From contig CAZPDI010000001.1 of NCBI GenBank assembly GCA_964585425.1, forward strand, positions 4,804 to 68,803: a stretch of DNA of 64,000 nucleotides, given 5' to 3'. The stretch comes from an uncultured Candidatus Saccharibacteria bacterium (lineage in GTDB: Bacteria; Patescibacteriota; Saccharimonadia; UBA4664; CAYXHD01). Made by a program: the position numbers and the translations under genes. Positions 1 to 64,000 of the stretch are shown piece after piece (position 1 is the first letter of the stretch; each line of letters starts with the position of its first letter). The notes below the pieces were generated by a model, which did no database searches, had not been told where the DNA came from, and was given only the letters and a program-made list of their open reading frames with translations.

Positions 1-200
1 AGTGGAGCTCCAACATTAGGGGTATGATCACCTTTGCCGACAGTAGTGAAGTTGAGTCTAAGCTACCGGCGGTTAAGCAAATTATTACACAATGGCTTAG
101 TATACCTGCATGATAAACTTGTAATAGATAACATAAGGAGGGTGCGTATGGCTAAATACGTAGATGGATTTGTGCTCGTAGTACCCAAGGGCAAACGAGC

Positions 201-647
201 ATGAGTGATGCAGATATGCGCAAAGACATGACGGTAGAACAATACCTCCAATCGCTTGAGGACGAGTCGCTTCAGGCTGATACCAAGCAGCTCATGGGGA
301 TCATGCAGAAAATCAGTGGCGAACAGCCAATATTTTACGGCTACGGTACTATTGGTTATGGCATATACAAATACGAGTATACTAGCGGCCGTAGGGGCGA
401 AGCTCATACTCTGGCCTTCTATCCGCGCAAGGGCAAGATAACCATTTACCTTATGGACGGCACTAAACGCTACTCAGAGCTACTAGCAAAACTAGGCACA
501 CACACTACCACTGGTTACTGCATTTATCTTAAGCGATTAAGCGATATTGACTTAGAGGTTTTAGAAAAAATTCTGCAGGAATCATACAACCATATACGCG
601 AGTTATCGGCGGCCGGGCCCATAGATCACATCTTGTGGCAAAAATAA
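201..647 (+). CDS. DUF1801 (YdhG-like) domain protein
   Basis: 148-aa ORF; the pattern PIFYGYG..GYG..LAFYPRKGKITIYL resembles the DUF1801 family. Weak AAGGG RBS. Confidence 0.45.
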   Translation: MSDADMRKDMTVEQYLQSLEDESLQADTKQLMGIMQKISGEQPIFYGYGTIGYGIYKYEYTSGRRGEAHTLAFYPRKGKITIYLMDGTKRYSELLAKLGTHTTTGYCIYLKRLSDIDLEVLEKILQESYNHIRELSAAGPIDHILWQK

Positions 648-709
648 GAATCTACATCTTGCACAACAATAGTACTTATGGTAATCTCAAGCTATCAGAC
701 AGGTAAAAA

Positions 710-1390
710 ATGCCATCAAAAAAGAAAAAGACTCAATTTAAGAACATCAAAAAGGGCTGGCTCCCCAGTAGCCGTAAGGCCAGATTTACACTTATCGGCT
801 TATTCGCCTTAATAATTGCCGCTGTCGGTTACGTCGCTATTCGACAAAGTTTTGCCTACTCTGGCTATTTTGTGTACTACAACCAAAAAGACTACCGCTG
901 GGCCAATAAGCCTTACCCTTATATTCCTGGCACTCGAGATCAATCGGACATTGCTATGTCACGCAGCGGCTGTGGGCCAACGGCCATGGCCATGGTAGCC
1001 AGTAGCCTTAGCCGGAGCGCTTCACCGCCCGACGTAGCCCTGTGGTATGGTAAGCGGTTTCACACCAGCGATGGAACCTTGACTAGCGTATATCCAACGT
1101 TCGCTCGAGACTATGGCCTAAAGCAGGCGTATCTGGGTAACTTTGCTAATGGGCAGGGTCGTCAAGCCGTTCAAAATAGACTCAAGATAAGCCGCTCACT
1201 AGTAATCGTTCATGCTGGTCCGGGCCTCTTTACCAGGGGCGGACACATCATCGTGCTGCGCGACTACAACCCCAGGACAAAGCAATACTTAATAGCTGAC
1301 CCTAATAACTCCAACAATAATCGCTGGTTTAGTGATCTTGATCTTATTCGTAACGGAAATCTGAACTACGCCTACGGATTTACCCGCTAA
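710..1390 (+). CDS. Membrane-anchored papain-like cysteine peptidase (Peptidase_C39-like)
   Basis: N-terminal basic stretch plus a TM helix. SGCGPTAMAMV (catalytic Cys) and GGHIIVL (His) resemble the C39_2 family. Confidence 0.45.
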   Translation: MPSKKKKTQFKNIKKGWLPSSRKARFTLIGLFALIIAAVGYVAIRQSFAYSGYFVYYNQKDYRWANKPYPYIPGTRDQSDIAMSRSGCGPTAMAMVASSLSRSASPPDVALWYGKRFHTSDGTLTSVYPTFARDYGLKQAYLGNFANGQGRQAVQNRLKISRSLVIVHAGPGLFTRGGHIIVLRDYNPRTKQYLIADPNNSNNNRWFSDLDLIRNGNLNYAYGFTR

Positions 1391-1402
1391 CAAGTCGAGC
1401 TG

Positions 1403-3034
1403 CTAATTATGCGGCATGTGGTCGTAGAGATGCTCCATGCCGTAAGAATGGCGCAGTAGCTTCTTGGTCTGATCGGTGGTGACGCCAATCTTTTTACCGG
1501 GATTCATGATGTTGTGCGGATCAAAGAGCTTTTTAACTTCTACGAATACCTTATACACATCCTGTCCATACAGGTCTTTAAGATAGGGCGCGCGACTCAA
1601 GCCGTCGTTATGTTCACCGCAGGTACTACCGCCAAGACTGATGACCATTTTGTAATACTCATCAGCTAGCTTAAGAACCTTGGTGCGATCTGTGGCTTTA
1701 CTAACATCCATAAAGGGCTGTAAGTGCAGATTAGCGTCGCCGGCATGCCCCCAAACCGCAATATCCAACTTATACTTTTTAAGAAGTTTGTAGGTCCCCT
1801 CTAGGAGCTTCTTAATATTATGGAGCGGCACCACGCCGTCTTCAATGATTGGTAAGGCTTTTTGTTTGCCTTTGTTCATCCAGATTACGGCAGCAGCCGA
1901 GTGACGTATGCGCCAGAGTTGCTGTTGCTCATCTTTTTTAACCGACATGCGGTGACTACGTGCATAGTTTTCGAGTATCCTAATAGCCCGATGAGCTTTG
2001 GTTTGACGCACAACGCTCGAATGATTATCGAACTCACACAACAAGACAATCTTGGGTGTTGGCGAAGGAACTAAACCACGGATCATACTGGGATGGTTCT
2101 TTTGTAAGAACTCCAACAGATTCTTATCGACAAACTCTAGAGCACTAGGCTCGAGCTTAATGAGTTTACGGCACGCCGCGGCCATATGGTCAAGATCATC
2201 AAAAAAGCCAACGAGCAGCGTAGTGTGCGGGTTATAGATAGGCACACTTAATTGAGCCTCGGTAACGATACCAAGCGTACCTTGCGAACCAACGATCATC
2301 GGCGTCAGGTCAAAACTACCGTACTTACCGCGAACGCCCCATAGGTTGTAACCGGCAGCATTTTTGCTGGTATGAGGACGAGCTTTATTAAGTAATGATT
2401 GGTTCTTGGCAATGAGCTCATCGAGCTCTCGGTAGATTTTACCCTCAAGGTTCTGTTGCTGCTTTTTACGAGCCAGTCCAAGCGGTGTAAGGCGTTTCGT
2501 AGTAATGATTTCGCCATTACTGAGCACCACCTGTAGGCTGCGTACATACTCGCGGGTTGATCCGTACTTAATCGTTTTTTCGCCACAAGCATTATTGCCA
2601 ATGGCCCCGCCAATACTACTAAAGTTAATGCTCGATGGATATGGAGGCATAAAGCGATGATGGCTATGAAGCACCCGCTGCAATGATGCATAGTGGACGC
2701 CCGGCTGAACAATCACCAGGTTCTTATCGATTTCTTTAATATGATGCATGTGGGCCGGGAACACCAGGCTCACCCCTTCGCCCAGAGCACCACCAGATTG
2801 ATCGGTGCCGCGGCCACGAGCTGTAATGCCAATGGTTTTGCGCTTACTGCGGGCTTCTTCGTCTAAAATCTTGACCACTTCGCTCACATCCTTGGTACTT
2901 GTAGGGTATACTACCGCCTGAGGTGTTTGGGTAAAAATACTACCATCAACGGCAAAGTAATCACGAATGTTTTGATCGGTAAAAATATCGGCCTTGGTGG
3001 CTTTTTCGATTTTAGTAATAAGTTCTTTGCGCAT
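1403..3034 (-). CDS. FAD-linked oxidase (GlcD / D-lactate dehydrogenase family)
   Basis: 543 aa with an N-terminal FAD-binding PCMH-type region and a C-terminal FAD-oxidase domain. Overall architecture matches GlcD/Dld. Confidence 0.7.
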   Translation of the reverse strand: MRKELITKIEKATKADIFTDQNIRDYFAVDGSIFTQTPQAVVYPTSTKDVSEVVKILDEEARSKRKTIGITARGRGTDQSGGALGEGVSLVFPAHMHHIKEIDKNLVIVQPGVHYASLQRVLHSHHRFMPPYPSSINFSSIGGAIGNNACGEKTIKYGSTREYVRSLQVVLSNGEIITTKRLTPLGLARKKQQQNLEGKIYRELDELIAKNQSLLNKARPHTSKNAAGYNLWGVRGKYGSFDLTPMIVGSQGTLGIVTEAQLSVPIYNPHTTLLVGFFDDLDHMAAACRKLIKLEPSALEFVDKNLLEFLQKNHPSMIRGLVPSPTPKIVLLCEFDNHSSVVRQTKAHRAIRILENYARSHRMSVKKDEQQQLWRIRHSAAAVIWMNKGKQKALPIIEDGVVPLHNIKKLLEGTYKLLKKYKLDIAVWGHAGDANLHLQPFMDVSKATDRTKVLKLADEYYKMVISLGGSTCGEHNDGLSRAPYLKDLYGQDVYKVFVEVKKLFDPHNIMNPGKKIGVTTDQTKKLLRHSYGMEHLYDHMPHN

Positions 3035-3136
3035 ATGCTTATTGTAGCAATTTGGCGACTGTTATGCGACAGTTCAGGGGAACATTTATACGAAAAATCC
3101 TTTGGGATGATCCTTGTTCAAAAAAACACTTTTTTG

Positions 3137-3191
3137 CTTATTGCAACTTTGTGGCATTAAGGGGGTCTTATCGCAACTAATTCGCAATAAG
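3137..3191. promoter_or_regulatory. Pair of 25-bp palindromic operator-like boxes (Fur/Zur-family-like)
   Basis: CTTATTGCAACTTTGTGGCATTAAG followed by CTTATCGCAACTAATTCGCAATAAG. Near-identical boxes occur at 60255-60308 next to the Fur-family gene. Confidence 0.5.
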
Positions 3192-3279
3192 CAAACAAGC
3201 CGTTTTTTAGATAGAACCCCGCCCCAGCCCCTGGCTTAAAGGCAAAAGATATGCTAGAATCTGCTAGTTACCCAACCAC

Positions 3280-3365
3280 GCGCGAGTGGTGGAATGGTAG
3301 ACACGCTGGCTTCAGGTGCCAGTGGGGGCAACCCCGTGGAGGTTCAAGTCCTCTCTCGCGCACCA
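3280..3365 (+). tRNA. tRNA-Leu (anticodon CAG)
   Basis: 7-bp acceptor stem GCGCGAG/CUCGCGC. Anticodon stem-loop CUGGC-UUCAGGU-GCCAG. Long variable arm UGGGGGCAACCCCGUG, T-arm GGUUCAAGUCC, and an encoded CCA end. Confidence 0.8.
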
Positions 3366-3380
3366 TTTATGAATATTTAG

Positions 3381-5117
3381 TTACATACGCGGGACTAATG
3401 TACTGCGGACCGTCCAGTTTTGAACATTATAAAATCGATCGGCGGCAGTTATGATCTCGCCATCACTAATGCCCTGCACCGTTTCCTCGGTTACATACAG
3501 GTAGTTTGGCGTATAGAGCATAACTGCCGGATCATCGGCACTCCACGTGTCTAGGAAGCTTTTAAGGCGTACTTTGCGTACATTTGGGTCAGTGGTGGCG
3601 CGCGCCGAAACCAGGGCTTTATCGGCCACCGGGCTACTGTATTGTGCAACGTTTAAACCAGGAGCCTTAGCCTGCGAGGAATGCCAGTAGGGATACGGAT
3701 CTAAATCGGCACCGGCATTGAGCCCATACAACAACATGTCGTAATTACGGGGCGTAATATAACTACGCTGCAAGCTGGCGACGTCCAGAACCTCAACATC
3801 CAAAGCAATACCAACAGCAGACAACTGCTTAGTAAGACGCTCGGCGACTGCTTGATAATCATCATTCTGGGCAGTCACCATACTCAAGGTGAGCTGCTTT
3901 CCGTCCTTAGTTCGCACCGAATCGCCACTTTGTGTCCAGCCAGCCGAATCCAACAACTTTTTGGCTTCCTGGATATTCTGTTTAGGTATTTTGTAATCAC
4001 CGGCAGCTGGCAGCTGACTCGTCAAAGCTGGCACAACCAGCGGCTTAGCCTGATCCTGCAAAATAGATGAAATAATTTCTTGACGATCAACGGCCGCAGC
4101 GATGGCTGATCGAACGTTAACGTCGCTCAAAATTGGACTCTGATTCCTCAAGAATAAGGCGACTTCCTCGGGGATCGAAAGGGCATGTAACGTGGTGCCG
4201 CGACCATAGCTGGACCCCGAAGTATTTGCCGAGCGCGCCATACCCATAACTTGATGCTTGCGGAAAGCCGATTGCAGCTCCGCCTGGGTGGCATAGACGC
4301 GCAATACGATACTGTCCAACTTGGGCTTACCACGGAAGTAGTTAGCATTGGCCTGCAAGGTAACTGAGCCGTTTTCGGTATCAAAGTTAGTCACCGCAAA
4401 GGGCCCGCTCCCCACCGGTACCTGGTTAAAGTCGGAGACCCGCAAATCAGCGGCGGCCGTAGTCTTGAGTATGTGTTCCGGCAAAATGCCCACGGTGGTT
4501 GAGTTTAAAAACGCGTCGTAACGTACCGGCAGCGTAACTACCACGGTTGTCGCATTAGGCGTAGCAACCTCAACGCCCTTCCAGGCCGAGGCCATTGGCG
4601 ATCGCGTATCCGGATTTTGAATACGATTAATGGTAAACGCCACGTCGGCCGACGTGACCGGCTGATCATCCTGCCACTTAGCATTGGGCTGGAGCACAAA
4701 CGTATAGGTTCGCCCATCAGGACTTACCGTCCAGGATTTAGCTAGGTCACCCTCAATTTCGGCCTTATGGTTATAGCGAGTCAGGCCAGAGAACACTAGT
4801 CGCGCAGCATCGGCATTGGCGCCGCTATCTGCCAGAATTGGGTTGATGGTAGTAATGCTACCGGTTATACCCTCGGTATAGGTGCCGCCCGGCTGGCCAG
4901 CTAAACGTAAATAAAAACTGCGTAGGGACCTGAGCTGCAAAAAGCTCACGATGCTAATAAGGGCCACGACGCTCAGCCACAACACCGTCACGCGGCGCAC
5001 CGGCTTATTGTTCTTCCAAGGCGTTACGCCCTCATGTTGAACCCGCTCCCAAAAATGTCGAATAGTAAGCGACAAGCGCTCTCTGGTTCTATGTAGGGAT
5101 CGTGGCGTTAGCCCCAT
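3381..5117 (-). CDS. ABC transporter substrate-binding protein, family 5 (peptide/nickel type)
   Basis: 578 aa with an N-terminal TM anchor and SBP_bac_5-like length and motifs. Confidence 0.65.
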   Translation of the reverse strand: MGLTPRSLHRTRERLSLTIRHFWERVQHEGVTPWKNNKPVRRVTVLWLSVVALISIVSFLQLRSLRSFYLRLAGQPGGTYTEGITGSITTINPILADSGANADAARLVFSGLTRYNHKAEIEGDLAKSWTVSPDGRTYTFVLQPNAKWQDDQPVTSADVAFTINRIQNPDTRSPMASAWKGVEVATPNATTVVVTLPVRYDAFLNSTTVGILPEHILKTTAAADLRVSDFNQVPVGSGPFAVTNFDTENGSVTLQANANYFRGKPKLDSIVLRVYATQAELQSAFRKHQVMGMARSANTSGSSYGRGTTLHALSIPEEVALFLRNQSPILSDVNVRSAIAAAVDRQEIISSILQDQAKPLVVPALTSQLPAAGDYKIPKQNIQEAKKLLDSAGWTQSGDSVRTKDGKQLTLSMVTAQNDDYQAVAERLTKQLSAVGIALDVEVLDVASLQRSYITPRNYDMLLYGLNAGADLDPYPYWHSSQAKAPGLNVAQYSSPVADKALVSARATTDPNVRKVRLKSFLDTWSADDPAVMLYTPNYLYVTEETVQGISDGEIITAADRFYNVQNWTVRSTLVPRM

Positions 5118-5136
5118 AACATATCCTATCCGTTAC

Positions 5137-5358
5137 TTACTTCTTAGCCAGTAGACCGAGAATCAGCGACAGCACAAACACGACACCGCTAATGATAGTG
5201 AGGTTAAATACTACCTTTTCGGCTCCTCGTTTGTTTCTAAAATTTCCTGAGCTGCCACCAAAGGCATCACCCAAGCCGCTGCTTTGTTGCTGGAGTAAAA
5301 TCATAATCGTCATGATTATGGCCGATATTACGGTAATAGTGTAAAAGAATGTTTTCAT
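5137..5358 (-). CDS. secG: Preprotein translocase subunit SecG
   Basis: 73 aa, two TM helices, LLQQQSSGLGDAFGG motif. Confidence 0.6.
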   Translation of the reverse strand: MKTFFYTITVISAIIMTIMILLQQQSSGLGDAFGGSSGNFRNKRGAEKVVFNLTIISGVVFVLSLILGLLAKK

Positions 5359-5720
5359 GCTGTTGCCTTCTCCGATCTGTCATCTAATAAATAATTGACG
5401 CCCCAAATAATAATAACTGCCATTATGGCTGAGCGTACCGAGGTAATGGTGAACTTGGGATATAAAAAGGTTACCAGGTAGAGCATCAAGGCGTTAATCA
5501 CCAGCATAAACAGGCCGAGCGTCACGGCGATGAGCGGCAAGGTAAGCACGACGATCAAGGGGCGCAACAAGGCATTCACGATACTGAAGATGAGTGCCGC
5601 CCAGATGAGCACGCGTAATCGACCAGTATAATCAATACCGCTTAGCAGTGTAGCAGCAGCCCACAACCCTAAAAAGTTGACGATCCAGCGGAGTATAAAG
5701 CTTTTTGCGATGTAACTCAT
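5355..5720 (-). CDS. DUF360 / phage-holin-family-4-like membrane protein
   Basis: 121 aa with four hydrophobic segments. ATGA overlap with secG. Confidence 0.45.
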   Translation of the reverse strand: MSYIAKSFILRWIVNFLGLWAAATLLSGIDYTGRLRVLIWAALIFSIVNALLRPLIVVLTLPLIAVTLGLFMLVINALMLYLVTFLYPKFTITSVRSAIMAVIIIWGVNYLLDDRSEKATA

Positions 5721-5728
5721 TTTGCATT

Positions 5729-7228
5729 CTATTTTAGCATATTGGCGTCTAAATAGCCACGGAGAGCCTTGGCTTTGGCGGGGCCAATAACCTCTGCCAA
5801 TTGCTCACGAGTGGCCTCTTGAACACCTCGACCAGACCCAAAAGCCTTGACCAATTTTTTGCGCGTGGCCGGCCCAATGCCCGGCGCATCATCAAGAATT
5901 GATTTGGTCGCCCGCTTGCCACGCAACAGACTATGATACGTCACCGCAAAACGATGAGCTTCATCGCGTACGCGCTGTAGTAATTGTAAAACGTGCGAGC
6001 TTTCGGGTAGCAAAATGACTTCGAAATCAACATTAGCGTACACCCAGGCCTCATCTTCGTAATGTCCACGCCTATCAATAGCTACATCAGCTGTTCGGCG
6101 ACGAATAATTTCTTCTTCACGCTTAGCCAATCCAATGGCCGGGATGGTGATGCCGAGCTCGTCGAGTACGCCCAAGGCGGCACCAAGTTGCCCCTTACCG
6201 CCATCGATAAGTAGTAAATCGGGCTTCGGCCACGCAGTCAGGTTCTTGGCGCTAAAGCGTCGTCGCATAACTTCGCGCATGTGCCCAAAATCATCATTAC
6301 CCTTAAGTTGCATTTTAAAGCGCCGATACTCATCTTTATGCGGCACGCCATCGGTAAACACCACCATACTAGCAACATTGTCGCTACCCTGCATATGCGA
6401 GATATCATAGGCCTCGATACGCCGCGGTGCGCCCTTGAGTTGCAACCTGTCGGCTAACCCCACGAGAGCTTGATCGTTACGCAGATCAAACGCTTCATTT
6501 TCGCCAAAGATCATCTGCTTTTTAAAGCTCAGGAGCAACTGGAGCTTGTCGCGCAGCTGACCGGCCGCTTCGAACTCCTTCTTTTTTGCGGCTCGATCCA
6601 TATCCTTTTTTACCTGATCAATCAGCTTGGTGTGTTCGCCACGAAGATATAACTTGAGCTGACGGACCGTGCGCGCATATTCCGCTGGTGTAATGGCGTT
6701 TTCTTCGGGCCCCGGGCATAAGCCAAGGTGGAACTGCAAACAACCGCGAGCCGGCATGGTGCTATGAGTAACATACGGAAAGGCTTTACGTAGTATTTTA
6801 AGTGCTTGCCGTACACTGTAGCCATCACTAAACGGTCCATAATAGCTAGCACCGTCATCCAGCGGACGACGAACGTAGCTCAATACTGGATATACATCCT
6901 TACTAAGCCGCACATATTGCCAATGTTTGTCATCGCGCAAATCGATATTAAACTTCGGCATGTAGCGTTTTATAAACTCACTCTCTAAAAAGAGTGCTTC
7001 GACTTCACTATCAACCGTTATCCAGTCTGTCATCGCAATGTTCTGCAGCAGAACCAACGTCTTAGGATCACGATCTTTGCGAGTCTGGAAGTATGAGCTG
7101 ACACGGTTCTTAAGATTGGCGGCCTTACCAATATAAATAATCTTGCCCTTGGCGTCTTTGTGGAAGTAGACACCTGGTTGTTGCGGCAAGGTTTTAAGCT
7201 TATCTTTAAGTTTTTGACTAATTTCCAT
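5729..7228 (-). CDS. uvrC: Excinuclease ABC subunit C
   Basis: GIY-YIG N-terminus (GVYFHKDAKGKIIYIGKA..NLKNRVSSYF), UvrC homology region and a C-terminal HhH. Confidence 0.9.
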   Translation of the reverse strand: MEISQKLKDKLKTLPQQPGVYFHKDAKGKIIYIGKAANLKNRVSSYFQTRKDRDPKTLVLLQNIAMTDWITVDSEVEALFLESEFIKRYMPKFNIDLRDDKHWQYVRLSKDVYPVLSYVRRPLDDGASYYGPFSDGYSVRQALKILRKAFPYVTHSTMPARGCLQFHLGLCPGPEENAITPAEYARTVRQLKLYLRGEHTKLIDQVKKDMDRAAKKKEFEAAGQLRDKLQLLLSFKKQMIFGENEAFDLRNDQALVGLADRLQLKGAPRRIEAYDISHMQGSDNVASMVVFTDGVPHKDEYRRFKMQLKGNDDFGHMREVMRRRFSAKNLTAWPKPDLLLIDGGKGQLGAALGVLDELGITIPAIGLAKREEEIIRRRTADVAIDRRGHYEDEAWVYANVDFEVILLPESSHVLQLLQRVRDEAHRFAVTYHSLLRGKRATKSILDDAPGIGPATRKKLVKAFGSGRGVQEATREQLAEVIGPAKAKALRGYLDANMLK

Positions 7229-7260
7229 ATTGCCTATTATAGCTCATTATGATGTAATCT

Positions 7261-7596
7261 ATGCATCCGTCGAAACAGGGTGCGACGCGAAGCACTTTCT
7301 TACATAATCATCCAGGGGGAATGATGAGTATCTCTACGAGTCGAGAAAACGTCATTCGCAGCGTGGCGCAACATTCGGCCGCCGAGCTCGAGCTCAAGGT
7401 ACTCGATGGCGGCGTAGATCAGTCGGGTGTCACCACATATGTACTGAAAAAAGTCACACTCGTCACGCCAAGTCTAGAAGAAGAGGAGCTTCTACTGCTG
7501 CTTATTAATCAGCAGCTTCGATGCGGTCTGTTCGTTACTGAACTCAGAATCTGTTACCCCATGACCTCGATGGTCAAGTTCATCAGCCTCAACTAG
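7261..7596 (+). CDS. Small hypothetical protein, paralog 1 (likely start at ATGATG 7321)
   Basis: GGGGGA RBS before ATGATG. Homologous to the next ORF, with conserved ..AAELE.. and a C-terminal L.NQQL.CGLF.T...YP...V.FI..N. Confidence 0.4.
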   Translation: MHPSKQGATRSTFLHNHPGGMMSISTSRENVIRSVAQHSAAELELKVLDGGVDQSGVTTYVLKKVTLVTPSLEEEELLLLLINQQLRCGLFVTELRICYPMTSMVKFISLN

Positions 7597-7615
7597 TATC
7601 CAGGAGGTATGACAT

Positions 7616-7885
7616 ATGCCCGTTCCTGAAAAACGCGAAAACCTGATCCATACAATGGCTATGAATCTGGCTGCCGAGCTAGAGGAGGCTGCCGAAAGCA
7701 AGGCGGACCGATCAGGCCTAACCAGGCACTTGCTTAAAGGTCCAATGCATCAACCGGCCAATAATGATGAACTCGTGCTATTGAGAGATTCACTCAATCG
7801 ACAACTCCAATATGGTCTTTACATCACCTGTATGTACACCCTCTATCCAAATGGCTACATGGTAGATGTGATTTGCGTAAATTAA
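7616..7885 (+). CDS. Small hypothetical protein, paralog 2
   Basis: AGGAGG RBS 7 nt upstream. 89 aa, clearly alignable to the preceding ORF. Followed by a hairpin and a T6 run. Confidence 0.45.
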   Translation: MPVPEKRENLIHTMAMNLAAELEEAAESKADRSGLTRHLLKGPMHQPANNDELVLLRDSLNRQLQYGLYITCMYTLYPNGYMVDVICVN

Positions 7886-8003
7886 CGCCCTACTGCGCGA
7901 GCCTCCGCCGCCTGGTGGGGCGCTCGTCTTTTTTACAACAGATTATTGGATTTCGTGCGTAGGATTTAAGATAATTTTAAGATTTATTCCTTATTCTTGA
8001 TAT

Positions 8004-8204
8004 GTGAATACACAATTACTAGACGCAATGAGAATCATTATCAGAGAAGAGCTTAAACCGTTTTACTTGAGACTGGATGAACACGACTACAAACTCGATG
8101 CCATACTTGAGGCTTGGCAAATTCAAAAACGACACCAAAGCAAACTCGAAGATCATGAACATCGTATACGGCATATTGAGCATCGACTACCCGCTATCAG
8201 GTAA
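8004..8204 (+). CDS. Small His-rich hypothetical protein
   Basis: 66-aa ORF only. Confidence 0.2.
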   Translation: MNTQLLDAMRIIIREELKPFYLRLDEHDYKLDAILEAWQIQKRHQSKLEDHEHRIRHIEHRLPAIR

Positions 8205-8222
8205 TCTGCTAAACTAATAGAT

Positions 8223-8693
8223 GTGAAACGCATCGGACTACTCTTTGGCTCGTTTAACCCATTGCATAATGGACATCTATTATTATCTGACTCTGCGCAA
8301 AAAAGTACCGAGCTCGATGAGGTCTGGTTTATAGTACAGCCTCAGAACAGCTACAAGCCCATTACGGAGTTATTAGATTATGACACACGTAAAAATCTGA
8401 TTATTACATCCGGTTTATATCTTTTTGAGCCCAAGACGAAAAATTATGCTCATTATATTCTTGAGACACTTAAAGAGATTAAAGGCGCTGACCTGACGCT
8501 CATTCTTGGCGAAGACCTATCGGCAAGCTTCCCCTATTGGGAGGATTACCACGAGATCAAAGAGTTGGCACAAGTGTATGAATCACCGCGCCTGGACGAT
8601 ATCTCATCCGGACTGGTTCGTGATCGCTTACAGGCCGGCCAGCCTATTGACCATCTGGTTCCACGCTCAGTAGCCGATTACCTTCGGCCGTAA
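8223..8693 (+). CDS. nadD: Nicotinate-nucleotide adenylyltransferase
   Basis: GTG start. [10 protein letters not shown] (T/HxGH nucleotidyltransferase motif). C-terminal [22 protein letters not shown] matches the NadD signature. Confidence 0.6.
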
Positions 8694-9879
8694 TGAGCAC
8701 GTCGTCTTCGATGCGGACACCTATCCCCTCTTCGGCGATATAAATACCCGGCTCACATGTCAGCACCATACCGGCTTCGAAGACTGCTTCACGACTGCCC
8801 ACGTCATGAGCGTCAAGACCTAAAAAGTGTTAGGTAATATGTTTAAAATAACGACGATAAGCTGGCCAACCTAGCTCACCTTCTAACTCATCGGCCTTTT
8901 CTAAAGTTTCAAATAATCCAATCTCAACCAACGTATTAGCCATGATCTGAGCCGCTTGGCGTTCAAATTCGTTGAATTTGACTCCTGGTTTCATCAAAGC
9001 TAATGCCTCTTGCTGGACCAATCGGACTGTATCTATAATCTGCTGTTGGCGTTCACTCAACTCATCAATCGAAAACGTTCGCGAGATATCCGCCGCATAA
9101 CCTTCGACTTCGACGCCGACATCAAACAAGACCAGATCACCCTTATTCATTTTAGTCGCATCTGGCTGATGATGAATAATACAGGTATTTTTGCCAAATG
9201 AGATAATAGGCGGGAAGGCTTGCTCATAGCCTCGCGCGCTACAAAATTTAATAAATTCGGCAGCTATTTCTCGCTCAGTAACCCCCACTTTCAACAATGA
9301 TTTGGCGTGAGCTATGGCTAGATGCGTCTCAGATATAGCCTGGGATATCACATCAACTTCTTCATCAGATTTAATCACGCGCAAATTTTCTATTTCGGGA
9401 TTGATCGCCGCCAACTCTACATCTGGATGAGATTCTTTGATCAGGTTCCATAACTGCCAAGCTGCTATCTGACTCACTGCAGTATCTGGCATGTCTATAT
9501 ACACAATTTGTGGCGAATCCTTCAGGAGCTTTGCTATCAGCTCATCTCGCTCTTTATACTCCTGGATCGAATCTATACCGCTCTGAGTCCTCAGTTCAGC
9601 AATCTGATTGCTACGCCCCTCCCAGACTGCCATAAAGGGATGGAGCTGTGTAATGTACAGCTCTTCAATAATACGCTCATCCTGGGTCTTTTTAAGCACC
9701 AAAATCGCATCTGGCTGACTGATACCGGTCAGATACAAAAAATTATTACTCTGCCGGAACGGATAGGTGGCGTCGGCAGTACGCTCAATCTCTGAATTAC
9801 CCGCCAGTATAAGCATACTATCTGGAGCCATAGTGGCCGCTATCTGTTGACGCCGATGTAGATAAGTCGCGCTATTCAT
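8643..9879 (-). pseudogene. Xaa-Pro aminopeptidase (M24B) interrupted by an in-frame TAA
   Basis: Creatinase/M24 N-terminal and catalytic domains. An in-frame TAA at 8830-8832 falls inside the conserved H..GH.LGLD.HD motif ([16 protein letters not shown]). The same frame continues through [25 protein letters not shown] to a stop near 8643 and overlaps the nadD 3' end. Confidence 0.55.
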
Positions 9880-9906
9880 ACCTCTATACTACCATGTCAA
9901 AACCTA

Positions 9907-9935
9907 TTGACATTACTATCACTTGGGAAGATAAT
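9907..9935 (+). promoter_or_regulatory. Predicted sigma70 promoter for cassette 1
   Basis: TTGACA, 17-nt spacer, GATAAT. Confidence 0.45.
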
Positions 9936-9977
9936 ATCACACATGTTTGAGCGTCTCTGACGCTCAGATAGAAACCC

Positions 9978-10011
9978 GACAAAGCCAACCTACTACCCCG
10001 AAAGAGGTCCC
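9978..10011. repeat. 5' box of cassette 1 (GACAAAGCCAAC..CCGAAAGAGGTCCCG)
   Basis: Repeated at 10404-10437 before cassette 2. Its reverse complement is found after each stop codon. Confidence 0.6.
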
Positions 10012-10269
10012 GTGACCAAAATCACGAACCGCAGCATCGCTCCTGCTGGCAGCATCTCCCAGATCGCTCAGCTCCACCAGGACGGAGAGATCGACCGCGA
10101 CCAGACCACTCAGGTGATCGAAGTGGTTGCGGAACATGCCGCAGAGGCGCCAAACACCTGTCCGCGCTGTCAGCGCGCCAACTGCCCAGTGACGAGGGGC
10201 GGCAACTGCCAGTTGCCAGACATGAAGGTGGTGGATCACCTGGTTCGTCAGCTGCAGACCTCCAACTGA
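10012..10269 (+). CDS. High-GC small zinc-ribbon-like protein
   Basis: GTG start 3 nt after AAAGAGG. CPRC-x4-C-x7-C cysteine arrangement. GC3 nearly 100%. Confidence 0.5.
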   Translation: MTKITNRSIAPAGSISQIAQLHQDGEIDRDQTTQVIEVVAEHAAEAPNTCPRCQRANCPVTRGGNCQLPDMKVVDHLVRQLQTSN

Positions 10270-10270
10270 T

Positions 10271-10320
10271 CTCGAGTCGGTCCTATGGGATCGAGGGGCG
10301 ACGAGGCTTGGCTTTGTCAC
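10271..10320. repeat. 3' box of cassette 1 (hairpin GGTCCtatGGGATC plus GGCTTGGCTTTGTCAC)
   Basis: The 11-bp core TTGGCTTTGTC is the reverse complement of GACAAAGCCAA in the 5' box. The extended region is an imperfect inverse of the 5' box. Confidence 0.55.
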
Positions 10321-10335
10321 CCCCTTATAAAATAG

Positions 10336-10364
10336 TTGACTTTACATGATTATTAAAGTATAGT
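10336..10364 (+). promoter_or_regulatory. Predicted sigma70 promoter for cassette 2
   Basis: TTGACT, 17-nt spacer, TATAGT, in an AT-rich spacer. Confidence 0.5.
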
Positions 10365-10403
10365 TATTGTCATGCTTGCATACGAAGTATGCGCGCACCT
10401 TAC

Positions 10404-10437
10404 GACAAAGCCAACAACTACACCGAAAGGGGTCCCG
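10404..10437. repeat. 5' box of cassette 2 (GACAAAGCCAAC..CCGAAAGGGGTCCCG)
   Basis: Copy of the 9978-10011 box, immediately before the ATG. Confidence 0.6.
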
Positions 10438-11169
10438 ATGGGATCTTCTGGAATTCTGGGGTTTCCCAAGGCTGCACACCGCGCCCCCACCATCAGCGAG
10501 GGGTACCAGGAGTACGTCGAGGAGATGACCGGCCTGGCCGTGTGCATGATCTGCGATAGCGGAACATGCCCCGGCGCCAGTGGACGCGCTTGCCCCTATG
10601 AACTCGACGTCTGCACCGTCTGCTGGCAGCTCGACTGCATTAGCGTCTTCGGTCACGACTGCCCTTCGGAGGAACGCTGCAACAACTGCGGTCACCTCCG
10701 GAACGAATTCGGCCATTACAGCAACTGCTCAATGCCCACAATGAAGCTGTGCGACGAGTGCGGGAGCGCAACCTGTCGCGTCAACCCGCCAAAGGAAATG
10801 CGAGAGGAGTACCCGTCGGACTACAATCCGTACTGGGATGACCACCACAGCATCTTCGATACGCTGGGCTGCCTCTTGGGTAGCCCGATCAGCGAGGAAG
10901 AACGGATCGCGGAAGAGATCGCATCGTGTTGGGCTCCGCGCACCGACCAGATGTCCCGAGATCGAGTACGGCAACAGATGCTGAGAACATGGATTGATCG
11001 TGATCTGGACAAAGCAGCTGAGGAAGCTCAGCAGCGCGCCGACCAGATGTCCCAGTCCATGCATCAGCTCACCGAGCTTGCGGACGACTACGACGACGGA
11101 CTGATCTCCGAGAACGTGGTTCTGATGCTCCTCCGGGCTGATCATCGCGGTGTACGGCTCTCCGGGTGA
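10438..11169 (+). CDS. High-GC cysteine-rich (multi-CxxC) protein with an acidic helical C-terminal half
   Basis: Start chosen at ATG 10438 right after the conserved 5' box. The longer 10372 start lies inside the AT-rich promoter. About 18 Cys in the first ~110 aa, in CxxC pairs. GC3 very high. Confidence 0.5.
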   Translation: MGSSGILGFPKAAHRAPTISEGYQEYVEEMTGLAVCMICDSGTCPGASGRACPYELDVCTVCWQLDCISVFGHDCPSEERCNNCGHLRNEFGHYSNCSMPTMKLCDECGSATCRVNPPKEMREEYPSDYNPYWDDHHSIFDTLGCLLGSPISEEERIAEEIASCWAPRTDQMSRDRVRQQMLRTWIDRDLDKAAEEAQQRADQMSQSMHQLTELADDYDDGLISENVVLMLLRADHRGVRLSG

Positions 11170-11209
11170 CCTTTGAGGGTCGGTGAGCGTCAAGGCTTGG
11201 CTTTGTCAC
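11168..11209. repeat. 3' box of cassette 2 (hairpin GACCtttgagGGTC plus GGCTTGGCTTTGTCAC)
   Basis: Same 16-nt core as 10305-10320, inverse of the 5' box. Confidence 0.55.
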
Positions 11210-11275
11210 TCACCTAAGTGTATATACACGATAAATACATTTAGGTGAGTATTATTAAGATAAACACAACTTCTA

Positions 11276-11304
11276 TTGACAAATAGGGTTTAGTTTGCTA
11301 TACT
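11276..11304 (+). promoter_or_regulatory. Predicted sigma70 promoter for cassette 3
   Basis: TTGACA, 17-nt spacer, TATACT. Confidence 0.5.
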
Positions 11305-11365
11305 TATGCGCAATCTGGTGGAACACCCATCCGATAGAACACAGACCACAACCCAAGGAAAGCCC

Positions 11366-12103
11366 ATGTCTCAGCTCGTCATCGTCCAGGGCCCCAAGCC
11401 CCGCACGTCCGCGGTGTCCGACAAGGATGCCCACAACCTCCGCCTCCAGGCGGACAAGGTGCTGGCCAGGCACCGCGGTGATCTCCCCCAGGAGATCGTC
11501 ACGCAGCTGACCAGCCCGATGCCCGGCATCGTGGGCATGGGACTGCACGACGCGGCCTCCTGGATCAAGCAGCGCACCGCCAACCTCAAGCTGCAGTACG
11601 TGCAGCAGCACCCCGACTGCGAGGCGGCCATGGCCCTCAAGACCCGAGTCGACAACGTCCTCAACGGCGAGTTCGGCGACAAGGTCAAAAAGAGCCTCGA
11701 CATGCGTGGTCAGCGCATCCTCGAGCTGGACCTGTACCAGATCTTGAGCACCGACCAGCTGAAGAGCTTCGCCCACTTCGTCAAGAAGGCCGAGGCAGTC
11801 GAGGGTCGCTTGCAGACCGAGAAGGCACGCAAGGCGGTGCCGGCCCAATCGCTCCAGATGCTGTTCCCGTCCAAGGAGAAGCGCGAGCGCAAGCCGAAGA
11901 AGGTCAAGCCGGCCTACGCCGGTCTCCCCGCACCGTCCACCGGGATCGTCACCGACTGGAAGAGCGACGTCGGCAGCGTCGGTGCCCCGAACCCCCAGGG
12001 TCCGGCGCCGGCACGCGGCGTCACCCTCCGCAAGTCCGACAAGGCTCGCGCCAAGGGAGTGAAGGGTGGTGGCGTCAAGACCCGTCCGGGGCGACGCAAC
12101 TGA
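11366..12103 (+). CDS. High-GC hypothetical protein with a lysine/arginine-rich C-terminal tail
   Basis: AAGGAAAG RBS. GC3 about 95% in this frame. The antisense ORF 11273..12130 is rejected as a GC artefact. C-terminal tail reads KEKRERKPKKVK...KARAKGVKGGGVKTRPGRRN. Confidence 0.5.
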   Translation: MSQLVIVQGPKPRTSAVSDKDAHNLRLQADKVLARHRGDLPQEIVTQLTSPMPGIVGMGLHDAASWIKQRTANLKLQYVQQHPDCEAAMALKTRVDNVLNGEFGDKVKKSLDMRGQRILELDLYQILSTDQLKSFAHFVKKAEAVEGRLQTEKARKAVPAQSLQMLFPSKEKRERKPKKVKPAYAGLPAPSTGIVTDWKSDVGSVGAPNPQGPAPARGVTLRKSDKARAKGVKGGGVKTRPGRRN

Positions 12104-12119
12104 CCAGTTGATCTGCGTT

Positions 12120-12154
12120 CCCCGAGTCATGACATCGTCGTCATGGCTCGGGGG
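12120..12154. terminator. Hairpin between convergent cassette 3 and uvrA
   Basis: CCCCGAGTCATGA ... TCATGGCTCGGGG inverted repeat. Confidence 0.35.
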
Positions 12155-12163
12155 ATCAACACT

Positions 12164-15016
12164 TTATGACTTATTAGAAAATATACGATTCAAGTAAATA
12201 CCGGTATGGCTGCCTTTTACTTTGGCGACTTTTTCGGGGGTACCTTCGGCTATAACGGTACCGCCACCAGCACCACCTTCGGGGCCCATGTCGACGAGCC
12301 AGTCGCTGGATTTGATGATGTCCAGATTATGTTCGATAATCAGCACTGAGTTACCAGTATCGACGAGACGGTTGAGAACCTGCAGGAGACGTCGGACGTC
12401 TTCGAAGTGCAGACCGGTAGTCGGTTCGTCGAGGATGTAGAGAGTTTTACCGGTGCTACGGCGGCTTAGCTCGGAGGCGAGTTTAATACGCTGAGCTTCG
12501 CCACCACTAAAGGTTGTGGCTGATTGACCGAGGTGAATATAGCCCAGGCCGACATCATTAAGGGTTTCGAACTTGCGGCGAATGGCTGGAATGTTTTCGA
12601 AGAACGCCACCGCTTCTTCGACAGTCATGTCCAAGACTTCGCTAATGTTTTTACCTTTATAACGAATTTCTAAGGCTTCACGGTTATAACGTTTGCCCTT
12701 ACATTCGTCGCAGGTTACATAAACGTCTGGCAAGAAGTGCATTTCGATCTTGATAATACCGTCACCACGGCAGACTTCGCAGCGCCCACCCTTGACGTTA
12801 AAACTAAAGCGCCCGGCTTTATACCCACGAATCTTGGCTTCGGGCGTGGATGCAAATAATTCACGAATGTTGCTAAAGACGCCAGTGTAGGTAGCCGGAT
12901 TAGATCGCGGTGTGCGACCGATTGGCGATTGATCAATACTGATGACTTTGTCCAGATTCTTGAGGCCTTCAATGTCATCGTGTTTGCCAGGAACATCGCC
13001 GGCTCGATGATATACTTGCGCGAGTTTCTTGGAAAGAATGTCGTTAATCAGGCTTGACTTACCAGAGCCCGACACACCGGTAACCGTCGTCATCATGCCC
13101 AGAGGCAATGATACATCGATGCCTTTAAGATTATGCTCGCGGGCATTTTTAATAACTAAGTGCTTGCCATTGCCTGGTCGGCGCTTTTTAGGTATCTCAA
13201 TTTTACGAGCACCACTAATGTACTGGCCGGTTAAACTTTCTTTAACTTTGGCAACTTCGTCTGGCGTACCGGCAGCCACCACGTTACCGCCGTGTTTACC
13301 AGCAGCTGGGCCGATATCGATCACGTAATCGGCCGTGCGGATAGTGTCTTCGTCGTGTTCGACGATAATGACGGTATTACCAAGATTGCGTAGACGCTCC
13401 ATGGTGACGATCAACCGATCATTGTCGCGTTGGTGCAGACCAATGCTTGGTTCGTCCAGGATGTAGAGTACGCCCATCAGACTGGAGCCAATTTGCGTAG
13501 CCAAACGAATACGCTGAGCCTCGCCACCAGCTAGGGTGTTAGCACTGCGATCAAGCGTAAGGTATTGCAGGCCAACATCCTGCAAAAAGCTCAGACGCGC
13601 GCAAATCTCTTTCATGATTTGTTTGGCAATCACTTGATCTTTTTCGCTAAGTTCCAAGCCATCGAAGAACTCTACAGCGTCGCCAATACTATAGGTTGTC
13701 ACATCCGCGATGTTTTTACCGTTGACGGTAACGGCCAACACTTCGGGCTTGAGGCGCTTGCCTTCACACACCGGACAAGGACGTTCGGCCATGTACTTTT
13801 CGATTTCCTTGCGCACAAAGTCACTATCGGTGTCATGATATCGTCGCTCCATATTGGGAATGACGCCCTCAAATGTTGACTGATAGGTACGGCCGCCTGG
13901 ACCGCGTACTGGAATCTTCTCGTCCCCTGTTCCGTACAAAATCGTCTTGAGGTCGTTGGGTTTCATGGCGTTTACGGGCGTATCAATACTAAATCTAAAC
14001 TTATTAGCCACACCATTGAGTAGTTTGGTATACCACGTCATCCGACTCGTAGTACGACTCCATGGGCGAATAGCTCCTTCGTTAATGCTGAGGCGACGAT
14101 TTGGGATGACAAGCTCAGGGTCAACTTCTAAGCGTATACCAAGTCCCGTACAGTGCGGGCAGGCACCATGCGGTGAGTTAAAACTAAAGTTACGGGGAGC
14201 AATTTCTGGAAAACTGATCTCGCGGTGCACCGGACAGGCAAAGTGCTCGCTAAAGTCTTTTTCTTCATCAGTATCCACAAAGTGAACCTTAACGATGCCG
14301 TCACCCAGGCCCAACGCTTGTTCCACCGATTCGCTCAATCGCTTAACGACATCTTCGGCAATAACCAATCGATCGACGATGGCCTCTACGGTGTGCTTTT
14401 TTTGTTTATCGAGATCCGGGAATTCATCAATATCATATAGAGTGCCGTTAACCCGCAAGCGCGAATACCCAGCTTTTTTAAGTTCTTGCACGACACCGCG
14501 ATGCTCGCCCTTTTTGTCGCTAACTACTGGCGCAATAATCATGATTTTAGAATCTTGCGGGGATTTCATGATTTGGCTCACAATTTGATCGGCCGATTGT
14601 TTGGTGACTTCGCGACCGCAGACGGGACAATGTGGCACGCCAACGCGCGCGTACAAAAGACGCAAATAATCATAAATTTCCGTAACGGTACCAACCGTAC
14701 TGCGCGGATTACGGCTCGACGATTTTTGATCAATAGAAATCGCTGGGCTCAGACCGTCAATTTGATCGACGTCTGGTTTTTCCATAAGACCCAAAAACTG
14801 CCGGGCGTAGGCACTTAGGCTCTCGACGTAACGGCGCTGACCTTCGGCATAAATGGTATCGAATGCCAAGCTAGACTTGCCTGATCCAGAAAGGCCAGTA
14901 ATAACGACCAGCTTATCGCGTGGAATCTCCACGTTAATATTTTTGAGATTATGCTCCCGGGCACCACGAACTACGATTTTGTCATGCATAACAGACGGTT
15001 CTCCACGGTGACTCAC
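12164..15016 (-). CDS. uvrA: Excinuclease ABC subunit A
   Basis: 950 aa. Two ABC ATPase modules with a Walker A (GLSGSGKSS and GVSGSGKSS) and zinc-finger CxxC pairs. Confidence 0.95.
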
Positions 15017-15131
15017 ATGTCACGTTAGGCTCAAATTATACACAGTTTAGACGAACTTTACAAGTCTCTACAAGCGCTTTCAACAGATATAACTATGTCA
15101 AAAGTGTTCATTATGAATGACAATTTAGTTA

Positions 15132-15938
15132 TTACTTATTTGTAGCAAACTTTTCGTTATAGATGGCGCTGGCTCTATTCCCCATACGGTCTTGGATAGT
15201 TCGTAATTCTGTCCGAACGTCATCATTAACCTGTCGAATTTGTCGACGCACACCCTCGACCACATTCTGTCGTAGGTCCTGAGCAGATATGTCAAAACTG
15301 CTCCTATTACCAGCGTCAGTAATATCCAATGACCCCTGTTGAATTGCGGACAGTTGACTTGCGATAGCATCAATATCTTGTTCATACGAGTCAGCCGCAG
15401 AAGAAACTACAAATCGTAAATTATCTAATGCGCCGAACAATTGCGAATCATTATTACGATACGCTTGAGTATCGGTAGCTCGCAATAACGTGTCTGCACT
15501 GTCGCTGCCAAGTGTTTCGGTGACAAACAATTGTTTACGGACTTCTACGCTACCTGCCCTGGTATCCTTTGAAGGCTGATCTTTGTCAGGCTCCTCCATG
15601 TCTTTGACGGCGGTCTGAATTCGAGTAATTAAGCCTTTAATACTCGTTTCCAGTGAGGTACCATCTGCTAATTCTTGTAGTCGTGGCAATTCTTCGGCAG
15701 CTAACTTATGCAATGTGACGGCTTGCGCGGCGATCACCTCAGTAAACTGATTTACGTCATCTATTACTTGATTAAAATCATTTTGATACTCTCTGAGTAA
15801 GTCTTGGATCTTTTCTTCACTAAACTGGGTTACTTCTTCTGGGGCGGATTCAACAATAAGTTCGCTAGCGTCTACCGCTGGCGTTATTGCTTCGGAATGA
15901 TCTTCGTTTTCTGGTCCATTTGCTCCTTGTTCTGGCAT
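15132..15938 (-). CDS. Acidic coiled-coil hypothetical protein, translationally coupled to uvrB
   Basis: 268 aa, D/E/Q-rich. Start lies 4 nt after the uvrB stop, with an AAGGAG RBS inside the uvrB 3' end. Confidence 0.45.
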   Translation of the reverse strand: MPEQGANGPENEDHSEAITPAVDASELIVESAPEEVTQFSEEKIQDLLREYQNDFNQVIDDVNQFTEVIAAQAVTLHKLAAEELPRLQELADGTSLETSIKGLITRIQTAVKDMEEPDKDQPSKDTRAGSVEVRKQLFVTETLGSDSADTLLRATDTQAYRNNDSQLFGALDNLRFVVSSAADSYEQDIDAIASQLSAIQQGSLDITDAGNRSSFDISAQDLRQNVVEGVRRQIRQVNDDVRTELRTIQDRMGNRASAIYNEKFATNK

Positions 15939-15941
15939 CTT

Positions 15942-17921
15942 CTATCTCCTTTTGGCTTTCTTTAATTCTTTTAAATCGGCAATTTGATCGCGCAACGCAG
16001 CAGCTTTTTCGAACTGTAAATTTTCTGCCGCAAGATCCATTTGAGCGGTCAGTTCTTTAATAAGGCGACCACGCTCTTCCTGAGGTATTTCTTTAGTGTT
16101 GAGCTTTTGAATATCTTCGACCTCAGCTTCTTTTTCGGCCTGCATACGTTCGGCCAATGCCTTCTTGATTCCAGCTGGCGTGATGCCATGCTCTTTATTA
16201 TAAGCCTCTTGTCGCTCACGACGTTCACGAGTAGTGGTGATGGCTCGGTCCATAGATCCGGTAATGTTATCGGCATACATAATTACGCGACCTTCGACGT
16301 GACGTGCCGCACGCCCCATGGTCTGGATCAAGGCTGATTCACTACGCAGGAAACCTTCTTTATCGGCATCCATAATAGCGACGAGTGACACTTCGGGCAG
16401 ATCAAGCCCTTCTCGGAGAAGGTTAATACCGACTAGGACGTCGTATACGCCTAGTCGCAGATCATGAAGAATATCAGTTCGATCCAAGGTATGTACTTCG
16501 CTGTGGAGGTACTGAACTTTAATACCTGCTTCTTTGAGGTACTCGGTTAAATCCTCGGCCATGCGCTTAGTAAGGGTAGTCACTAATACGCGCTCGTGTT
16601 TGGCGATTGTGTCGCGGATCTCGCCCATAAGGTCATCAATCTGGCCTTTGATTGGGCGGACATCGATTATCGGATCAAGAAGGCCGGTGGGGCGAATTTC
16701 TTGCTTGGCGATTTGTTTACTGACGCTCAGTTCGTAATCACTAGGCGTGGCCGATACATAGATAGCCTTGTTGATATGACGATCGAATTCGGCAAAGTTC
16801 AGTGGGCGGTTATCCAGGGCACTGGGCAGGCGGAAGCCATAATCAACCAAGGTAGTTTTACGAGCCCGATCACCATTAAACATACCGCGGACCTGCGGAA
16901 TCGTGATGTGACTTTCATCCACAAACATTAAAAAGTCGTCCGGGAAATAATCGAGCAAAGTTGCTGGCTGCTCACCGGCTTCGCGATCGCTTAAGTAACG
17001 CGAGTAGTTTTCGATACCACTCACAAAGCCAGTTTGCTCCAGCATCTCCACATCAAAATTAGTGCGCTGTTCAATGCGCTGGGCTTCGATCAGTTTACCT
17101 TCTTGTTTGAACTTAGCAACTTGAATCTCGAGATCAGCCTTAATATTGGTAATGGCATTACGCAGCTTTTCCTGGGGCGTTACAAAGTGTTTACCCGGAA
17201 AGACCTTGAGGTTATCGAGCTTCTTAACTACTTCGCCGGTGAGGGGGTCAACTTGTTTGATGTCGTCAACTTCATCGCCGAAGAACTCGACGCGATAAGC
17301 TGTTTCCTCGCCAATCGGAAAAATGTCGACATTGTCGCCACGTACGCGGAAGGTACCACGATGAAAGTCGGTATCGTTGCGCGTATATTGAATATCCGTC
17401 AGTTGGCGGAGCATTTTGTCACGCTTACGGGCAGTCCCTTTTTGGATATCCATGGTTAGAGCGGTATAGTCGGCTACATTTCCTAGACCATAAATACAAC
17501 TCACACTGGCGATAATAATGACATCCTTACGAGTCAACAAGCTCATGGTTGCGGCGTGACGCAGTCGATCAATTTCTTCGTTAATCGACGAATCTTTTTC
17601 GATAAAGGTATCACTACGAGCAATGTACGCTTCCGGCTGGTAGTAATCGTAGTAGCTCACAAAGTACTGTACAGCGTTATCTGGGAAGAATTGCTTAAAT
17701 TCGCTATACAGTTGGGCTGCCAATGTTTTATTGTGACACAGGACCAACGTGGGCTTTTGTTGATCTTGAATAATATTAGCCATCGTAAACGTCTTACCCG
17801 AGCCAGTTACACCGAGTAAGGTTTGGTCGCGATAATTCTTTTGCAAACCATCTACCAGCTCGCCGATCGCTCGGGGCTGATCACCAGTCGGTTTGTAATC
17901 ACTTTTAAGGGTAAACTTCAT
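15942..17921 (-). CDS. uvrB: Excinuclease ABC subunit B
   Basis: 659 aa. Helicase motifs (GVTGSGKT), a beta-hairpin region and a C-terminal UVR domain. Confidence 0.95.
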
Positions 17922-17944
17922 ACCCTAAGTATAGCACTGTCCAG

Positions 17945-19036
17945 TTAGTCTTTACCTATACCCTTGAGCACTACAGCGGTTTTGATTCCATCCGGTAATG
18001 GTTCTCCCTCGTGTCCCATTTCTGCCCAACGCAGTTGCATTCTTTCCTCAATATGACTAAGTCTTTCAGTTTTATCTTGATATATATTTCTAAACGATTC
18101 AGGGTCAGGATCCATTTTTGAACGCAAAAAAGGTGATACCACCTCTACTGCCAGCACGACTTTTATATAGGATTTTTCAGTAACGAGCTGTAATAGCTTC
18201 TTTAAGTAAACAGTTTCAGTTGCATCGACGCGCAATGTATATGTTAAATCAGGATATTGAAGATGAAGCTGATCAATTTGCTGCAAAGTTTCGTCATAGG
18301 TTAAAGAGTTAACGTCATCATAAACAATCGTCTCTGCATCGCGTAGCCCGACCTCGTCTAGTATTAAAGCCTCAGCATAACCTCGGTAACTGTCGTTTTC
18401 ACCGGTTTGTCTACGTTGACTCTGTAATTCCCTGCTGCGTAAGGCACTCATCATGTCAACCGGAGGTTCGCCAGTTTGCAAGCTATCCCCAGTAGTATAA
18501 ACTGATCTGTTACTCACATCTTCTTTAAAAACAATTTCAACTGGCCCATAACTTTGTGCCAGATCCTGCTCCCCCAGTAGATCTACATCTTCTAAAAAAC
18601 CATGGATGATTTCTGATCCGTCCTCCTGTCGTAATCCATATTTTTCCTCATAATCTCGACGAACTTTTTGATATGAGTCCATATTGGTACGCGCTCCGCC
18701 CTGGGTTATACCGGTATCGAAGAAAGATTTGAGATCACCACCTGAGTCAATTAATTTGTTAAAATTTTCTCTCGAGATACGGTGTGCCACACGCACAAAC
18801 GGCTCACGCTCTTGAGCTCTTTCGATGATCGTTTTAGCTACTTCAGAATCTTTTATTCCCCACTGTCGAGAAAACCCTGCAACATCATCAGGATATGGCC
18901 GTTGGATTTCTTGAGCCCGCTTTTCGGCACGCTCATGTCGGCCAACAATGAGCATGCCGTGTAGCTCTTGATTAAAATCCGGATTAGCAGAATCTTGATC
19001 ACCAAGCAGATTGTTATCTTGAAGTGTCTCAACCAT
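17945..19036 (-). CDS. Hypothetical protein
   Basis: 363-aa ORF in the uvrB operon context. No family recognised. Confidence 0.45.
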   Translation of the reverse strand: MVETLQDNNLLGDQDSANPDFNQELHGMLIVGRHERAEKRAQEIQRPYPDDVAGFSRQWGIKDSEVAKTIIERAQEREPFVRVAHRISRENFNKLIDSGGDLKSFFDTGITQGGARTNMDSYQKVRRDYEEKYGLRQEDGSEIIHGFLEDVDLLGEQDLAQSYGPVEIVFKEDVSNRSVYTTGDSLQTGEPPVDMMSALRSRELQSQRRQTGENDSYRGYAEALILDEVGLRDAETIVYDDVNSLTYDETLQQIDQLHLQYPDLTYTLRVDATETVYLKKLLQLVTEKSYIKVVLAVEVVSPFLRSKMDPDPESFRNIYQDKTERLSHIEERMQLRWAEMGHEGEPLPDGIKTAVVLKGIGKD

Positions 19037-19048
19037 ACGTCAAGTATA

Positions 19049-19615
19049 TCACTTCAGTTTTCGGTAGCGGTGATCGACCATTTGTGTGAGGCGGGAAACG
19101 AGGGTAGCCGGGTCATCGTCAAAGATGATTCCGGAGCGATTCCGTTTAGCTGCCTTGAGTACGGTTTCGACGGCGTCAGTCATGCCGCCAGACCCGACAA
19201 GCACACCCACTGGTGTTTTTTCTTCCAACGCGATCATGAGTTCGTTGAGGGTTCCAAGCCGTCCGCCGACCATTATTAAGGCGTCGCTAGATCGGACCAG
19301 CAATACATCGCGCCCCATGTAGCCAAAGCCCGTGTAAATGATGCTGCCATAAGCATCGGTTGGTAACTTATATTTATTGCGATGATCAATGCGGCTGGTA
19401 GCCGGCGAAAAGCCCAGACTGGTGACATAGTTGCTATCCTGATCATGGGCGGCTTTGGCGGCATAGTACGGTAAGCCGGTGGTAGCACCAGTTACAACTA
19501 CATGGCCCTGCTGAACAATTTGTACGCCCACAGCCTTGGCCAAGCCTTTGGCCAAATTAACACCATCACCCTTGGCTGCGCCTGACACGCAAATATTGTA
19601 TTTAAGTTTGGCCAT
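19049..19615 (-). CDS. TIGR00725 / LOG-like Rossmann-fold protein
   Basis: GAAKGDG..VVTGATTG..GGRLGTLNE pattern typical of the LOG/DprA-like SLOG fold. Confidence 0.55.
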   Translation of the reverse strand: MAKLKYNICVSGAAKGDGVNLAKGLAKAVGVQIVQQGHVVVTGATTGLPYYAAKAAHDQDSNYVTSLGFSPATSRIDHRNKYKLPTDAYGSIIYTGFGYMGRDVLLVRSSDALIMVGGRLGTLNELMIALEEKTPVGVLVGSGGMTDAVETVLKAAKRNRSGIIFDDDPATLVSRLTQMVDHRYRKLK

Positions 19616-20841
19616 TATAGTTCCTCCGGTTTAATAATTTCGTTATCTAGGCGCTCCAGAATCTGTTGCCGTAATACATCTGAGCCCATGTAGCGCGCAA
19701 AGACCTCGTTCCACAGACTTTCGCGAAAATGATAGCTATAGCGATCCTCAAAACTAACGCCGTTAGAGTAACCAAAGGCATTGTCTATAAGGTTAAAGCT
19801 AATGATACCGCCCTCCAGCTGCGTACCAATAAAATCCAGTCCTTGCCAAAATTTGAGCTGTGGATCGATATCAAACAATGCCTCATCTGCGGCCCGCCAA
19901 TGTAAGTCCTCGGGCTGAACATGCGGTTCAAAAATCTCGGGGTGCTGTTCGTCGCCGAGCTTGGCGAAGTAGCGCTGGATTACGCGCCAATGGACATGAT
20001 GATTGGCATGGATGGAGACCTTTGGCGTACCAGCGATCAAGGTCTTACTGAGTACCTCGCCAAAATTTTTCTTAGCCGAAATGAGCTTAAAGTAGGCGCT
20101 ATAGAGGCGAATCTCGTTATGATAATGCAGCAACATCGACAGTATCTTGAGTGGTGCGCCGGGCATGCGCTCCACCGTCATTGGCACCACACCAACTACC
20201 CCCATTTCTTTACTATGCGTTAAGTTATGAAGTTTTTTAGTTACAAAATGCTCGGCGACATCACCCCACTTGTGCGGATCAAAGACAATTACCTTAATCT
20301 GGCGCTCTTCAAAGTCGTCCGGCGTCATATGGTTATATATTTCGTTAAATTTATTAAGCCAGTCGGGAGTTTCGGCAAAGCGTAAGGCTACGAACAGCTC
20401 GGCAACATCCTCGTGTCGCAACAGGGTCTCGATGGAGTCGTACCCGAGTCGTCGCATGATTGTTGTGGGCGTAAACTCCGTAAGCAGCGTTTGAGCCACA
20501 GACTCCTTAAGCGCAAAACAAGTCCGCTCAATATTAGCCTGTTGCACCGTCTCGATGAGCTTTGGAATTAAGGTGGCCAACGTCTCGTCGTCTGGAGCCC
20601 CAACCACCTGCGCCAGTCGACGGTTATCATCTTTGGACCGCTGCATTAACGCCGCAAAGGCTTCTTGTGCAGTCGCTTGGGTAGTAAGGCCAAGTTCGGT
20701 CAAAACAGCGGCCGAGCGCGTGGCCAACTCCGCCAACAATTGTACGTCGGCACCAATGTGACCGCTGCGCTGCTCAAGCTCTTTGATGCTTTCGGTAAAT
20801 AACGGTTCTTTAGCTAGTAATAAATCTGCAAGCTTACTCAA
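19615..20841 (-). CDS. Hypothetical protein
   Basis: 408-aa ORF. No family recognised. Confidence 0.45.
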   Translation of the reverse strand: MSKLADLLLAKEPLFTESIKELEQRSGHIGADVQLLAELATRSAAVLTELGLTTQATAQEAFAALMQRSKDDNRRLAQVVGAPDDETLATLIPKLIETVQQANIERTCFALKESVAQTLLTEFTPTTIMRRLGYDSIETLLRHEDVAELFVALRFAETPDWLNKFNEIYNHMTPDDFEERQIKVIVFDPHKWGDVAEHFVTKKLHNLTHSKEMGVVGVVPMTVERMPGAPLKILSMLLHYHNEIRLYSAYFKLISAKKNFGEVLSKTLIAGTPKVSIHANHHVHWRVIQRYFAKLGDEQHPEIFEPHVQPEDLHWRAADEALFDIDPQLKFWQGLDFIGTQLEGGIISFNLIDNAFGYSNGVSFEDRYSYHFRESLWNEVFARYMGSDVLRQQILERLDNEIIKPEEL

Positions 20842-20848
20842 CGCAACC

Positions 20849-21817
20849 TCACAAACGAATGGTAGTTAGCTCAATGGGCTTGAGTTTTTGGGGCTTTAAA
20901 ATTCCCGCCTTAGCGCCATAGTGCTGCACCACCGACGTGGCGTTGGCGCTTGCAAAGGTTACCGCCTCGGCCAGACTACCGCCAGCTGCCAGAACCGCAA
21001 CGAATCCAGACCCAAAGGCATCGCCGGCGCCGGTTCTATCAATAACGTTAACTTTTTTATAGGCGCCAGCCTTATAAATTTTGTCGCTGTCGCTTACGTA
21101 CACGCCGCGAGGACCATCGGTAACCACTACGTAATGACAGGCGCCTATAGTGTTCAGCATCAATTCTTTCGTATCACGTATACCAAACAGTTCCTGTATC
21201 TCTTGGGCGTTACCAAGCAATACATCAATATCTGGCAATACGGCCCTAAGCTTTTTGGGCTTAGCTAGCTCCGCGCTACCCGGCGCCAAGGCAATCTTGA
21301 TGCTGCGGGTTTTGGCTTGCTTAATAAGTTGCTTTAGTACATCAAAGTTTCCGGCCAAGGAGGTGATGTACACCCAATCACCCTTAAAGCGATCCCATTT
21401 TATTTCTTTAGCCGACAGGTTGTGCGACGCCCCGCGGTAATTTAACACAACTCGTTCGCCGCTAGGAGCCACCAGTATTGTGGAGTACGACGTACCGTAC
21501 TTTTGATCCTGCATAGCCAGATCAACATTCACCCCTTCGCGCCGCAATACACGCACTATCTCGGCTCCAGCCGCATCGCTACCAATCTTGCCTAAAAAAC
21601 TCACATTAAATCCCTGGCGAGCAAAGGTTACCGCGGCATTGGTAGCACCACCCCCGGTGCTATGATACACATTATCAACCTCGACCTTAGCGCCTAGAGG
21701 GAACTGCTCAACCGTGGCTTTAGTGCGAACATCGCGCTTGGCGGTCAAAGACTTACCCGTTAAATAAACGTCCTGAACCGCCGCACCAACACAAATAATT
21801 TTAGATGCTGGCTTCAT
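20849..21817 (-). CDS. PfkB-family carbohydrate/nucleoside kinase
   Basis: GGGATN..GAGDAFGSGF ribokinase-family motifs. Confidence 0.7.
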   Translation of the reverse strand: MKPASKIICVGAAVQDVYLTGKSLTAKRDVRTKATVEQFPLGAKVEVDNVYHSTGGGATNAAVTFARQGFNVSFLGKIGSDAAGAEIVRVLRREGVNVDLAMQDQKYGTSYSTILVAPSGERVVLNYRGASHNLSAKEIKWDRFKGDWVYITSLAGNFDVLKQLIKQAKTRSIKIALAPGSAELAKPKKLRAVLPDIDVLLGNAQEIQELFGIRDTKELMLNTIGACHYVVVTDGPRGVYVSDSDKIYKAGAYKKVNVIDRTGAGDAFGSGFVAVLAAGGSLAEAVTFASANATSVVQHYGAKAGILKPQKLKPIELTTIRL

Positions 21818-22833
21818 GAGCTGCTCTTTTCGGTATTAATTAACCACCGCCCCGATGATGATACATACACCACGGTATAGGTAAAGCTGGTGGTGTACTG
21901 ATCGGTGGTATTGGTTTCGCTGTTTTTATACTTATTAAGTACATTGACCTGCACCACGTATCCGGCATCACCAGACTTAGTGTTACTTACTACGCGATAA
22001 CTGGCTGGATAGGTATATTTTCGGCTATCGGCACTGATCTGGGAAAAGTTGTACTCACTGGCAAAGGCCGGCGTCATATAACGCTTCATTTTCGTTGCAT
22101 CACCCGAGATATAGCCGTCCATAAAGCCAGTGATACTTGACTCAACAAGCTGCTTGTCTAAAACGTCTTGTTCGGCCTGCTGCTTCTTAGTCTTTATTTC
22201 GGCAGCCGCTTTAGCCTTGGCTTCATCACTTAGTTTCTTAAGTGATTCCAAATACTCATCAACGTTAAACAGTGCCTGATTTACATCTTCGGTAAGGTAG
22301 GTTAAGTCTTTTTTAGTCTTGGCGGTTTGATCAGCAGCTTCATTCGATAACTTCTGGGCCTTTGCCAGATCATCTTCGGTAATAGCGGTGATGTCATCGC
22401 TCATACCAGCTATTTGTGAGGAATATGAACCCATTTTAGTAACGAAGGCGCCGTAGGAGTCGATGGCTCGTTTATCGTTAAGGAGTAATGGGATGAGGGA
22501 CAAACTAATTTTCTGATCCTTCATCGTGCTATCGAGTTTTCGCAGACTTGTGGCCAATACGCTAGTTTTTTCGAGGCTAGCATCGCCCTTAGTTATGCCG
22601 GCAATTTCATCAGATTGCACGGTTACGTCGTGCCAACCCTCGATAGTAAATTGCTTAGTGTAGCTCATGCGACGATTACGCCAGAATAAAAGACCCCCGA
22701 TGATAAGCAGTAAAATCAATCCGCCAGCAATCCAGGCATTGCGTTTATTAATATGCCGTTTAAGACCCGGCTTGGACGCTTGAGGCTCGACGGTACTTTC
22801 GACTTCTACCGCAGGATTTTCAGATTGTTCCAT
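21814..22833 (-). CDS. Membrane-anchored hypothetical protein
   Basis: One N-terminal TM helix, then a Lys/Ser/Thr-rich extracellular domain. Confidence 0.4.
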   Translation of the reverse strand: MEQSENPAVEVESTVEPQASKPGLKRHINKRNAWIAGGLILLLIIGGLLFWRNRRMSYTKQFTIEGWHDVTVQSDEIAGITKGDASLEKTSVLATSLRKLDSTMKDQKISLSLIPLLLNDKRAIDSYGAFVTKMGSYSSQIAGMSDDITAITEDDLAKAQKLSNEAADQTAKTKKDLTYLTEDVNQALFNVDEYLESLKKLSDEAKAKAAAEIKTKKQQAEQDVLDKQLVESSITGFMDGYISGDATKMKRYMTPAFASEYNFSQISADSRKYTYPASYRVVSNTKSGDAGYVVQVNVLNKYKNSETNTTDQYTTSFTYTVVYVSSSGRWLINTEKSSS

Positions 22834-22857
22834 GGTGTTCCTTATTTGTTATGCTTA

Positions 22858-23745
22858 TCATACCTTAGCTTGGCCAGTACTGCCAAATACGTCCATATGG
22901 GACTCTACGATATGCTGTATCGAGTCCTCAACGGGACCCATGAGCTTCATAACAGCGTACTCGTCGGGATTGGCCTTTAGCTGCTCTTCCAGTGTCGCCC
23001 GGAAGGCTCGACGCATCTCGGAGTTTATATTTATTTTGGTGACACCGATCTTGGCCGCATCCCGGAAGAAATGCGGTGGCGTGCCAGAACCACCGTGCAG
23101 TGAAATGTAGCAATCAATGCTATCGCGAATGGCTTGAAGCAATTGCAAATCAAGCTTTTTTGGCACGGGGTACAGGCCATGGAGATTACCAATACTGGCT
23201 GCTAACGTATCAATACCTGTAGCACGAACAAAAGCGGCTGCCTCCTCTGGTTTTGTAAATGTCTGCTTGACCTCATCATAGTTAATGGCTTCGGTGTGCA
23301 CATTAGAGCTGCCAGCAAAATAATGCATCTCGCTCTCCACCAGCGCACCAGTCTTGGTGGCATAATTAACGACTTGTTTTGTTTCTTTAACAATCTCATC
23401 ATACGTCGCATTGTGTCGCTCTTGAGAAATATCAATATGAATAAATTCAAAGCCGGCATCCACCGCCGCCATGGACGCTTCGACACTGGGCGAATGGTCC
23501 AAGTTAAGATACATTTCTATCTTGTATTCCTGCTTGTAGTTATCGACCATGTCACAAATATTTTGCAAGCCTATGGCCTGTACTTCGCCATGACTGACCT
23601 CAACTAAACAAGGAGCATTTTTGGCTTTGGCAGCTCGAGCAATCGCGACCAAAGTTTCTTGATTATCAATGTTAAACGCACCAAGAGCGTAATGATTAGC
23701 GCGTGCCCGTTTAAATGCCGCTCGAGCCTTATGTTGATTGGTCAT
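22858..23745 (-). CDS. Class II fructose/tagatose-bisphosphate aldolase
   Basis: AFNIDN..LVEVSHGE, a Zn-dependent class II aldolase family signature. Confidence 0.8.
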   Translation of the reverse strand: MTNQHKARAAFKRARANHYALGAFNIDNQETLVAIARAAKAKNAPCLVEVSHGEVQAIGLQNICDMVDNYKQEYKIEMYLNLDHSPSVEASMAAVDAGFEFIHIDISQERHNATYDEIVKETKQVVNYATKTGALVESEMHYFAGSSNVHTEAINYDEVKQTFTKPEEAAAFVRATGIDTLAASIGNLHGLYPVPKKLDLQLLQAIRDSIDCYISLHGGSGTPPHFFRDAAKIGVTKININSEMRRAFRATLEEQLKANPDEYAVMKLMGPVEDSIQHIVESHMDVFGSTGQAKV

Positions 23746-24725
23746 GAATTCTTCCTCTTGATTACTTCTTTGGCTGCCTGGGCAATATCAGCACTAGTTA
23801 ACTTATAATGTTTAAGGAGTTCTGTCGGTGCACCCGATTGTCCGAATTCGTCCTGCACACCAATACGGGTCAGTGGTGTTGGACGCTGCTCACCTAACAC
23901 CTCGGCCACGGCCCCGCCCAAACCCCCAGTTATCTGCGCTTCTTCGGCCGTAACCACCGCACCTGTTTTTCGAGCACTAGCAATAACCGTATGGCCATCT
24001 AACGGTTTGATGACGGCTGCATTTATTACCTCGGCTTCAATACCATCTTTGCTTAACTTGTCTGCTGCAACTAGTGCCTGATACACCATGGTTCCAGTAG
24101 CCACGATGGTCACATCTGTTCCTTGGCGATATACTTCGGCCTTACCAAACGTAAAAGGCGTGTCGGCAGTAGTTACGATAGGTGTAGCTTCGCGTGCCAA
24201 GCGGAGATAGGCCGGCTTAGCTGATTTGGCCAGTAGTTCTGTAGCCTTTTGAGCCTGAACCGAATCACAAGGAATAATCACCTGCATATTTGGTAAGGAT
24301 CGCATCAGCGCGATATCCTCGAGCATTTGATGCGTAGCGCCATCCGGACCAACACTAACACCAGCGTGAGAACCGACGATCTTAACGTTTACGTCATTCA
24401 ATGCAACGGTGGTACGAATCTGCTCCCAATTACGCCCCGGGCTAAAAGCAGCATAACTTGAAGTAAAGGGAATTTTACCCATAGCTGCCATACCGGCCGC
24501 CACGGTGACTAAGTTCTGCTCGGCAACTCCGACCTCAATAAAACGCTCAGGAAATTCTTTCGCGAAAGCATCCATTTTGGTACTTTCCGTTAAGTCTGCG
24601 CATAAGGCTACAACCTGCTTATTGTGCCTGGCGGCTTCGACTAAACCACGACCGAAACCCGCACGAATCGGTTCATACTTGAGTTCTGGCTGGAACAATT
24701 GAGGATTGAGATACATAGTACTCAT
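23742..24725 (-). CDS. Transketolase, C-terminal (pyrimidine-binding) subunit
   Basis: Split transketolase. Pyr-binding and C-terminal domains. ATGA overlap with the N-terminal subunit. Confidence 0.85.
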   Translation of the reverse strand: MSTMYLNPQLFQPELKYEPIRAGFGRGLVEAARHNKQVVALCADLTESTKMDAFAKEFPERFIEVGVAEQNLVTVAAGMAAMGKIPFTSSYAAFSPGRNWEQIRTTVALNDVNVKIVGSHAGVSVGPDGATHQMLEDIALMRSLPNMQVIIPCDSVQAQKATELLAKSAKPAYLRLAREATPIVTTADTPFTFGKAEVYRQGTDVTIVATGTMVYQALVAADKLSKDGIEAEVINAAVIKPLDGHTVIASARKTGAVVTAEEAQITGGLGGAVAEVLGEQRPTPLTRIGVQDEFGQSGAPTELLKHYKLTSADIAQAAKEVIKRKNS

Positions 24726-25567
24726 TACTGGTGCTCCGATCTGATTTTACCGCCCAGGGTGCGCAGTTCATGAAGGGCTTTTTTGGCTTCATCAGCTACT
24801 GGCGGCTTACCATGCCAATGGAAATCATTTTCCATAAAGTCCACGCCTTTGCCCGGTACGGTATGTGCGATGATGACAGTCGGTCGAAGCGAGATACGCG
24901 CTGCAGTACAAGCATCGATGACAGATTGAACGTCATTGCCATCAATCTCTTGCACCGCCCAACCATTGGCCTTCCATTTATCAGCTAAGTTTTCGAGTGG
25001 CATGACTTGCTCGGTCGGGCCATCAATTTGGATATTATTACGATCGATTATGACCGTTACATTTTTAAGCTGGTATTTGCCGACGAACATAGCGGCTTCC
25101 CATACGTTGCCTTCGTCAAGCTCACCGTCGCCCATAATACAAAATACATGCCGCTTCGTGTTACAGTCGATGCGCAAGGCGGTTGCCATGCCGGCCGCCT
25201 GACTGAGGCCAGAACCCAGCGGGCCGCTGGTCGTCTCCAGGCCTGGCAGCTTCGTACGTTCCGGATGACCTTGCAAGCGACTGCCAAATTTACGCAATGT
25301 TTTTAACTCTTTTCGATCAAAATAGCCCGCTCGAGCCATAGCCGCATAACGCACTGGAGCCGTATGGCCATTACTTGTAATCAATAAATCGCGCTCTTCC
25401 CAGTCTGGCTTTTTTGGGTCATGATGGAGTACCTTAAAGTACAATGCAGCATAGATATCGGCCAATCCCAATGGTCCAGCGGAGTGGCCACTGCCAGCCT
25501 CGAGCAGCATAGTAATAATATCTTCCCGGATCCCATTGGCAGCTAGTTCGAGTTCCTGAATGCTCAT
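24725..25567 (-). CDS. Transketolase, N-terminal (TPP-binding) subunit
   Basis: GHSAGPLG..GDGELDEGNVWEA TPP-binding motifs. Confidence 0.85.
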   Translation of the reverse strand: MSIQELELAANGIREDIITMLLEAGSGHSAGPLGLADIYAALYFKVLHHDPKKPDWEERDLLITSNGHTAPVRYAAMARAGYFDRKELKTLRKFGSRLQGHPERTKLPGLETTSGPLGSGLSQAAGMATALRIDCNTKRHVFCIMGDGELDEGNVWEAAMFVGKYQLKNVTVIIDRNNIQIDGPTEQVMPLENLADKWKANGWAVQEIDGNDVQSVIDACTAARISLRPTVIIAHTVPGKGVDFMENDFHWHGKPPVADEAKKALHELRTLGGKIRSEHQ

Positions 25568-26139
25568 TCGCCCACCATCGATAAATACGCCGATCCAACG
25601 TACAGGACATCGGCATTCAACTCACCGACATTTTCGGGTGCTACGCCGCCATCGATCGAAACTTCGAGATCCGGATTAATAGCCCGAGCAGCCTCAATCT
25701 TAGGTAACTGAGCTTTATCCATCACCCCGCCGTAATGACCGAGTTTGCCAGTAAAGATCAGGGCGTGATCAGCTTGCTGTAATAAATTATCAGGCTGGCT
25801 TTCGGGCAAATAGGCCACGCCGGCATCAACGCCAAAAGACTGAATTTCCTCAATACATTTTGCGTGATCACCATCGGCTTCGGCATGAACAATCACGAGA
25901 TTAGGTTTTAAAGCTAATGCAGATTCGAGATGACTCAAAGGATCTTTAACCATTAAATGAAGATCTAACGCTACATCCTCGGGGACGTAGACTTGTGCAA
26001 GATTGATAGTTTTGGTCGGCGCAAAAACTCCATCACAGATGTCAACATGAATGCGTTTTGTATGAGGGATGAGCTTTTCCAGCCGATCATGGTACTCGCC
26101 CGGAGTCGTAGCCAGAATAGTTGGTACGATCTCAGCCAT
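25564..26139 (-). CDS. Ribulose-phosphate 3-epimerase-like protein
   Basis: PTILA..HVDICDG resembles Rpe PSILSADF..HxDVMDG. Shorter than canonical Rpe. Confidence 0.5.
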   Translation of the reverse strand: MAEIVPTILATTPGEYHDRLEKLIPHTKRIHVDICDGVFAPTKTINLAQVYVPEDVALDLHLMVKDPLSHLESALALKPNLVIVHAEADGDHAKCIEEIQSFGVDAGVAYLPESQPDNLLQQADHALIFTGKLGHYGGVMDKAQLPKIEAARAINPDLEVSIDGGVAPENVGELNADVLYVGSAYLSMVGE

Positions 26140-26626
26140 ATATGTCCTCGATCTCCTTGAGTCGTCGTTCGTATTTTGGATTGGTGCTGAATTCTTCTTC
26201 TAGCCACGCTTCGGCCACATCAAAGGCTTCTTGCCGCGTTAAAAAACGGGCCGGGATACACAGCACATTGCTATTGTTGTCCTGGCGAGTCTCGCGAGCT
26301 ACGGCAACATTCCAACATACTGCGGCGCGAATACCACGAACCCGATTTGCAGCTATGGCCATACCCTCGCCTGATCCACAGAGCAAGATGGCCCGTGCAT
26401 CATCGTCATCGCCAATTACTTGAGTAGCTGCGGCAAAAGCATATTGGGGGTAATCGTCTTGATCATCAAAGGTATCGGCGCCCAAATCTTTTACCTGGTA
26501 TCCGTTATGATGCAGGTGTTCGAGCAAAGCGTTCTTGTACTCAAAACCACCGTGATCGGCTGCTAAATAAATTGTTGATACTCCCATATACCCCCTACGA
26601 TTTAAGACTTTGACCAGCCAGCGCAA
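26132..26626 (-). CDS. rpiB: Ribose-5-phosphate isomerase B
   Basis: LAADHGGF..LCGSGEGMAIAANRV RpiB/LacAB signature. Confidence 0.85.
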   Translation of the reverse strand: MRWLVKVLNRRGYMGVSTIYLAADHGGFEYKNALLEHLHHNGYQVKDLGADTFDDQDDYPQYAFAAATQVIGDDDDARAILLCGSGEGMAIAANRVRGIRAAVCWNVAVARETRQDNNSNVLCIPARFLTRQEAFDVAEAWLEEEFSTNPKYERRLKEIEDIYG

Positions 26627-27611
26627 CCATCTCGACTAAGCGGTTAGAATATCCCCATTCATTGTCGTACCAAGCCACAACCTTTACGAGATTTCCACCG
26701 ACCACTTTGGTAAGTCCAAGGTCGACAATCGAAGAATGACTGTCACCAATAAGATCACTGGAGACCAATGGCTCGTTAGTCACGGCCAGGATGCCTTTAT
26801 AGCGATGTTCTTTGCTGGCAGCAATCAAGATTTCATTAACTTGCTCAACAGTAGTGTTCTTTTTTGACACCAAAGTAATGTCGCTCAAGCTCACTACTGG
26901 GGTTGGCACGCGAATACTTAACCCGTCAAATAAATCTTGGAGCTCGGGCACGGTCAGCGCGGCAGCCTTAGCGGCACCCGTAGTGGTTGGTACGATGTTT
27001 TCGGCAGCATTGCGACCCTCGCGCAGATCTTTGCTTGGACCGTCCTGCAGCGACTGGCTGGCAGTATAACTATGTACGGTGGTCATCATGGATTTTTCAA
27101 TACCGAGTTTCTCGCTTAATACCGCCATAACTGGCGCGATACAGTTAGTGGTACACGAGGCATTCGAAATGATTGCCTGATCATGACCAAGCTTGTCTTC
27201 GTTGGCGCCAAACACGAAGGTATCGTGGCTATGCTCGGTCTTTTCGGGCGCGCTCAATACCACCTTTTTAGCACCAGCATCAAGATGTAACTGCAAGTCC
27301 TCAGGCGTAGTAAAGCGACCGGAGCTCTCGATGACGACATCGATGCCAAGATCGGCCCACGGTAACTTGTTCGGCTCCTTCTCAGCTAAGACCTTAACGG
27401 GATGCTTATCGACGATCAGATGATCCTCGTCAAAGCTGACGTCATGACCATACGTTCCATAGTTTGAATCGTGCTTAAGTAGGTAAGCAAGAGTTTTAGT
27501 TTCACCTAAGTCGTTGATGGCAATAACTTGCATATCATCACGCGCGGCGGCGATTTTAAAGGCGTTGCGCCCAATGCGACCAAACCCATTTATAGCAATT
27601 TTTAGTTTCAT
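26595..27611 (-). CDS. gap: Glyceraldehyde-3-phosphate dehydrogenase
   Basis: INGFGRIGR N-terminus and SNASCTTNCIAP active-site motif. Confidence 0.9.
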   Translation of the reverse strand: MKLKIAINGFGRIGRNAFKIAAARDDMQVIAINDLGETKTLAYLLKHDSNYGTYGHDVSFDEDHLIVDKHPVKVLAEKEPNKLPWADLGIDVVIESSGRFTTPEDLQLHLDAGAKKVVLSAPEKTEHSHDTFVFGANEDKLGHDQAIISNASCTTNCIAPVMAVLSEKLGIEKSMMTTVHSYTASQSLQDGPSKDLREGRNAAENIVPTTTGAAKAAALTVPELQDLFDGLSIRVPTPVVSLSDITLVSKKNTTVEQVNEILIAASKEHRYKGILAVTNEPLVSSDLIGDSHSSIVDLGLTKVVGGNLVKVVAWYDNEWGYSNRLVEMVALAGQSLKS

Positions 27612-27704
27612 AGAAGCGTCTTTCTTATGCTTCTATTGTACCCCGCTTATGGTTATTTTCTCAAGAGATACCAAAGCATGTTATACGGATTCGAGATGCG
27701 GTAT

Positions 27705-28223
27705 TTATCTAAGATTATCTACTGATTGAGACTGAACCCATATCGGTCCACCAGGGTACTTGTTGAATATATTCCCGTACACTAAATAACTAGCCTTAGT
27801 TGCGGTGAATTCTGCACTGCAATGTAGCTCAGTAGAAGTTCCGTATGTTTTAGTCGAAACGGCCCTCTTGCCAACATACTTGTAATTTAAATCGTACATT
27901 CGCATACTCAATTCTACCGTGGCCCGTCTGCCGCCCGACGCATAAGCACGCACACAGTATCTATATGTGCCACCCTTAGCTATTTTGACAAGCTTTGGCT
28001 CAAAGTCACTACTCTGCACTTCCTTACCCTCTGATATAGACATTTGCCGCTGCGTGCGCCAAAGGGAAACCCATGAGCTAGCGCTACTAAAGCGCACCAC
28101 CAGGGCACCAATGATTGCGACAGCCGCAATGCCGCCAACAATAAGCCATTTATTAACTTTCTTTTTTTGACCGGCTTTAAGTTTTGACTTAGTTACTGGT
28201 TTCTTTGTTGCCTTCGCAGCCAT
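27705..28223 (-). CDS. Membrane-anchored hypothetical protein
   Basis: Lys-rich N-terminus, one TM helix, then an extracytoplasmic domain. Confidence 0.35.
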   Translation of the reverse strand: MAAKATKKPVTKSKLKAGQKKKVNKWLIVGGIAAVAIIGALVVRFSSASSWVSLWRTQRQMSISEGKEVQSSDFEPKLVKIAKGGTYRYCVRAYASGGRRATVELSMRMYDLNYKYVGKRAVSTKTYGTSTELHCSAEFTATKASYLVYGNIFNKYPGGPIWVQSQSVDNLR

Positions 28224-28315
28224 AAGTGTTCCTTTGTTTTTATTTGATAAACCTTATGGTTACTTTATAGCGCGTTAACAGCACAGCGTCAAGTTTTTTA
28301 TTATCATTACGAAAG

Positions 28316-28915
28316 CTATTTGCGGACTAAATACTCAGGAATAACATCGGCTGCAAACTCTGGCAGTAAGTTTTTTCCGTAAAATAATCGACTAAAAGCT
28401 TCGGCCTCCCACTTGGCGCCGGTCAGAGCGTTGTGTGGATCAACTTCGTTGGGCAAACCTACATATTGGCAAATATAATGAGAATTAACCGCGCTCATAT
28501 TATTGTTTACCGGAATTCCTATGCCGCGTGCCATCATGTGTGCATAGACCACGCTATGCAGATCCAAGATGCGGTGACCAAGGTCCCAATCGATCTGGTT
28601 GCGACTAAAGGCGGCGTTAAGCATGGCCCAGTCGTTCCAAACGTTCTGACCAGCTAGCGTACGATCTTTGGCTTGATTGGCCCATTCTATAAATTGTTTA
28701 GCAAGCTCACCGAGTGTCGGTTTATTGGAATCTTTGATTTCTTCTTGGCTGAAGCCGTTGATCTGCATCGCGATCGGATCGGTGGTGGCCCAATCGGGCA
28801 ACTGACATTCACCATAAAACTCACGACTCGGATCATTCATATCTATTGCACCCAAGCTCAAAATGGCGTGCTTATTTGGATCTAAACCGCTAAATTCTCC
28901 ATCAACAACTATCAT
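28316..28915 (-). CDS. DEDD-family 3'-5' exonuclease (DnaQ/RNase T-like)
   Basis: VVDGEFSGLDP (Exo I) and later H/D motifs. Confidence 0.5.
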   Translation of the reverse strand: MIVVDGEFSGLDPNKHAILSLGAIDMNDPSREFYGECQLPDWATTDPIAMQINGFSQEEIKDSNKPTLGELAKQFIEWANQAKDRTLAGQNVWNDWAMLNAAFSRNQIDWDLGHRILDLHSVVYAHMMARGIGIPVNNNMSAVNSHYICQYVGLPNEVDPHNALTGAKWEAEAFSRLFYGKNLLPEFAADVIPEYLVRK

Positions 28916-29496
28916 ACTTCTAGTTCCTTTCCTCTGAACTCGGGCAGCTGCATAAGTTCTTCGATCGAGTTTGCATTTTTAAATATGTCTGAATAATAAC
29001 GTAAACGCTGCTTAGCTCCAAGTGATTTGAACTCATCAAGGGTCATATATTCTACAACTATCTTCTCACCATTATCCATATTTTGATCAATTTGCTCATC
29101 AAAATCAGTTGCGACAAACGTATATACAAGCCAATCCACCTTATGAACCGGCGCCGATACGGTAACAAGTTTCCAGCTCTTAAATCGTAAGCCAGTCTCT
29201 TCGGCGAGCTCACGTTGCGCGGCCTGAAGTTCAGTTTCGGCCTCAACGTCGTGACGACCCGCCGGAATATCATAGAACTCTTTTGTGCCGGGCTGCTGCT
29301 CATGCACTACTACCAACTTATCGTCCTTAATAGCTATTACTTCAACGGTGTCAGGGCGCTTAAGCATCTCAAAGGTTTCGACGCTGCCATCAAACATGGT
29401 TTGTTGCCAGTGATATACATCAAAAATAACTCCATCAAAAACTTTCTGCGCCTTGTCCGGCAGGAGCTGTGCGTTCTCAGGAACAACCGTTCGCAT
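28912..29496 (-). CDS. NUDIX hydrolase
   Basis: Nudix box GRHDVEAETELQAAQRELAEETGL. Confidence 0.7.
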   Translation of the reverse strand: MRTVVPENAQLLPDKAQKVFDGVIFDVYHWQQTMFDGSVETFEMLKRPDTVEVIAIKDDKLVVVHEQQPGTKEFYDIPAGRHDVEAETELQAAQRELAEETGLRFKSWKLVTVSAPVHKVDWLVYTFVATDFDEQIDQNMDNGEKIVVEYMTLDEFKSLGAKQRLRYYSDIFKNANSIEELMQLPEFRGKELEV

Positions 29497-29500
29497 AGGT

Positions 29501-30028
29501 CTACTGTGCGGCTTCGATTGATTTCTTAATTACTTCGCGAGCTTCGGCGGCGTTGCCCCAGCCGTTAAAGCTAACTGGCGTACCTGCCCAATCCTTCTTC
29601 CAATCCTTGTAGTGAGTATAGAAATGCTCCACAACTTTTTTAAATTCTGGGCCAAGATCTTCTACTTCTTGTATGTGGCTCTTGCTAACATCATCTGCGG
29701 CTACACAAATGAGTTTTTCGTCACCTTCGCCATCATCAATCATATTAAGCACGCCAATGGCGCGAGCCGGAACAACGATACCGGCTGGAACAGATTCGTC
29801 AATTATCACTAAGGCGTCGAGTGGATCGCCGTCATCACAAAGCGTTTCTGGCACATACCCATAATCGGCCGGATAGCCAAGAACTGTTCCGTTTACACGA
29901 TCAAGCGTGATCATGCCCGTTTCTTTATCCATTTCGTATTTGTTGCGACTACCTTTTTGAATTTCGATAATAACGTTGATTTCGTCTGGGGCGTTTTTGC
30001 CCGGACCAATGTGGGTGTGATGACTCAT
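29501..30028 (-). CDS. ppa: Inorganic pyrophosphatase
   Basis: Family I PPase motifs (DGDPLDALV, EIQKGSRNKYE). Confidence 0.9.
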   Translation of the reverse strand: MSHHTHIGPGKNAPDEINVIIEIQKGSRNKYEMDKETGMITLDRVNGTVLGYPADYGYVPETLCDDGDPLDALVIIDESVPAGIVVPARAIGVLNMIDDGEGDEKLICVAADDVSKSHIQEVEDLGPEFKKVVEHFYTHYKDWKKDWAGTPVSFNGWGNAAEAREVIKKSIEAAQ

Positions 30029-30088
30029 ATAAGCTTCCTTTTATCTGGTTAGATTATAGCAAAGCCGGCACATTTGCACCACAATTAC

Positions 30089-30117
30089 TTGATTAAATAT
30101 TACTTTTATAGTAGAGT
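30089..30117 (+). promoter_or_regulatory. Predicted sigma70 promoter for the 30.2-kb cassette
   Basis: TTGATT, 17-nt spacer, TAGAGT. Confidence 0.4.
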
Positions 30118-30135
30118 TTGCTTATTCTTTTACAA

Positions 30136-30150
30136 TCTAGCTAATCAGCC
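30136..30150. repeat. Left inverted repeat TCTAGCTAATCAGCC
   Basis: 14 of 15 positions match the reverse complement of 30607-30621. Confidence 0.55.
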
Positions 30151-30181
30151 CACCACAACCAAACAAACAAAGGAGCGAGCG

Positions 30182-30556
30182 ATGATCACATGTGAAGTGC
30201 AGGACCAGGCTGGCGGGAAGTCCACGAGCGTCATCACCCTCGGTGATGCCCTGGCTGCCGTTGCCTACCTGATCGGCATCAGCGGGAACTCCCAGCTTGA
30301 GTACCACGAGCTGATCGAGGGCCAGTCGTTGACCATCATCTCGGAAGGACATGCCCTCGTTGGGCAGATCGAGATGCCGGACTTCGAGGAGGAGGAGCCC
30401 TACTTCGGCCTGATGTACACCTTCTCCAGCAACGGCGATCGCGACTTCGAGCTGTTCAGCCTGCTGGTTCTGCCGGCAATGTTGCTGAACCTGCAGCAAT
30501 GCGAACCGCAGGTGATCATCGAGCTCGAGCGGATGCGCCAACCGGTGACCGCCTGA
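30182..30556 (+). CDS. High-GC hypothetical acidic protein (124 aa)
   Basis: AAGGAG RBS 7 nt upstream. GC3 high. No family recognised. Confidence 0.5.
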   Translation: MITCEVQDQAGGKSTSVITLGDALAAVAYLIGISGNSQLEYHELIEGQSLTIISEGHALVGQIEMPDFEEEEPYFGLMYTFSSNGDRDFELFSLLVLPAMLLNLQQCEPQVIIELERMRQPVTA

Positions 30557-30575
30557 GGTTGCGGTGAGTAGGCCA

Positions 30576-30593
30576 GGTTCCCTCCGGGGAATC
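30576..30593 (+). terminator. Hairpin GGTTCCC-TCCG-GGGAATC
   Basis: Same hairpin type as the GGTCCC..GGGATC family. No immediate T-run. Confidence 0.35.
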
Positions 30594-30606
30594 TGTGCCG
30601 ACCACC

Positions 30607-30621
30607 GGCTGATTGGCTAGA
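30607..30621. repeat. Right inverted repeat GGCTGATTGGCTAGA
   Basis: Reverse complement of the left repeat at 30136-30150. Confidence 0.55.
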
Positions 30622-30630
30622 TAAAAAGAT

Positions 30631-31191
30631 TTATGATAAAAGTTTTTGAACTTGCGAGATCGAGGTATACAGCTCGGCTTGTAAGCCGGCTCGCAGGGCG
30701 CCGTCGACGTTGGCTTGGCGATCATCAAAGAATATAACATCTTGAGCCTCAAAACCTAATTGCTGTACAGCATACTGGTAAATACGAGCATCGGGCTTCA
30801 TCATATTTAATTCACCCGAAATAAAGATTTGATCAAAATGCCGAGTAATACCATGACCTTCCATATACGGCCGTAAGCTTGAGCCATCATTAGAAAGCAC
30901 GGCGGTTTTTATTCCCTTTTGTCGCAACTGATCAATGACTGCCAGCAAGGGGTGGTTGATAGCTACTTCGTTTTTAAGCTCCTGCTTAACAACCGAAACG
31001 GGACGTCCCACCCCGGCGGCTAATGCTTCGAAATACTGGTCTAGGCTAATCTCGTCCAGATCAATTTTGCGAGATGCCTCTTTTACCACATCATGGATGT
31101 CAGGATGTTGCGCTACTTGGTTTTCGGCCCAAATAATAACTTCGTCCGTTTGGATAACGCCATAAAAATCAAAGATGGCCGCTTTAATCAT
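30631..31191 (-). CDS. HAD-superfamily hydrolase
   Basis: N-terminal FDFYGVI (DxD-type motif I). Confidence 0.65.
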   Translation of the reverse strand: MIKAAIFDFYGVIQTDEVIIWAENQVAQHPDIHDVVKEASRKIDLDEISLDQYFEALAAGVGRPVSVVKQELKNEVAINHPLLAVIDQLRQKGIKTAVLSNDGSSLRPYMEGHGITRHFDQIFISGELNMMKPDARIYQYAVQQLGFEAQDVIFFDDRQANVDGALRAGLQAELYTSISQVQKLLS

Positions 31192-32144
31192 GAGATATGA
31201 TGCGAGGCCAACCAGCGCTCGGCGTCAATGGCCGCCATGCAACCCGAACCGGCCGAAGTAACTGCCTGACGATATTCGTGGTCTTGCACGTCGCCAGCAG
31301 CAAATACACCCTCGACGTTCGTCATGGTGCCGTGATGCGTTTTGATATAGCCATTTTCCAGCAGATGAATCTGATCGGCAAAGAGCTCGGTATTTGGTCG
31401 ATGGCCAATAGAATAAAAGAGTCCTTGGAGCGGCATCTCCGTGTATTCATTGGTGTGATTATTGTGGAGCTTGGCCGCGGTGAGCTCAGGCTTACCAATA
31501 AGTTCTTTGACTTCGGTATTCCAATGGAATTCTATCTTTTCATTGGCTTTGGCGCGATCCTGCATAATCTGGCTGGCGCGCAAGTGGTTGCCGCGCACGA
31601 AAACATTTACCTTAGTGGCAAATTTGGTAAGGAATACTGCCTCCTCCATGGCGGCGTCACCACCACCAACAATACCAACTTCTTTACCAGTAAAGAAGAA
31701 CCCGTCGCAGGTGGCACAAGTACTCAAGCCGTGACCAATCATCTCGTCTTCGCGGTCCAGACCAAGCATAATAGACTTGGCACCAGTCGAGATGATAATA
31801 GCTTCGGATTGAAACTCTTTATCGCCCACCCATACCCTAAACGGACGCTTGCTAAAGTCGACCTTGGTAACATCTTCGGTTAAGAAGTCGACATCAAAGC
31901 GTTGAGCTTGCTTACGCATAGTACTCATAAGCTCGGGGCCAAGAATACCATTTTCGAAACCCGGATAATTTTCTACTTCCGTCGTCCACATTAACTGACC
32001 GCCCGGCAAATTGCCTTGTGGGCCAGCGCCACCACCCTCGATAACCAAGGGCTTGAGCGCTGCTCGACCGGTATAAATGGCAGCTGTCAGACCGGCAGGG
32101 CCGGAACCTATGATTATTACTTTGCGGGTGGTGTTGCCTGTCAC
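31188..32144 (-). CDS. trxB: Thioredoxin-disulfide reductase
   Basis: GSGPAG FAD site, CATCDG redox-active motif, GGGDAAMEEA NADPH site. Confidence 0.9.
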   Translation of the reverse strand: MTGNTTRKVIIIGSGPAGLTAAIYTGRAALKPLVIEGGGAGPQGNLPGGQLMWTTEVENYPGFENGILGPELMSTMRKQAQRFDVDFLTEDVTKVDFSKRPFRVWVGDKEFQSEAIIISTGAKSIMLGLDREDEMIGHGLSTCATCDGFFFTGKEVGIVGGGDAAMEEAVFLTKFATKVNVFVRGNHLRASQIMQDRAKANEKIEFHWNTEVKELIGKPELTAAKLHNNHTNEYTEMPLQGLFYSIGHRPNTELFADQIHLLENGYIKTHHGTMTNVEGVFAAGDVQDHEYRQAVTSAGSGCMAAIDAERWLASHHIS

Positions 32145-32401
32145 TACGCCAGACCTAGTGCTGCATCAATTTTAGGCTTATCGAAGCCAAGGATGTGAAC
32201 ATCGTCTTTACCATCCTGGGCAATAACAGTAAAGGGTACACCCATTTGGCCACTGAGTTCAATCATCTCTTTGGCTTTGTCCTGATCAAGGTCGACCATG
32301 ACGTCCTCAAAAGCAATGCCCTTCTCGGCCAAATACTCTTTTTCCTTCTTGCAGAAACCGCACCAAGTTGTGCTGTAAATTGTGATTTTTGGCTTACTCA
32401 T
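32144..32401 (-). CDS. Glutaredoxin-like protein (NrdH/YruB-like)
   Basis: 85 aa with a WCGFC active site. Confidence 0.7.
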   Translation of the reverse strand: MSKPKITIYSTTWCGFCKKEKEYLAEKGIAFEDVMVDLDQDKAKEMIELSGQMGVPFTVIAQDGKDDVHILGFDKPKIDAALGLA

Positions 32402-32638
32402 AATTGTTTTCCTCCTATTCCCATTGTAGCAAACATGTCAAATAATGTAAGTGGCTAACATATTGCTTTGTGGTTATTTTGAGCGGCGAACAACCAGCCA
32501 TGTATGACTACCTACCCCCGCGGGTAACCATCTACGGCTGGCAGCTCGCACCTCAAACACTCACCTGTTTCTAGAATAACAAATTTAGTGACGCGGGGCT
32601 AGGAGTGGTATACAATACATGCATAACGAGGATGGAAG

Positions 32639-33031
32639 ATGCTCAAAGATTTTAAAAAGTTTTTACTCCGTGGCAATGTAGTTGATCTAGCTGTTGGTAT
32701 TGTCGTTGGTGCCGCCTTTACGGCCGTAGTTAACAGTTTTGTAACCGCCTTTATTAACCCACTGCTTGGTATATTCTTGGGTAAAACTGATTTCTCTAAG
32801 GTCGTGTTTACCCTTGGGAAAACCACCTTCCCCATCGGCGTGTTTATTAGTTCGCTGATTTCGTTTGTAATTATCGCCAGCGTCATCTTCTTCTTTGTCA
32901 TTACCCCAATTAATAAACTGATGATGGCAGCGCAGCGCAAAGAAGACAAAAAAGAAGCCGAGGAAATCAAGACTGATGCCGCAATACTAGAAGAGTTAAA
33001 ACAGATCAACAAAACGCTAGCTAAAAAGTAG
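32639..33031 (+). CDS. mscL: Large-conductance mechanosensitive channel
   Basis: FKKFLLRGNVVDLAVGIVVGAAF N-terminus. Confidence 0.85.
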   Translation: MLKDFKKFLLRGNVVDLAVGIVVGAAFTAVVNSFVTAFINPLLGIFLGKTDFSKVVFTLGKTTFPIGVFISSLISFVIIASVIFFFVITPINKLMMAAQRKEDKKEAEEIKTDAAILEELKQINKTLAKK

Positions 33032-33034
33032 CTG

Positions 33035-34966
33035 TTATTTAATTAGATTCAGCGCGTCGCCGCGAACAACCAGATCAGAGACCTTGGCCAAGGCTGATTG
33101 CTCATCATACACAATCTTGCAGGCCGATAGCGCAGTTACCCTGTGGTCATCTGCCTTATAGCAGGTGCCGCTTTCGAACTTACCGTCGCCAGGGTTAGTA
33201 TAGAGTACATCGTTAGTCTCGATTATTTCTATAGACCCAGCGGTATTGCGTCGTATTGCTACTGGCTTACGTGGACTTAAGAGGTCCTGACCAAGCATGG
33301 TCCGTGGCGTTTTGATGCCTAATAACCCCAGGATTGTTGGGGCGTAATCCAAATGACTGGCCGGTGCATCATCCTGAACAATAATGCTACTACCTGGAAC
33401 ATGCACGATCAGCGGAACATTTTCGCCATTGGTAAAGAACGTTTTTTGATCAAAGGCGTCGAGACCGCGGAACTTAGCAAAACCCTTGTCGTTTTCGCTA
33501 CTCATAAAAGCACGGTGATCGCCGTAGAGTGCAAAGATGCTGCTGTCGTACAGGCCGTTGGCTTTGAGTTTATCGATCAACAGACCCACCTGCTTATCGA
33601 CGTAGGCCAGACTTTGAATGTAGTTGATCTGGAACTGACTTAAACCTTCGGTACCCTTAATGCCGAGCACTTGCTCATCTTTAGGTATATCAAACGGCGT
33701 ATGCGAGGTAAGCATGGTTAGCTGGGCGTAGAATGGCTGCGGTAACTTGGTAAGGTACGGCACGCTCTGTTCCACGAACTCTTTGTCGCTCAAGCCCCAA
33801 CCAATAGGCTTGGTGACTTTATAAGAATTTATATCGTAATACTTTTGCCATCCAAGATAAGGATAGGCTACATTGCGATTCCAAAACGTAGCAGCGTCGC
33901 CATGGAAGACATTCGTGCTATAACCGGCATCACGCAGGAGCTCAGGCAAGCCAGCATAATCGTGCGTAGGATACTCAAAGAAGGCGACTCGATCCATGGT
34001 AGGTAAGAGTGAGTTCTGCGTCTCAAACTCACCATCAGCGGTGCGGCCGGTGCTCACTTGATCATGATATTTAGAATAATAGGCACTTTCTTTAACCAGC
34101 TTATTGAGGTTTGGCGTGATCTCTTGACCCTGGATGCTTCGACCAATCGCAAAGGCCTCGTATGATTCGAGCTGGACGGCGATCACGTTTTTACCCTTGG
34201 CGATACCAAAATTTGGACCAGGCTGCTGCTCGGGCGATCGACCCTTAGCCCACTGGGTAATATAGGTTTTATCGGCCTCGCTAATGCCGCGGGAGCTGGT
34301 GAAGTAGCGATAGGTATCGAGCACCGAGTACATATGCACGCCGACTTTAGCTACCATAGTACTGTTGTCGTATGGCACCTCCAGCAACTCGCGCAAACCG
34401 CCGTGCTTGCGCCGCTCTAGGCTCAGCATGCCGCCAAAGGCTATTACAAAAACAAGACCCACGCCCACCAAGGCGATGAGTCGGGTGCGCAAACGATAGC
34501 GCGGCTGTGGCTTTTTGCGATCAATGAACCAATACCACAGCGCAATTATTGGAAGCATGGCCACAAACACTAGTAGAATGGGTGATATTTTTACCTTAAT
34601 CGAATCGCCAACCGAACCAACATACATTACGTACCGGAGTGCCGAACCACGAATAAAGGTGTTAAACGAAAGGAAGTAAATAAATTGGGCAACAAATAAT
34701 AACTCAGCCAGAAATGCGGCAACACTCAGCCAAACATAGCGCCCGCGTCGATACAAGACGACGGCCGGACCAAATAAAAAGATACCAATGGCCAAGGCAG
34801 CAATAGTTCGTTGCCGCGATACCAAACCAGATATGTCCAGCCAACTATTAAATAAATGAGTCTGAACCACAAACACAAATATAAGAATAACCGGCAGCGA
34901 CCATTGCTGACGGGCAGCCCAAACTTTAATGGCGAGCCTTTTTGCCCCCCGAACGATATTTGTCAT
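33035..34966 (-). CDS. LTA-synthase-family sulfatase (phosphoglycerol transferase-like)
   Basis: Multi-TM N-terminal region plus an extracellular sulfatase/alkaline-phosphatase-type domain. Confidence 0.7.
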   Translation of the reverse strand: MTNIVRGAKRLAIKVWAARQQWSLPVILIFVFVVQTHLFNSWLDISGLVSRQRTIAALAIGIFLFGPAVVLYRRGRYVWLSVAAFLAELLFVAQFIYFLSFNTFIRGSALRYVMYVGSVGDSIKVKISPILLVFVAMLPIIALWYWFIDRKKPQPRYRLRTRLIALVGVGLVFVIAFGGMLSLERRKHGGLRELLEVPYDNSTMVAKVGVHMYSVLDTYRYFTSSRGISEADKTYITQWAKGRSPEQQPGPNFGIAKGKNVIAVQLESYEAFAIGRSIQGQEITPNLNKLVKESAYYSKYHDQVSTGRTADGEFETQNSLLPTMDRVAFFEYPTHDYAGLPELLRDAGYSTNVFHGDAATFWNRNVAYPYLGWQKYYDINSYKVTKPIGWGLSDKEFVEQSVPYLTKLPQPFYAQLTMLTSHTPFDIPKDEQVLGIKGTEGLSQFQINYIQSLAYVDKQVGLLIDKLKANGLYDSSIFALYGDHRAFMSSENDKGFAKFRGLDAFDQKTFFTNGENVPLIVHVPGSSIIVQDDAPASHLDYAPTILGLLGIKTPRTMLGQDLLSPRKPVAIRRNTAGSIEIIETNDVLYTNPGDGKFESGTCYKADDHRVTALSACKIVYDEQSALAKVSDLVVRGDALNLIK

Positions 34967-34968
34967 GC

Positions 34969-36009
34969 TTATAGCTTATCCTGTTCGGGTGGGTTAGTAA
35001 ATATTGTGGCAGCCTGCTCTTGTATCGCTCGGTAGCTACGACCCACTGGCACGAGGTTACCGTTGGCGCCGCTGGTAAGCAATCCACCGGGTGCCGTGGA
35101 TAATACCCATCGTATAGGTTCGCCAGTTTTTTGCGACCACATCCAGGCCAAACGCACCATATTAGGGCCGCTAATATCAGTATCCATGCCAGTGCGCAGA
35201 GCATTGCTGACGGCCGCCGCACTTACCGGATTGAGCCAAACACGCGGCTGAACGAGCTTGGCCATTAATAAGGAAATCACTTCTTGCTGACGCGCCGCTC
35301 GACCAAAATCATTACCACACGTCCCCTTACGGCAGCGGGTGTACTCCAGGGCGCGGGCGCCATCCATGTGTTGCAAACCGGGCTGAATATTTATGCCGCA
35401 CGAACGATATTCATTATCGGCACACGGATATTCGTTATCGATCAAGGCCTCTTTAACATCGACGTCTATGCCACCGACAGCATCAACCAGTTTACTCAAT
35501 CCACTAAAGTTAGTTACTACCGTGTAATCAATCGGTAGATCTAAAAATTCACTAACGGTTTGTGTTGCCAACTTACTCCCGCCCAGCGCGTTAGCATTGT
35601 TAATCTTACGATAACCATAACCCGGGATATTCGCCTCGGTGTCGCGTGGGATACTAATAGTCGCCACTTGTTTAGTAGCCTTATTAAAACTCACAACCAT
35701 AATGCTGTCGCTTAATTCTTGGCCGGCATGGCCAGGATCACCTTTACCGAGAATAAGTACATTAGTGCGTCCGTTGTTATCGGCTGATAATCCGGCCGGA
35801 TCAAACGGCTTACTACTGACGCCCCGCAGAGTATGGATACCAAACCAACCCAGGGCAACGGCCGAAAGTATAATAATAGCCAAGAGCGCCAGGAAAAATC
35901 GTTTTACCCAGCGCCACGGCGAACTGCCTGCCGACTGCAATTTGCGTCGGTTTTCCTCTTCTTCTATCTGTCGTAAGTAATCATCGGGGCTCTGCATATG
36001 TGCTGCCAT
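34969..36009 (-). CDS. LytR-CpsA-Psr (LCP) family protein
   Basis: N-terminal TM helix. LCP core with ILGKGD..GHAGQELSDSIMVVS. Confidence 0.75.
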   Translation of the reverse strand: MAAHMQSPDDYLRQIEEEENRRKLQSAGSSPWRWVKRFFLALLAIIILSAVALGWFGIHTLRGVSSKPFDPAGLSADNNGRTNVLILGKGDPGHAGQELSDSIMVVSFNKATKQVATISIPRDTEANIPGYGYRKINNANALGGSKLATQTVSEFLDLPIDYTVVTNFSGLSKLVDAVGGIDVDVKEALIDNEYPCADNEYRSCGINIQPGLQHMDGARALEYTRCRKGTCGNDFGRAARQQEVISLLMAKLVQPRVWLNPVSAAAVSNALRTGMDTDISGPNMVRLAWMWSQKTGEPIRWVLSTAPGGLLTSGANGNLVPVGRSYRAIQEQAATIFTNPPEQDKL

Positions 36010-36034
36010 ACCCCCATTATACTCCTATTAACGG

Positions 36035-36457
36035 TTATTTGTGGCTATGCTTCTCCCAGCGCTGCTCACGGCGATCTTGGAACTTATCGAGCTTAGCGAG
36101 TCGAGCGGCGATCTCTTTTTCGCCAACACCATCGGCCTTCCAGGTGGCAATTAATTCATCTTTAACCTTCTGGCTAAACTGAATGGGCGTTAAACCGGCA
36201 TCTTTGACCAGCTGATCAAGCTTCTTGGTACCACGCGCCTCTTTAAACTGCTCGATGGTCATCCCCAGAGCCTTAGCCTCGGCAGCTTTAAGCCCCACTC
36301 GCCAGGCCGGAGCCTTACGTTGGATGCTGGCATGACGATGCGTGGGCGCGCCATCAGCCGCACTGGCCATAGCTGGCGTCATTACCATACCTACGGCGAC
36401 AGCCGAGGTAACGATTCCGGTGGCTATTCGTTTGTAACGCTTGCGTTGTTTCTTCAT
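36035..36457 (-). CDS. Secreted hypothetical protein
   Basis: Signal-peptide-like N-terminus ending AMASA. Confidence 0.4.
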   Translation of the reverse strand: MKKQRKRYKRIATGIVTSAVAVGMVMTPAMASAADGAPTHRHASIQRKAPAWRVGLKAAEAKALGMTIEQFKEARGTKKLDQLVKDAGLTPIQFSQKVKDELIATWKADGVGEKEIAARLAKLDKFQDRREQRWEKHSHK

Positions 36458-36483
36458 TGGGCAACCTCCTTGTTACCTCTGTA

Positions 36484-36996
36484 CTACAACGCTGGCGGTA
36501 AGTTTCTTTCGTTTTGAATCGACCTTGGTATAGGTTGCTCGTAAAAAGGACGGAACGGTCCTTGGCGCTGCAAATCGCGATTAATTGAGCTACGCGACAG
36601 ACCGGATCCTAGGCAAATCACAAAGACGATTACCCCTAAGACAATGCTCCACTCTGGCAAATTTCTGGCATAATGCGAGCGATGGCGGAGCAGGTAAATC
36701 ACCCCGGCGATAGATAAAGCAGCGATAAGCAAGAAGCCCAGCGGCAAATGATGCACATCAAAATAATAGCGGCCAAGCAGCCACGGCTTAAGTCCGCTGC
36801 GCGCAATCTCAAAACGTAGTACAGCCAAGTTAACTGCATAAATGCCAACTACCAGCGTAAAGGCTAATGCCGCCGCAAAGCCGGTACTAAGCAAGGCAAA
36901 ATACCAGTCGGCATGCATGCGCACCTGTCCGTCCTTGATCTGGTCGAGAACCTGATTGCTAATGGTTGGTTGTTTACTTGTTCTTTTATTACTCAT
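36484..36996 (-). CDS. Membrane protein downstream of an ECF sigma gene (possible anti-sigma factor)
   Basis: Four hydrophobic segments. Overlaps the sigma-gene stop. Function inferred from position only. Confidence 0.3.
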   Translation of the reverse strand: MSNKRTSKQPTISNQVLDQIKDGQVRMHADWYFALLSTGFAAALAFTLVVGIYAVNLAVLRFEIARSGLKPWLLGRYYFDVHHLPLGFLLIAALSIAGVIYLLRHRSHYARNLPEWSIVLGVIVFVICLGSGLSRSSINRDLQRQGPFRPFYEQPIPRSIQNERNLPPAL

Positions 36997-37580
36997 GGCG
37001 ACACTCCCTGCGATGACAATAATGTTCTCATCTGCTCCTTAGCTCGACGGATGCGAGTAGCAACGGTATTGATTGGTAATTCTAGAATATCAGCAATTTC
37101 TTGGTAGCCATAGCCTTCTACCAGATTCAATAATAATGGCTCACGATACTTCGGCTGCAGTTCTTTAAACGATAATCGCAAGTTTTCGCCGAGTAGCTTC
37201 TGATCAGCCTCATCGGCCAGCGTATCGGGTACCGAAAACTCTGGCAGCGAATCAATCACCTGATCATCGGGTATGGCCACATAGCGCTTATTCTTTTTGG
37301 CGACGTTAATGGCCGTGTTATGAGCAATACGGTATATCCAGGCACTAAAGCTGTACTTGGGTTTATAGCTACGCAAGTTGGTGTAGGCCTTAATAAACGT
37401 CTCTTGTACCACGTCGGCACTGGCGTAATCCCCGCCCAATACGTAGGTCACATAGCGCAATAACTTGGCCTCATAGCGCTGCATAAGCTCTCCGTACACC
37501 TCAAGATCCCCGGCGATAACCTGGGCTACAAGATCGGCATCGCTGGCGGTCTGATGTTTGCTCATACGCCTATTATACAA
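36993..37580 (-). CDS. ECF-type RNA polymerase sigma-70 factor
   Basis: Sigma-70 regions 2 and 4 (ETFIKAY; GYGYQEIADILELPINTVATRIRRA). Confidence 0.8.
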   Translation of the reverse strand: MYNRRMSKHQTASDADLVAQVIAGDLEVYGELMQRYEAKLLRYVTYVLGGDYASADVVQETFIKAYTNLRSYKPKYSFSAWIYRIAHNTAINVAKKNKRYVAIPDDQVIDSLPEFSVPDTLADEADQKLLGENLRLSFKELQPKYREPLLLNLVEGYGYQEIADILELPINTVATRIRRAKEQMRTLLSSQGVSP

Positions 37581-37606
37581 CCGTGGACGACAAAAACTTT
37601 CAGAAA

Positions 37607-38416
37607 TTAGGCGCTGGCAATATTGCGGCGAGCAAAGACTATGCCACCAATAATGAGCAGAACAATTGATGCAGCCACCATTATTGCGACGTGACTGTAA
37701 TTTAACCCTTTGATCAGTACGTTCTCGGAACCATAGTAATAATAGACCGAAAGTTTATCATACGGTTTGAGGGCTTCGACGCCAGCGGCCATAGCGTTTA
37801 AGAAATATCCGGAAACCGCCAATATGCTGCTGACGGCAATGGCGATGCTACGCTTACCGAATATCGCGGCCACGGCATAGGTTAAGGAGAGGAAGAAGAC
37901 GAGGAAGAGCCAGACGTTAGCGGTGGCGGCAATAACCTTAAATACATCGAGGCTTAGGCCTTGTTGCCAGAGGCTGATACCTAAACCAATACACAAGCCC
38001 ACCATCAGTAAGGCAAAGATAATAACGGGGGCGATCCACTTACTAAGATACACTCGGGTGCGACTAACTGGTGCAGCCAGGAGGGTTTGCAGGGTGCCAT
38101 CTTCTTCTTCGGTAGCCAAACCAATACCCAGCATAATGCCCAGCACGGCGGCAATCATTGGCATGGTTTTACCAAAGATTTGTGAGCCAAAATACCCGGG
38201 CACGGTATTAAAGTCGCCACTCAAGCCGGCAATACTCTTGAGTGCCGGTGGCAGCGTCTGGAACTGCTGGTTGATAACGTCGCTACTGCCAAAGGTGCTG
38301 TAAAACACGCCGACAAACCAGGCGAGGAAGGCGAAGCCCAGGAACCAGCCGAGCAAGAACCAGCGTCGATCATATAGGGTTTTAGTAATTACACCGTGTG
38401 GCTTATACTTACTCAT
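37607..38416 (-). CDS. ABC-2 type transporter permease
   Basis: Six TM segments. Co-directional with the ATPase, with a 4-nt overlap. Confidence 0.6.
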   Translation of the reverse strand: MSKYKPHGVITKTLYDRRWFLLGWFLGFAFLAWFVGVFYSTFGSSDVINQQFQTLPPALKSIAGLSGDFNTVPGYFGSQIFGKTMPMIAAVLGIMLGIGLATEEEDGTLQTLLAAPVSRTRVYLSKWIAPVIIFALLMVGLCIGLGISLWQQGLSLDVFKVIAATANVWLFLVFFLSLTYAVAAIFGKRSIAIAVSSILAVSGYFLNAMAAGVEALKPYDKLSVYYYYGSENVLIKGLNYSHVAIMVAASIVLLIIGGIVFARRNIASA

Positions 38417-39303
38417 TTGATTTCTCCGTACAGCTTCATAAATACTTCTTCGAGCTCCAGCTCACGGTTGGATATGCTAACAACTTCATACTTACTGAGT
38501 GCTTTTAAGAATTCGCTAACATTGCCAGTAACGGTGCACGTCATGACATTGTCTTCAAAATGTATATCCTTCATACTCTTAAACGATTTAAAGGCGTCAT
38601 GGGCTGGCTCTTTGGCAAAACGCACTTCGAATTCCTGTAATGAAGATTGGCGAAGCTTATTAACGGTGCTGACTTCGGCCAATTCGCCGCCCCGGATAAA
38701 GCCGACGCGATCACAAACCTTTTGGACCTCACTTAAGTTATGACTACTCATAAAGGTGGTGCCGCCATTAGCTTGATGATCGGCCAGTAACTCATAAAAT
38801 GCCTCTTGCATCAATGGGTCTAGCCCAGTAGTTGGCTCATCCATAATAAGCAGCTGCGGTTTGTGCATCATGGCAGCAATCAAACCAATCTTTTGTTTGT
38901 TGCCGCGCGAGAGGTGCTTGATGCGCGGTCGCAAATCGGCCTGTAGCTTACTGGCCAAGATGGCAATCTGACCACTCTCCACATCGCCATGGAGGTTTGC
39001 CATGTAGCCGATGTATTGCTCAGCCCGCAAATTATCGTACATACTCATATCCCCGGCCAAGTAGCCGATGTGCTTGTGGAGCTCTTTATAATCTTGTACC
39101 GAATCATATCCCAAGATTTTAATCGAGCCGGAAGTAGGATGTATCAAATTCAACATGGCGCGTATAGCAGTAGTTTTACCAGCACCGTTTGGCCCTAAAA
39201 ACCCGAAAATCTCTTTTTCTTTAAAGGTCAGGTTTATGTCTTTAAGCGCAGTCAGGTTACCGAATTGCTTGCATAAATCCTTAATTTCTACCGCATACTT
39301 CAT
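38413..39303 (-). CDS. ABC transporter ATP-binding protein
   Basis: Walker A GPNGAGKTT, signature LSRGNKQKIG, Walker B LLIMDEPT. Confidence 0.85.
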   Translation of the reverse strand: MKYAVEIKDLCKQFGNLTALKDINLTFKEKEIFGFLGPNGAGKTTAIRAMLNLIHPTSGSIKILGYDSVQDYKELHKHIGYLAGDMSMYDNLRAEQYIGYMANLHGDVESGQIAILASKLQADLRPRIKHLSRGNKQKIGLIAAMMHKPQLLIMDEPTTGLDPLMQEAFYELLADHQANGGTTFMSSHNLSEVQKVCDRVGFIRGGELAEVSTVNKLRQSSLQEFEVRFAKEPAHDAFKSFKSMKDIHFEDNVMTCTVTGNVSEFLKALSKYEVVSISNRELELEEVFMKLYGEIK

Positions 39304-39315
39304 ATGCTTATTGTA

Positions 39316-39942
39316 CTACCAGTCGAAGTATTTCTCAATTTCGGCATGCAGTACGGCTAACGGATCTTGATCATCCGTATGCTTAGCATCTTCCGGGGCA
39401 GCAGCATCGGCTTTATTCTTTGGCTTAGCCTTGGGTCGCTTCTTTTTATAGGCCAAGGTGCTTTTGAGGTTGTTCATAAAATGGAGGTAAGGCTCAAACA
39501 TTTCTTCTTTATACAGGGCCGAGTATTTATTTCGATTCGGTATGATGAGCGTTTCAAGCTTGTCTTGTTCTATAAAGTACTTCACCAAGCACTGGAAGTC
39601 GCCGTCACCGCTTATCACAATTGCTTTATCGTATTTGTCATAATCTATCATGGCCTGCAGCACCAGCTCGGCGTCACAGTTACCCTTGGTGGTGCCGTCT
39701 TTATGCTCGATAGTCGGTTTATAAATACATACAAAACCGGCCGCCTCCAAGGTGTTATAGAGGTCTTCGTGCCCCTCAATAAAACCCACAAAAATATAGG
39801 CCTTCACCACGTTGTAATTTTCGGCTAGATAGGCTCGGAAACGCTTATGATCAAGCGGCCAGCCCATTTCGCGAATGGAGAGGTTGAGGTTTTGACTATC
39901 GATAAATGCATAATTGCCGAGCTGGTCGGTCTTGGGTTCCAT
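39316..39942 (-). CDS. NYN-domain (LabA-like PIN-fold) protein
   Basis: FIDSQN...GNCDAEL...SGDGDF motifs of the NYN/LabA nuclease fold. Confidence 0.65.
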   Translation of the reverse strand: MEPKTDQLGNYAFIDSQNLNLSIREMGWPLDHKRFRAYLAENYNVVKAYIFVGFIEGHEDLYNTLEAAGFVCIYKPTIEHKDGTTKGNCDAELVLQAMIDYDKYDKAIVISGDGDFQCLVKYFIEQDKLETLIIPNRNKYSALYKEEMFEPYLHFMNNLKSTLAYKKKRPKAKPKNKADAAAPEDAKHTDDQDPLAVLHAEIEKYFDW

Positions 39943-39977
39943 GCAAAGATTGTATCACATACAGCCCCTCATTGCTA

Positions 39978-40006
39978 TTGCATTATGTCGCAAAATATGA
40001 TTAAAT
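39978..40006 (+). promoter_or_regulatory. Predicted promoter of module 1
   Basis: TTGCAT, 17-nt spacer, TTAAAT. The TGATTAAAT block recurs in the 40688 promoter. Confidence 0.35.
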
Positions 40007-40040
40007 AGTATGGTTCTGCTACCTATCCCTAAGGATTCCA

Positions 40041-40415
40041 ATGAATGCACCTGCCCGTCCCATGCCCGACATCACCGATGTGGAGCTGACCAAGAAGATC
40101 ATCGATGAACGTGTGAAGCACCACAACCTGCGCCATGAAGATGGTGAAGCGATCTGGATGGTAGTCACGGCCATCGGTCATGCCATCAAGATCGGTGATC
40201 CTCAGTACAGCCCGATGATCGACCGCAACGTCACGGGGCTGCGCAACGAGGCGAGGCCAGGCGAAGTTCCGGTCATCTTGCTGTCCGACCTGAACCGCAT
40301 CTTCTGTGACGACACGTTGATACGCGAGCTGCAGCGGGTGTTCCCGAGCATCGTCAATGATGCGGCGCGCGTTGCCTGCTGGAAGTTCCGCAACTGCATG
40401 TACGGATGCGACTGA
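40041..40415 (+). CDS. High-GC hypothetical protein (124 aa), module 1 gene A
   Basis: TAAGGAT RBS. GC3 high. No family recognised. Confidence 0.45.
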   Translation: MNAPARPMPDITDVELTKKIIDERVKHHNLRHEDGEAIWMVVTAIGHAIKIGDPQYSPMIDRNVTGLRNEARPGEVPVILLSDLNRIFCDDTLIRELQRVFPSIVNDAARVACWKFRNCMYGCD

Positions 40416-40417
40416 TC

Positions 40418-40627
40418 ATGCGCCTTCGGATCCCCTGGCGCAAGCAAACCGTGCCGCCGCCACCCGCGACTGTCGCGATGAAGGCTGCGCCCCTGGTGCC
40501 GCCACCTCATCGCCGGATGACGGCCGAAGAACGCGCTGCGTGCTGCCAAGATCAGAGGAAGATCAAGCTGCGTGCTGCCAAGCGTTGTCGGCGCAAGGCC
40601 CGAAAGCGCCGACTGCGCAACAAGTAA
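40418..40627 (+). CDS. Pro-rich/basic small protein, paralog 1 (alternative start 40406)
   Basis: GACTGATCATG junction with the upstream gene is conserved in paralog 42234..42467. Differences between the paralogs are often synonymous in this frame. Confidence 0.5.
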   Translation: MRLRIPWRKQTVPPPPATVAMKAAPLVPPPHRRMTAEERAACCQDQRKIKLRAAKRCRRKARKRRLRNK

Positions 40628-40645
40628 CCCCCGTGAGGCGGATCG

Positions 40646-40680
40646 CCGAAAGGTCCCTCTTGCGGGGGATCTTTCGTTAT
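40646..40680 (+). terminator. Family hairpin GAAAGGTCCC-tcttgcg-GGGGATCTTTC plus GTTAT
   Basis: 9-bp stem including G-U pairs, with a U-rich tail. Confidence 0.5.
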
Positions 40681-40687
40681 GGTGATA

Positions 40688-40716
40688 TTGATTTATACCT
40701 GTAAATGTGATTAAAT
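40688..40716 (+). promoter_or_regulatory. Predicted promoter of unit 2
   Basis: TTGATT, 17-nt spacer, TTAAAT. AAAGGAGAG RBS follows. Confidence 0.35.
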
Positions 40717-40750
40717 TTCCCTATTCCGTTTCGAGTCCAAAGGAGAGACC

Positions 40751-40984
40751 ATGACGGACGCACATGCCACGGCCGTCTCCACGGTCTATTTTTGGCTCGA
40801 GTACGAGTTGGGTATCGATAATCCTGATCACGTTGAACTGACCATGATTATCGAGAATGGCTGGCTGCGCTATCGGTGCCCGGCCCACGACATCACCCCG
40901 CTTGAAATCGCCCGCCTCGAAGCTGCCTGCCGGCACCACGCCCATTCTCTTGAAGTGCACCTGAACCTGGAGGTTCAATCATGA
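40751..40984 (+). CDS. High-GC small hypothetical protein (77 aa)
   Basis: AAGGAGAG RBS. ATGA overlap with the next gene. Confidence 0.4.
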   Translation: MTDAHATAVSTVYFWLEYELGIDNPDHVELTMIIENGWLRYRCPAHDITPLEIARLEAACRHHAHSLEVHLNLEVQS

Positions 40985-41733
40985 TTGTCCACAAGCACGA
41001 CATCGATACCGCAGCTCGTCTGGCCGCCAAAGAGCGGTTCATGAACGAGTCATGGCTGGATGATCGCAAGGTGCGATCATGGTTCGCTTGGCTCGGTATC
41101 CGTCCTGACGGTCATCAAGCATTGCGCATCTTGCGCGCTGTGCATGCCACGGCTGCCACCGTGCGTGAGTACAAGATCCACCATCGCCACACGCGCTTCG
41201 GTCGAACGATGCGCCTGCAGCGCCGGCTCCCACCGTGGCCCGCCAAGTACGCGGATACCCCGGTCATCAATGCCGCGCAGATGCTGCTGGTGACTCAGCG
41301 CACGGACTACATCCACCTCACGGAGCTGACGCGACCAATTACGGGTACCAGTTATCGGCACGGCGACAATCGACGCGTCGATATGGAAACGTGCAAGATG
41401 TTCCTGGAGAACGTGCAGAGCAAGTTCATGCGCGAAGCCGTTTGGTCAGATGAGTTGGTATGTATCGAGAGCTTTGCGCGGCTCGGCCTGACGCCCGATG
41501 AGCTGCTGGTGGCCGAGATGGCTCTGATCCGTCTGATGAGTAGGTATCGGCACGAAAAGGGGCTTACCTGGTATCTGATGCCGACCTATGGCAGCCGGAG
41601 CCGCCGCTTGCACACCCTCACCATGGGTGATTTCTTGAACATCACCCGATTTCTCCAACCCAACTATGGCGACACCGACATGGAGTTTCTCATGACGCTG
41701 GCCGATCGTCTGCGTTCGCGACTTGCGACCTGA
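40981..41733 (+). CDS. High-GC hypothetical protein (250 aa)
   Basis: GC3 high. Translationally coupled to the preceding ORF. No family recognised. Confidence 0.45.
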   Translation: MIVHKHDIDTAARLAAKERFMNESWLDDRKVRSWFAWLGIRPDGHQALRILRAVHATAATVREYKIHHRHTRFGRTMRLQRRLPPWPAKYADTPVINAAQMLLVTQRTDYIHLTELTRPITGTSYRHGDNRRVDMETCKMFLENVQSKFMREAVWSDELVCIESFARLGLTPDELLVAEMALIRLMSRYRHEKGLTWYLMPTYGSRSRRLHTLTMGDFLNITRFLQPNYGDTDMEFLMTLADRLRSRLAT

Positions 41734-41764
41734 TCTCGACACATACCCTCGCGGGGGCTTTTCT

Positions 41765-41798
41765 ACGGAAAGGTCCCTGCGGGGGATCTTTCGTTTAT
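41765..41798 (+). terminator. Family hairpin ACGGAAAGGTCCC-TGCGG-GGGATCTTTCG plus TTTAT
   Basis: Near-identical copy at 42492-42525. Confidence 0.55.
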
Positions 41799-41801
41799 AG
41801 C

Positions 41802-41830
41802 TTGCAATATCAATACTTTAAATGTATAAT
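41802..41830 (+). promoter_or_regulatory. Predicted sigma70 promoter of module 2
   Basis: TTGCAA, 17-nt spacer, TATAAT. AAGGAG RBS at 41849. Confidence 0.5.
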
Positions 41831-41859
41831 TTGTAAATCCGTACGACCAAGGAGTACCC

Positions 41860-42231
41860 TTGACCGAAGCCAATACCCTACCCAAGGCCGATGCCAGCGT
41901 CAAGCTGTCCGACGACATCATCGCAAGCTGCTACGAGGGCTGCGATCCCCGTGAGTCCGATCGAGCTCGCGGCTGCATCGCCGCCCTCAAGGACCTGCTA
42001 CGGCTCGCCGAGAAGACGCCGAACGACGCGCGCTACCAGGAGATCCGGGAGTTCGACGCCGACACCCTGACCGTTGGCCAGTTCATCACCCTGATGTACC
42101 TGCCGGCGATGTCGCCGAATCAGCCCCGCCAGCTGATGCGCAACGTGCGTAGCAACTGGGGGCGACTCAACCAGCGAGTTCTCATCGAGCTGCGAGACAA
42201 GCTGGATGAGCGCTACGAGCCCCAGGACTGA
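41860..42231 (+). CDS. High-GC hypothetical protein (123 aa), module 2 gene A
   Basis: TTG start 6 nt after AAGGAG. GC3 high. Not similar to 40041..40415. Confidence 0.45.
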   Translation: MTEANTLPKADASVKLSDDIIASCYEGCDPRESDRARGCIAALKDLLRLAEKTPNDARYQEIREFDADTLTVGQFITLMYLPAMSPNQPRQLMRNVRSNWGRLNQRVLIELRDKLDERYEPQD

Positions 42232-42233
42232 TC

Positions 42234-42467
42234 ATGGGCATCTGGAACTCTCGGCGCAAGAAGACGACACCACCGCCACCTCCTCCTGCACCTCCTCCGC
42301 CGCCCGCGGCTGTCGCGATGAAGACTGCACCACTGGCGCCGCCACCGCGTCGCCGAATGACGGCCGAAGAACGCGCCGCTCTCAAGCTGCCCAAAGTGAA
42401 GGCCCGGCAGCGCCTGGCCAAGAACCGACGCGCCAAGGTCAGGAAGCGCAAGCACAAGAAGTCCTGA
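42234..42467 (+). CDS. Pro-rich/basic small protein, paralog 2
   Basis: PPPPPPAPPPPPAAVAMKTAPLAPPPRRRMTAEERAA plus a K/R-rich tail. About 85% nucleotide identity to the 40418 paralog in the central part. Confidence 0.5.
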   Translation: MGIWNSRRKKTTPPPPPPAPPPPPAAVAMKTAPLAPPPRRRMTAEERAALKLPKVKARQRLAKNRRAKVRKRKHKKS

Positions 42468-42491
42468 TCGCGCCCCTGTGGGGACTTTTCT

Positions 42492-42525
42492 ACGGAAAGG
42501 TCCCTGCGGGGGATCTTTCGTTTTT
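42492..42525 (+). terminator. Family hairpin plus T5
   Basis: ACGGAAAGGTCCCTGCGGGGGATCTTTCGTTTTT. Confidence 0.55.
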
Positions 42526-42603
42526 AAATGAGAAAGACCCAGGATTTCTCCTAGGTCTAGGGGCCAGGGATTCGACTACCCTGCACCCCCATCCACAACC
42601 TGT

Positions 42604-43035
42604 TCACGCCTGCATATCAGGCGGCAAGGTGAAGGCGTCAGGGTACGAGATGACCAGATCATTATCGTTCAACGGATAGATCGCGCCCCAGTCCGTAAGC
42701 ACGAACCGTTCGCAGAACGTCTGATCCACAGCACGAGCATACGCTGGTATATCACGCAGATCGTCTTTCGTCAGCTCTTGCCCCCAGTAAAAGGTCCCTT
42801 TGTCATGAGAGTTGTGAGTAACGACCTTGTCATCAGGACATATGAATGTGTAGATCTCTGTGAAATCAAAGCCGATAGCCCCTTGCTGGTGCTTAACCCC
42901 GAGAGGGTCACGGCCTGCCGTGACGATGGCATCAACTCGAGACAACACGCCAGTCGGGTATATGTAGCGAGCCACCAACAACTTGGTGGCGACCACGTCG
43001 ATGTGCTTGGTCTGGCTTTCACCCTCGGTATCCAT
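42604..43035 (-). CDS. Hypothetical protein
   Basis: 143-aa ORF. No family recognised. Confidence 0.3.
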   Translation of the reverse strand: MDTEGESQTKHIDVVATKLLVARYIYPTGVLSRVDAIVTAGRDPLGVKHQQGAIGFDFTEIYTFICPDDKVVTHNSHDKGTFYWGQELTKDDLRDIPAYARAVDQTFCERFVLTDWGAIYPLNDNDLVISYPDAFTLPPDMQA

Positions 43036-43119
43036 GATGCGCCCCTTCGTTGGTTGGACTTGAAAAGGATAGTTGCATAATACTCCCGGCAGTTCACTGC
43101 CGCAAGAGTAAGCGGTTTA

Positions 43120-43545
43120 CTAGAGCCCCTCTATAAATGTCTCGATAAAGCTATTCAGCTTGCTGCCAACTCGAGTAATGATCGAGTCTCGCTCCAAAAT
43201 CTTGGGCTTAGCTATTAATGTAGCGGCAATCTCATTGCGGCGTGGCTTGCGGCCAGTGAATAAGTAATCGTTAATCAGTTTTTGCAATTCATCGGTCATT
43301 AGACCTTCTTCAACACACATGGCCTCAAAAGCTTTAGCGCGCTCGACATTCCAGAACGAATCAAACTCACCAGCTACATCTTCAGGATTCTCGATCTTGG
43401 GTAGCGATCGGGCAATAAATTTCTCAATCAGCTCGCGCTTGCTACGCAGCACGGCATTGCCCATAAGCGTGTTATTAAGATTATCGATTATCTGAGCTTT
43501 TTTTGATCTTCCGACATAACCCCTCGCTTTGTGTCTATTGTACAC
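43120..43545 (-). CDS. Stand-alone fragment resembling the C-terminal helical domain of a type I restriction enzyme R subunit (possible remnant)
   Basis: 141 aa. The ..FW..E.AKAFE..C.EE.L....L.K.I..YLFT.RKP.R.EI...L..KPK.LER..I..R.. pattern is recalled from HsdR C-termini. No helicase or nuclease part and no hsdM/hsdS nearby. Confidence 0.3.
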   Translation of the reverse strand: MYNRHKARGYVGRSKKAQIIDNLNNTLMGNAVLRSKRELIEKFIARSLPKIENPEDVAGEFDSFWNVERAKAFEAMCVEEGLMTDELQKLINDYLFTGRKPRRNEIAATLIAKPKILERDSIITRVGSKLNSFIETFIEGL

Positions 43546-43680
43546 GTTTTCTTCTAATGTTTATATCTGTCGCCATCTTGACATATCGCTTGTGCTAGCA
43601 TATTATACGTATATCCAATGGTTGTACCATTCAACTGTCGGGGAATTACATCCGAGAGCGACCTTCTTTAAAGAGGGTCG

Positions 43681-44283
43681 TTATTTTTTTGCGCGGTACA
43701 CCAGCGGCTTGCCCCAAATATCCTCACTTATTCTCAAAATATCAATGTAGCCATCGCCCCCTGTAAGAAGTTCACTAGATACATTATTTTTAGATGATAC
43801 AATATATACTTTTTTATCACGATTGCGGATAAAACTCACAAGTTCGAGGAAGTCTGAGTCGCCACTAAACAGGACGGCCACATCGTACGAATTGACTAGG
43901 GCTACAGCATCAATGGTAAGCTCAACATCCATATTACCCTTTTCAATAATTAATCCACTACCAGTTTTTATCTGCTTGAGTGGTTTTTTGCGGACTATAT
44001 ATCCCATTCTTTTTTGCAGTGCAGTGTAGAAAGAATGCTTATTCGAAACACTATACTCTCGAGTACCAACCTCGGGATAGGCATCATAATAGTAAATCTC
44101 TAATACACTTGCATGGTATTTTACTTTCAGATAGTTTTTGAGTTTTTTCATATCTAAAAGAACCCCTTTGGTCTTTTGGGCCTGCCAGAGATTAGAGGCA
44201 TCAATAAAAACGTGAACTCTTTTATTCATATCATTAATTATACGGTATTTGTTCGGTATTAGTCGAGGCCGTAATGTCCCCAC
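43681..44283 (-). CDS. NYN-domain (LabA-like) protein
   Basis: VFIDASN...GNMDVEL...SGDSDF motifs. Paralogous in fold to 39316..39942. Confidence 0.65.
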   Translation of the reverse strand: MGTLRPRLIPNKYRIINDMNKRVHVFIDASNLWQAQKTKGVLLDMKKLKNYLKVKYHASVLEIYYYDAYPEVGTREYSVSNKHSFYTALQKRMGYIVRKKPLKQIKTGSGLIIEKGNMDVELTIDAVALVNSYDVAVLFSGDSDFLELVSFIRNRDKKVYIVSSKNNVSSELLTGGDGYIDILRISEDIWGKPLVYRAKK

Positions 44284-44393
44284 CGTGTCCGTTCTTCAAA
44301 GTGGGGTTTTTGAGCTCGAGAAAGTCGATGATGGGTTGGATACCTACCTTGGCCGAAGTAGTAACTTCTAGGCCTTTATCATTTATGTAGTGC

Positions 44394-44422
44394 TTGCTTT
44401 TTTATAAGTTTTATGCTAGTAT
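44394..44422 (+). promoter_or_regulatory. Predicted sigma70 promoter
   Basis: TTGCTT, 17-nt spacer, TAGTAT. AAAGGAAA RBS before ATG 44458. Confidence 0.4.
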
Positions 44423-44457
44423 ATACGCATCTTGGCCGTCTAGCAAAAGGAAACATC

Positions 44458-44868
44458 ATGCCAAGCGCACAGACCATCCTCCCTCTGACCGCCGAACAGG
44501 TGGCCATGCCCGTGACCGCTGCCATCCTCACCACGGAGGACATCATCGGCGACCACGGGAGGTACCCGAAGGACATCGCTCACAGCTTGTCCACCATCTG
44601 CGAGTTCCTGCAGGAGGTCAAGCGGGAGGTCAAGCAGAGTCCAAGGGCCTACCTCGGCTGGTTGGAGTTGGCGGATGAGAACGGGGTGCGCTTCAGCGAG
44701 CGCGATTACCCCAGCATCACCGCAGGGTTCCTCCTGGCCGTGATGGAATCCAGCGCCGCCTGGGGCACCGTGATGAAGCACGGTCCGGAGGACTACTGCT
44801 TCGAGCAGCTGAACATGCTGAGGACGGCGGTCTACGCCCTCCTCTTCAAGCGGTCGCTGGCTGGCTGA
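44458..44868 (+). CDS. High-GC hypothetical protein (136 aa)
   Basis: Start at the first ATG after the RBS. GC3 high. Confidence 0.5.
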   Translation: MPSAQTILPLTAEQVAMPVTAAILTTEDIIGDHGRYPKDIAHSLSTICEFLQEVKREVKQSPRAYLGWLELADENGVRFSERDYPSITAGFLLAVMESSAAWGTVMKHGPEDYCFEQLNMLRTAVYALLFKRSLAG

Positions 44869-44894
44869 GGTTCTTCCTCCGCCAGCACCACGCC

Positions 44895-44934
44895 CCACTC
44901 GGGGTCTTCTACGGAAGACTCCGAGTGGGTTTTT
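44895..44934 (+). terminator. Hairpin CCACTCGGGGTCTTC-TACG-GAAGACTCCGAGTGG plus T5 and CGTTTAT
   Basis: 15-bp near-perfect stem. The CTACGGAAG and TTTCGTTTAT tail is shared with the hairpin family. Confidence 0.55.
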
Positions 44935-44944
44935 CGTTTATGCC

Positions 44945-46777
44945 TTACTTTTTGTTATTAGCGGCGCGCTTGCGCATGGAGGGGTTGAGTTCGCGTTTGC
45001 GGAGGCGGAGACTCTTGGGTGTGACTTCCAATAGCTCGTCGTTTTCCAGGAAGTCGATGCATTGTTCGAGGCTAAAAATAGTGTGTGGCGTGAGGCGGAC
45101 AGTGCCGTCACTGGATGAGCTACGCATGTTAGTGAGGTGTTTTTCTTTACAGACATTCATTTCCATATCGTCACCGCGGCTGTTGAGACCGACGATCTGA
45201 CCAGCGTAGACTTTGACGCCAGGACCAACGTACATGGTGCCGCGTTCTTCGGCCATTTGCAGGGCGTACGGCGTGGTCGTGCCAGTTTCGAAGGCAATCA
45301 GGGCACCGTTACGAAGTTGCTGCAGGGCGGGACCTTGCGGTTCGTAACCAACCATCAAGCTGTTCATGATAATTGTGCCCTTAGTGGCAGTTACTAAGAC
45401 GTTTCGAAGACCAAGTAAGGCTCGGGTTGGGAGTTCGTACACCAGTTTAGTGACGCCAGCGGCGTTGGCGAACTGCTCTTTAACGGTGGCGCGGCGTTGG
45501 CCAAGCTCCATTTGGACGGCACCGACGTATTCGGCCGGAACTTCGATGATGAGCTCTTCGATTGGCTCCATGGTCTTGCCGTTTTCTTGCTTGGTAACAA
45601 CTTGCGGGCGGCCAACTTCTAGCTCGTATCCTTCGCGGCGCATAGTTTCGATGAGCACCGACAGGTGTAGTTCGCCACGACCACTAACTAAATTGCCAAT
45701 TCCGCTGGGCTCGACACGCAGGCCAATATTGGTCTCCAGTTCTTTTTCGAGCCGTTCACCGATTTGACGGCTGGTAGTAAACTCACCTTCTAGACCCTTG
45801 AATGGACTAGTGTTTGGTCCTAGGTAAATCTGCAATGTTGGAGCTTCGATTTCCAGCACTGGTAGAGCTTCGGGCTGTTCGGCATCAGCAATGGTTTCAC
45901 CAATCTTGGCGTTAGCAATACCAGTAAGCTGGATAATCTCACCAGCAATGGCGCTGTCCACCGGATACTTGCTCACGCCTTGGCTGGCAAACACGCCATC
46001 AACTTTGGCTTTAGATTGCTTACCGTCTTTATCGATAAGGGTAACAGCATCACCAGTTTTAACACTACCGCGGGTAATGCGACCAACAGCGTATTTACCC
46101 TTAAATGAATCATACGAGAGAGCAGTGACAAGCATCTGGAAAGGCTTATCGAGCTCTACGTCTGGCGCAGGAATATCGTTCTTAATGGCAGTAAAGATTA
46201 CCTCCAGGTTAGCATCTTCTTCGGGATTAGCTGGCACCCCGGCCCAAGCTTTACCGGCGCGACCAATGGCGTAATAAATTGGGTAAAAGAGTTGATCTTC
46301 GTGCACGGCCAGCTCGAGGAAGAGGTCAGCTAATTCTTCTTCGACTTCGGCAATACGACTACCTGGCTTATCAATTTTGTTAATAACAACGATAGGCTTG
46401 AGACCCATGGCAAGTGCCTTAGAAAGCACAAACTTAGTTTGTGGCATCGGACCTTCTTGGGCGTCGACTATCAGTAAACAGCCGTCTGCCATATTAAGGG
46501 TTCGCTCTACCTCACCACCAAAGTCGGCGTGTCCAGGCGTATCGATAATATTAATGCGGATATCATCGTGCTGCACGGCCGTAACTTTAGCGGTAATAGT
46601 AATACCGCGCTCGCGCTCTTGGTCGCCACTATCCATGATCAGTTCTTGACCCATCTCGGCCTGGTTATCACGAAAGATTTTTGACTGCTTTAACAGGCCA
46701 TCTACCAGGGTAGTTTTACCGTGATCGACGTGAGCAATAATAGCAATATTACGAATGTTTTTTGGATCTTGTTGCAT
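44945..46777 (-). CDS. typA: Translational GTPase TypA/BipA
   Basis: [23 protein letters not shown]-motifs. 610-aa BipA architecture. Confidence 0.95.
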
Positions 46778-46883
46778 TAAAAAACGCCTCCCCGGCGTGC
46801 TAGGTATTATTAGAGTAATTATAGCATAAATATCCTAAATATCATACAATTAGACAGTTCGCCCATCTACTAAAGGGGAAGTA

Positions 46884-47258
46884 GTGCACCTCACTAATCC
46901 AAGTCGCCGCCGAACTGATTCTGACGTGGTCATGCTGGTTCGTACGCCAGGTGGCCACCTGGCTGTGCTGGTCTTTACTGCTACAGCCCGTGGACAACGC
47001 CTTCGTCTGGATAGTCAAACATGGAATGGTGTGACGTTTGACGATATGGATGACGCCATCAAAGCGCTCCAGGAAACGGCCGACGCTCACTTGATTACCG
47101 AGAACAACCGTGTGACGGACACGTTGCTTCATGCCAATCCATTGGATTCGCACTTCTTCTTGATGGAGCCCTGGGATCACAAACGCTTCATCGAAGCGAT
47201 CAAACGGGATGGTCTGTTCGATTGTCAGCGTCCGGTGTTCACACCCGTCACCCGCTGA
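46884..47258 (+). CDS. Hypothetical protein (124 aa, moderately GC-elevated)
   Basis: GTG start after AAAGGGGA. Followed by a hairpin plus CGTCGTTTATAAGG, resembling the cassette terminator tail. Confidence 0.35.
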   Translation: MHLTNPSRRRTDSDVVMLVRTPGGHLAVLVFTATARGQRLRLDSQTWNGVTFDDMDDAIKALQETADAHLITENNRVTDTLLHANPLDSHFFLMEPWDHKRFIEAIKRDGLFDCQRPVFTPVTR

Positions 47259-47326
47259 TTTCAGTAGCACCCACCTACGACAAGCCCACCGCTGGTTGTA
47301 GGTGGGCTTCGTCGTTTATAAGGTTA

Positions 47327-48412
47327 TTAGATGTTGTAGACAGGTTTGCCGAGAGCACGACCAACGGCTTGCGTAAGAGCACCCATGCCCATAATGTACA
47401 CCGCCATACCGGCAAAGATATTTAGCACCGGTACGAGATAAACCAGCAAGACTACGAGTGAACCGACGGCCATGATTACTAGCGGCTGATGCGAGTCTTG
47501 CAGTAATTTTCGACCGACAACGTAGGCTACCACCGGCCCAGACAAAATGCCAGCTCCTGCCCATACTATTCCAAGCAACAGAGCTAATGGAATGCCGACT
47601 ATTGTTACCAGGAGCAAGACCAAGACAAAAGGAAGTAAAAAGGTGGTTATGAGGCCAATGGCCAAGGTTTTGCTAGGTTTGGTTAGCACCAACTCCGCTA
47701 ACCCATTAAAGCGACGAGGAGCTACTATCACCAGCAGCATAGCAGTAATGAACATCATTAAATTAATGAAGAACAAGAAGCCCAGCCCAGCTTTAGGCGC
47801 GCTCTCTTTTGCTGATTCCTTGGCTTTGTTGTCTGGCGATTTGACCTGATTTACGGTTCCGTCCACCGAACCGGCGGAGACTGTTAAGTCATCGGTGCGG
47901 GCATCGAAATTACGAGCAACGTTGCCGGTAACTGTAACGGTAGCCCCGGCAGCATAAGCATCACGCGCTAGATTACCGGCTACCAAAACACTGGATCCGG
48001 CCAGTGTGGCGTCACCGCCAATTTTGGCATCTGGTTCAACGCTAACACTCTGGCCGGCTAGACTAATGGCACGCTGCACAGTGCCCGCTATACTCACGCT
48101 TTGGCCCGCAGCTCTGACACTGCCGTTAACCGTACCGCCGATTCTCACCTCTTGACCGGCGCACATCACATCGCCGTTAACCGTGCCGGTAACAAATACC
48201 GTTTTACCTGCACAAAATACATCGCCGTTAACTGTGCCCGCAATAGTAACGGTACTACCGGTAACAAATAAACTATGATCCACCACTTCCGTCGGTGATA
48301 CGACTGTATTGGTTCCAGATCGATATGGTTGATTGGCTGCTACAGCTACGCCGCCAAAGACAAAAATAGCCAACACCGCTGTAAGTGTCGACGTGAATGC
48401 TAATCGCTTCAT
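47327..48412 (-). CDS. Secreted/membrane protein with bactofilin-like repeats and a C-terminal multi-TM domain
   Basis: Signal peptide. Repeated (V/I)xGTVNGDV / AGQSVSIAGTV units. About five C-terminal TM helices. Confidence 0.45.
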   Translation of the reverse strand: MKRLAFTSTLTAVLAIFVFGGVAVAANQPYRSGTNTVVSPTEVVDHSLFVTGSTVTIAGTVNGDVFCAGKTVFVTGTVNGDVMCAGQEVRIGGTVNGSVRAAGQSVSIAGTVQRAISLAGQSVSVEPDAKIGGDATLAGSSVLVAGNLARDAYAAGATVTVTGNVARNFDARTDDLTVSAGSVDGTVNQVKSPDNKAKESAKESAPKAGLGFLFFINLMMFITAMLLVIVAPRRFNGLAELVLTKPSKTLAIGLITTFLLPFVLVLLLVTIVGIPLALLLGIVWAGAGILSGPVVAYVVGRKLLQDSHQPLVIMAVGSLVVLLVYLVPVLNIFAGMAVYIMGMGALTQAVGRALGKPVYNI

Positions 48413-48436
48413 AATGCTCCTGCCCTTATAGTTGTA

Positions 48437-49159
48437 TCATACGCCCGCATTACGGCGCTTGGCAAGCCACATTTTTCGCTCTTGGGAGTTAAAATGTTCA
48501 ATGGCATAACGCAAGGTTGTTCGTGGCATAGTCGCAGCATGTTTTTGTAAAAAATCACGTAACAAATTGGGGTCGACTCGCTTACCCATTTCGCGTAACA
48601 TCCAACCGACGGCTTTATGCATTAAGTCTTGTTTATCATTGATGAGCAGTTCGGCAATTTCGAGGGTTGGACCAGGCTCACCCTTAGTGAGGTAATAATG
48701 GGTGGCGATCATGGCGATGCGCCGCTCCCACATATTTGAAGAGGCGGCGAGGTCCGGCAGTACTTTCGAGTTGGGATACGCAAAGAGATATCCCCCAACG
48801 ATTTGCCGGGCGCTACTATCGACGATATCCCAGTTATTTATATGCGCGGTATTTGCCAAATAGAAATCATATATAATTTTTTGTTGCTGGGTGGCGCCGC
48901 GTTCAAATTGCTTAACGAGTATGATGACGGCTAATAATCGATCTTCGTGCCAAGTACTTTGCAGCAATTTCTTTATCTCAGACAATGACAAATCTTTTCC
49001 AGTTTTGGCCACCTTACGAATATTCGGTACCGTCACGCCAATAAATTCATCGCCTTCGCCATACTCACCCGGTCCAGTCTTAAAAAAATGTGGAAAAAAG
49101 GCGGCCTTTTCTGGGTTAACATAGTCGAGCAATAATTGATGTAAAGACTCGGCGCTCAT
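48437..49159 (-). CDS. DNA alkylation repair protein (AlkD/AlkC-like HEAT-repeat glycosylase family)
   Basis: 240 aa. The AAFFPHFFKTGPGEYGEGDEFIGV N-terminus is typical of the family. Confidence 0.6.
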   Translation of the reverse strand: MSAESLHQLLLDYVNPEKAAFFPHFFKTGPGEYGEGDEFIGVTVPNIRKVAKTGKDLSLSEIKKLLQSTWHEDRLLAVIILVKQFERGATQQQKIIYDFYLANTAHINNWDIVDSSARQIVGGYLFAYPNSKVLPDLAASSNMWERRIAMIATHYYLTKGEPGPTLEIAELLINDKQDLMHKAVGWMLREMGKRVDPNLLRDFLQKHAATMPRTTLRYAIEHFNSQERKMWLAKRRNAGV

Positions 49160-49188
49160 ACTACACTCTTAATACGTTAAAAATCATT

Positions 49189-50709
49189 TTAGCTAAACAA
49201 ACTCGGTTGCGTGCCGGCAGTTCCCCTGGTTATTTCATCGAGCACTTCGTAAATGCGCACCATGGCCAAGGTATCGAGCGCACAATAGACCAGCAAATCA
49301 TCGAAAACCTTTTGCGCCTCATCGGCCGGCATGTCGCCAAACACCGCACGCATGTATGAACCTTGGGCATCACCACCATTTTGAATACCAAGTTCTTTAT
49401 AGCTTAAATCAGGTGCCAACACTGGTAGGACATTTTTAATACTGGCACTGCCCATAAAACGGGAGTCAACATAGAGCTGTTGCTGGAAGGGATCGATGAG
49501 ATCAACCACACGAGCATTTAGATCAAGCAAGAAGTCGGCGTGCTCCGGGAACATCTCGGCCATTTCGCTGTGGCGCCCGCATTCGAACGCTTTATACCAT
49601 ACGGCGATACTACCAGTAGGGCCAATATCGCGCTTGAGCTGCTCAATGAGTGGCGGCATGGGATTACTCTGCTCCGTCCATAAAAATTCGGTGTGACGCA
49701 ACTCTTGGCCCGGCGCATCAAGAATATGCAAACTGTACTGCATAGGAATTTGCTGATACGGCTTGGTGCCGTCGTATAGTGGCACCGCATCGGCCGCCGT
49801 TTCGTAATCTAAAAAGTAAATTGGGAATTGGATGGTTTGCATAAATTTAGCGATGGCTGGGGCGTCGATGCGCACCTCTCCACTCTTGGTGGTAGCGATT
49901 TGCATTTGCTGAGCCGGCGCCAGCGTACTAATAATCTCCGCGGGTACGTCTTGGATTTTAGTAACTCCGGCGGCCTCCAGCTGCTCAATAAGTTTTGGAT
50001 TCAACCGAGCGAGATTAAGGATGCTGTCAGTCGGCACTTCGCCTTTGAGTTTCTTGTAAATAGGCATCCAATCAAAATAGCCACCATAACTTGCCAGTCG
50101 CGGTGACAAGCTTGGACAATCCGGACTTAGAATCACGTCAAAGGCTTCTTGGACTTTAGCGTCCATGGCCAACATTGTATTATGTACGTCATCAGTCACA
50201 TCGGTGATGCTAGTGAGAGCCATAACATCGATATCACCATTCCGCACATACTGACCATTAACATGGACCACGGCAGTTTTGCGCACCCGATAGCCGCAAG
50301 CCTCTATGGTACGCTTTTGGAATGCCAGATCCCAGGTGTGATCCGGCTTGGCTTTGGTACTAACTTTAATTTCATAAATATCAAACTCATCACCGCCGAC
50401 GCGAACCATGACATCGGTTAAGCAAGCCGTGTTATCAGGCGCCGTGAATTTGGCCTGAAATAATGTTTGAGCGCCAGTCGCCAATAAACGCGCCGTGACT
50501 CGATCCTTTTCGAAGTAATCACCAGTGATGCGTTGACCATCACTAAACAGTTGCTCGGCAAGAGCTTCGAAGCGAAAGCCCATATCAAAAAGAGCTTGGG
50601 TATTAGCATCAATCGGCGGCAGCTTATTGGGCTCAAACTTTTTAAGCCACAACCAAGCCGGGTGTTTTAAAAATACCATAAAGTCAGATTTAGAAAGTTG
50701 ACGTGCCAT
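49189..50709 (-). CDS. DUF2779-like predicted nuclease (PD-(D/E)xK plus RNase-H-like exonuclease domains)
   Basis: DIYEIKVSTK (D..E.K motif). C-terminal FLDYETA...CALDTLAMVRIYEVL. Confidence 0.5.
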   Translation of the reverse strand: MARQLSKSDFMVFLKHPAWLWLKKFEPNKLPPIDANTQALFDMGFRFEALAEQLFSDGQRITGDYFEKDRVTARLLATGAQTLFQAKFTAPDNTACLTDVMVRVGGDEFDIYEIKVSTKAKPDHTWDLAFQKRTIEACGYRVRKTAVVHVNGQYVRNGDIDVMALTSITDVTDDVHNTMLAMDAKVQEAFDVILSPDCPSLSPRLASYGGYFDWMPIYKKLKGEVPTDSILNLARLNPKLIEQLEAAGVTKIQDVPAEIISTLAPAQQMQIATTKSGEVRIDAPAIAKFMQTIQFPIYFLDYETAADAVPLYDGTKPYQQIPMQYSLHILDAPGQELRHTEFLWTEQSNPMPPLIEQLKRDIGPTGSIAVWYKAFECGRHSEMAEMFPEHADFLLDLNARVVDLIDPFQQQLYVDSRFMGSASIKNVLPVLAPDLSYKELGIQNGGDAQGSYMRAVFGDMPADEAQKVFDDLLVYCALDTLAMVRIYEVLDEITRGTAGTQPSLFS

Positions 50710-50789
50710 GTTATTAGTATAGCAGTGGGAGCACCTAGGTTAAAAACAACTTTTCTGGTTATTGCGACTAATTCGCAGTAAGTAAAAAT

Positions 50790-51470
50790 CTACTTTTTTA
50801 GAGTCCTCTGGAACAAACGATGCCAGCGCCAAAACGCACCAATACCCTTAATGGTGGTAGCCGTATGATTACCAACATTGTAGCGATGCACCTTCATGCC
50901 AGGTAAAGCCGTAATAAGTAACTCGGTATTAGTAGGCGGAATAACAGTGTCTTTTTGTGAATAGATCAGATACACCGGACGCCCATCAAGCAACCCCATA
51001 TCTTTGAGCGGTTCGACCGGACTTAGCTCTTGTGAAAGCTGCGTGAAATCATAACCATTCTTTGTATATGCTGGTTTAAAAGATTTGCCGGCCGGGCTCT
51101 TCCAGATAAATCGCGCAATTGAACCACGAGCTGTCACTAAGGCGGCGGCTCGCAATTGTGGCGTATGCTTGAGCGCGTACAGTGCACTCTCGGAGCCTAA
51201 CGAGTTCCCCATCGTGTAGGACGGAATATCTTTTGGCAAGGTTGCAAGCGTAGCGGCGATATCGCGCTGAACAGCCTCAATCTGCCCAACGTAGGCCATA
51301 ATGTTAGAGGATACTACCGTTTGCGAATCCAGCACATAGGCATAGACTCGGTAGCCGAGCAGTCGCATCATCCAGTAGGCTGGCAGATAGGTGCCAATCC
51401 TCGTACGGTAGCCACCGATAAAAAAGATGACGCGACGCCTGGACAAACCAAACTGGCGCCGCTCAAACAT
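50790..51470 (-). CDS. Alpha/beta hydrolase
   Basis: GNSLG nucleophile elbow. Confidence 0.45.
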   Translation of the reverse strand: MFERRQFGLSRRRVIFFIGGYRTRIGTYLPAYWMMRLLGYRVYAYVLDSQTVVSSNIMAYVGQIEAVQRDIAATLATLPKDIPSYTMGNSLGSESALYALKHTPQLRAAALVTARGSIARFIWKSPAGKSFKPAYTKNGYDFTQLSQELSPVEPLKDMGLLDGRPVYLIYSQKDTVIPPTNTELLITALPGMKVHRYNVGNHTATTIKGIGAFWRWHRLFQRTLKK

Positions 51471-53113
51471 TAGTGACCGGCCATGGCTTTCTCATCTTTT
51501 TCGAGGTTCTGGACGTTGGGCAATTGTGTCGAGAGACCAAGGGCAATCAGCACAAATACCGACATCAAAGCAAGGGCCGTCTTGTTGGCATCAACAGTTG
51601 CCTGATGAGCAATAGTAACCATTTCTTTAGCAATTATCGGGTTGGTTTTACTGCTCTGCTTTTCGGTCCCAAACTGAATTTCGCCAGCATGACCAGCGAC
51701 AGCCTGAACTACAGCAGCTTTGGCTGGATCGGGAATGACCTTACTATCCTTAATACCGGTGGTGAGATTGGTAGCGATGCTGCTTAAAACTACAGCGCCA
51801 ATAATAGCCGAGCCCAGCGTTGAGCCGACATTACGCAGAGTATTATTAACACCCGAAGCTTCACCAGATTGCTGGACGCTCACGGCAGACAACGTGAGGT
51901 TAGAAATCATACCCATCACAAAGCCCATACCAATGCCATAGACGAAGAGCATGGGGGCCATGTCCATAACACCAACCGAAGGTGTCAAAGTAGCCCGCAA
52001 CCACAAGGTACTAGCGATACTAATCGCCAAACCAATCTGAATAATGCGCTTTGGCGTAAGTTTTTTACGTAATGCGATTGAACCAGGCGCGCCTAAGAAA
52101 ATACCCAGTGGTAAGGGCAAGAGAGCCAAGCCAGTATGGAAGGCATCCAAACCGAGAACACCCTGCAAGAAGACCGGCAGCGCAAAGAACAACCCGACTT
52201 GACCAAGCGAAAGTACCGAAACTACTACGCTACCACTCACAAACTGCTTGTTTTTAAACAAACTCATGCTCACTAACGGCGTCTTACCAATTTTTTCCTG
52301 ATGGAACTGCCAACGCACGAACAAGAACAGGACGAATAAACCAAAGGCAATAGCGAGCGGAACTGGCGATAATCCAAACGGTGTGGCGCTGTTACCAAAG
52401 ATCGCAAAGTTCTGCGTTGCCCTCCACCAGCCATAGGTACTGGTTTCGATAAAGCCATAGACCAACCAGAATAAACCGACGGCCGAAAGCAATACGCCAA
52501 GTATATCTAACTCGGCTTTTTCCTCGGTGTCGCGTGATTCTTTAACAAAGAGAACGGTACCCACAACTAATACGGCGGCGACAAAAATATTAATCAGGAA
52601 CGCCCAGCGCCAGGTGTAATTGGTGCCGAGCCAGCCCCCAAGGATTGGCCCAATGGCGGCACTGGCAGCAGCCATGCTCCCCCACACACCAAACGCAATG
52701 GCGCGATCTTTGCCTTTATAGGTAGCTACTAATAGCGAGGCGGTGGCTGGCATCATTAGGGCTGCACCAATACCCTCGATGATCGACTCGCCGGCTAGCA
52801 ACATCGGGAATCCATTGGCGGCTGCTGCCATGCCAGAACCAATGGCAAACAAAATTGCGCCCAGCATAAACATCTTTTTACGGCCGTAGAGATCGCCCAA
52901 ACGGCCACCAGTAATGGTAAAGGCTGCCAAGGTTAAAGAATATGCAGCGATTACCCACTGCAAGTTTTGAACCGTTGTATTAAGATCACTAATAATAGCC
53001 TTAATCGATACGTTCAAAATAGTGGTATCAATAATAATAATGGACAGCGCCAGCGCTAAGACGACAAGTGGTATCCACTTGCGCACGCCGGACATAATTC
53101 TACTTTTTGTCAT
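51470..53113 (-). CDS. MFS transporter, DHA2 (14-TM drug:H+ antiporter) family
   Basis: 547 aa, about 14 TM helices. GRLGDLYGRKKMF motif. Confidence 0.8.
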   Translation of the reverse strand: MTKSRIMSGVRKWIPLVVLALALSIIIIDTTILNVSIKAIISDLNTTVQNLQWVIAAYSLTLAAFTITGGRLGDLYGRKKMFMLGAILFAIGSGMAAAANGFPMLLAGESIIEGIGAALMMPATASLLVATYKGKDRAIAFGVWGSMAAASAAIGPILGGWLGTNYTWRWAFLINIFVAAVLVVGTVLFVKESRDTEEKAELDILGVLLSAVGLFWLVYGFIETSTYGWWRATQNFAIFGNSATPFGLSPVPLAIAFGLFVLFLFVRWQFHQEKIGKTPLVSMSLFKNKQFVSGSVVVSVLSLGQVGLFFALPVFLQGVLGLDAFHTGLALLPLPLGIFLGAPGSIALRKKLTPKRIIQIGLAISIASTLWLRATLTPSVGVMDMAPMLFVYGIGMGFVMGMISNLTLSAVSVQQSGEASGVNNTLRNVGSTLGSAIIGAVVLSSIATNLTTGIKDSKVIPDPAKAAVVQAVAGHAGEIQFGTEKQSSKTNPIIAKEMVTIAHQATVDANKTALALMSVFVLIALGLSTQLPNVQNLEKDEKAMAGH

Positions 53114-53136
53114 AAAACTACCTCGTTTTATTTACG

Positions 53137-53586
53137 TTATTTACAGTCTTTGTCGGCGCCACAACTGTGAGCCAACTTTTTGAGCAGCACCAAGAGCTCG
53201 GTAATGTCTTGGTCACTTAAACCGGCCAGTAACTCTACAATGTGACCGTGTGCAGCCAATCGCAAACCCTCGACCTTCTTTTTACCGGCTACCGTTAAAC
53301 GCACATCGACGACTCGACGGTCCTCGGTTGAAGCCTCACGACTCACAAGCTCCATTTGTACCAAACCTTCGGTTAGCTGGGTAGCGGCACTGCTGCTAAT
53401 ACCCAACAGCTCGGCCATCAGCTTAATGGTAGCTGACTCGCGGCAACTCAAAAGATGCAGGGCTTCGGCTTGAGGGCGGCTCAAGCCTTGCGACGCTGCC
53501 GAGCTAGCCTTAATCGGCAGCACCTGGCGTTGCACCATGGCCATGACTTGCATGTATTCTTTTACGAGTTCTTCGCGCTTGGTCAT
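53137..53586 (-). CDS. MarR-family transcriptional regulator
   Basis: Winged HTH. Directly upstream of the MFS pump. Confidence 0.75.
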   Translation of the reverse strand: MTKREELVKEYMQVMAMVQRQVLPIKASSAASQGLSRPQAEALHLLSCRESATIKLMAELLGISSSAATQLTEGLVQMELVSREASTEDRRVVDVRLTVAGKKKVEGLRLAAHGHIVELLAGLSDQDITELLVLLKKLAHSCGADKDCK

Positions 53587-53646
53587 GTAATTATGTTAGT
53601 TTCTTAATTAATTACTGTCAAGCGCATGAGGGTGCAAAACGCCCTA

Positions 53647-54582
53647 TTATTTAGTAAAGTAGGTGGTCTTTACCAGGGTATAGACTTTTGATCCCAGCGG
53701 GATAAGCAACAATACGATGCCGAGCCCAAGCAAGTAATAGGTTTGGCTGTTAAAGGTGGCAATGAAGGCGTTGTAGACATTTTCTACGACGATACGCAAG
53801 TTCTGCTGGTTGACCTGAGCCAATACTGGCGGCTTAAACAATGGACCGACCAAGAGTGCCAGCAAGCCTGCGGTTGAGACAGCGATACCCTGCCCGACCA
53901 GTAACTTGTTAGTTGGATAGCGTTTTTTCACATGTGGCCAGACCAGCAAGAAGAGCGCCAACAGGAAGGCTAATGGTGCTACAAAGGTCAGCACTACACC
54001 AGCCTGATAGAATGATGGGATCTTATCGATATTTTTAAAGATAGTAATAGTGTCAGGTACTTGATCAACCTTAACTACCGCTTCATCCTTATTAGCCAAG
54101 GTCAGCAACTTGGTAATGGTGGTTTTGATACCGCTTAGATCATAGGTGATTGGCTCTGGTCGCTTAGAGGTAAACAAGATCTGCACTTTACCCACTACGG
54201 CATTCAGAGCATTCTGCGCTTGCTGAGTATTAAGCAATCCAGCAATAAAGTTGGTGGCTGGCTCGGCCACTACGGCACGAGCGGCTGGCTGGCTTTGCAA
54301 AGCGGTATCGACAATTTCGCCAGCTAGCGCATTACGGCTGCTTTGCGAGAGTAGTGCTTGACTGGTTACCGTAGTAAACTCCTTGGTATCAAACATCGTA
54401 CGGTTCACCCAAATAGCTGAGTTCGCCACTACTAAAAGCAGCGCAGCCAAGATGGTACTTAGAATAAAATTACGCTTCTTATGTGATTTCTTAGTTGGCG
54501 CAGCAACCGTCTGGCTGGCAACGGACTGAGTTTTTTTCTTTACAGGTGTTTTTGTTGTCTTCTTAGGTGCGGTCCTTGCCAT
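53647..54582 (-). CDS. Membrane hypothetical protein
   Basis: N-terminal K/T-rich region, then two or three TM segments. Confidence 0.4.
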   Translation of the reverse strand: MARTAPKKTTKTPVKKKTQSVASQTVAAPTKKSHKKRNFILSTILAALLLVVANSAIWVNRTMFDTKEFTTVTSQALLSQSSRNALAGEIVDTALQSQPAARAVVAEPATNFIAGLLNTQQAQNALNAVVGKVQILFTSKRPEPITYDLSGIKTTITKLLTLANKDEAVVKVDQVPDTITIFKNIDKIPSFYQAGVVLTFVAPLAFLLALFLLVWPHVKKRYPTNKLLVGQGIAVSTAGLLALLVGPLFKPPVLAQVNQQNLRIVVENVYNAFIATFNSQTYYLLGLGIVLLLIPLGSKVYTLVKTTYFTK

Positions 54583-54641
54583 AACAAATCCTTTTCTTGC
54601 TTTATAGCGCTATTATACATCTATTTTCATAAATTGCGAGC

Positions 54642-54673
54642 TGGCGCCGAGCGAGTCTTCCCGCCCGGCGCCA
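54642..54673 (-). terminator. Hairpin downstream of pyrC, followed by GCTCGCAATTTATGAA
   Basis: TGGCGCCG ... CGGCGCCA inverted repeat. The TTCATAAATTGCGAGC motif recurs at 55855-55870. Confidence 0.45.
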
Positions 54674-54688
54674 ATCTCATGCTGCTGG

Positions 54689-55771
54689 CTACCCTGTCCA
54701 GCGCTGACGCTGCAGATCCTCTACCTGCCAACGCAACGTTTGTCCCGCCCGGAATGGCACCACCCCGCCGATCTCTTCAGGCACAGCCCAGGGGATCCTC
54801 GACAACAACACATAATTGTCGTCTTGTGGGGGCTCGACGCCGTAGAACTTGCAACCAGCAATGGAGACAAACTGCTCCAGCCTCTCCGGCCAGTCCTCCA
54901 GACCACTGTCCTCGAACAGTTCCGCCAGCACCGGCAGAGCAACTGGTCCGGAATACACGCCGTTGTTAGGCTTTGCCTTCAGCTTGTCCTCGATTCGATG
55001 AGGCGCCGAGTCGCTACCGAAGAAGATCTTGGGCGGATCACCCGGCTTGACACTGAGCATCGCAGCCAAGATGGCTTGACGATCTTCCTCGGTCTTGGCT
55101 CGCGGCAAACAGGCATGATGCGGCTGATCGATGACACCATCGTGCTCAACGTCATTAATGGTCAAGCATGGATGATGAGCCGTGATGGTGGCAGCGACGT
55201 TGGCCGGCAGCTCCATGATGAGGTTGATGGCATCGGCAGAAGAGACGTGCTCGAAGACGATTCGCAGACCCGGGAATGCCTCATGCACCTCCATGAACAG
55301 CTCGAGGAACATCTGCTCAGCATGAGCGAGATCGTCGGTTGAGACTTCGCCGTGCACGTTAAGCACGACATCAAGCTCCTGCATCACTTCAAATACTGGC
55401 CACCCGTCGTGGATATCCCGCAAACCAAAACCCGAATGAGTCGTGGTGTTGTACGGATAATACTTGACCGAACAGAATCCGTTGCGACGTTCGTACATCA
55501 GACGGATGATCGCTTCATCAGTGTCTGGCGTGAGGTACAAGGTCGGCCACAAGTTCACCATGTTCAGGCCTTTCAGCCCTGCCTGCACCTCTTGCAGATA
55601 GTGGAACGCATGCATAGCGTCACTTACTGGCACCGGGTTGAGGTTTGGCATGAGCAAGGCGTAATGGAGATGACCAATGCTGGGACGAACAACATCTTTC
55701 AGCAGACGTCCTTGACGAACATGAACGTGCCAATCGCTCGGACGACGCATCTTGAGTGCCAAGTAGGGCAT
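54689..55771 (-). CDS. pyrC: Dihydroorotase, type II (E. coli-like homodimeric form)
   Basis: LKMRRPSDWHVHVRQG, LMPNLNPVPV, KYYPYNTTTHSGFG, VHGEV, RIVFEHVSS, AATITAHH, FFGSDSAPH, VVPFRAGQTLRWQV all align with E. coli PyrC. High GC. Confidence 0.85.
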   Translation of the reverse strand: MPYLALKMRRPSDWHVHVRQGRLLKDVVRPSIGHLHYALLMPNLNPVPVSDAMHAFHYLQEVQAGLKGLNMVNLWPTLYLTPDTDEAIIRLMYERRNGFCSVKYYPYNTTTHSGFGLRDIHDGWPVFEVMQELDVVLNVHGEVSTDDLAHAEQMFLELFMEVHEAFPGLRIVFEHVSSADAINLIMELPANVAATITAHHPCLTINDVEHDGVIDQPHHACLPRAKTEEDRQAILAAMLSVKPGDPPKIFFGSDSAPHRIEDKLKAKPNNGVYSGPVALPVLAELFEDSGLEDWPERLEQFVSIAGCKFYGVEPPQDDNYVLLSRIPWAVPEEIGGVVPFRAGQTLRWQVEDLQRQRWTG

Positions 55772-55807
55772 GGTGAGTCCTTTCGGGACGTTGTGAGTGA
55801 ACGAACA

Positions 55808-55827
55808 AAGGTGTGCCTAAGCACACC
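55808..55827. promoter_or_regulatory. Perfect palindrome AGGTGTGC-CTAA-GCACACCT in the pyrC leader
   Basis: 8-bp arms. Lies between the pyrC start and the pyrE terminator. Confidence 0.3.
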
Positions 55828-55871
55828 TCCATAACCATTACTATACACTATTATTCATAAATTGCGAGCGT

Positions 55872-55901
55872 CTGGGCCAGGGGAACTCTCCCCCGGCCCA
55901 G
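55872..55901 (-). terminator. Hairpin downstream of pyrE, preceded on the plus strand by TTCATAAATTGCGAGC
   Basis: CTGGGCCAGGGG ... CCCCGGCCCAG inverted repeat. Confidence 0.45.
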
Positions 55902-55923
55902 CGCGAACCGTTGAATACGGGGC

Positions 55924-56583
55924 TCAGGCTGCGAGTAACTGGACCCAGCCACCCTCGTACTGCGGGTTGACCTCATCGCGGTAGTGGGCACCGTGACCCA
56001 GCGCACCATCGACAACAATGGGCTTGCCAGCTTCACAGAGCGGACAAGCTTCGGCGTCGTAGGACGCGAAGTCCACGTGCGTCAGCTGCTCCAACCGGGG
56101 AACTCCGATGGCGTCAGCCTCCACACCGCCTCGGTTGCAGACGGCACTGATGCCGATCACCTCACCACCACAGGCTTCGATGGCCGCGCAGGTGCCCTGA
56201 ACCGAACTGCCAGTGGTCAGCAGATCCTCGATCACGAGAACGCGTTTGTTCTGCAGGTGCTGCGGGAAGCTCAGGCGATCGACCACGAAGTTGTTGCCCT
56301 CCTTGTCGGCCCACAGGCCAGGCACACGAAGACCCTTCTTGTGCAGTAGCCAGTTCGAGGCAGTGCTGGTGAGCGCCACGCCACCGGTTGCCGGTGATGC
56401 GACAACATCGAAACCGCCGTCGAATGGTCTGAGGAGATCCGAGACGATCTGGCTGAGCATCACTGGATCAGCGAAGATCGGGTCCATGCAGATGTAGCCC
56501 TCACCGTGTCCACCCTTCTTGTACACGAAGTGGTTGTCGAGAAAGACGGCTCCGACCTTCTGGAGGTACTCGAGAATGTCCAT
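55924..56583 (-). CDS. pyrE: Orotate phosphoribosyltransferase
   Basis: Start taken at MDILEY (TAGGAACG RBS). PRPP-binding motif VLVIEDLLTTGSS. High GC. Confidence 0.7.
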   Translation of the reverse strand: MDILEYLQKVGAVFLDNHFVYKKGGHGEGYICMDPIFADPVMLSQIVSDLLRPFDGGFDVVASPATGGVALTSTASNWLLHKKGLRVPGLWADKEGNNFVVDRLSFPQHLQNKRVLVIEDLLTTGSSVQGTCAAIEACGGEVIGISAVCNRGGVEADAIGVPRLEQLTHVDFASYDAEACPLCEAGKPIVVDGALGHGAHYRDEVNPQYEGGWVQLLAA

Positions 56584-56666
56584 GTGCGTTCCTAACGTGA
56601 GACGAATGCGCCAACTGGTCACATCCGAATTATTATCCTATTCATAAAAGTTATTTACAAGCATAA

Positions 56667-56734
56667 GTGTGTCGCCGGACGGGTGGGCAAAAAGTTTACA
56701 GTCCGAAGACCTTCTTCCTCCTCGCCCACCCGTC
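56667..56734 (-). terminator. Long-loop hairpin downstream of pyrF
   Basis: GGACGGGTGGGC ... GCCCACCCGTCC 12-bp arms. Confidence 0.35.
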
Positions 56735-56742
56735 CGAGCATG

Positions 56743-57675
56743 TCAGGCCGCCAGGCGAACTCGCTCGATGGTCTCGTGCATGTTGGAGGCCTCAGCTTCC
56801 GACGCCTCAGCCGGAGCCAGACCCTCGTACTGCTGGTTGTCGTGAGCATGGGTGATGCCGCTCGAGGAGTTGATGGCGATGCCAGCCTGCTGGCTGTTGT
56901 GTCCGTTCTGGTAGGCGGCTGCAGCGTCACCGCCCTGCTTGTTTCCTACCCCAGGGATCAGGATCGGAACCTGCTCGCCAACACAACGACGAACGTTGGC
57001 AAGGTCGTCGATGGACTCGGGACTTGCGCCGGCCACCACACCGACGTTGCCTCGCTTGTTCCAGCCCTCCAGGCTGGCGACGTTCTGTGCGACTCGCTCG
57101 TACAGGAAGCCCTCCATAGTCACGCCCATGAGGGTTGACGAGCAGGTATCAAGCTTCTGGAACTCCTCGGCGCCAGGGTTGGATGTACGAGTCAGTACGA
57201 AGACCCCCTTGTCGCCACGGTCCAGCCACGGGGCCATGGCCTGTGCACCCATGTAGTTGTGGACGGTGACTGCATCAGCTCCGCAGACGTCGTAGGCGAA
57301 CGAGGCGTAGGTGTCATTGGTCGCTCCGATGTCGCCGGCCTTGAGGTCAAGGATCTTGACGACATCTGGCGCGTGGGTACGCATGTGCTTGAAGAGCAAC
57401 TCCAATGCCTGGATGCCTTCATGGCCATGCTTGAGGTAGAACCCCAAGTTGGGTTTCATCCAGCCGACTTTGCCGGCCAGGGCCTCGACGATCGGGAACA
57501 AGAAGGTGGTGAGCGTACCGCAGATGCTGGCCCGCTGGAAGCCCTCCGGGATGCGTGTGATCACCGGATCATCCTCGCGATAGGTGCTCTTGAGCGTTGG
57601 GTCGAGACCGGCGCAGACTGCACGGTGCTGCCCGGCGTTCAAGGCCACGAGCTCCGAAAAGCTGAGGTCGGACAT
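56743..57675 (-). CDS. pyrF: Orotidine-5'-phosphate decarboxylase, type 2 (long form)
   Basis: Start taken at MSDLSF after GGAGAGGAG. VCAGLDP and DLKAGDIGATN (type-2 D.K.GDIG.T motif). High GC. Confidence 0.7.
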   Translation of the reverse strand: MSDLSFSELVALNAGQHRAVCAGLDPTLKSTYREDDPVITRIPEGFQRASICGTLTTFLFPIVEALAGKVGWMKPNLGFYLKHGHEGIQALELLFKHMRTHAPDVVKILDLKAGDIGATNDTYASFAYDVCGADAVTVHNYMGAQAMAPWLDRGDKGVFVLTRTSNPGAEEFQKLDTCSSTLMGVTMEGFLYERVAQNVASLEGWNKRGNVGVVAGASPESIDDLANVRRCVGEQVPILIPGVGNKQGGDAAAAYQNGHNSQQAGIAINSSSGITHAHDNQQYEGLAPAEASEAEASNMHETIERVRLAA

Positions 57676-57778
57676 GTCAGACTCCTCTCCCATCTGACGA
57701 TGAGATAGATTCGTGCGACCGAATTAGCCACATCCATATTAGTATGGTTTCTGGGACGCTTAAGAGCAAGCGTAAGAG

Positions 57779-58597
57779 TTATTTACTGCGCAACCGTGCG
57801 ATGACAAAGCGAGCGAGGAAGTAAATGAGGAAGCTAAGGAATGTTACAAAAACACTTGGCTTAATAGTTCCGCTGGCTAAGCTCAGGAGTACACCCCCAG
57901 CTCCGGCAACGAAGGCAAAGCCAACGGAAAGACTAGCGACCATGGCGGGTCTGGCCGATAAACGCATAGCGGCAGCGGCTGGTGTAATGGCTAAACTTAA
58001 GACGAGTAGGGTGCCGACGATTTGGGCCGCGGCAGTTACGGTCAGCGCCAAGAGGATCAAGAACGCTATACCAAGCGCACGAACTGGCACGCCACGAGCA
58101 GCGGCGACCTGCGGGTCAATCGAAGCAAACTGTAATGGTCGATACATAATAATGAGGCCCACGATGACGAGCACACAAATTCCTATTAAGAATCCGAGTT
58201 GCGTGGCACTTACGCCATATACATTACCAAAGAGGATGTTGGTCGCCGCGGTGGCGAAGCCACGATAATAACTCAGGAACAACACGCCAAGCCCAAGCCC
58301 AAAGGCCAAGATGACGCCAATGGATGAATCACGTTCTTTTTCACGCACGCCAAGTAAACCGATTGATACGGCGACGATAAGTGCGCCAATAATTGAGCCA
58401 AGCGGCGCATTATTGAGGAACAATAGTCCGGCGGCCGCACCAGTAAAGGCCAGTTCGCTAATGCCATGCACCGCAAACGCCATGCTGCGACGAATCACAA
58501 AAGGGCCCACCAGACCACAAATCATGGCAATGATGGTTGCCGCCAATAAAGCGTGTTGCGCAAAGGGCTGACCTAAATAGAATAGGAAGTTATTCAT
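57779..58597 (-). CDS. Metal (Zn/Mn) ABC transporter permease (ABC-3 / ZnuB-TroCD family)
   Basis: Start taken at MNNFLF, which overlaps the ATPase stop. About 8 TM helices. Confidence 0.7.
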   Translation of the reverse strand: MNNFLFYLGQPFAQHALLAATIIAMICGLVGPFVIRRSMAFAVHGISELAFTGAAAGLLFLNNAPLGSIIGALIVAVSIGLLGVREKERDSSIGVILAFGLGLGVLFLSYYRGFATAATNILFGNVYGVSATQLGFLIGICVLVIVGLIIMYRPLQFASIDPQVAAARGVPVRALGIAFLILLALTVTAAAQIVGTLLVLSLAITPAAAAMRLSARPAMVASLSVGFAFVAGAGGVLLSLASGTIKPSVFVTFLSFLIYFLARFVIARLRSK

Positions 58598-59330
58598 GAT
58601 GCCCTCCCAGTGCCTCGGCGTGTAAACTATCTTCGGCGCCAAGCACCACCATGCGACCGTGGATATTGAGCACTTCGACGGGTGAGCCATACAGCTTACT
58701 CAGGGTCTTAGTTGTCAGGATTTCCTCAGGCGTGCCTAGCAACCACTTCTGCCCCACTAAATATAAAACCTTATCAACCATTGGCAGAATCGGATTAATG
58801 TCGTGCGTCACAAATACCACCGCCGTATTATGTTTGGTACGACGTTCATTAATGAGATTGCTGACGATTTGCTGTTGCGTTAAATCGAGCGAAAGCAGCG
58901 GCTCGTCACATAGCAAAATACTTGGATCTTCAACTAAGGCCTGGGCCACACGCAATCGCTGTTGCTGACCACCACTCAGGGTGCCGAGCGGTTTGTGCGC
59001 AAACTCTTCGGCACCGACGGCTTTAATTGCCTTATCGACGGCCGTCTTCTTGCCTAAGCCTACACCATACTTATGGCCATCTAAACCAAATCGCACTAAG
59101 TCGTAGCCGCGAATGGCGGTGTCATCATCAAAGCCACGGTGCTGCGGAATGTAGCCAATACACTGATCGGCGTGATTTTCTAACAGGCGTTTTAACAAGC
59201 TCGTCTTGCCCGACCCGTTTGGCCCCAGCACCACCAAAAACTCACCGGGCTCTATATTAAGATTAAGATTTTGCCAAAGCTTATGCTCGCCAAATTGCAA
59301 GCTAACGTTCTTTAAGGAAATGAGACTCAT
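58590..59330 (-). CDS. Metal ABC transporter ATP-binding protein
   Basis: Walker A GPNGSGKTS, signature LSGGQQQR, Walker B LLCDEP. Confidence 0.85.
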   Translation of the reverse strand: MSLISLKNVSLQFGEHKLWQNLNLNIEPGEFLVVLGPNGSGKTSLLKRLLENHADQCIGYIPQHRGFDDDTAIRGYDLVRFGLDGHKYGVGLGKKTAVDKAIKAVGAEEFAHKPLGTLSGGQQQRLRVAQALVEDPSILLCDEPLLSLDLTQQQIVSNLINERRTKHNTAVVFVTHDINPILPMVDKVLYLVGQKWLLGTPEEILTTKTLSKLYGSPVEVLNIHGRMVVLGAEDSLHAEALGGHHE

Positions 59331-60244
59331 AATGCCCCTAGTATGGCACTAAGTTGTTGCATTTGCCAGGTCTGAAAGTTCTTAACCTTGGGAATCGTTT
59401 CGCTGACCCCTACTACCGCTACGCCGGCTTGCTGGGCAGTCTTTTGCAACTGCTCCGTGACATCATTTACCGCCTGATTGTTATAGAGGAGTACTTTTAC
59501 CTGCCCCGACTTTAATACTGCTTCGAATGCTTGTATTTGCTGTGGGGTTGGCTCACTGCCGTTTTCGACCGATTGCGAAAAGCCAGTCGGAGTTTTGTCG
59601 GTCAAACCAAGATCCTCGATCAAATAGCCGGCCACTCGTTCGGTATAGGCCACGCCGCCATTCACCTGAGTAATTTTGCTGGTTAATTTTTGCATATCGG
59701 CAATAAAGTTTTGAGTGTTTGCCTTATAGCTGATCTCGTGCTCTGGGTCAATTGCAATCAGGTCATTCTGGATGGCTAAGGCCACCTCCTGGATGCGCGG
59801 CAGATCATACCAGAGATGCGGGTTATCATCCTGGTTGGATTTAAGAACTTCGCTGACATTGAGTATTGTTTTATCATTTTGTGGAGCCGCCTCTAAGAGC
59901 TTGTCCATAAACTCGTCGTAGCCCAGACCATTAACTATGATGAGCTGGGCAGATCCTAGCTGCGAGGCAGTTTTAGCGTCGGACTCAAATAAGTGCGGAT
60001 CAGCTTCGGGGTCGCTTAATATAGAAGTAACTTCGACATGCTCGCCACCTACCTGGGCCGCAATATCACCCCAAACGTTGGTGCTCGCAACGATTTGAAC
60101 TTTATTACTATCGTGCGCAACTTGATTCTTTGACTGCAAATATACCACCCCCCATATAAAGAATAGGGCCGATATAAGCATGGCGGCGCCGAGAGCAAAT
60201 GTTCGTTTTTTCGATATATGTGACATGTCTTTAAAATAAAACAC
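59327..60244 (-). CDS. Metal ABC transporter substrate-binding protein (TroA/ZnuA cluster-9 family)
   Basis: N-terminal TM/signal region. TroA-like fold length. ATGA overlap with the ATPase. Confidence 0.7.
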   Translation of the reverse strand: MFYFKDMSHISKKRTFALGAAMLISALFFIWGVVYLQSKNQVAHDSNKVQIVASTNVWGDIAAQVGGEHVEVTSILSDPEADPHLFESDAKTASQLGSAQLIIVNGLGYDEFMDKLLEAAPQNDKTILNVSEVLKSNQDDNPHLWYDLPRIQEVALAIQNDLIAIDPEHEISYKANTQNFIADMQKLTSKITQVNGGVAYTERVAGYLIEDLGLTDKTPTGFSQSVENGSEPTPQQIQAFEAVLKSGQVKVLLYNNQAVNDVTEQLQKTAQQAGVAVVGVSETIPKVKNFQTWQMQQLSAILGAL

Positions 60245-60254
60245 CTTTTTGCTT

Positions 60255-60308
60255 ATTGCAAATTTGTCGCATTAGTGATATCTTATTGCAACAAAGTCGC
60301 ATTAACGA
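60255..60308. promoter_or_regulatory. Pair of palindromic operator-like boxes in the divergent intergenic region
   Basis: CTTATTGCAAATTTGTCGCATTAG and CTTATTGCAACAAAGTCGCATTAA. Consensus CTTATTGCAAnnnnGTnGCATTA is shared with 3137-3191. Confidence 0.5.
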
Positions 60309-60321
60309 AAGATTAATAAAA

Positions 60322-60765
60322 ATGAAGTCGGACCTACACGTCTACCTCTTAAATCATAAAAAACGCTTAACTCCCTCTAAGGAGCTCGTTTTTGAGCTAC
60401 TCAATAATCACCAGGCAATTACAATCAATGAGCTCTATTCCAAAGTTTCGAAGCAGATGGACAGGGCGACCATGTACCGTATCCTGCAACAATTTTATGA
60501 GCTTAAAGTTATTAAGGACGTAGTTATAAATGGCGTACGCAAGATTGAGTTAGCCGACTACTTTAACAGCCATCACCATCATTTAATTTGCGGCAGATGT
60601 GGCAACGTAGTAAACATTAACGACATGAAACTTGAGCAATACCTTAAGCGGCTTGCTCTCGTTAATAAATTTGTGCATGTATCACATAGTTTTGAAATTG
60701 TCGGTCTATGCCCCACTTGCCGACCACAACCTACCGCTGACTTGCCTTGGGCGGGCGTAGAATAA
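60322..60765 (+). CDS. Fur-family metal-responsive regulator (likely Zur)
   Basis: Start taken at MKSDLH. HHHLICGRCG and CPTC metal-site motifs. Winged helix. Confidence 0.7.
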   Translation: MKSDLHVYLLNHKKRLTPSKELVFELLNNHQAITINELYSKVSKQMDRATMYRILQQFYELKVIKDVVINGVRKIELADYFNSHHHHLICGRCGNVVNINDMKLEQYLKRLALVNKFVHVSHSFEIVGLCPTCRPQPTADLPWAGVE

Positions 60766-61513
60766 GTATACTAGTACGCTTCTTGTATTCTTTATAAGCA
60801 GGGTTACTTCCCCACTTTTTATCGGCGGATTTCTCTAATATGGGTATCCCCGAAGCAAAGATAAGTGTGCCGGCAATGGCCAGGGGGCTGATTAAACCTA
60901 TGAGTCTTTCAAGATTTGTAAGCGATACGAAGAGCGTGATGTACATACCAACCCATACCGTGATTTCACCAAAATAGTTTGGATGACGTGACCAGCTCCA
61001 CAAGCCCTCTTGGATCCATTTGCCTTTATTCTTTGCGTTCTGGGTAAACCGAAACTTTTGTATGTCGGCTACCGCTTCTACAACAAAGCCAAAGGCCCAG
61101 ATTAAGAATCCGAGGACTGCCACGTAACCCAAGGTGACATTGGTTTTTTGGAGCGCAAACAATAATGGCAGCAAGACCACCCAGGCAACGATGGCCTGGA
61201 GCACCCAAAAGCGGCCGAGTAACCAAAAGCTATTGCGCCAGGCATCAAAGCGCTGATCACGGCCAGTTTTTTGGATGCGATACAGCAAGAAGCCACCCAG
61301 TCGGAATGCCCAAACAGCCACCATACCGGTCACCAATAAACGCTGCAAGGTTGCATCACCGCTCAAGTAACCAAACATAGCTAAGACAAAAAAGCTCAGA
61401 GCGTAAGCCGCGTCGGTCAATTTATCGGTCTTAAATGTATAGGCGATTAAAAATAAAACAATGTTGATTCCGAGCGAATAAAGCAGGGCATTGAGTAAAT
61501 AGTATGATGTCAT
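60731..61513 (-). CDS. DUF1295 membrane protein (steroid 5-alpha-reductase / ICMT-like)
   Basis: Multi-TM. WSWSRHPNYFGE motif. Confidence 0.6.
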   Translation of the reverse strand: MTSYYLLNALLYSLGINIVLFLIAYTFKTDKLTDAAYALSFFVLAMFGYLSGDATLQRLLVTGMVAVWAFRLGGFLLYRIQKTGRDQRFDAWRNSFWLLGRFWVLQAIVAWVVLLPLLFALQKTNVTLGYVAVLGFLIWAFGFVVEAVADIQKFRFTQNAKNKGKWIQEGLWSWSRHPNYFGEITVWVGMYITLFVSLTNLERLIGLISPLAIAGTLIFASGIPILEKSADKKWGSNPAYKEYKKRTSILILRPPKASQR

Positions 61514-61549
61514 AATTGCAGTTTACCATAAGTAGGTTACAATGAAGAT

Positions 61550-61948
61550 ATGGAATTTATAAAACTCTACGTACTAAGCTTTTTGTGCTTCTTGGGCCTC
61601 GACTCGTTATGGCTAACTAAGGTTTCGCCAAAACTCTATAAAGAACAAATTGGCCACCTGATGGCCGACAAGCCTAACCTAGGAGCGGCTGGACTTTTTT
61701 ATCTGATCTATATTACCGGGCTGGTTGTTTTTGTAGTGCAGCCAGCCGTACAAAAAGAATCAATTATGTATGCCGCCAGCCGCGGCGCATTGTTTGGGTT
61801 GGTCGCCTATGCCACCTTTGACCTTACAAGTTTAGCGGTTCTTAAAAACTGGCCGGTCAAGATAACGGTAATTGACCTCATTTGGGGATCGGTACTAACT
61901 GCCAGCGTCTGTGCCCTGGCCAGCTTCTTAGCCTTACGCGTTAAATAG
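61550..61948 (+). CDS. DUF2177-like small membrane protein
   Basis: Four TM helices. Weak family recollection. Confidence 0.35.
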   Translation: MEFIKLYVLSFLCFLGLDSLWLTKVSPKLYKEQIGHLMADKPNLGAAGLFYLIYITGLVVFVVQPAVQKESIMYAASRGALFGLVAYATFDLTSLAVLKNWPVKITVIDLIWGSVLTASVCALASFLALRVK

Positions 61949-61956
61949 GACCAACT

Positions 61957-62445
61957 ATGGAGATTGCCAAGAACCAATATATCCGCACCATCATCTTTGC
62001 GGTCGAAGACAGCTTGGTTTCGACCACCGGCCTGATTGCCGGTATTAGCGTCGGCGTCAACAACAAGGCCGTGGTCATCGTGAGCGGTATCGTGGCTATT
62101 GCCGTAGAGGCCATCAGTATGGGTGCCAGTCAGTATATTAGCGATGACGCCATCGAGCAAGCCATTAAAAAGCGTGGTGACAGCCAAGCGTTTAAGGATG
62201 GGCTTCTTATGCTGGCCTCGTACTTTGCAGCCGGCCTCATCCCGCTCCTGCCAGTGGTGTTCTTTACCTATCCAACATCCCTTTACTTTTCGGTGCTCTT
62301 CGCCCTGGTGGGCTTAATAATTCTGGGTTATGTAAAAAGCAGGGTGCTACGCACCAACCCCCTACGTGGTGCCGTAAAAGTCGTCGTAGTTGGTGGTTTA
62401 GCCACCATACTCGGCATCATCGTTGGGCTTATCTTTAAGATTTAA
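61957..62445 (+). CDS. VIT1/CCC1-family membrane protein
   Basis: FAVEDSLVSTTGLIAGIS N-terminus typical of short bacterial VIT proteins. Confidence 0.55.
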   Translation: MEIAKNQYIRTIIFAVEDSLVSTTGLIAGISVGVNNKAVVIVSGIVAIAVEAISMGASQYISDDAIEQAIKKRGDSQAFKDGLLMLASYFAAGLIPLLPVVFFTYPTSLYFSVLFALVGLIILGYVKSRVLRTNPLRGAVKVVVVGGLATILGIIVGLIFKI

Positions 62446-63458
62446 GCTTCTAGATTGCGGTGTTTAAGAAGAACATTAATGGTTTCTTTGCACGTGGCCG
62501 CCACCGGAATAGCCAGCAGCGTACCTAGCACACCAGCAATCGCCGCGCCAATTAAAACTGCAATTAGCACCGTTAGTGGCGAAATATCAACTTTTTTAGA
62601 GTAGACAAGTGGATTCAGTACGGCATTTTCGAGCTGGACGTAGACGATGGTGAAGGCCACAAAAATAGCAGCCACCCAGGCTTGCCCAGAAAGCAAGGCT
62701 ACGACGGCGATCAAGATGGCGGCCATAGTCGAGCCAACCAGCGGGATCAAATCCAGCAACGCAGCAATGAGGCCTAAAATCAAGAAATAAGGATTGCCCA
62801 ATATCCAGAGAAGCAAGCCACTAGCCACGCCGTACATCATGCTTAGTAAAAAGTTGCCGACGACATAGCCGTTAATAATGCCGTAGACTTTACTGCCAAG
62901 CTCACTCACATCCTTGCGCATAGCAAGGGGCGTCAGCCGAGCTACCGTTTGTTTGATGCTCTTGCCCTCAAGGGTCATAAAGAACATTAGGGCAATAATG
63001 GTCACAAAGGCTACCACAATTTGCACGGTGCTACTCACCAGCGAGACCACCACGCCGCTCAACTGACCAAAGGAGTTGGCAATTTGATTGGCATTAGTCT
63101 TAATGGTATCTGCCCACGGCAAACCAGCAATCACCTGCTCGGCTTTGGCGGTAAGCTCCGGAAGATTAGCGGCAAGATTAGCAGCCTGCTGCGCTACTGG
63201 CGTAAACAGCGCCCAAGCCAAAGCAAAACTAGCTCCACAAAAAACAACTAACAGTAAAAAGGTGGCCAGGCCAATACTCTTTTTGGGCATAAATCGCTGC
63301 AACCAATGAACAATTGGGTTAATGGCAACCGCTAAAAACGCCGCAATGCCAACCCATACCAGGGGCGTACGAGCCAGAAATGCTAAATACAATACGATGG
63401 CTAGCCCTAGCGTAACACCAACTTTTTTTACAAAGGGAGCAATTGATTGATCAGTCAT
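62442..63458 (-). CDS. AI-2E family transporter (PerM/TqsA-like)
   Basis: 338 aa, about 8 TM helices, with AI-2E family sequence features. Confidence 0.7.
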   Translation of the reverse strand: MTDQSIAPFVKKVGVTLGLAIVLYLAFLARTPLVWVGIAAFLAVAINPIVHWLQRFMPKKSIGLATFLLLVVFCGASFALAWALFTPVAQQAANLAANLPELTAKAEQVIAGLPWADTIKTNANQIANSFGQLSGVVVSLVSSTVQIVVAFVTIIALMFFMTLEGKSIKQTVARLTPLAMRKDVSELGSKVYGIINGYVVGNFLLSMMYGVASGLLLWILGNPYFLILGLIAALLDLIPLVGSTMAAILIAVVALLSGQAWVAAIFVAFTIVYVQLENAVLNPLVYSKKVDISPLTVLIAVLIGAAIAGVLGTLLAIPVAATCKETINVLLKHRNLEA

Positions 63459-63471
63459 GCCGAATCCTCAT

Positions 63472-63963
63472 TTAAAATAATATCTTAACTTTAGCATTTG
63501 CTACCAAAATACCAACCATAACGGCACTAAATCCGACCATAAAACTCAGGTTCGAGACCGCCAATTGCGCAAAGGCTACTGCCACGCTGGCCGCAAAGAC
63601 ACTCGGAAACACCAATCCACCACGATACCCAAGCGCCTTACTCCAGGCAATAGCTAAAATTTTGATGCCAAATATCCAGGCCAGACCAACATAGCCCAAT
63701 GATGCAGCTTGTTGAATCATGGGTGCTATGGCTTGATTTCCGGTAAACTGCACCAGCGGGCCGCCAAATAGGTAAAGTGCCGACAAACCAGTCCCAGCCA
63801 AAAGTGCCCTGCCCCACCAGGAGCCACTCGTCACAAACTCAAAGTCATTAACGAATACCCGATGAGCAATGGCTATAAGATGCGTTATCGCAAAACCTAC
63901 CGCCACCAACAAGACGCAAGCCAAGACAGCTGCCGAATCGGGACTTGCTACATGGCTGGGCAA
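63472..63963 (-). CDS. Membrane hypothetical protein (may extend beyond the window end)
   Basis: Hydrophobic 163-aa ORF. Confidence 0.3.
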   Translation of the reverse strand: MPSHVASPDSAAVLACVLLVAVGFAITHLIAIAHRVFVNDFEFVTSGSWWGRALLAGTGLSALYLFGGPLVQFTGNQAIAPMIQQAASLGYVGLAWIFGIKILAIAWSKALGYRGGLVFPSVFAASVAVAFAQLAVSNLSFMVGFSAVMVGILVANAKVKILF

Positions 63964-64000
63964 GCTTACGTAGGCTGATCCATCGATCAGCTGCAGCGTA

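Follow-up and report, generated by a model that had tools for sequence, protein, structure and literature searches.

Probable pairing of mRNA ends around a hypervariable, GC3-rich ORFan cassette at the ppa-HAD locus of Saccharibacteria

Introduction

To our knowledge, few bacterial mRNAs, no more than a handful, are documented to pair their 5' and 3' UTRs in cis, and none of these is from the Candidate Phyla Radiation, whose RNA biology is, as far as we know, essentially unstudied. In the icaR mRNA of Staphylococcus aureus, such pairing has reportedly been linked to RNase III cleavage and mRNA decay, and a motif of the 3' UTR is said to occlude the Shine-Dalgarno sequence and to repress translation. 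In the hbs mRNA of Bacillus subtilis, cleavage of the leader by RNase Y is modulated through a 14-bp interaction of the two UTRs (PMC5737220).

The locus described here lies in a window of 64 kb, that is, the whole stretch of contig CAZPDI010000001.1 analyzed (GenBank assembly GCA_964585425.1), from an uncultured Candidatus Saccharibacteria bacterium. A gene for a 124-aa protein (ORF124) is placed between ppa and a HAD hydrolase gene, and the neighbors of the locus are gap, an RNase T-like gene, a NUDIX gene, ppa, HAD, trxB, grx, mscL, and ltaS. The first-pass annotation of this DNA had described an isolated high-GC unit with an inverted repeat inside both UTRs. Its ORF, promoter, ribosome-binding site (RBS), hairpin, and repeat were all recovered where it had placed them, and the unit stands as a discrete one with its own promoter, RBS, and 3' hairpin, and with a functional-looking inverted repeat within both UTRs. 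The repeat itself proved one base longer than noted (30135-30150 and 30607-30622, matching at 15 of 16 positions instead of 14 of 15). The features of the cassette and its flank are as follows:

30052-30094, no strand assigned: degenerate duplicate of the HAD 3' end, located at the ppa-facing edge of the insertion; the cassette -35 comes from its distal end
30089-30117, plus strand: -35/-10 promoter-like element, TTGATT (30089-30094), 17-nt spacer, TAGAGT (30112-30117)
30135-30150, plus strand: P1 5' strand, the left repeat arm, ATCTAGCTAATCAGCC; predicted to pair with 30607-30622
30151-30160, plus strand: P2 5' strand, CACCACAACC, directly adjoining P1; predicted to pair with 30557-30566
30161-30181, plus strand: CA-rich leader, mostly unpaired, with the Shine-Dalgarno AAGGAG at 30170-30175
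30182-30556, plus strand: ORF124, 124 aa, an acidic, lineage-restricted, fast-evolving small protein
30557-30566, plus strand: P2 3' strand, GGTTGCGGTG, beginning right after the ORF stop codon
30571-30599, plus strand: P3 local hairpin, a GGC/GCC closing stem plus AGGTTCCC-UCCG-GGGAATCT (30575-30594)
30600-30606, plus strand: junction segment GACCACC, conserved, with CCAC invariant
30607-30622, plus strand: P1 3' strand and right repeat arm, GGCTGATTGGCTAGAT, with the convergent HAD stop codon (30631) 8 nt away

The closest described counterpart is hbs, which likewise has a helix of about 14-16 bp between leader and 3' UTR, in a short, strongly translated monocistronic mRNA with a strong Shine-Dalgarno sequence, and for which control of ribonuclease access to the leader has been proposed, a role that we infer here (Braun, Durand & Condon, 2017; PMC5737220). 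Unlike in hbs, two consecutive helices engage 26 nt of leader here and form a three-way junction with the hairpin; moreover, hbs is a conserved housekeeping gene, whereas the present gene is a hypervariable ORFan of a Saccharibacterium, without sequence relation to it. The locus shares with icaR (Ruiz de los Mozos et al., 2013; PMC3868564) the cis pairing between the two UTRs of one mRNA; unlike there, P1 and P2 lie upstream of the RBS, which they leave largely free.

Results

The arms ATCTAGCTAATCAGCC and GGCTGATTGGCTAGAT are complementary at 15 of 16 positions, the sole mismatch reading as a U.G wobble in the sense orientation. Taken by itself, the repeat is not statistically remarkable, because counts of such pairs in the window are near the simulated expectation: with at most one mismatch allowed and arms 100-1000 nt apart, two inverted 16-mer pairs were observed against a mean of 0.4 and a maximum of 2 in Markov-1 simulations. 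The first-pass annotation had warned that 15-mer matches of this quality might occur at many random places, and four were found in the window against 2.0 expected. A functionless chance match would thus agree with these figures (about 0.4 16-mer pairs expected per 64 kb, two seen), as it would with the 191 weaker inverted pairs (at least 13 nt, within 1.5 kb) of the window; it is, however, already contradicted by compensatory conservation in relatives whose ppa genes share only 71-80% DNA identity, and by the adjoining P2 and P3, so that we give it almost no credence. Judged by sequence comparison, it is conservation in relatives that raises the repeat above chance.

The comparison set comprised 11 complete cassettes from eight loci, all at the ppa-HAD site in related Saccharibacteria, including L009, which came from a search of genome contigs with ppa. 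Across the 16 pairs of P1, 98.9% of cells are paired and three positions have changed on both sides (position 10, A-U to C-G; position 15, C-G to U-A; position 6, G-C to A-U), values attained by none of 500 column shuffles. P2 is paired in 92.7% of cells over the same cassettes, with a compensatory change from A-U to G-C in the first cassette of L009 and an A.C mismatch in 5 of the 11, where the antisense strand would read G.U. For P1, P2, and the closing stem of P3 combined, 96.9% of cells are paired in the 11 cassettes, and six pairs have changed on both sides; again 0 of 500 shuffles reached these values, although such controls overstate significance because the compared sequences are related. 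When the partner strand was slid by 1-3 columns, pairing fell to 20-43%.

First-pass doubts had also extended to relatives carrying the ORF without the repeats, and this was half borne out: L087 has lost the left arm (the P1 5' strand) by deletion while keeping the right arm and P2, and its gene is intact; P1 is therefore dispensable, at least in the short term. In L103, the left arm reads ATTGAGTTAGCCAGCC, different at five positions, for which the RNA model predicts a right arm close to GGCTGGCTAACTCAAT, with G.U allowed. This relative was considered as an empty site and rejected, since its called 167-aa gene is an antisense ORF of a GC-rich cassette and the site is therefore occupied. An outward extension of P1 (P0; UCUUUU/AAAAGA in the window) was dropped as not conserved, own flanks averaging -1.2 kcal/mol against -0.5 for mismatched flanks.

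Folding of the RNA gave a concordant picture. RNAalifold predicted 22 pairs from 12 3' UTRs, 10 of them changed on both sides and nearly all of these in P3, whose stem shows a G.U to A-U change in L002 and whose loops include UNCG-type tetraloops (UCCG, UUCG). In the full-length sense RNA, P1, P2, and P3 are present in both the MFE and the centroid folds (z = -6.85, against -4.0 for the antisense strand), the leader and Shine-Dalgarno sequence are mostly single-stranded in both, with weak pairing between the ORF and GAGC of the RBS region. When the 3' UTR was folded alone, GGTG of the P2 3' strand was predicted to be able to pair locally with CACC (30603-30606), and the GACCACC segment may be an alternative partner of the P2 3' strand (P2alt). 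Non-Watson-Crick cells on the sense strand number about 27 G.U against about 8 A.C (author's tally from the P1, P2, and P3 pair tables), an asymmetry that reflects few independent events, roughly 5 against 2-3. Rfam contributed only a tRNA in the window at gathering score; at a permissive threshold no match came near gathering (best 14.8-17.6 bits against 43-58, E 0.66-5.6).

In this context, complementary sense-strand segments lie before the start codon and after the stop codon of one gene and have been kept by compensatory substitutions in relatives, as expected of cis 5'/3'-UTR pairing. An end-paired structure is well supported by these comparisons, and our favored interpretation, held with somewhat better than even confidence, is that the repeat forms one of the helices in a conserved structure of the sense transcript, by which the ends of one mRNA pair. 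We infer that the pairing acts in RNA and not in single-stranded DNA. The covariation of P1 could also be imitated by two inverted protein-binding sites changing in concert, but the split layout of P1 and P2 could not.

The cassette is an insertion relative to an empty site, as the comparison with relatives established: in L094, L095, and L104 only 24-26 nt separate HAD from ppa, and these three branch basally in a ppa tree (neighbor-joining, no support values), on which the occupied loci form what looks like one clade. The location of all instances at one locus, in an apparent single clade, suggests a single insertion. All occupied loci contain the HAD remnant; its alignment to the 3' end of HAD in L094, a relative with the empty site, spans about 43 nt and has a score matched by 0 of 2000 shuffles. 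On its minus strand the remnant contains GATTATAGCAAAG, which we read as an extended -10 (TGCTATAAT) ahead of ppa. A short target-site duplication was considered and rejected, because the remnant on the left matches some 43 nt of the HAD terminus. The left arm is set in by about 40 nt from the left edge of the new DNA, or by about 70 nt if the junction with the HAD-stop remnant is taken as reference. The window of 64 kb contains the UTR modules only once; a metagenome scan returned two matches, both at the ppa-HAD locus, and none was found when the left arm and leader were sought in viral contigs. The site holds 0, 1, or 2 cassettes, with ORF types that differ between genomes; a fragment of the HAD terminus accompanies the tandem copies, an indication of unequal crossing-over.

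The first-pass annotation had seen the arms as the terminal inverted repeats of a non-autonomous mobile cassette, with its transposase or recombinase encoded elsewhere. The arms do bound the GC-rich unit almost exactly, and the empty sites, varying cassette number, and differing ORF types would suit such an element. They nevertheless do not behave as transposon ends: they lie away from the junctions of the insertion, and no copy turned up at any other locus covered. Nor are they abutted by a short target duplication, as the terminal repeats of a MITE or IS would require, the duplication being instead that of about 43 nt of HAD; every instance is at ppa-HAD, apparently in one clade, and copies at several sites were absent from the window (where the cassette is single), the relatives' loci, and the metagenome and viral scans. 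Furthermore, the neighbors include no recombinase or transposase, the HAD-end piece of tandem copies points to unequal crossing-over, and neither the G.U bias nor the split P2 is expected of duplex ends; the P2 partner, 40 nt from the right arm, fits a folded single strand. We therefore set this reading aside as quite unlikely.

A folded single strand could also be DNA, forming an attC-like or Xer-like recombination site that would let ORFs be exchanged, as in integrons, within a fixed expression frame. Where cassettes stand in tandem, a right arm and the left arm that follows it make a local palindrome (spacing of 20 nt in L086 and of 53 nt in L009, L085, and L096), folded DNA tolerates G.T pairs, and ORF content is shuffled between constant flanks. 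Integron and other recombinase cassette arrays likewise hold short, compositionally deviant ORFs of unknown function in a conserved frame, with copy number varying at a fixed site and ORF content shuffled. However, attC after each cassette and adjacent intI or attI, by which integron cassettes are recognized, were not found: no integrase gene is nearby, and inspection of the arms and junction showed no R'/R'' core (GTTRRRY/RYYYAAC). No second left arm stands after the final cassette of an array, so that no complete attC-like site exists there, and pairing over about 470 nt is unlikely in transient single-stranded DNA. Most cassettes bring their own promoter and, unlike the unrelated genes captured by integrons, the ORFs here look like diverged paralogues of one family. 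Homologous recombination through ppa and HAD, or through UTR modules of 26-70 nt, suffices for shuffling, and with unequal crossing-over it explains the variation; the mosaic identity profile and the A-locus variant fit homologous recombination. A DNA site of this kind consequently seems to us very unlikely, and pairing in the mRNA remains our preferred interpretation.

The putative promoter of the cassette matches the consensus at 8 of 12 positions and was missed by the promoter scanner. The -35/17-nt/-10 arrangement, 16-17 nt upstream of the left arm, is kept in most cassettes of relatives, the second cassette of L086 being without it. The spacing from promoter to P1 is constant, and transcription start and 3' end are predictions only; counted from the predicted start, the 5' tail would measure about 10 nt, longer than ideal for blocking 5'-end-dependent decay.

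ORF124 has a GC content of 0.60, and the excess is confined to the third codon position (GC1/GC2/GC3 = 0.62/0.35/0.84, against a GC3 of 0.43-0.53 in neighboring core genes), with GC1 and GC2 host-like. Its product has a pI of 4.1 and a GRAVY of 0.14, and the cassette products, of 113-164 aa, have no obvious long hydrophobic segment. Among 5.8e9 and 1.84e9 proteins, the only true homologues were P0002 (92% identity) and P0124 (42%), the latter being the one true homologue that phmmer returned from the 1.84e9 representatives; four large repeat proteins that it also listed (MBG, Ig-like, cadherin, and one other) were rejected as summed weak matches to unrelated repeat families. The L009 orthologue has 27% identity. 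Searches of Pfam, PHROGs, and PADLOC, in which six relatives' ORFs and other cassette ORFs were also queried, gave no match to ORF124 and, over all queries, a single marginal PADLOC match (E 0.042), and tblastn of ORF124, B3, and A3 found nothing in 50,697 phage records. An AlphaFold2 model from a 4-sequence alignment (pLDDT 67, pTM 0.63) had no Foldseek match in the PDB (best TM 0.35, E at least 0.017), and no fold was assigned. A donor among Actinobacteria or their phages found no support, with no homologues outside the clade in these searches and host-like GC1 and GC2.

Similarity among the UTR modules is about 80-90%, whereas among the ORFs it drops to 27% identity or becomes undetectable. 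Against L002, ORF124 has a dN/dS of 0.67, compared with 0.01-0.06 in most conserved neighboring genes, and a dS of 0.048, compared with 0.18-1.4 in the flanks. This low dS was considered as a sign of recent cassette transfer and rejected, the region being a recombination mosaic with other tracts at 99-100% identity. From sequence comparison, the family is one of hypervariable, lineage-restricted ORFans in one clade of Saccharibacteria, and the different ORF types all resemble diverged paralogues from a single family.

The idea that such a layout is a general mechanism, also raised in the first pass, stands for two other cassettes of the window and fails for the others tested. In A1 and A2, located at 10-11.2 kb, the 5' and 3' UTRs pair through the unrelated sequence GACAAAGCCAAC / GGCTTGGCTTTGTC, a shared design with a different repeat, and the pairing covers the RBS region, closer to the layout of icaR. 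A3, B2-B4, and C1 show no significant 5'-3' pairing, and B1 has a nominal pairing score (z -2.7) with no long continuous helix.

Type I toxin mRNAs, such as those of hok/Sok and aapA1/IsoA1, also pair their 5' end with their 3' end, and there too alternative helices suggest refolding after processing (PMC9841398, PMC5416894). By analogy, the full-length mRNA might be inert until 3' processing, its product being a toxin or otherwise dangerous: end-pairing together with the local P2alt resembles these metastable messages (PMC5416894, PMC9841398), and in A1 and A2 the RBS region is covered. In the present cassette, on the contrary, the Shine-Dalgarno sequence and start codon remain largely unpaired when P1 and P2 form, so that the RBS is not sequestered by end-pairing. 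Moreover, in place of a small hydrophobic toxin, a membrane-inserting peptide of at most 60 aa, the products have 113-164 aa and ORF124 is acidic. No antisense RNA gene was detected, and a consensus scan found no antisense promoter in the cassette, although the same scan missed the sense promoter. We consider a lock of this type unlikely.

The position of the right arm, ending 8 nt from the convergent HAD stop codon, raises the question of whether the three-way junction is mainly a terminator or insulator that stops head-on transcription into HAD-trxB. A GC hairpin precedes the right arm, and in most relatives a U-rich stretch such as UUUUACUUAU follows it. In the window and in L002, however, the arm is followed by AAAAAGAU, so the U-tract is not conserved; a terminator scan calls nothing at the right arm, and a canonical intrinsic terminator would not have the 5' strand of its stem 470 nt upstream. 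Termination as the main role is, in our view, improbable.

Discussion

The best reading of the pairing between mRNA ends, by analogy with hbs of B. subtilis, is that it would stabilize or process the transcript. After a short predicted 5' tail, the first 26 nt would form P1 (30135-30150) and P2 (30151-30160) with separate segments of the 3' UTR (P2' at 30557-30566 and P1' at 30607-30622), and the GC-rich P3 between P2' and P1' would complete a three-way junction tying both ends of the mRNA, with the CA-rich leader, the Shine-Dalgarno sequence, and the ORF in the enclosed loop. End-pairing, aided by a GC3-rich, strongly folded ORF, would keep ribonucleases such as RNase Y/J and 3' exonucleases away from both the leader and the 3' end; alternatively, the pairing may create a defined processing site. 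The outcome would be a long-lived, insulated transcript, which may be relevant given the head-on orientation of the gene within the trxB-HAD-ppa string. The competing local helix of the 3' UTR suggests that the structure can switch. As to origin, the ORFan family would have been inserted once in the ancestor of the clade, followed by tandem duplication, recombination, and rapid amino-acid change.

The structure is of about 100 nt, supported by covariation, absent from Rfam, and directly testable in a reporter. It also serves as a warning that a GC island plus an inverted repeat is not to be read as a mobile element.

The locus bears the marks of an arms race, namely an ORFan with a dN/dS of about 0.7, variable copy number, and paralogues shuffled between genomes. 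It further poses a puzzle: it has stayed at one locus through deep divergence, yet its GC3 is about 0.84 in a genome with a GC3 of about 0.47. Amelioration should have erased a foreign signature, and therefore something must maintain the high GC3, the candidates being selection on mRNA structure or stability, biased gene conversion, and codon matching. In a speculative view, to which we assign only a slim chance, the promoter and the end-paired UTR frame would be a chassis for durable mRNAs of diversifying genes, with GC3 selected and not a relic of recent transfer. In its extreme version, transcripts or products could act in the high-GC actinobacterial host on which the epibiont lives, with codon usage tuned to host translation; in a milder one, the locus could be a recombinase-free, integron-like site of diversification, in which recombination between UTR modules raises GC3 by biased gene conversion.

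Cassette anatomy and relatives

Between ppa and a HAD hydrolase gene, the promoter, RBS, 124-aa ORF (ORF124) and hairpin reported by the first-pass annotation were all confirmed in the sequence, and its inverted repeat is also present, but extends over 16 nt rather than 15, with 15/16 positions matching and the single odd position being a U.G on the sense strand.

Features of the cassette and its flanks
29501..30028, minus strand: ppa, identified via Pfam annotation of relatives
30089-30094: TTGATT promoter element, followed by a 17-nt spacer
30112-30117: TAGAGT promoter element
Upstream of ORF124, plus strand: CA-rich leader
30135-30150: left arm, ATCTAGCTAATCAGCC
30170-30175: RBS, AAGGAG
30182..30556, plus strand: ORF124
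30575-30594: hairpin 3' of ORF124, AGGTTCCC-TCCG-GGGAATCT
30607-30622: right arm, GGCTGATTGGCTAGAT
30631..31191, minus strand: HAD hydrolase, assignment confirmed by Pfam

GC content within the arm-bounded unit is 0.58-0.62, against about 0.40-0.45 outside. Taken alone, the repeat is not significant (2 such 16-mer pairs in the window vs 0.4 expected in Markov-1 simulations); 191 weaker inverted pairs were also counted.

Using ppa homologues as anchors, the ppa|HAD locus was recovered from 15 further contigs of relatives (L numbers), the nearest ppa genes all belonging to Candidatus Saccharibacteria/Saccharimonadia MAGs. Eleven complete cassettes were obtained (window, L002, L009 (two), L085, L086 (two), L088, L092 and L096 (two)), and partial ones in L084, L085, L091, L093 and L103. 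The search for an empty site was successful: L094, L095 and L104 lack the cassette, with the HAD stop 24-26 nt from the ppa start and synteny otherwise identical. Since empty-site genomes are basal and occupied genomes form one clade in a ppa neighbour-joining tree (without support values), these loci suggest a single ancestral insertion.

The L089 and L090 contigs end 30 nt upstream of ppa, and the L084, L091, L093 and L103 metagenome contigs break in or at the edge of the cassette, which fits population-level variation at the locus defeating assembly. In L086 (1100-1152), a gap of just 20 nt separates cassette 1 from a promoterless cassette 2, so that a local 16-bp hairpin can form between the right arm of the first and the left arm of the second; the two genes are probably transcribed together and may be separated by a processing site.

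A conserved UTR structure

The 5' and 3' UTRs of the 11 complete cassettes were aligned and pairs were counted per helix.

Helices of the UTR junction
P1 (the two arms), 30135-30150 with 30607-30622: 16 pairs, 98.9% of cells paired, 3 pairs changed on both sides
P2, 30151-30160 with 30557-30566: 10 pairs, 92.7% of cells paired, 1 pair changed on both sides
P3 closing stem, 30571-30573 with 30597-30599: 3 pairs, 100% of cells paired, 2 pairs changed on both sides

Compensations in P1 were A-U to C-G, C-G to U-A and G-C to A-U. P2 joins CACCACAACC, directly 3' of the left arm, with GGTTGYGGTG, directly 3' of the stop codon, and is compensated from A-U to G-C in cassette 1 of L009, while the P3 closing stem GGC/GCC covaries to GACAC/GTGTC in L088. 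Chance was one of five rival explanations, each of which has specific evidence against it; here, none of 500 shuffles matched the observed pairing, covariation score or double-change count, and pairing fell to 20-43% when the partner strand was offset by 1-3 columns. Moreover, RNAalifold on 12 3' UTRs predicted 22 pairs, of which 10 carry two-sided changes, nearly all in the P3 hairpin, together with an alternative short helix (YGGTG with CACCG) that would compete with P2. Folding of the full sense transcript (30124-30630) gave P1, P2 and P3 in both MFE and centroid (z = -6.85), compared with z = -4.0 for the antisense strand. Rfam contained no matching family for the structure. The repeat is, with high confidence, one helix of a conserved, covariation-supported UTR structure: a three-way junction in which the first 26 structured nt of the leader are joined to the 3' UTR, with the ORF and a mostly unpaired RBS enclosed. 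A terminator or insulator was a further rival.

Several lines favour action as sense-strand RNA over DNA; a single-stranded DNA recombination site was another rival. Non-Watson-Crick cells on the sense strand comprise ~27 G.U vs ~8 A.C (a tally from pair tables in which independent wobble events are few), UNCG-type tetraloops occur among P3 loops, and the distance from the promoter-like element to P1 is a constant 16-17 nt in most cassettes. Furthermore, the 5' strand is continuous over 26 nt and a hairpin separates its two partner segments, which points to a folding topology and not to paired duplex protein sites. Against the RNA reading, an A.C mismatch lies within P2 in 5/11 cassettes. As for relatives carrying the ORF without repeats, L087 has the gene and has lost the left arm (P1 5' strand), which is a caveat to the RNA reading; its right arm and P2 are kept.

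Mobile-element reading

The first-pass annotation had read the arms as ends of a mobile-type cassette. That reading, with the arms as transposon ends, is not supported. The duplicated HAD stretch greatly exceeds a target-site duplication in length and is not contiguous with the arms. Window 30052-30094 aligns over ~43 nt to the HAD 3' end of empty-site L094 (0/2000 shuffles reach the score), which marks it as a duplicate of the HAD end that is now decaying. In our reading, ppa on the minus strand would still draw a TGCTATAAT extended -10 from this copy. The cassette's own -35 lies within it too. In the second cassettes of L009, L085 and L096, the -35 is a HAD-end piece, TTATGACAAT, that has been copied, which points to unequal crossing-over. 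The 64-kb window contains a single copy of the UTR modules, and all matches among 104 loci, as well as both metagenome-scan matches, are at ppa|HAD. A scan of viral contigs for the left arm plus leader gave no match, and no recombinase was found among neighbour genes.

The ORF124 family

ORF124 is coding, as shown by its strong codon-position periodicity (GC1/GC2/GC3 = 0.62/0.35/0.84), an in-frame 3-nt insertion in the L002 ORF, a reading frame retained through extreme divergence and conserved RBS spacing. It is an ORFan: a search of 5.8e9 proteins returned only ORF124 itself and one 92%-identical relative, and exhaustive phmmer against 1.84e9 representatives yielded a single further true homologue, P0124 (42% identity); large repeat proteins also returned by phmmer were dismissed as artefacts. 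Searches for a protein family, fold or defence system gave no match to ORF124.

Several apparent ORF types occur among cassettes at this site. Pairwise BLAST from ORF124 reached only the orthologue, at 27% identity (E 2e-7), and gave no match to the neighbouring ORF of L009. A joint alignment has the common pattern YTF..G(D)..DF...P..C..QV, and profile-profile comparison of two types aligned 60 columns collinearly (E 0.0055), but with only 6.6% probability; we tentatively read the types as diverged paralogues of one family.

Compared with L002, ORF124 differs by 9 non-synonymous and 4 synonymous substitutions (dN/dS 0.67), against 0.01-0.06 for conserved flanking genes; two neighbours are highly divergent. 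Recombination has left the region a mosaic, whose 100-nt bins are 80-100% identical outside two replaced tracts. Next to the cassette, a 172-aa ORF without Pfam match (27705-28223) and a NUDIX hydrolase (28912-29496) have ~56% protein identity to their L002 counterparts, and the genes either side are 96-99% identical, a pattern suggesting that alleles were replaced or that the genes are hypervariable.

There is no support for a recent import from a high-GC donor, because only the third codon position has a GC excess, GC1 and GC2 are at core-gene levels, and no ORF124 homologue was found outside the clade. The GC3 bias is kept in orthologues only 27% identical (0.80-0.89; 0.65 in L092).

Other GC-rich cassettes of the window

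GC-rich, promoter-equipped ORFan cassettes
A1-A3, 9.96-12.15 kb: A1 10012-10269; A2 10438-11169; A3 11366-12103
B, 40.0-42.5 kb: B1 40041-40415; B2 40751-40984; B3 40981-41733; B4 41860-42231
C, 44.4-44.9 kb: C1 44458-44868
A1/A2 left arms, 9978-9989 and 10404-10415: GACAAAGCCAAC
A1/A2 right arms, 10305-10318 and 11194-11207: GGCTTGGCTTTGTC

The proposal of a general mechanism held in part. A1 and A2 have 5'-3' UTR pairing with an unrelated repeat, reaching over the RBS, whereas A3, B2-B4 and C1 have no significant complementarity; B1 has a nominal 5'-3' score (z -2.7) and lacks a long continuous helix. A1-A3 (within 9964-12150), each with its own near-consensus promoter, are flanked by a Peptidase_M24 (Xaa-Pro aminopeptidase-like) and a uvrA-like gene. 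L101 and L102 carry one mosaic A-type cassette in place of A1+A2, its 5' UTR matching A1 and its downstream flank A2, indicating that the same gain/loss through conserved UTR modules operates at the A locus.

The B/C array (40000-42560 and 44390-44935) lies between two NYN-domain genes and a type I restriction R-subunit C-terminus remnant (43120-43545). A terminator-like hairpin, GAAAGGTCCCTGCGGGGGATCTTTCGTTT, is repeated near 40650, 41770 and 42500, and two paralogous small ORFs (40418-40628 and 42235-42468), proline-rich and very basic, overlap preceding stop codons (TGATCATG). Elsewhere, a GC-rich island at 54689-57693 (0.54-0.63; genome about 47% GC) encodes an amidohydrolase (dihydroorotase-like), a phosphoribosyltransferase (pyrE-like) and OMP decarboxylase, and looks like a horizontally acquired pyrimidine-synthesis block. 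At 3120-3208 and 3280-3362, the window's only tRNA gene is closely preceded by a 42-nt imperfect palindrome (76% complementary, 5-nt loop).

Mechanism and known systems

The icaR mRNA is related and differs from the ORF124 cassette in that its RBS is reportedly sequestered by 5'-3' UTR pairing. Type I toxin mRNAs, the model for a toxin-type lock, are likewise related and differ in the same respect, since their RBS is sequestered (PMC5416894, PMC9841398) and that of ORF124 is largely free. The nearest precedent is hbs of B. subtilis, where a 14-bp 5'/3' UTR interaction influences how RNase Y cuts the leader (PMC5737220).

Taken with its function, the repeat is best explained, with somewhat better than even confidence, as an RNA end-pairing helix; the junction would protect or process the mRNA ends. 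The UTR structure is new, a post-transcriptional device of known kind, and the ORFan family that it surrounds, hypervariable and anomalous in GC3, belongs to one Saccharibacteria clade.

What the first reader, a model, noticed from the sequence alone, without database searches (positions are those of the whole stretch)
39316..44283. Accessory island bounded by two NYN-domain paralogs, containing a probable HsdR C-terminal remnant
Two LabA/NYN PIN-fold nuclease-like genes (39316..39942 and 43681..44283) bracket the high-GC units. They also bracket an unknown 143-aa ORF and a 141-aa stand-alone ORF resembling only the C-terminal helical domain of type I restriction R subunits. No hsdM, hsdS or helicase/nuclease part is present. 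The picture is one of a decayed defence/R-M neighbourhood reused as a landing pad for foreign cassettes.
Basis: partly seen in the sequence, partly recalled or inferred. Interest (0 to 1): 0.5.

Follow-up and report, generated by a model that had tools for sequence, protein, structure and literature searches.

The report
Dead restriction system scar in variable region
In a tiny soil bacterium (Saccharibacteria), the flagged stretch is a fast-changing gap between two stable gene blocks: it holds the leftover stump of a deleted restriction-modification system, one accessory nuclease-like gene, and several odd GC-rich genes of unknown function. The first two are ordinary, and only the GC-rich genes are unusual.

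Summary
Both NYN genes pass Pfam (E 4e-13 and 7e-24), and the 141-aa ORF matches only the C-terminal half of EcoR124_C (E 2e-18). No hsdM or hsdS lies anywhere in the 64 kb.

A relative (L169) carries an intact rhuM-hsdM-hsdS-abi-hsdR operon at the same place. The window keeps only hsdM's ribosome-binding site plus 7 codons, joined at a 7-nt microhomology to the last 133 hsdR codons. This is a deletion scar, not a stand-alone gene. A second junction fuses the scar to the orphaned start of the SAM riboswitch of metK, and metK is gone.

The two NYN genes are not an island-bounding pair and share only 29% identity. NYN1 is a core gene that heads a conserved ABC operon. NYN2 is a low-GC accessory gene, and its subfamily often sits beside restriction-modification genes.

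The high-GC units are self-contained promoter-ORF-terminator cassettes encoding clade-restricted orphan proteins. They also sit beside the intact system in L169 and at other intergenic sites, so they do not depend on R-M decay. Their origin, insertion mechanism and function remain unexplained.

The parts
39316..39942 (-). NYN1: LabA-like NYN-domain gene. Core gene and conserved left flank of the variable region; first gene of the ABC-transporter operon.
   Evidence: Pfam NYN E 4e-13. GC3 0.56, like its neighbours. 13 nt from the ABC ATPase gene. Orthologs of 84-98% identity, and about 65% identity across Patescibacteria. Same NYN-ABC-sigma-LCP synteny in L169-L173 and L190. dN/dS 0.06. D15, D90, D113 and D115 conserved.
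39978..40006 (+). Promoter-like site of the first cassette, divergent from NYN1 (TTGCAT-N17-TATGATTAAAT).
   Evidence: Conserved in window, L169, L170 and L190 up to the -10 element; the downstream ORFs are unrelated.
40041..40627 (+). High-GC cassette A: gcA1 (40041-40415, 124 aa) plus the small Pro/Arg-rich gcA2 (40418-40627), coupled by TGATCATG. A weaker hairpin terminator follows at 40628-40680.
   Evidence: GC3 0.77 and 0.72. No Pfam, PHROG or PADLOC hit. gcA2 matches gcC2 (62% over 47 aa). Hairpin.
40688..41795 (+). High-GC cassette B: promoter 40688-40716, gcB1 40751-40984, gcB2 40981-41733, terminator 41746-41795.
   Evidence: 91.6% nt identity to L086. Only two homologs in 5.8 billion proteins. 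dS 0.08/0.27 against 0.95 for bipA; dN/dS 0.28. 18-bp hairpin, -35.3 kcal/mol, z -7.6.
41802..42522 (+). High-GC cassette C: promoter 41802-41830, gcC1 41860-42231, gcC2 42234-42467, terminator 42473-42522.
   Evidence: Promoter 10/12 and terminator. GC3 0.84 and 0.71. gcC1's only real homolog is P0019 (30%), which sits next to NYN1 in L190.
42535..43035 (-). orf143 (42604-43035) with its own terminator hairpin (42535-42558). Orphan gene of unknown function.
   Evidence: No hit in any family library. GC3 0.64. Terminator. Single-sequence AF2 model unusable, pLDDT 33.
43123..43504 (-). hsdR 3' remnant: the last 133 codons (809-941) of a type I restriction R subunit. It forms most of the 141-aa ORF 43120-43545.
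   Evidence: 78% nt and 85% aa identity to the C-terminus of the intact 941-aa HsdR of L169. EcoR124_C profile 134-260. Matches EcoR124I HsdR residues 883-1031.
43497..43555 (-). Remnant of the rhuM 3' end, the hsdM Shine-Dalgarno, and hsdM codons 1-7 (ATG 43517-43515, MSEDQKK). The deletion junction lies in the A-run at about 43498-43505.
   Evidence: 90% identity to L169 294-350. Nucleotide reading of both parental sites shows a shared AAAGAAA. The window has A7, so the hsdM frame stops after 9 codons.
43563..43692 (-). Orphaned upstream region of metK: NYN2 terminator hairpin (43658-43681), promoter region, and the first ~24 nt of a SAM-I riboswitch (43563-43586). metK and the rest of the riboswitch are deleted.
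   Evidence: 82% identity to the spacer upstream of metK in L086. Alignment with L086 and L001. RF00162 at 69 and 62 bits in L086 and L001. No Rfam hit and no metK in the window.
43681..44283 (-). NYN2: accessory LabA-like NYN-domain gene (likely start 44229, 182 aa).
   Evidence: Pfam NYN E 7e-24. PADLOC NYN 6e-13 and HEC-09 5e-8. GC3 0.36. Absent near bipA or NYN1 in relatives. It occupies the slot that holds DUF3800 in L086. Subfamily enriched next to R-M genes.
44394..44929 (+). High-GC cassette D, outside the NYN bracket: promoter about 44394-44430, ORF 44458-44868 (136 aa), terminator 44894-44929 abutting the bipA stop.
   Evidence: GC3 0.84. 16-bp hairpin, -34.4 kcal/mol, z -6.9. No family hits.
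44945..46777 (-). bipA/typA: conserved right flank of the variable region.
   Evidence: 77-93% identity to Saccharibacteria BipA. Cassettes or defence genes abut its 3' end in L001 and L086.

Best explanation
The interval between bipA (44945) and the NYN1-ABC operon (39942) is a hypervariable spacer in the chromosome of a soil/peat Saccharimonadales lineage. It is not an island delimited by two NYN paralogs.

NYN1 is a core gene. The 141-aa 'HsdR_C' ORF is a deletion scar. An ancestral type I R-M operon, organised as in relative L169 (rhuM-hsdM-x-hsdS-abi-hsdR), lost everything between hsdM codon 7 and hsdR codon ~809 by illegitimate recombination at a 7-nt microhomology (AAAGAAA). A one-base-shorter A-run now puts the hsdR frame out of register with the hsdM start. 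The long ORF therefore exists only through a fortuitous upstream GTG.

A second junction joins this scar to the orphaned promoter region and first ~24 nt of the SAM-I riboswitch of metK. So metK and whatever lay between it and rhuM are also gone from this site. The R-M system is non-functional here (inferred).

NYN2 is a compositionally foreign accessory gene with an intact four-acidic-residue NYN site. It fills the slot that holds DUF3800 in another relative. Its subfamily tends to sit beside R-M genes, so I infer a defence-associated ribonuclease role; this is not shown.

The GC-rich units are autonomous promoter-SD-ORF-terminator cassettes. They encode clade-restricted orphan proteins under purifying selection. 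They insert antiparallel to core genes at recurrent slots and are exchanged between lineages, independently of the state of the R-M system.
For: Taxon and flanks.

Scar:
- Window 43504-43127 equals HsdR codons 809-941 of L169 (78% nt, 85% aa).
- Window 43555-43498 equals the rhuM end plus hsdM start of L169 (90%).
- Both parental sites share AAAGAAA; the window has A7.
- An independent contig (L084) is identical across the junction.
- No other HsdR, HsdM or HsdS signal in 64 kb.
- The short 'homologs' are contig-truncated or pseudogenised full-length hsdR genes.
- dN is 0.10 with saturated dS against L169, so the fragment was constrained until recently.

metK loss.

NYN1 is core.

NYN2 is accessory and R-M-linked:
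- Composition and family hits.
- R-M genes lie within 3 kb in 19/67 loci against 1/79 bipA control loci.
- With an independent query panel the figures are 7/67 against 1/79, Fisher p 0.024.

Cassettes:
- Architecture.
- Orphan status.
- Purifying selection and low dS.
- Conserved promoter with swapped ORFs.
- Discrete presence/absence.
- Present beside the intact R-M in L169.
Against: - Only 10 kb upstream of NYN1 is visible in L169, so the order bipA...metK...rhuM in the ancestor is inferred from three different relatives and is not seen in one genome.
- The metK-leader/rhuM junction is not clean; about 10 nt are unaccounted for.
- The hsdM-hsdR junction is one base shorter than a simple microhomology join predicts, so a later slip or a different parental sequence must be assumed.
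- Translation from the GTG or the internal ATG cannot be excluded.
- The NYN2/R-M association is partly ascertainment-biased and compares different taxon sets.
- No function is shown for NYN2, orf143 or any cassette.
- metK may exist elsewhere in the genome.
Confidence: 0.8

Rival explanations
1. One reading: two NYN paralogs delimit one accessory island, and a decayed R-M neighbourhood has been reused as the landing pad for foreign cassettes.
For: Both genes are NYN. The HsdR piece is a remnant. Content between the flanks varies among relatives.
Against: The NYN genes share 29% identity and belong to different subfamilies. NYN1 is core. Cassette D lies outside the bracket. Cassettes coexist with an intact R-M in L169 and occur without any R-M or NYN in L001 and at other spacers.
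Confidence: 0.1
2. The 141-aa ORF is a functional stand-alone HsdR C-terminal domain protein, for example a decoy that binds a methyltransferase core. This domain mediates complex assembly in EcoR124I.
For: The ORF is intact and lies downstream of a formerly active promoter region. Several short EcoR124_C ORFs exist in databases. The sequence is well conserved against L169 (85% aa).
Against: The short database ORFs are contig ends or pseudogenes. The ORF start is a GTG in the former rhuM/hsdM spacer with no Shine-Dalgarno, and the real SD and ATG read a 9-codon frame. There is no hsdM partner in 64 kb.
Confidence: 0.05
3. The high-GC units are genes recently captured from the high-GC actinobacterial hosts of Saccharibacteria (ordinary host-to-epibiont HGT).
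For: GC3 of 0.67-0.96 resembles Actinobacteria. Saccharibacteria are epibionts of Actinobacteria and naturally competent (PMC10633639 abstract). pyrE/pyrF-like genes with high GC3 elsewhere in the window look like classical HGT.
Against: There are no homologs outside this clade in searches of 5.8 and 1.8 billion proteins. Promoters, UTRs and terminators are AT-rich and shared between cassettes and between genomes. No compositional amelioration gradient is seen.
Confidence: 0.2
4. The mosaic composition is an assembly or binning chimera of a Saccharibacteria genome with high-GC reads.
For: The window comes from a metagenome-assembled genome, and GC changes sharply over short distances.
Against: Independent Logan assemblies of two runs span the junctions at 100% identity. 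The same architecture appears in five other samples.
Confidence: 0.02
5. The whole interval is an integrated mobile element (ICE, prophage or integron).
For: Variable content, a composition mosaic and defence genes.
Against: The 64 kb contains no integrase, transposase or relaxase. The only tRNA is at 3280. No flanking direct repeats were found. There are no phage or viral matches. The cassettes carry their own promoters, unlike integron cassettes.
Confidence: 0.05

Closest known systems
Type I restriction-modification R subunit (HsdR, EcoR124I type; Pfam EcoR124_C PF12008; PDB 2W00, 5J3N)
   Same: The fragment aligns with the C-terminal helical domain (EcoR124I residues 883-1031). It is 85% identical to the C-terminus of an intact HsdR in a relative.
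   Different: Only 133 of ~941 codons remain. There is no nuclease or motor domain, no hsdM and no hsdS. The fragment is fused to the first 7 codons of hsdM. It is a pseudogene scar, not an enzyme.
LabA-like NYN domain proteins (PF01936, cluster NYN.COG1432; structure 2QIP of VPA0982; Matelska et al. 2017, PMC5499597)
   Same: Both genes pass the Pfam threshold and match 2QIP. Both keep the four conserved acidic residues said to bind the metal ion (PMC5499597).
   Different: They are single-domain proteins of two distinct Patescibacteria subfamilies. No member of this group has a demonstrated nuclease substrate. NYN1 carries a clade-specific Lys-rich and acidic C-terminal tail.
Defence islands / R-M hotspots between conserved core genes
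   Same: The same chromosomal slot holds a type I R-M with Abi and RhuM (L169), a type II Dcm/REase/Vsr with DUF3800 (L086), or NYN2 with an R-M scar (window).
   Different: The hotspot also accumulates non-defence-like orphan cassettes of strongly deviant GC. No mobile-element genes are visible.
Integron gene-cassette arrays
   Same: Tandem, same-orientation small units with variable ORFs and conserved unit boundaries. The first unit sits behind a conserved promoter.
   Different: Each unit has its own promoter and intrinsic terminator. No integrase was found. The 3' elements are plain long hairpins with a U-tract, not attC-like. Units also occur singly in scattered spacers.

Membership tests
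NYN domain (PF01936, LabA-like) | Sequence match to the family profile above the curated threshold | tested here: met
   NYN1 50.5 bits and NYN2 85.4 bits, against a cutoff of 24.2. Both match 2QIP.
NYN domain (PF01936, LabA-like) | Four conserved acidic residues of the predicted metal-binding site | tested here: met
   D15, D90, D113 and D115 (NYN1 numbering) are invariant across both subfamilies. The feature is as described in PMC5499597.
NYN domain (PF01936, LabA-like) | Nuclease activity on RNA | not testable with these tools
   Needs a biochemical assay.
Type I R-M system (functional HsdR/HsdM/HsdS) | HsdR with an N-terminal nuclease domain and an SF2 motor (HSDR_N, ResIII/DEAD, T1R_D3) | tested here: not met
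   Only EcoR124_C positions 134-260 are present. tblastn with an intact relative's HsdR finds only residues 809-941.
Type I R-M system (functional HsdR/HsdM/HsdS) | Adjacent hsdM (N6_Mtase) and hsdS (Methylase_S) | tested here: not met
   No hit in 64 kb at E <= 1 apart from noise. Only the first 7 hsdM codons remain.
Type I R-M system (functional HsdR/HsdM/HsdS) | C-terminal helical domain homologous to EcoR124_C | tested here: met
   E 2.2e-18. 85% identical to the L169 HsdR C-terminus.
Integron cassette array | Tyrosine-recombinase integrase (IntI) next to the array | tested here: not met
   No recombinase among the Pfam-scanned ORFs of the window.
Integron cassette array | Promoterless cassettes ending in attC sites | tested here: not met
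   Each unit has a sigma-70-like promoter and a 16-19 bp hairpin plus U-tract typical of intrinsic terminators. attC was not modelled explicitly.
Defence island / variable hotspot | Different defence genes at the same core-flanked locus in related genomes | tested here: met
   Type I R-M with Abi in L169, Dcm/REase II/Vsr with DUF3800 in L086, and NYN2 with the scar in the window.
Integrated mobile element (ICE / prophage / genomic island) | Integrase, tRNA or direct-repeat borders, phage or conjugation genes | tested here: not met
   Searches found none.

The most novel reading that the evidence does not exclude
The GC-rich units may be a previously undescribed kind of mobile gene cassette specific to a Saccharimonadales clade.

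- Each is a complete promoter-ORF-terminator module.
- They encode fast-turning-over orphan proteins with host-like (actinobacterial) GC3.
- They insert antiparallel into intergenic spacers without any visible recombinase.
- They are swapped behind conserved promoters and exchanged between lineages (dS 0.08-0.27 against 0.95 for bipA).

Possible roles are factors acting on or in the actinobacterial host, or counter-defence. The NYN1-proximal and bipA-proximal slots would be preferred docking sites, with R-M and other defence genes merely sharing the same recombination hotspot.
Probability: 0.3. Interest if true: 0.75.

Novelty: new member of a known kind. Interest (0 to 1): 0.4.

Why it matters
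The R-M scar is resolved to the nucleotide. It gives a clean example of how defence systems, and even metK with its riboswitch, are lost by microhomology deletion in an ultra-small epibiont genome. It also shows that 'stand-alone HsdR_C' ORFs in metagenome catalogues are artefacts of decay or contig ends.

The analysis separates a core NYN gene of Patescibacteria from an R-M-associated accessory NYN subfamily, which is worth testing as a defence nuclease.

The larger payoff would come from the GC-rich cassettes. If they prove to be a mobile, host-directed gene pool, they would open a handle on how Saccharibacteria adapt to actinobacterial hosts.

Tried and rejected
- PHROGs, the INPHARED phage set and IMG/VR gave nothing for the cassette proteins or orf143.
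- A 15-mer from the shared terminator hit 16 viral contigs. By my own rough estimate that is no more than chance, and I dropped it.
- Rfam found no RNA family in 39000-47500.
- The 1990-aa 'homolog' of gcC1 (P0018) is a eukaryotic repeat protein. It scored through 14 repeated stretches and is spurious.
- Single-sequence AlphaFold models of orf143 and gcB2 had pLDDT 33, so no fold search was run.
- hhalign of the small gcC1 family against other cassette proteins showed no relationship. All-against-all BLASTP linked only gcA2-gcC2 and gcC1-L001_424.
- bipA-anchored synteny across 80 Saccharibacteria genomes was uninformative except for L001, because gene order is not conserved at 77-82% BipA identity.
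- Five literature searches found no description of high-GC cassettes in Saccharibacteria.
- I considered a conserved stand-alone HsdR_C family and rejected it.
- I considered and rejected the idea that NYN1 and NYN2 arose by recent duplication.

Full report
**Source and context.** BipA (44945-46777, minus strand) is 77-93% identical to BipA of Saccharibacteria/Saccharimonadales metagenome-assembled genomes. The window is therefore a chromosome segment of an environmental Saccharibacterium with about 48% GC. Almost all core genes lie on the minus strand. They are ordinary housekeeping genes such as uvrABC, glycolysis and pentose-phosphate enzymes, and transporters.

**Observation.** The four ORFs exist as described.
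- NYN1 (39316-39942) and NYN2 (43681-44283) match Pfam NYN at E 4e-13 and 7e-24.
- The 141-aa ORF (43120-43545) matches EcoR124_C at E 2e-18, but only profile positions 134-260.
- A profile of the fragment and its relatives aligns to residues 883-1031 of EcoR124I HsdR.
- The 143-aa ORF has no hit in Pfam, PHROGs, PADLOC or NCBIfam.
- The GC-rich units are real. GC3 is 0.67-0.84 against 0.48-0.58 in neighbouring genes, and independent short-read contigs cross the composition junctions at 100% identity.

**The HsdR piece is a deletion scar.** The database 'homologs' of the fragment are mostly short ORFs, but none is a true stand-alone gene.
- L083 and L085 are contig-truncated.
- L082 is a full-length hsdR with an in-frame stop.
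- L081 is an hsdR broken by many frameshifts.

The decisive locus is L169, a 130-kb contig whose NYN1 ortholog is 91% identical and followed by the same ABC-sigma-LCP-LtaS synteny. Upstream of NYN1 it carries five GC-rich small ORFs and an intact rhuM-hsdM-(207 aa)-hsdS-Abi_C-hsdR (941 aa) operon.

Two window segments map onto this operon:
- Window 43504-43127 equals codons 809-941 of that HsdR (78% nt, 85% aa).
- Window 43555-43498 equals the last codons of rhuM, the hsdM Shine-Dalgarno and hsdM codons 1-7 (90% nt).

Read at the nucleotide level, both parental sites in L169 contain AAAGAAA, and the window joins them there. A clean join would be in frame (MSEDQKK-AQIIDN...). The window has A7 where 8 nt are expected. 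The hsdM ATG (43517) therefore reads only 9 codons, and the 141-aa ORF depends on a GTG in the former rhuM/hsdM spacer.

No other HsdR, HsdM or HsdS signal exists in the 64 kb. Against L169 the fragment shows dN 0.10 with saturated dS, so it was under constraint until a recent deletion.

**A second junction.** Window 43576-43692 is 82% identical to the spacer upstream of metK in L086. In L086 and L001 that spacer contains a SAM-I riboswitch (RF00162, 69 and 62 bits). The window keeps the upstream terminator, the promoter region and about 24 nt of the riboswitch (43563-43586), and then switches to the rhuM tail. Neither metK nor a riboswitch is in the window.

**The NYN genes.** They share 29% identity and fall into two subfamilies. 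Both keep the four acidic residues D15/D90/D113/D115 that define the NYN metal site (PMC5499597).

NYN1 is a core gene:
- It has native composition.
- It lies 13 nt upstream of the ABC ATPase gene.
- It has thousands of Patescibacteria homologs at about 65% identity.
- Its dN/dS is 0.06.
- It is in the same position in L169-L173 and L190.

NYN2 is accessory:
- Its GC3 is 0.36.
- It hits the PADLOC NYN and HEC-09 models.
- It is not near bipA or NYN1 in any relative.
- It occupies the slot, with the same terminator, that holds a DUF3800 gene in L086.

In 67 metagenome loci with NYN2-type genes, 19 have R-M genes within 3 kb. These include N6_Mtase/HSDR_N_2, N6_N4_Mtase, HsdS, MmeI and DpnI (Pfam). 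The control figure is 1 of 79 bipA loci. With a query panel not derived from those loci the counts are 7/67 against 1/79, p 0.024.

**The locus as a hotspot.** The content between the two flanks differs in each relative.
- L086: bipA-DUF3800-metK-Dcm-type II REase (PADLOC 5e-43)-Vsr, then cassettes.
- L001: bipA-cassettes-metK.
- L169: type I R-M, cassettes, NYN1.
- L173 and L190: other cassettes next to NYN1.

The flanks are fixed and the content is not.

**The cassettes.** Each unit has a sigma-70-like promoter, a Shine-Dalgarno, one or two ORFs, and a 16-19 bp hairpin (-34 to -38 kcal/mol, z -6.6 to -7.6) followed by a U-tract.
- The proteins are orphans. gcB2 has two database relatives, itself and L086. 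gcC1 has one, which sits next to NYN1 in L190.
- Unit B is 91.6% identical to L086, with dS 0.08-0.27 against 0.95 for bipA and dN/dS 0.28. It is a real gene that was exchanged after the genomes diverged.
- The NYN1-proximal promoter is conserved in window, L169 and L190, while the ORF behind it differs.
- Discrete presence/absence polymorphisms exist at unrelated spacers.
- GC-rich segments make up 12-29% of loci in this clade, against a median of 0 in 80 other Saccharibacteria bipA loci.
- No recombinase is visible.

Because cassettes sit beside the intact R-M in L169, they do not depend on R-M decay. Their origin, insertion mechanism and function remain open.

**Verdict.**
- The HsdR-remnant reading is confirmed and sharpened to a nucleotide-level scar.
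- The 'two NYN paralogs bound an island' and 'decayed R-M reused as landing pad' readings are not supported.
- As a defence-hotspot scar the finding is ordinary. The associated cassettes are the unusual element.

Noticed in passing
window 10012-12103 (+): A second array of three GC-rich cassettes (GC3 0.71-0.87) lies between the Xaa-Pro aminopeptidase gene and uvrA. It has its own family of consensus promoters, shared 5'UTRs and shared terminators. One protein is Cys-rich (zinc-finger-like) and one has a Lys/Arg-rich tail.
   Followed up: partly
window 30064-30637 (+); L173 14830-14837: A single GC-rich cassette (ORF 30182-30556, GC3 0.75) is a discrete ~570-bp insertion between the HAD hydrolase and pyrophosphatase genes. 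Relative L173 has only a few bases there. No convincing target-site duplication was seen.
   Followed up: partly
L169 12343-13170 (also L170, L171) vs window 37581-37606: The relatives carry a 211-aa GC-rich cassette (GC3 0.81, with promoter and hairpin) between the ABC permease and sigma-factor genes. The window and L173 have only a 26-40 nt spacer at that point.
   Followed up: partly
window 55924-57693 (-): Phosphoribosyltransferase-like and OMP-decarboxylase-like genes (pyrE/pyrF type) have GC3 of 0.73-0.78 on the core strand. They look like conventional horizontally acquired metabolic genes, unlike the orphan cassettes.
   Followed up: no
window 40413-40420 and 42229-42236; L086 about 71-310: Cassettes A and C, and one in L086, carry a second small ORF (~70 aa). 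It has a Pro-rich N-terminal half and an Arg/Lys-rich tail with RRMT(A/P)EERA, and is coupled to the variable first ORF by TGATCATG. Many cassette first ORFs in several genomes begin MTDA(P/H).
   Followed up: partly
window 43563-43586 (-); L086 5629-5735; L001 6634-6746: The relatives have a SAM-I riboswitch plus metK at this locus. The window retains only the first ~24 nt of the riboswitch and has no metK in 64 kb. Whether the organism has lost SAM synthetase altogether is unknown.
   Followed up: partly
window 46884-47258 (+): A 124-aa ORF between bipA and a bactofilin-like gene is conserved in L086 (66% aa, dN/dS 0.09) but has no family hit. In L001 the same spacer holds two GC-rich cassettes instead.
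   Followed up: partly
L081 1431-4258: An hsdR broken into at least six frame segments lies next to a type IV secretion/conjugation-like gene cluster (TrbL, TraG, PrgI, T4SS pilin). It is either a decayed gene or an indel-prone assembly.
   Followed up: no
window 39316-39450 (-), NYN1 residues ~165-208: NYN1 and its closest orthologs carry a Lys-rich and then acidic C-terminal extension (…DQDPLAVLHAEIEKYFDW). The ~173-aa orthologs of other Patescibacteria lack it.
   Followed up: no

Follow-up and report, generated by a model that had tools for sequence, protein, structure and literature searches.

A probable strain-variable array of three GC-rich orphan expression cassettes in a Saccharibacteria chromosome

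We analyzed a 64-kb stretch of DNA (64,000 nucleotides; the window) from an uncultured Candidatus Saccharibacteria bacterium, in which positions 39978-42530 form a block of ~58% GC within a chromosome of ~49% GC. This island occupies a hypervariable intergenic hot spot, with an ABC-transporter/NYN gene pair on one side and typA on the other, and is made up of three units, each consisting of a promoter, a Shine-Dalgarno (SD) site, one or two ORFs, and a terminator. The proteins fall into three families, designated A, B, and S, and the features are as follows.

39316-39942, minus strand: NYN gene, divergent from promoter P1
39978..40006, plus strand: promoter P1, TTGCAT (39978-39983), 17 nt, TTAAAT (40001-40006), with an extended -10 (TG-A-TTAAAT)
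40041..40415, plus strand: u1A, 124 aa, family A, mildly acidic (pI 6.1), predicted all-helical, GC3 0.77
40418..40627, plus strand: u1B, 69 aa, family S, Pro-rich, net charge ~+20, RRMTAEERA motif, K/R tail
40628..40680, plus strand: putative terminator T1, long hairpin, 3' arm and tail GAAAGGTCCCTCTTGCGGGGGATCTTTCGTT, MFE -27.5 kcal/mol, z -2.3
40688..40716, plus strand: promoter P2, TTGATT (40688-40693), 17 nt, TTAAAT (40711-40716), TG-A-TTAAAT
40751..40984, plus strand: u2A, 77 aa, acidic (pI 5.1), apparently a distant family A member
40981..41733, plus strand: u2B, 250 aa, family B, basic (pI 10), predicted all-helical
41746..41798, plus strand: putative terminator T2, 18-bp stem CCCTCGCGGGGGCTTTTC / GAAAGGTCCCTGCGGGGG, UACG loop, then ATCTTTCGTTTAT
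41802..41830, plus strand: promoter P3, TTGCAA (41802-41807), 17 nt, TATAAT (41825-41830), 10/12 consensus matches
41860..42231, plus strand: u3A, 123 aa, TTG start, acidic (pI 5.1), GC3 0.84-0.85
42234..42467, plus strand: u3B, 77 aa, family S, PPPPPPAPPPPP, RRRMTAEERA motif, K/R tail, net charge ~+22
42473..42525, plus strand: putative terminator T3, 18-bp stem, UACG loop, 3' arm as in T2
43120-43545: truncated HsdR C-terminus from a Pfam scan, a restriction-modification (R-M) remnant

A first-pass annotation had described three transcription units, each with an AT-rich promoter and a ribosome-binding site, and this anatomy of three autonomous units was confirmed from the sequence, as were the positions of all three promoters. 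Units 1 and 2 carry a TG-n extended -10 (TGATTAAAT). A promoter scan independently recovered P3 and gave an alternative for P1. P2 was aligned against the other cassette promoters; it lies in the T1-P2 intergenic region, which shares 94.4% identity with that of a related contig, L003. A near-identical P1-type promoter (TATTGCAATATGTCGCAAAATATGATTAAATAGG) drives a different gene, one of family B, in another related contig, L010.

The hairpin previously reported as common to the units is indeed present in all three, but the 11-bp form given for it covers no more than the 3' half of the full structure. Exact copies of GGAAAGGTCCCTGCGGGGGATCTTTCG lie at 41767 and 42494, with 0 expected in shuffles, and a variant lies at ~40646; AUCUUUCGUUU directly follows the stems in units 2 and 3 as a U-rich tail. 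The minimum-energy fold of T2 (41746-41785) is an 18-bp stem closed by a UACG tetraloop (-36.0 kcal/mol, z -6.4), and that of T3 (42473-42512) reaches -35.4 kcal/mol (z -5.9). T2, T3, and the copies in L003 and L010 together range from -33 to -36 kcal/mol (z -5.5 to -6.7). T2 is 91% identical to T3 over 54 nt and 97% identical to its copy in L003. The diverged copies keep their pairing: the 5' arm of T3 differs from that of T2 by pairing-preserving changes, both arms have changed in L010, and T1 has a different 5' arm that nevertheless pairs with the same 3' arm, although its centroid structure is an alternative short hairpin. The hairpins lie 1-13 nt beyond the stop codon (T1 immediately, T3 at 6 nt, and T2 at 13 nt). 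With a GC-rich stem and a U-rich tract downstream of the stop, the shared hairpin has the features of a Rho-independent terminator. Its only exact match among 185,579 species genomes was in a Saccharibacteria metagenome-assembled genome. Since each terminator leads into the next promoter within 12-18 nt, the two make up a repeated terminator-promoter (T-P) spacer.

The second genes of units 1 and 3 are paralogous (phmmer 1e-13 to 4e-16). The start of u1B is 2 nt beyond the u1A stop (TGAtcATG), and GACTGATCATG occurs at both A/S junctions, in agreement with the conserved junction noted earlier. Across the family, S proteins are 68-77 aa long and Pro-rich, with a net charge of +17 to +22; u1B also carries an internal duplication with 32-nt spacing. 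The middle of the two genes, estimated in the first-pass annotation to share about 85% nucleotide identity, was measured at 87% over an 86-nt core (40454-40539 versus 42294-42379). The dN/dS comparison proposed there for this pair gave 7 synonymous and 4 nonsynonymous differences in the called frame (omega 0.19) versus an omega of ~1.8 in each of the two other frames, supporting the called frame; omega for S-family pairs was 0.35-0.49. Better conservation of the alternative-frame ORFs, or membership of a common ribosomal or housekeeping family, had been named as grounds for doubting the small genes. However, the rival ORF is shortened to 57 aa in L003, where the Pro-rich ORF is intact at 77 aa, as it is also kept in L007, and the small protein matched no known ribosomal or housekeeping family. 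Both small Pro-rich, highly basic ORFs are, by these comparisons, real genes. Public annotation misses them: u1B and u3B are absent from the public protein collection, u1B is uncalled in the independent assembly L001, and u3B had no match in 5.8 billion protein clusters.

The A and B families are predicted to be helical, with A acidic (77-124 aa) and B basic (250-280 aa). Homologues of u1A were found at the C-terminus of gene 1 in L007 (phmmer 9e-14) and as a partial gene in L003, and Pfam, PHROG, NCBIfam, and PADLOC gave nothing above noise for it. The u2A gene, which overlaps the start of u2B by 4 nt (ATGA), is 96.6% identical in nucleotides to its L003 counterpart (omega 0.29) and has a homologue in L006 upstream of P0025 (3e-6); the L006 A-type protein in turn matches the u1A-type protein of L007 (5e-4). 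By way of these L006 and L007 intermediates, u2A appears to be a distant relative of u1A. Only four relatives of u2B were found among ~15 billion proteins, namely P0002 (86%), P0025 (44%), P0026 (37%), and P0028 (38%). Its omega is 0.29, and dS is mosaic along the gene, ranging from 0 to 0.65. The u3A gene is present only on its own genome's contig; its residues 27-119 align weakly but colinearly with positions 166-274 of the family B profile (hhalign P 0.0016, probability 16%), and it is possibly a stand-alone relative of the family B C-terminal domain. Because u1A has relatives, u2A links to u1A, and u3A aligns weakly with B, the island ORFs appear to be a closed set of three co-occurring orphan families, A, B, and S, in permuted order.

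This arrangement replaces the earlier picture of variable, mutually unrelated cargo genes attached to one conserved partner. The supposed cargo u1A has homologues in both L003 and L007, and after the u1A homologue of L007 comes first a u2B homologue and then the small basic protein. Moreover, u1A and u2A would both belong to family A and u3A possibly to family B. In every two-gene unit the acidic protein comes first and a translationally coupled basic protein second. In L007, A, B, and S form a single tight operon that has GGAGG sites and lacks AT-rich promoters; in L006, B comes after an A-type gene and the two overlap by ATGA, just as u2A and u2B do; and L010 has a P1-type promoter, B alone, the same type of terminator, and then a new promoter and ORF. 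The presence of B without A in L010 weakens an obligate A-B partnership.

The host-island junctions are spanned in independent assemblies (L001 at 100% identity, L003, L008, and L009), and the island is therefore real and not an assembly chimera. Its ORFs have 56-66% GC and a GC3 of 0.67-0.85, with GC3 > GC1 > GC2 in the called frames, and the native genes on the flanks have 38-50% GC and a GC3 of ~0.36-0.56. Homologues of A, B, and S were limited to ~5 high-GC metagenome contigs in the search of ~15 billion proteins. No match was obtained by tblastn of u1A, u2B, and two proteins of a second island (island 2, below) against 50,697 phage genomes, or of u2B against 72,556 plasmids; profile scans of IMG/VR with families B and S found no relatives, and the island proteins matched no PHROG family and no Pfam, NCBIfam, or PADLOC family or defence system, toxin and antitoxin models included. 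Because no donor homologues turned up in ~15 billion proteins, phages, plasmids, or IMG/VR, horizontal transfer is suggested by composition alone. The fold checks recommended in the first-pass annotation were run on models, among them AF2 models of u1A (pLDDT 64, six helices) and u2B (pLDDT 59), but yielded no confident structural match; the u2B model had no fold match in BFVD, and there were weak, low-confidence hints to integrase core-binding domains.

Comparison with the related contigs, which number ~5 and are mostly 1-2 kb, so that the recombination picture is drawn from few comparisons, pointed to exchange of cassettes. Between the window and L003, nucleotide identity in island 1 (39978-42530) is 58% in the S gene, 94% in T1-P2, 97% in u2A, 89% in u2B, and 97% in T2; downstream of T2 the homology ends and L003 has a different third unit. 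The content next to typA thus differs in L003, where the locus adjoins a Vsr-REase-Dcm system. A second slot, between pepP and uvrA (island 2), has three units in the window versus two in both L008 and L009; the missing one, unit 2, lies exactly between the two copies of that island's own repeated hairpin. Evidently, related genomes differ by the replacement, loss, and re-promoting of cassettes, and the breakpoints fall at the T-P repeats. Because dS is 0.08 in u2A and 0.27 in u2B versus 0.95 in the adjacent typA, unit 2 of island 1 appears to have moved between lineages more recently than the core genome split. The dS values below that of typA and the mosaic identity pattern fit recombinational exchange. 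The substitution patterns indicate that the island ORFs encode proteins, and that selection on them is purifying but relaxed. Elsewhere in the window the same design recurs in at least five more cassettes, all on the plus strand; it is found at four separate sites of the chromosome, in arrays of one to three genes. Two similar cassettes, o151 and the 30-kb cassette, consist of a single acidic gene without a partner.

We consider it reasonably probable, at about 0.6, that the island is an array of three orphan expression cassettes which varies between strains, is exchanged through transformation, and can be compared with minimal mobile elements (MMEs). Each cassette comprises an AT-rich sigma-70-type promoter, mostly with a TG-extended -10, an SD site, one or two GC-rich ORFs, and a long GC-rich putative intrinsic terminator. 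Exchange would proceed by natural transformation and homologous recombination without a dedicated recombinase, as in an MME, with the repeated T-P spacers and the conserved flanking genes supplying portable homology. A high-GC source that has not been sampled may have supplied the GC-rich ORFs. B and S, the basic proteins, may bind nucleic acid, with the acidic A partners masking or chaperoning them in an antitoxin-like or chaperone-like manner. Experiments have demonstrated competence and homologous recombination in Saccharibacteria (PMC10633639). The MMEs of Neisseria (Saunders & Snyder 2002; Snyder et al. 2007), by the definition quoted in PMC3787668, likewise have conserved flanking genes with content that differs between close relatives, lack mobility genes, of which none was found among the Pfam-scanned ORFs of the window, and are plausibly exchanged by natural transformation and homologous recombination in a competent organism. 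Such variable content was found at island 1 (typA) and island 2 (pepP-uvrA), at 56-66% versus ~49% GC. Unlike in MMEs, however, the content here is modular, with promoter-ORF-terminator cassettes and T-P spacers as internal breakpoints, all ORFs are GC-rich orphans, and the design recurs at four sites, always on one strand. A bolder version, in which this is an undescribed recombinase-free system of standardized slots, head-on to core genes, that captures GC-rich orphans by transformation and in which A/B/S is a new functional module, strikes us as doubtful; if true, the module could have as its target the nucleic acids of either the epibiont or its high-GC actinobacterial host.

Several other explanations were weighed against exchanged cassettes. 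The two-gene units could be part of a defence island, as modules of the type II toxin-antitoxin or abortive-infection type, with A as antitoxin and B or S as toxin. The acidic-then-basic order of every pair, the coupled or overlapping codons (TGAtcATG, ATGA), the protein sizes, a strong promoter for each unit, and strain-variable content beside R-M remnants (HsdR C-terminus at 43120-43545; Vsr-REase-Dcm in L003) are all reminiscent of such modules. We nonetheless regard this as fairly unlikely. None of the proteins resembles a known toxin or antitoxin family in sequence or profile, and as basic partner there is in some cases a 250-aa helical protein and in others a Pro-rich peptide of charge +20 that looks disordered and unlike known toxins. 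Partners are also permuted (A-S, A-B, A-B-S, B alone) where obligate co-occurrence would be expected, with B standing alone right behind a promoter in L010, one acidic partner serving two basic proteins in L007, A-S in the window, and the acidic single-gene cassettes having no partner. Native, fast-evolving lineage-specific genes, with a GC3 raised by GC-biased gene conversion in a recombination hot spot, would account for the mosaic dS and segment replacement, for host-like AT-rich regulatory sequences, and for a donor homologue found nowhere in the searches. This is an unlikely origin, since GC1 and the amino acids (rich in Ala, Arg, and Pro) are shifted too and a GC3 of up to 0.84-0.90 would be a large effect in a 49% GC genome. 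Furthermore, pyrE and pyrF, inside the window, are also GC-rich but belong to ordinary enzyme families, and therefore look like conventional horizontal transfer from a GC-rich donor.

A decayed prophage or integrative element from a high-GC donor, such as a phage of the actinobacterial host, with moron-like early genes, seems quite unlikely. Small orphan ORFs with their own promoter and terminator are typical of phage morons, GC3 and amino-acid composition are consistent with a high-GC source, and the tight three-family operon of L007 and the fold hints to integrase core-binding domains might point the same way. Against this, the phage, plasmid, IMG/VR, PHROG, and BFVD searches gave no relatives, neither an integrase nor att-like direct repeats were found nearby, nor any structural or replication genes, and the design recurs at four chromosomal sites rather than in one element. 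It is very unlikely that the pairs are effectors with chaperones delivered to the high-GC actinobacterial host cell, an idea based purely on analogy in which the strongly positive C-terminal tails of S and B might be type IV secretion signals or S a cell-penetrating or Pro/Arg-rich ribosome-targeting peptide. Saccharibacteria live as obligate epibionts on Actinobacteria and encode machinery resembling a T4SS, the C-termini of both S and B are K/R-rich, the size and charge of the acidic partners are like those of small secretion chaperones, and the genes vary between strains and evolve fast (omega 0.3-0.5). However, the protein sequences show no evident signal peptide or transmembrane segment, no secretion genes were found among the Pfam-scanned ORFs of the window, and GC-rich codon usage says nothing about where a protein acts. 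An integron-like array with the hairpin as an attC-type recombination site is extremely improbable. The unidirectional order, the small, mostly orphan ORFs, and a conserved, imperfect hairpin repeat that bounds the cassettes and at which they are gained, lost, and replaced do recall an integron, but no integrase of the IntI tyrosine recombinase type, expected next to an attI site, was found among the ~45 Pfam-scanned ORFs of the 64-kb window. An attC site is an imperfect palindrome carrying R''/L''-L'/R' boxes. The hairpins here are near-perfect 16- to 18-bp stems with a UACG loop and a U-rich tail, as in a terminator, lacking the extrahelical bases of attC, and GTTRRRY core sites were seen neither within nor flanking them. 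Integron cassettes are mostly promoterless and expressed from Pc, whereas each cassette here has its own -35, 17-nt spacer, and -10, and plain homologous recombination is compatible with the breakpoints.

The S proteins contain an Arg-rich, helix-like segment (PPRRRMTAEERAA) followed by the K/R tail, and their genes lie immediately 5' of a conserved tetraloop RNA hairpin. This recalls lambda N, an arginine-rich-motif peptide, as a resemblance only; S has no sequence homology to it, and the same hairpin is found behind unit 2 and the o151 cassette as well, both of which lack an S gene.

Among the ~45 larger ORFs of the 64-kb window that were scanned against Pfam, there was no gene for a recombinase or transposase and no phage gene; the domains returned were confined to housekeeping, transporter, NYN, and R-M fragment domains. 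No rRNA or other placeable phylogenetic marker was found in the window. The chromosome is otherwise an ordinary housekeeping one, probably that of a tiny epibiotic Saccharibacteria species, and its ~49% GC fits the range of the G1 clade (47 +/- 3%; PMC7427843).

Direct reading of 39978-42530 confirmed, as a whole, the observation of the first-pass annotation that the region is a high-GC island of three transcription units, and its interpretation of the genes found partial support. All six called ORFs lie on the (+) strand:

40041-40415 (+), u1A, first gene of unit 1, acidic and helical (family A)
40418-40627 (+), u1B, second gene of unit 1, small Pro-rich basic peptide (family S)
40751-40984 (+), u2A, first gene of unit 2 (family A)
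40981-41733 (+), u2B, second gene of unit 2, basic (family B)
41860-42231 (+), u3A, first gene of unit 3 (possibly family B)
42234-42467 (+), u3B, second gene of unit 3 (family S)

The window has 49% GC overall, within the 47 +/- 3% range of the G1 clade (PMC7427843), and its segment 40001-43000 has 57-59%. The island ORFs have 56-66% GC, and four of the six show GC3 (0.67-0.84) > GC1 > GC2, as expected of true coding sequence under GC pressure; GC3 is 0.36-0.56 in the native neighbors (an ABC ATPase, two NYN genes, a truncated hsdR, and typA). The positions previously given for the three promoters were exact. Those of units 1 and 2 have a TG-extended -10 element (TGATTAAAT) in common, and that of unit 3, matching the consensus at 10 of 12 positions, was found independently by a promoter scan.

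The terminator hairpin said to be shared by the units is present, but folding showed that the short form described was only half of the full structure. The minimum-energy folds after units 2 and 3 have an 18-bp stem and a UACG tetraloop, followed by AUCUUUCGUUU (-36.0 and -35.4 kcal/mol; z = -6.4 and -5.9). The 27-mer GGAAAGGTCCCTGCGGGGGATCTTTCG occurs in two exact copies, with none expected, and a variant lies 3' of unit 1. A scan of the 64 kb found only three long UACG-loop hairpins, each 3' of a GC-rich ORF, and a genome-wide uptake sequence was rejected on this count. Among 185,579 GTDB species genomes, the hairpin pattern has a single exact match, to an isolated terminator downstream of ndk in a Candidatus Saccharibacteria MAG; Saccharibacteria had been hypothesized beforehand as the taxon, and the window probably belongs there. 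A metagenome scan gave one unrelated chance match, after a greA-like gene, and IMG/VR gave none, so that a widespread repeat was likewise rejected. The Rfam scan of the window returned tRNA-Leu only.

The Pro-rich reading frame of the S genes proved to be real. Their 86-nt paralogous core (87% identity) has seven synonymous and four nonsynonymous differences in the called frame, giving an omega of 0.19, versus about 1.8 in either alternative frame. A third S member of 77 aa (MWGLRRKK...PPRRRMTPEERA...KARKRRLRNK) occupies the same position in L003, a related contig from another assembly in which the rival overlapping ORF is shortened to 57 aa, and a fourth, more distant one is the last gene of a three-gene operon in the related contig L007. 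Both alternatives raised earlier thus fail: the rival frames are not better conserved, and the small protein matches no known ribosomal or housekeeping family. Neither u1B nor u3B was found in a collection of 15 billion proteins that contains neighboring proteins of the same NCBI contig, u1B was passed over by the gene caller in the related contig L001, and a search of 5.8 billion protein clusters gave no match to the S protein. Both genes are unannotated publicly, which shows that annotation misses small GC-rich ORFs in islands of this kind. Separately, u1B has an internal 25-nt duplication at 40526-40582 with 32-nt spacing (GAAGAnCnnGCTGCGTGCTGCCAAG), the two copies of which are translated in different frames (AACCQ and LRAAK), a possible reason for its tail being unlike those of its L003 and u3B relatives.

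The genes preceding the S peptides had been taken for variable cargo paired with one conserved partner, and this was not borne out by the contexts of their relatives. Nothing above noise was found for the island ORFs in Pfam and PHROGs, searched together with the flanking genes, or in NCBIfam and PADLOC, searched together with four other cassette proteins. For u2B, a word search returned itself and one relative of 86% identity, exhaustive HMMER against 1.84 billion representatives added two true relatives, and a family profile search of 5.8 billion clusters added one more, for a total of only four, all on short GC-rich contigs of SRA assemblies; an ankyrin-repeat match in HMMER was rejected as repetitive and compositional. 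The runs SRR22387770, SRR24362737, and SRR32548940 contain such contigs (L006, L007, and L010), and a literature search for SRA run accessions gave no paper. In L007, a u1A homologue (9e-14), a u2B homologue, and the S-type peptide are encoded in that order by a single compact operon with GGAGG sites. In the related contig L006, a u2A-type gene overlaps a u2B homologue by ATGA, as in unit 2 of the window, and its product also matches the u1A-type protein of L007 (5e-4 in a 25-sequence set). In a further related contig, L010, a u2B homologue lies directly behind a promoter nearly identical to that of unit 1 and is followed by a terminator of the same type, a new promoter, and another GC-rich ORF. 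No significant similarity links u1A and u3A, whose homology was rejected (global alignment z = -0.7; nothing by phmmer), while u3A is colinear with the C-terminal domain of the u2B family at a level that is suggestive only (hhalign P = 0.0016, probability 16%). The island is thus built from three co-occurring orphan families in permuted order, and its cassettes encode three new, tiny protein families.

Alignment with L003 points to exchange of these cassettes between relatives.

Nucleotide identity between the window and L003, aligned segment by segment
S gene: 58%
Spacer from the unit 1 terminator to the unit 2 promoter: 94%
u2A: 97%
u2B: 89%, mosaic, with windowed synonymous difference pS of 0-0.65
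Unit 2 terminator: 97%

Homology stops just past the unit 2 terminator, and the third unit of L003 is different. The dS values of u2A (0.08) and u2B (0.27) are far below that of the adjacent typA (0.95), indicating that unit 2 moved between lineages long after the core genomes diverged. An assembly chimera was rejected because independent assemblies cross the host-island junctions.

GC-rich cassettes are also found elsewhere in the window, listed here with two ORFs to the right of the island:

~9990-12130 (+), second GC-rich island, between pepP and uvrA; ORFs 10012-10269, 10432-11169, and 11366-12103
30060-30600 (+), single cassette, head-on; ORF 30182-30556, 124 aa, GC3 0.76, orphan
42604-43035 (-), right of the island, convergent; orphan ORF of 143 aa, acidic, 53% GC, no family match
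43120-43545, truncated C terminus of a type I restriction R subunit, 141 aa; EcoR124_C only, 2e-18
44380-44945 (+), typA-adjacent cassette; ORF 44458-44868, GC3 0.84, orphan

The second island resembles the first in design: each unit has a near-consensus TTGACA/TATAAT-type promoter, the units share a leader (GACAAAGCCAAC...CCGAAAGrGGTCCCG), and units 1 and 2 terminate in the island's own repeated hairpin (10288 and 11177). Its ORFs are orphans, one of them Cys-rich (16 Cys). The middle unit is absent from two other related contigs, L008 and L009, the missing stretch being bounded exactly by the two hairpin copies, and the first ORF there retains 19 N-terminal codons and the terminator around an unrelated interior. 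Together with the L003 pattern, these losses indicate that the terminator-promoter spacers are breakpoints of cassette gain, loss, and replacement. The typA-adjacent cassette follows a 38% GC NYN gene beyond the hsdR remnant and ends in a 16-bp UACG-loop hairpin (44894-44929) with 73% mean column identity over about 95 aligned nt to that of the unrelated third unit of L003, so that a terminator is shared while the ORF differs. The ORF at 43120-43545 looks like a restriction-system remnant; the matching region of L003 has an intact Vsr/putative endonuclease/Dcm methylase set with metK and a DUF3800 gene, which makes this slot a variable, defense-type region. The 30-kb cassette, with its own promoter-like site, CA-rich leader, and hairpin, lies between ppa and a HAD hydrolase gene within a long minus-strand housekeeping cluster, and its ORF has no match in Pfam. 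The orphan ORF at 42604-43035 has its own terminator-like hairpin (42558-42535).

GC-rich orphan ORFs number at least nine in the window, spread over four sites and all on the (+) strand, and nearly every native gene is on the (-) strand. Cumulative GC skew shows a monotonic fall from one end of the window to the other, and the cassettes thus appear to be head-on to native genes and probably to replication too. The rest is ordinary chromosome by Pfam scans (uvrA, uvrB, uvrC, typA, a split transketolase, aldolase, GAPDH, rpe, and ppa, with thioredoxin reductase, an ECF sigma factor, LytR-CpsA-Psr, an LtaS-like sulfatase, and ABC transporters), which covered about 45 of the larger ORFs and found no recombinase, integrase, transposase, phage, or secretion genes.

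We therefore favor, at a probability of roughly 60%, a description of the island as an array of orphan expression cassettes exchanged by transformation, a route we infer, since competence and homologous recombination are established for Saccharibacteria (PMC10633639). In its variable content between conserved genes, the island matches the definition of the minimal mobile elements of Neisseria (PMC3787668), and it differs in having internal, standardized cassette boundaries. Recombination at a repeated terminator-promoter spacer would be a simple route to cassette arrays without an integrase. A phage or plasmid origin had no support, as no relatives came up when phages and plasmids were searched by blastn and tblastn or when IMG/VR was scanned with profiles of families B and S; reading these orphan ORFs as phage morons is thus improbable. 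Composition argues for a high-GC source, and no donor homologue was found in any collection searched; GC-biased gene conversion in a recombination hot spot would account for the high GC in another way, which we consider rather doubtful.

Every two-gene unit encodes an acidic protein first and a coupled basic protein second, with net charges of -2 and +20, -8 and +11.5, and -3.5 and +22 in units 1 to 3. Such pairs could be toxin-antitoxin-like units, which is unlikely with PADLOC silent on them, or effector-chaperone pairs, which seems very improbable in a window where the Pfam scans found no secretion genes. The most economical guess, from the charge, the Arg-rich motif, and the acidic partners, is that they are basic nucleic-acid binders with acidic partners. 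AF2 models of u2B (pLDDT 59) and u1A (pLDDT 64) are of low confidence and all-helical; a BFVD structure search and PDB sequence and profile searches returned nothing.

Saccharibacteria have tiny, highly syntenic genomes with little reported sign of gene transfer from hosts (PMC7427843), and our literature search found no paper on GC-rich cassette islands in them. The strongly promoted, individually terminated ORFs of the window are swapped between strains at a pace exceeding core-genome divergence, a sign that the organism, with its largely uncharacterized genes for host interaction and defense, has an actively changing accessory gene pool. Genetic manipulation is now feasible in the lineage (PMC10633639), which opens the cassettes to direct deletion or transfer.

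Three further features were observed outside the cassettes. The amidohydrolase, pyrE, and pyrF genes (54689-57693, minus strand; 56-62% GC, GC3 0.66-0.78) encode members of ordinary enzyme families, and conventional horizontal transfer from a GC-rich donor is their likely source. A 31-nt promoter-like repeat (54611-54641 and 55839-55869; 81% identity; minus strand, ...ATGTATAAT...) precedes two native genes of that strand, indicating that repeated promoter modules are not confined to the GC-rich cassettes. Lastly, a 76-nt direct repeat of 80% identity occurs 57 kb apart, at 3120-3195 and 60235-60310, with one copy just upstream of the tRNA-Leu gene (3280-3365).
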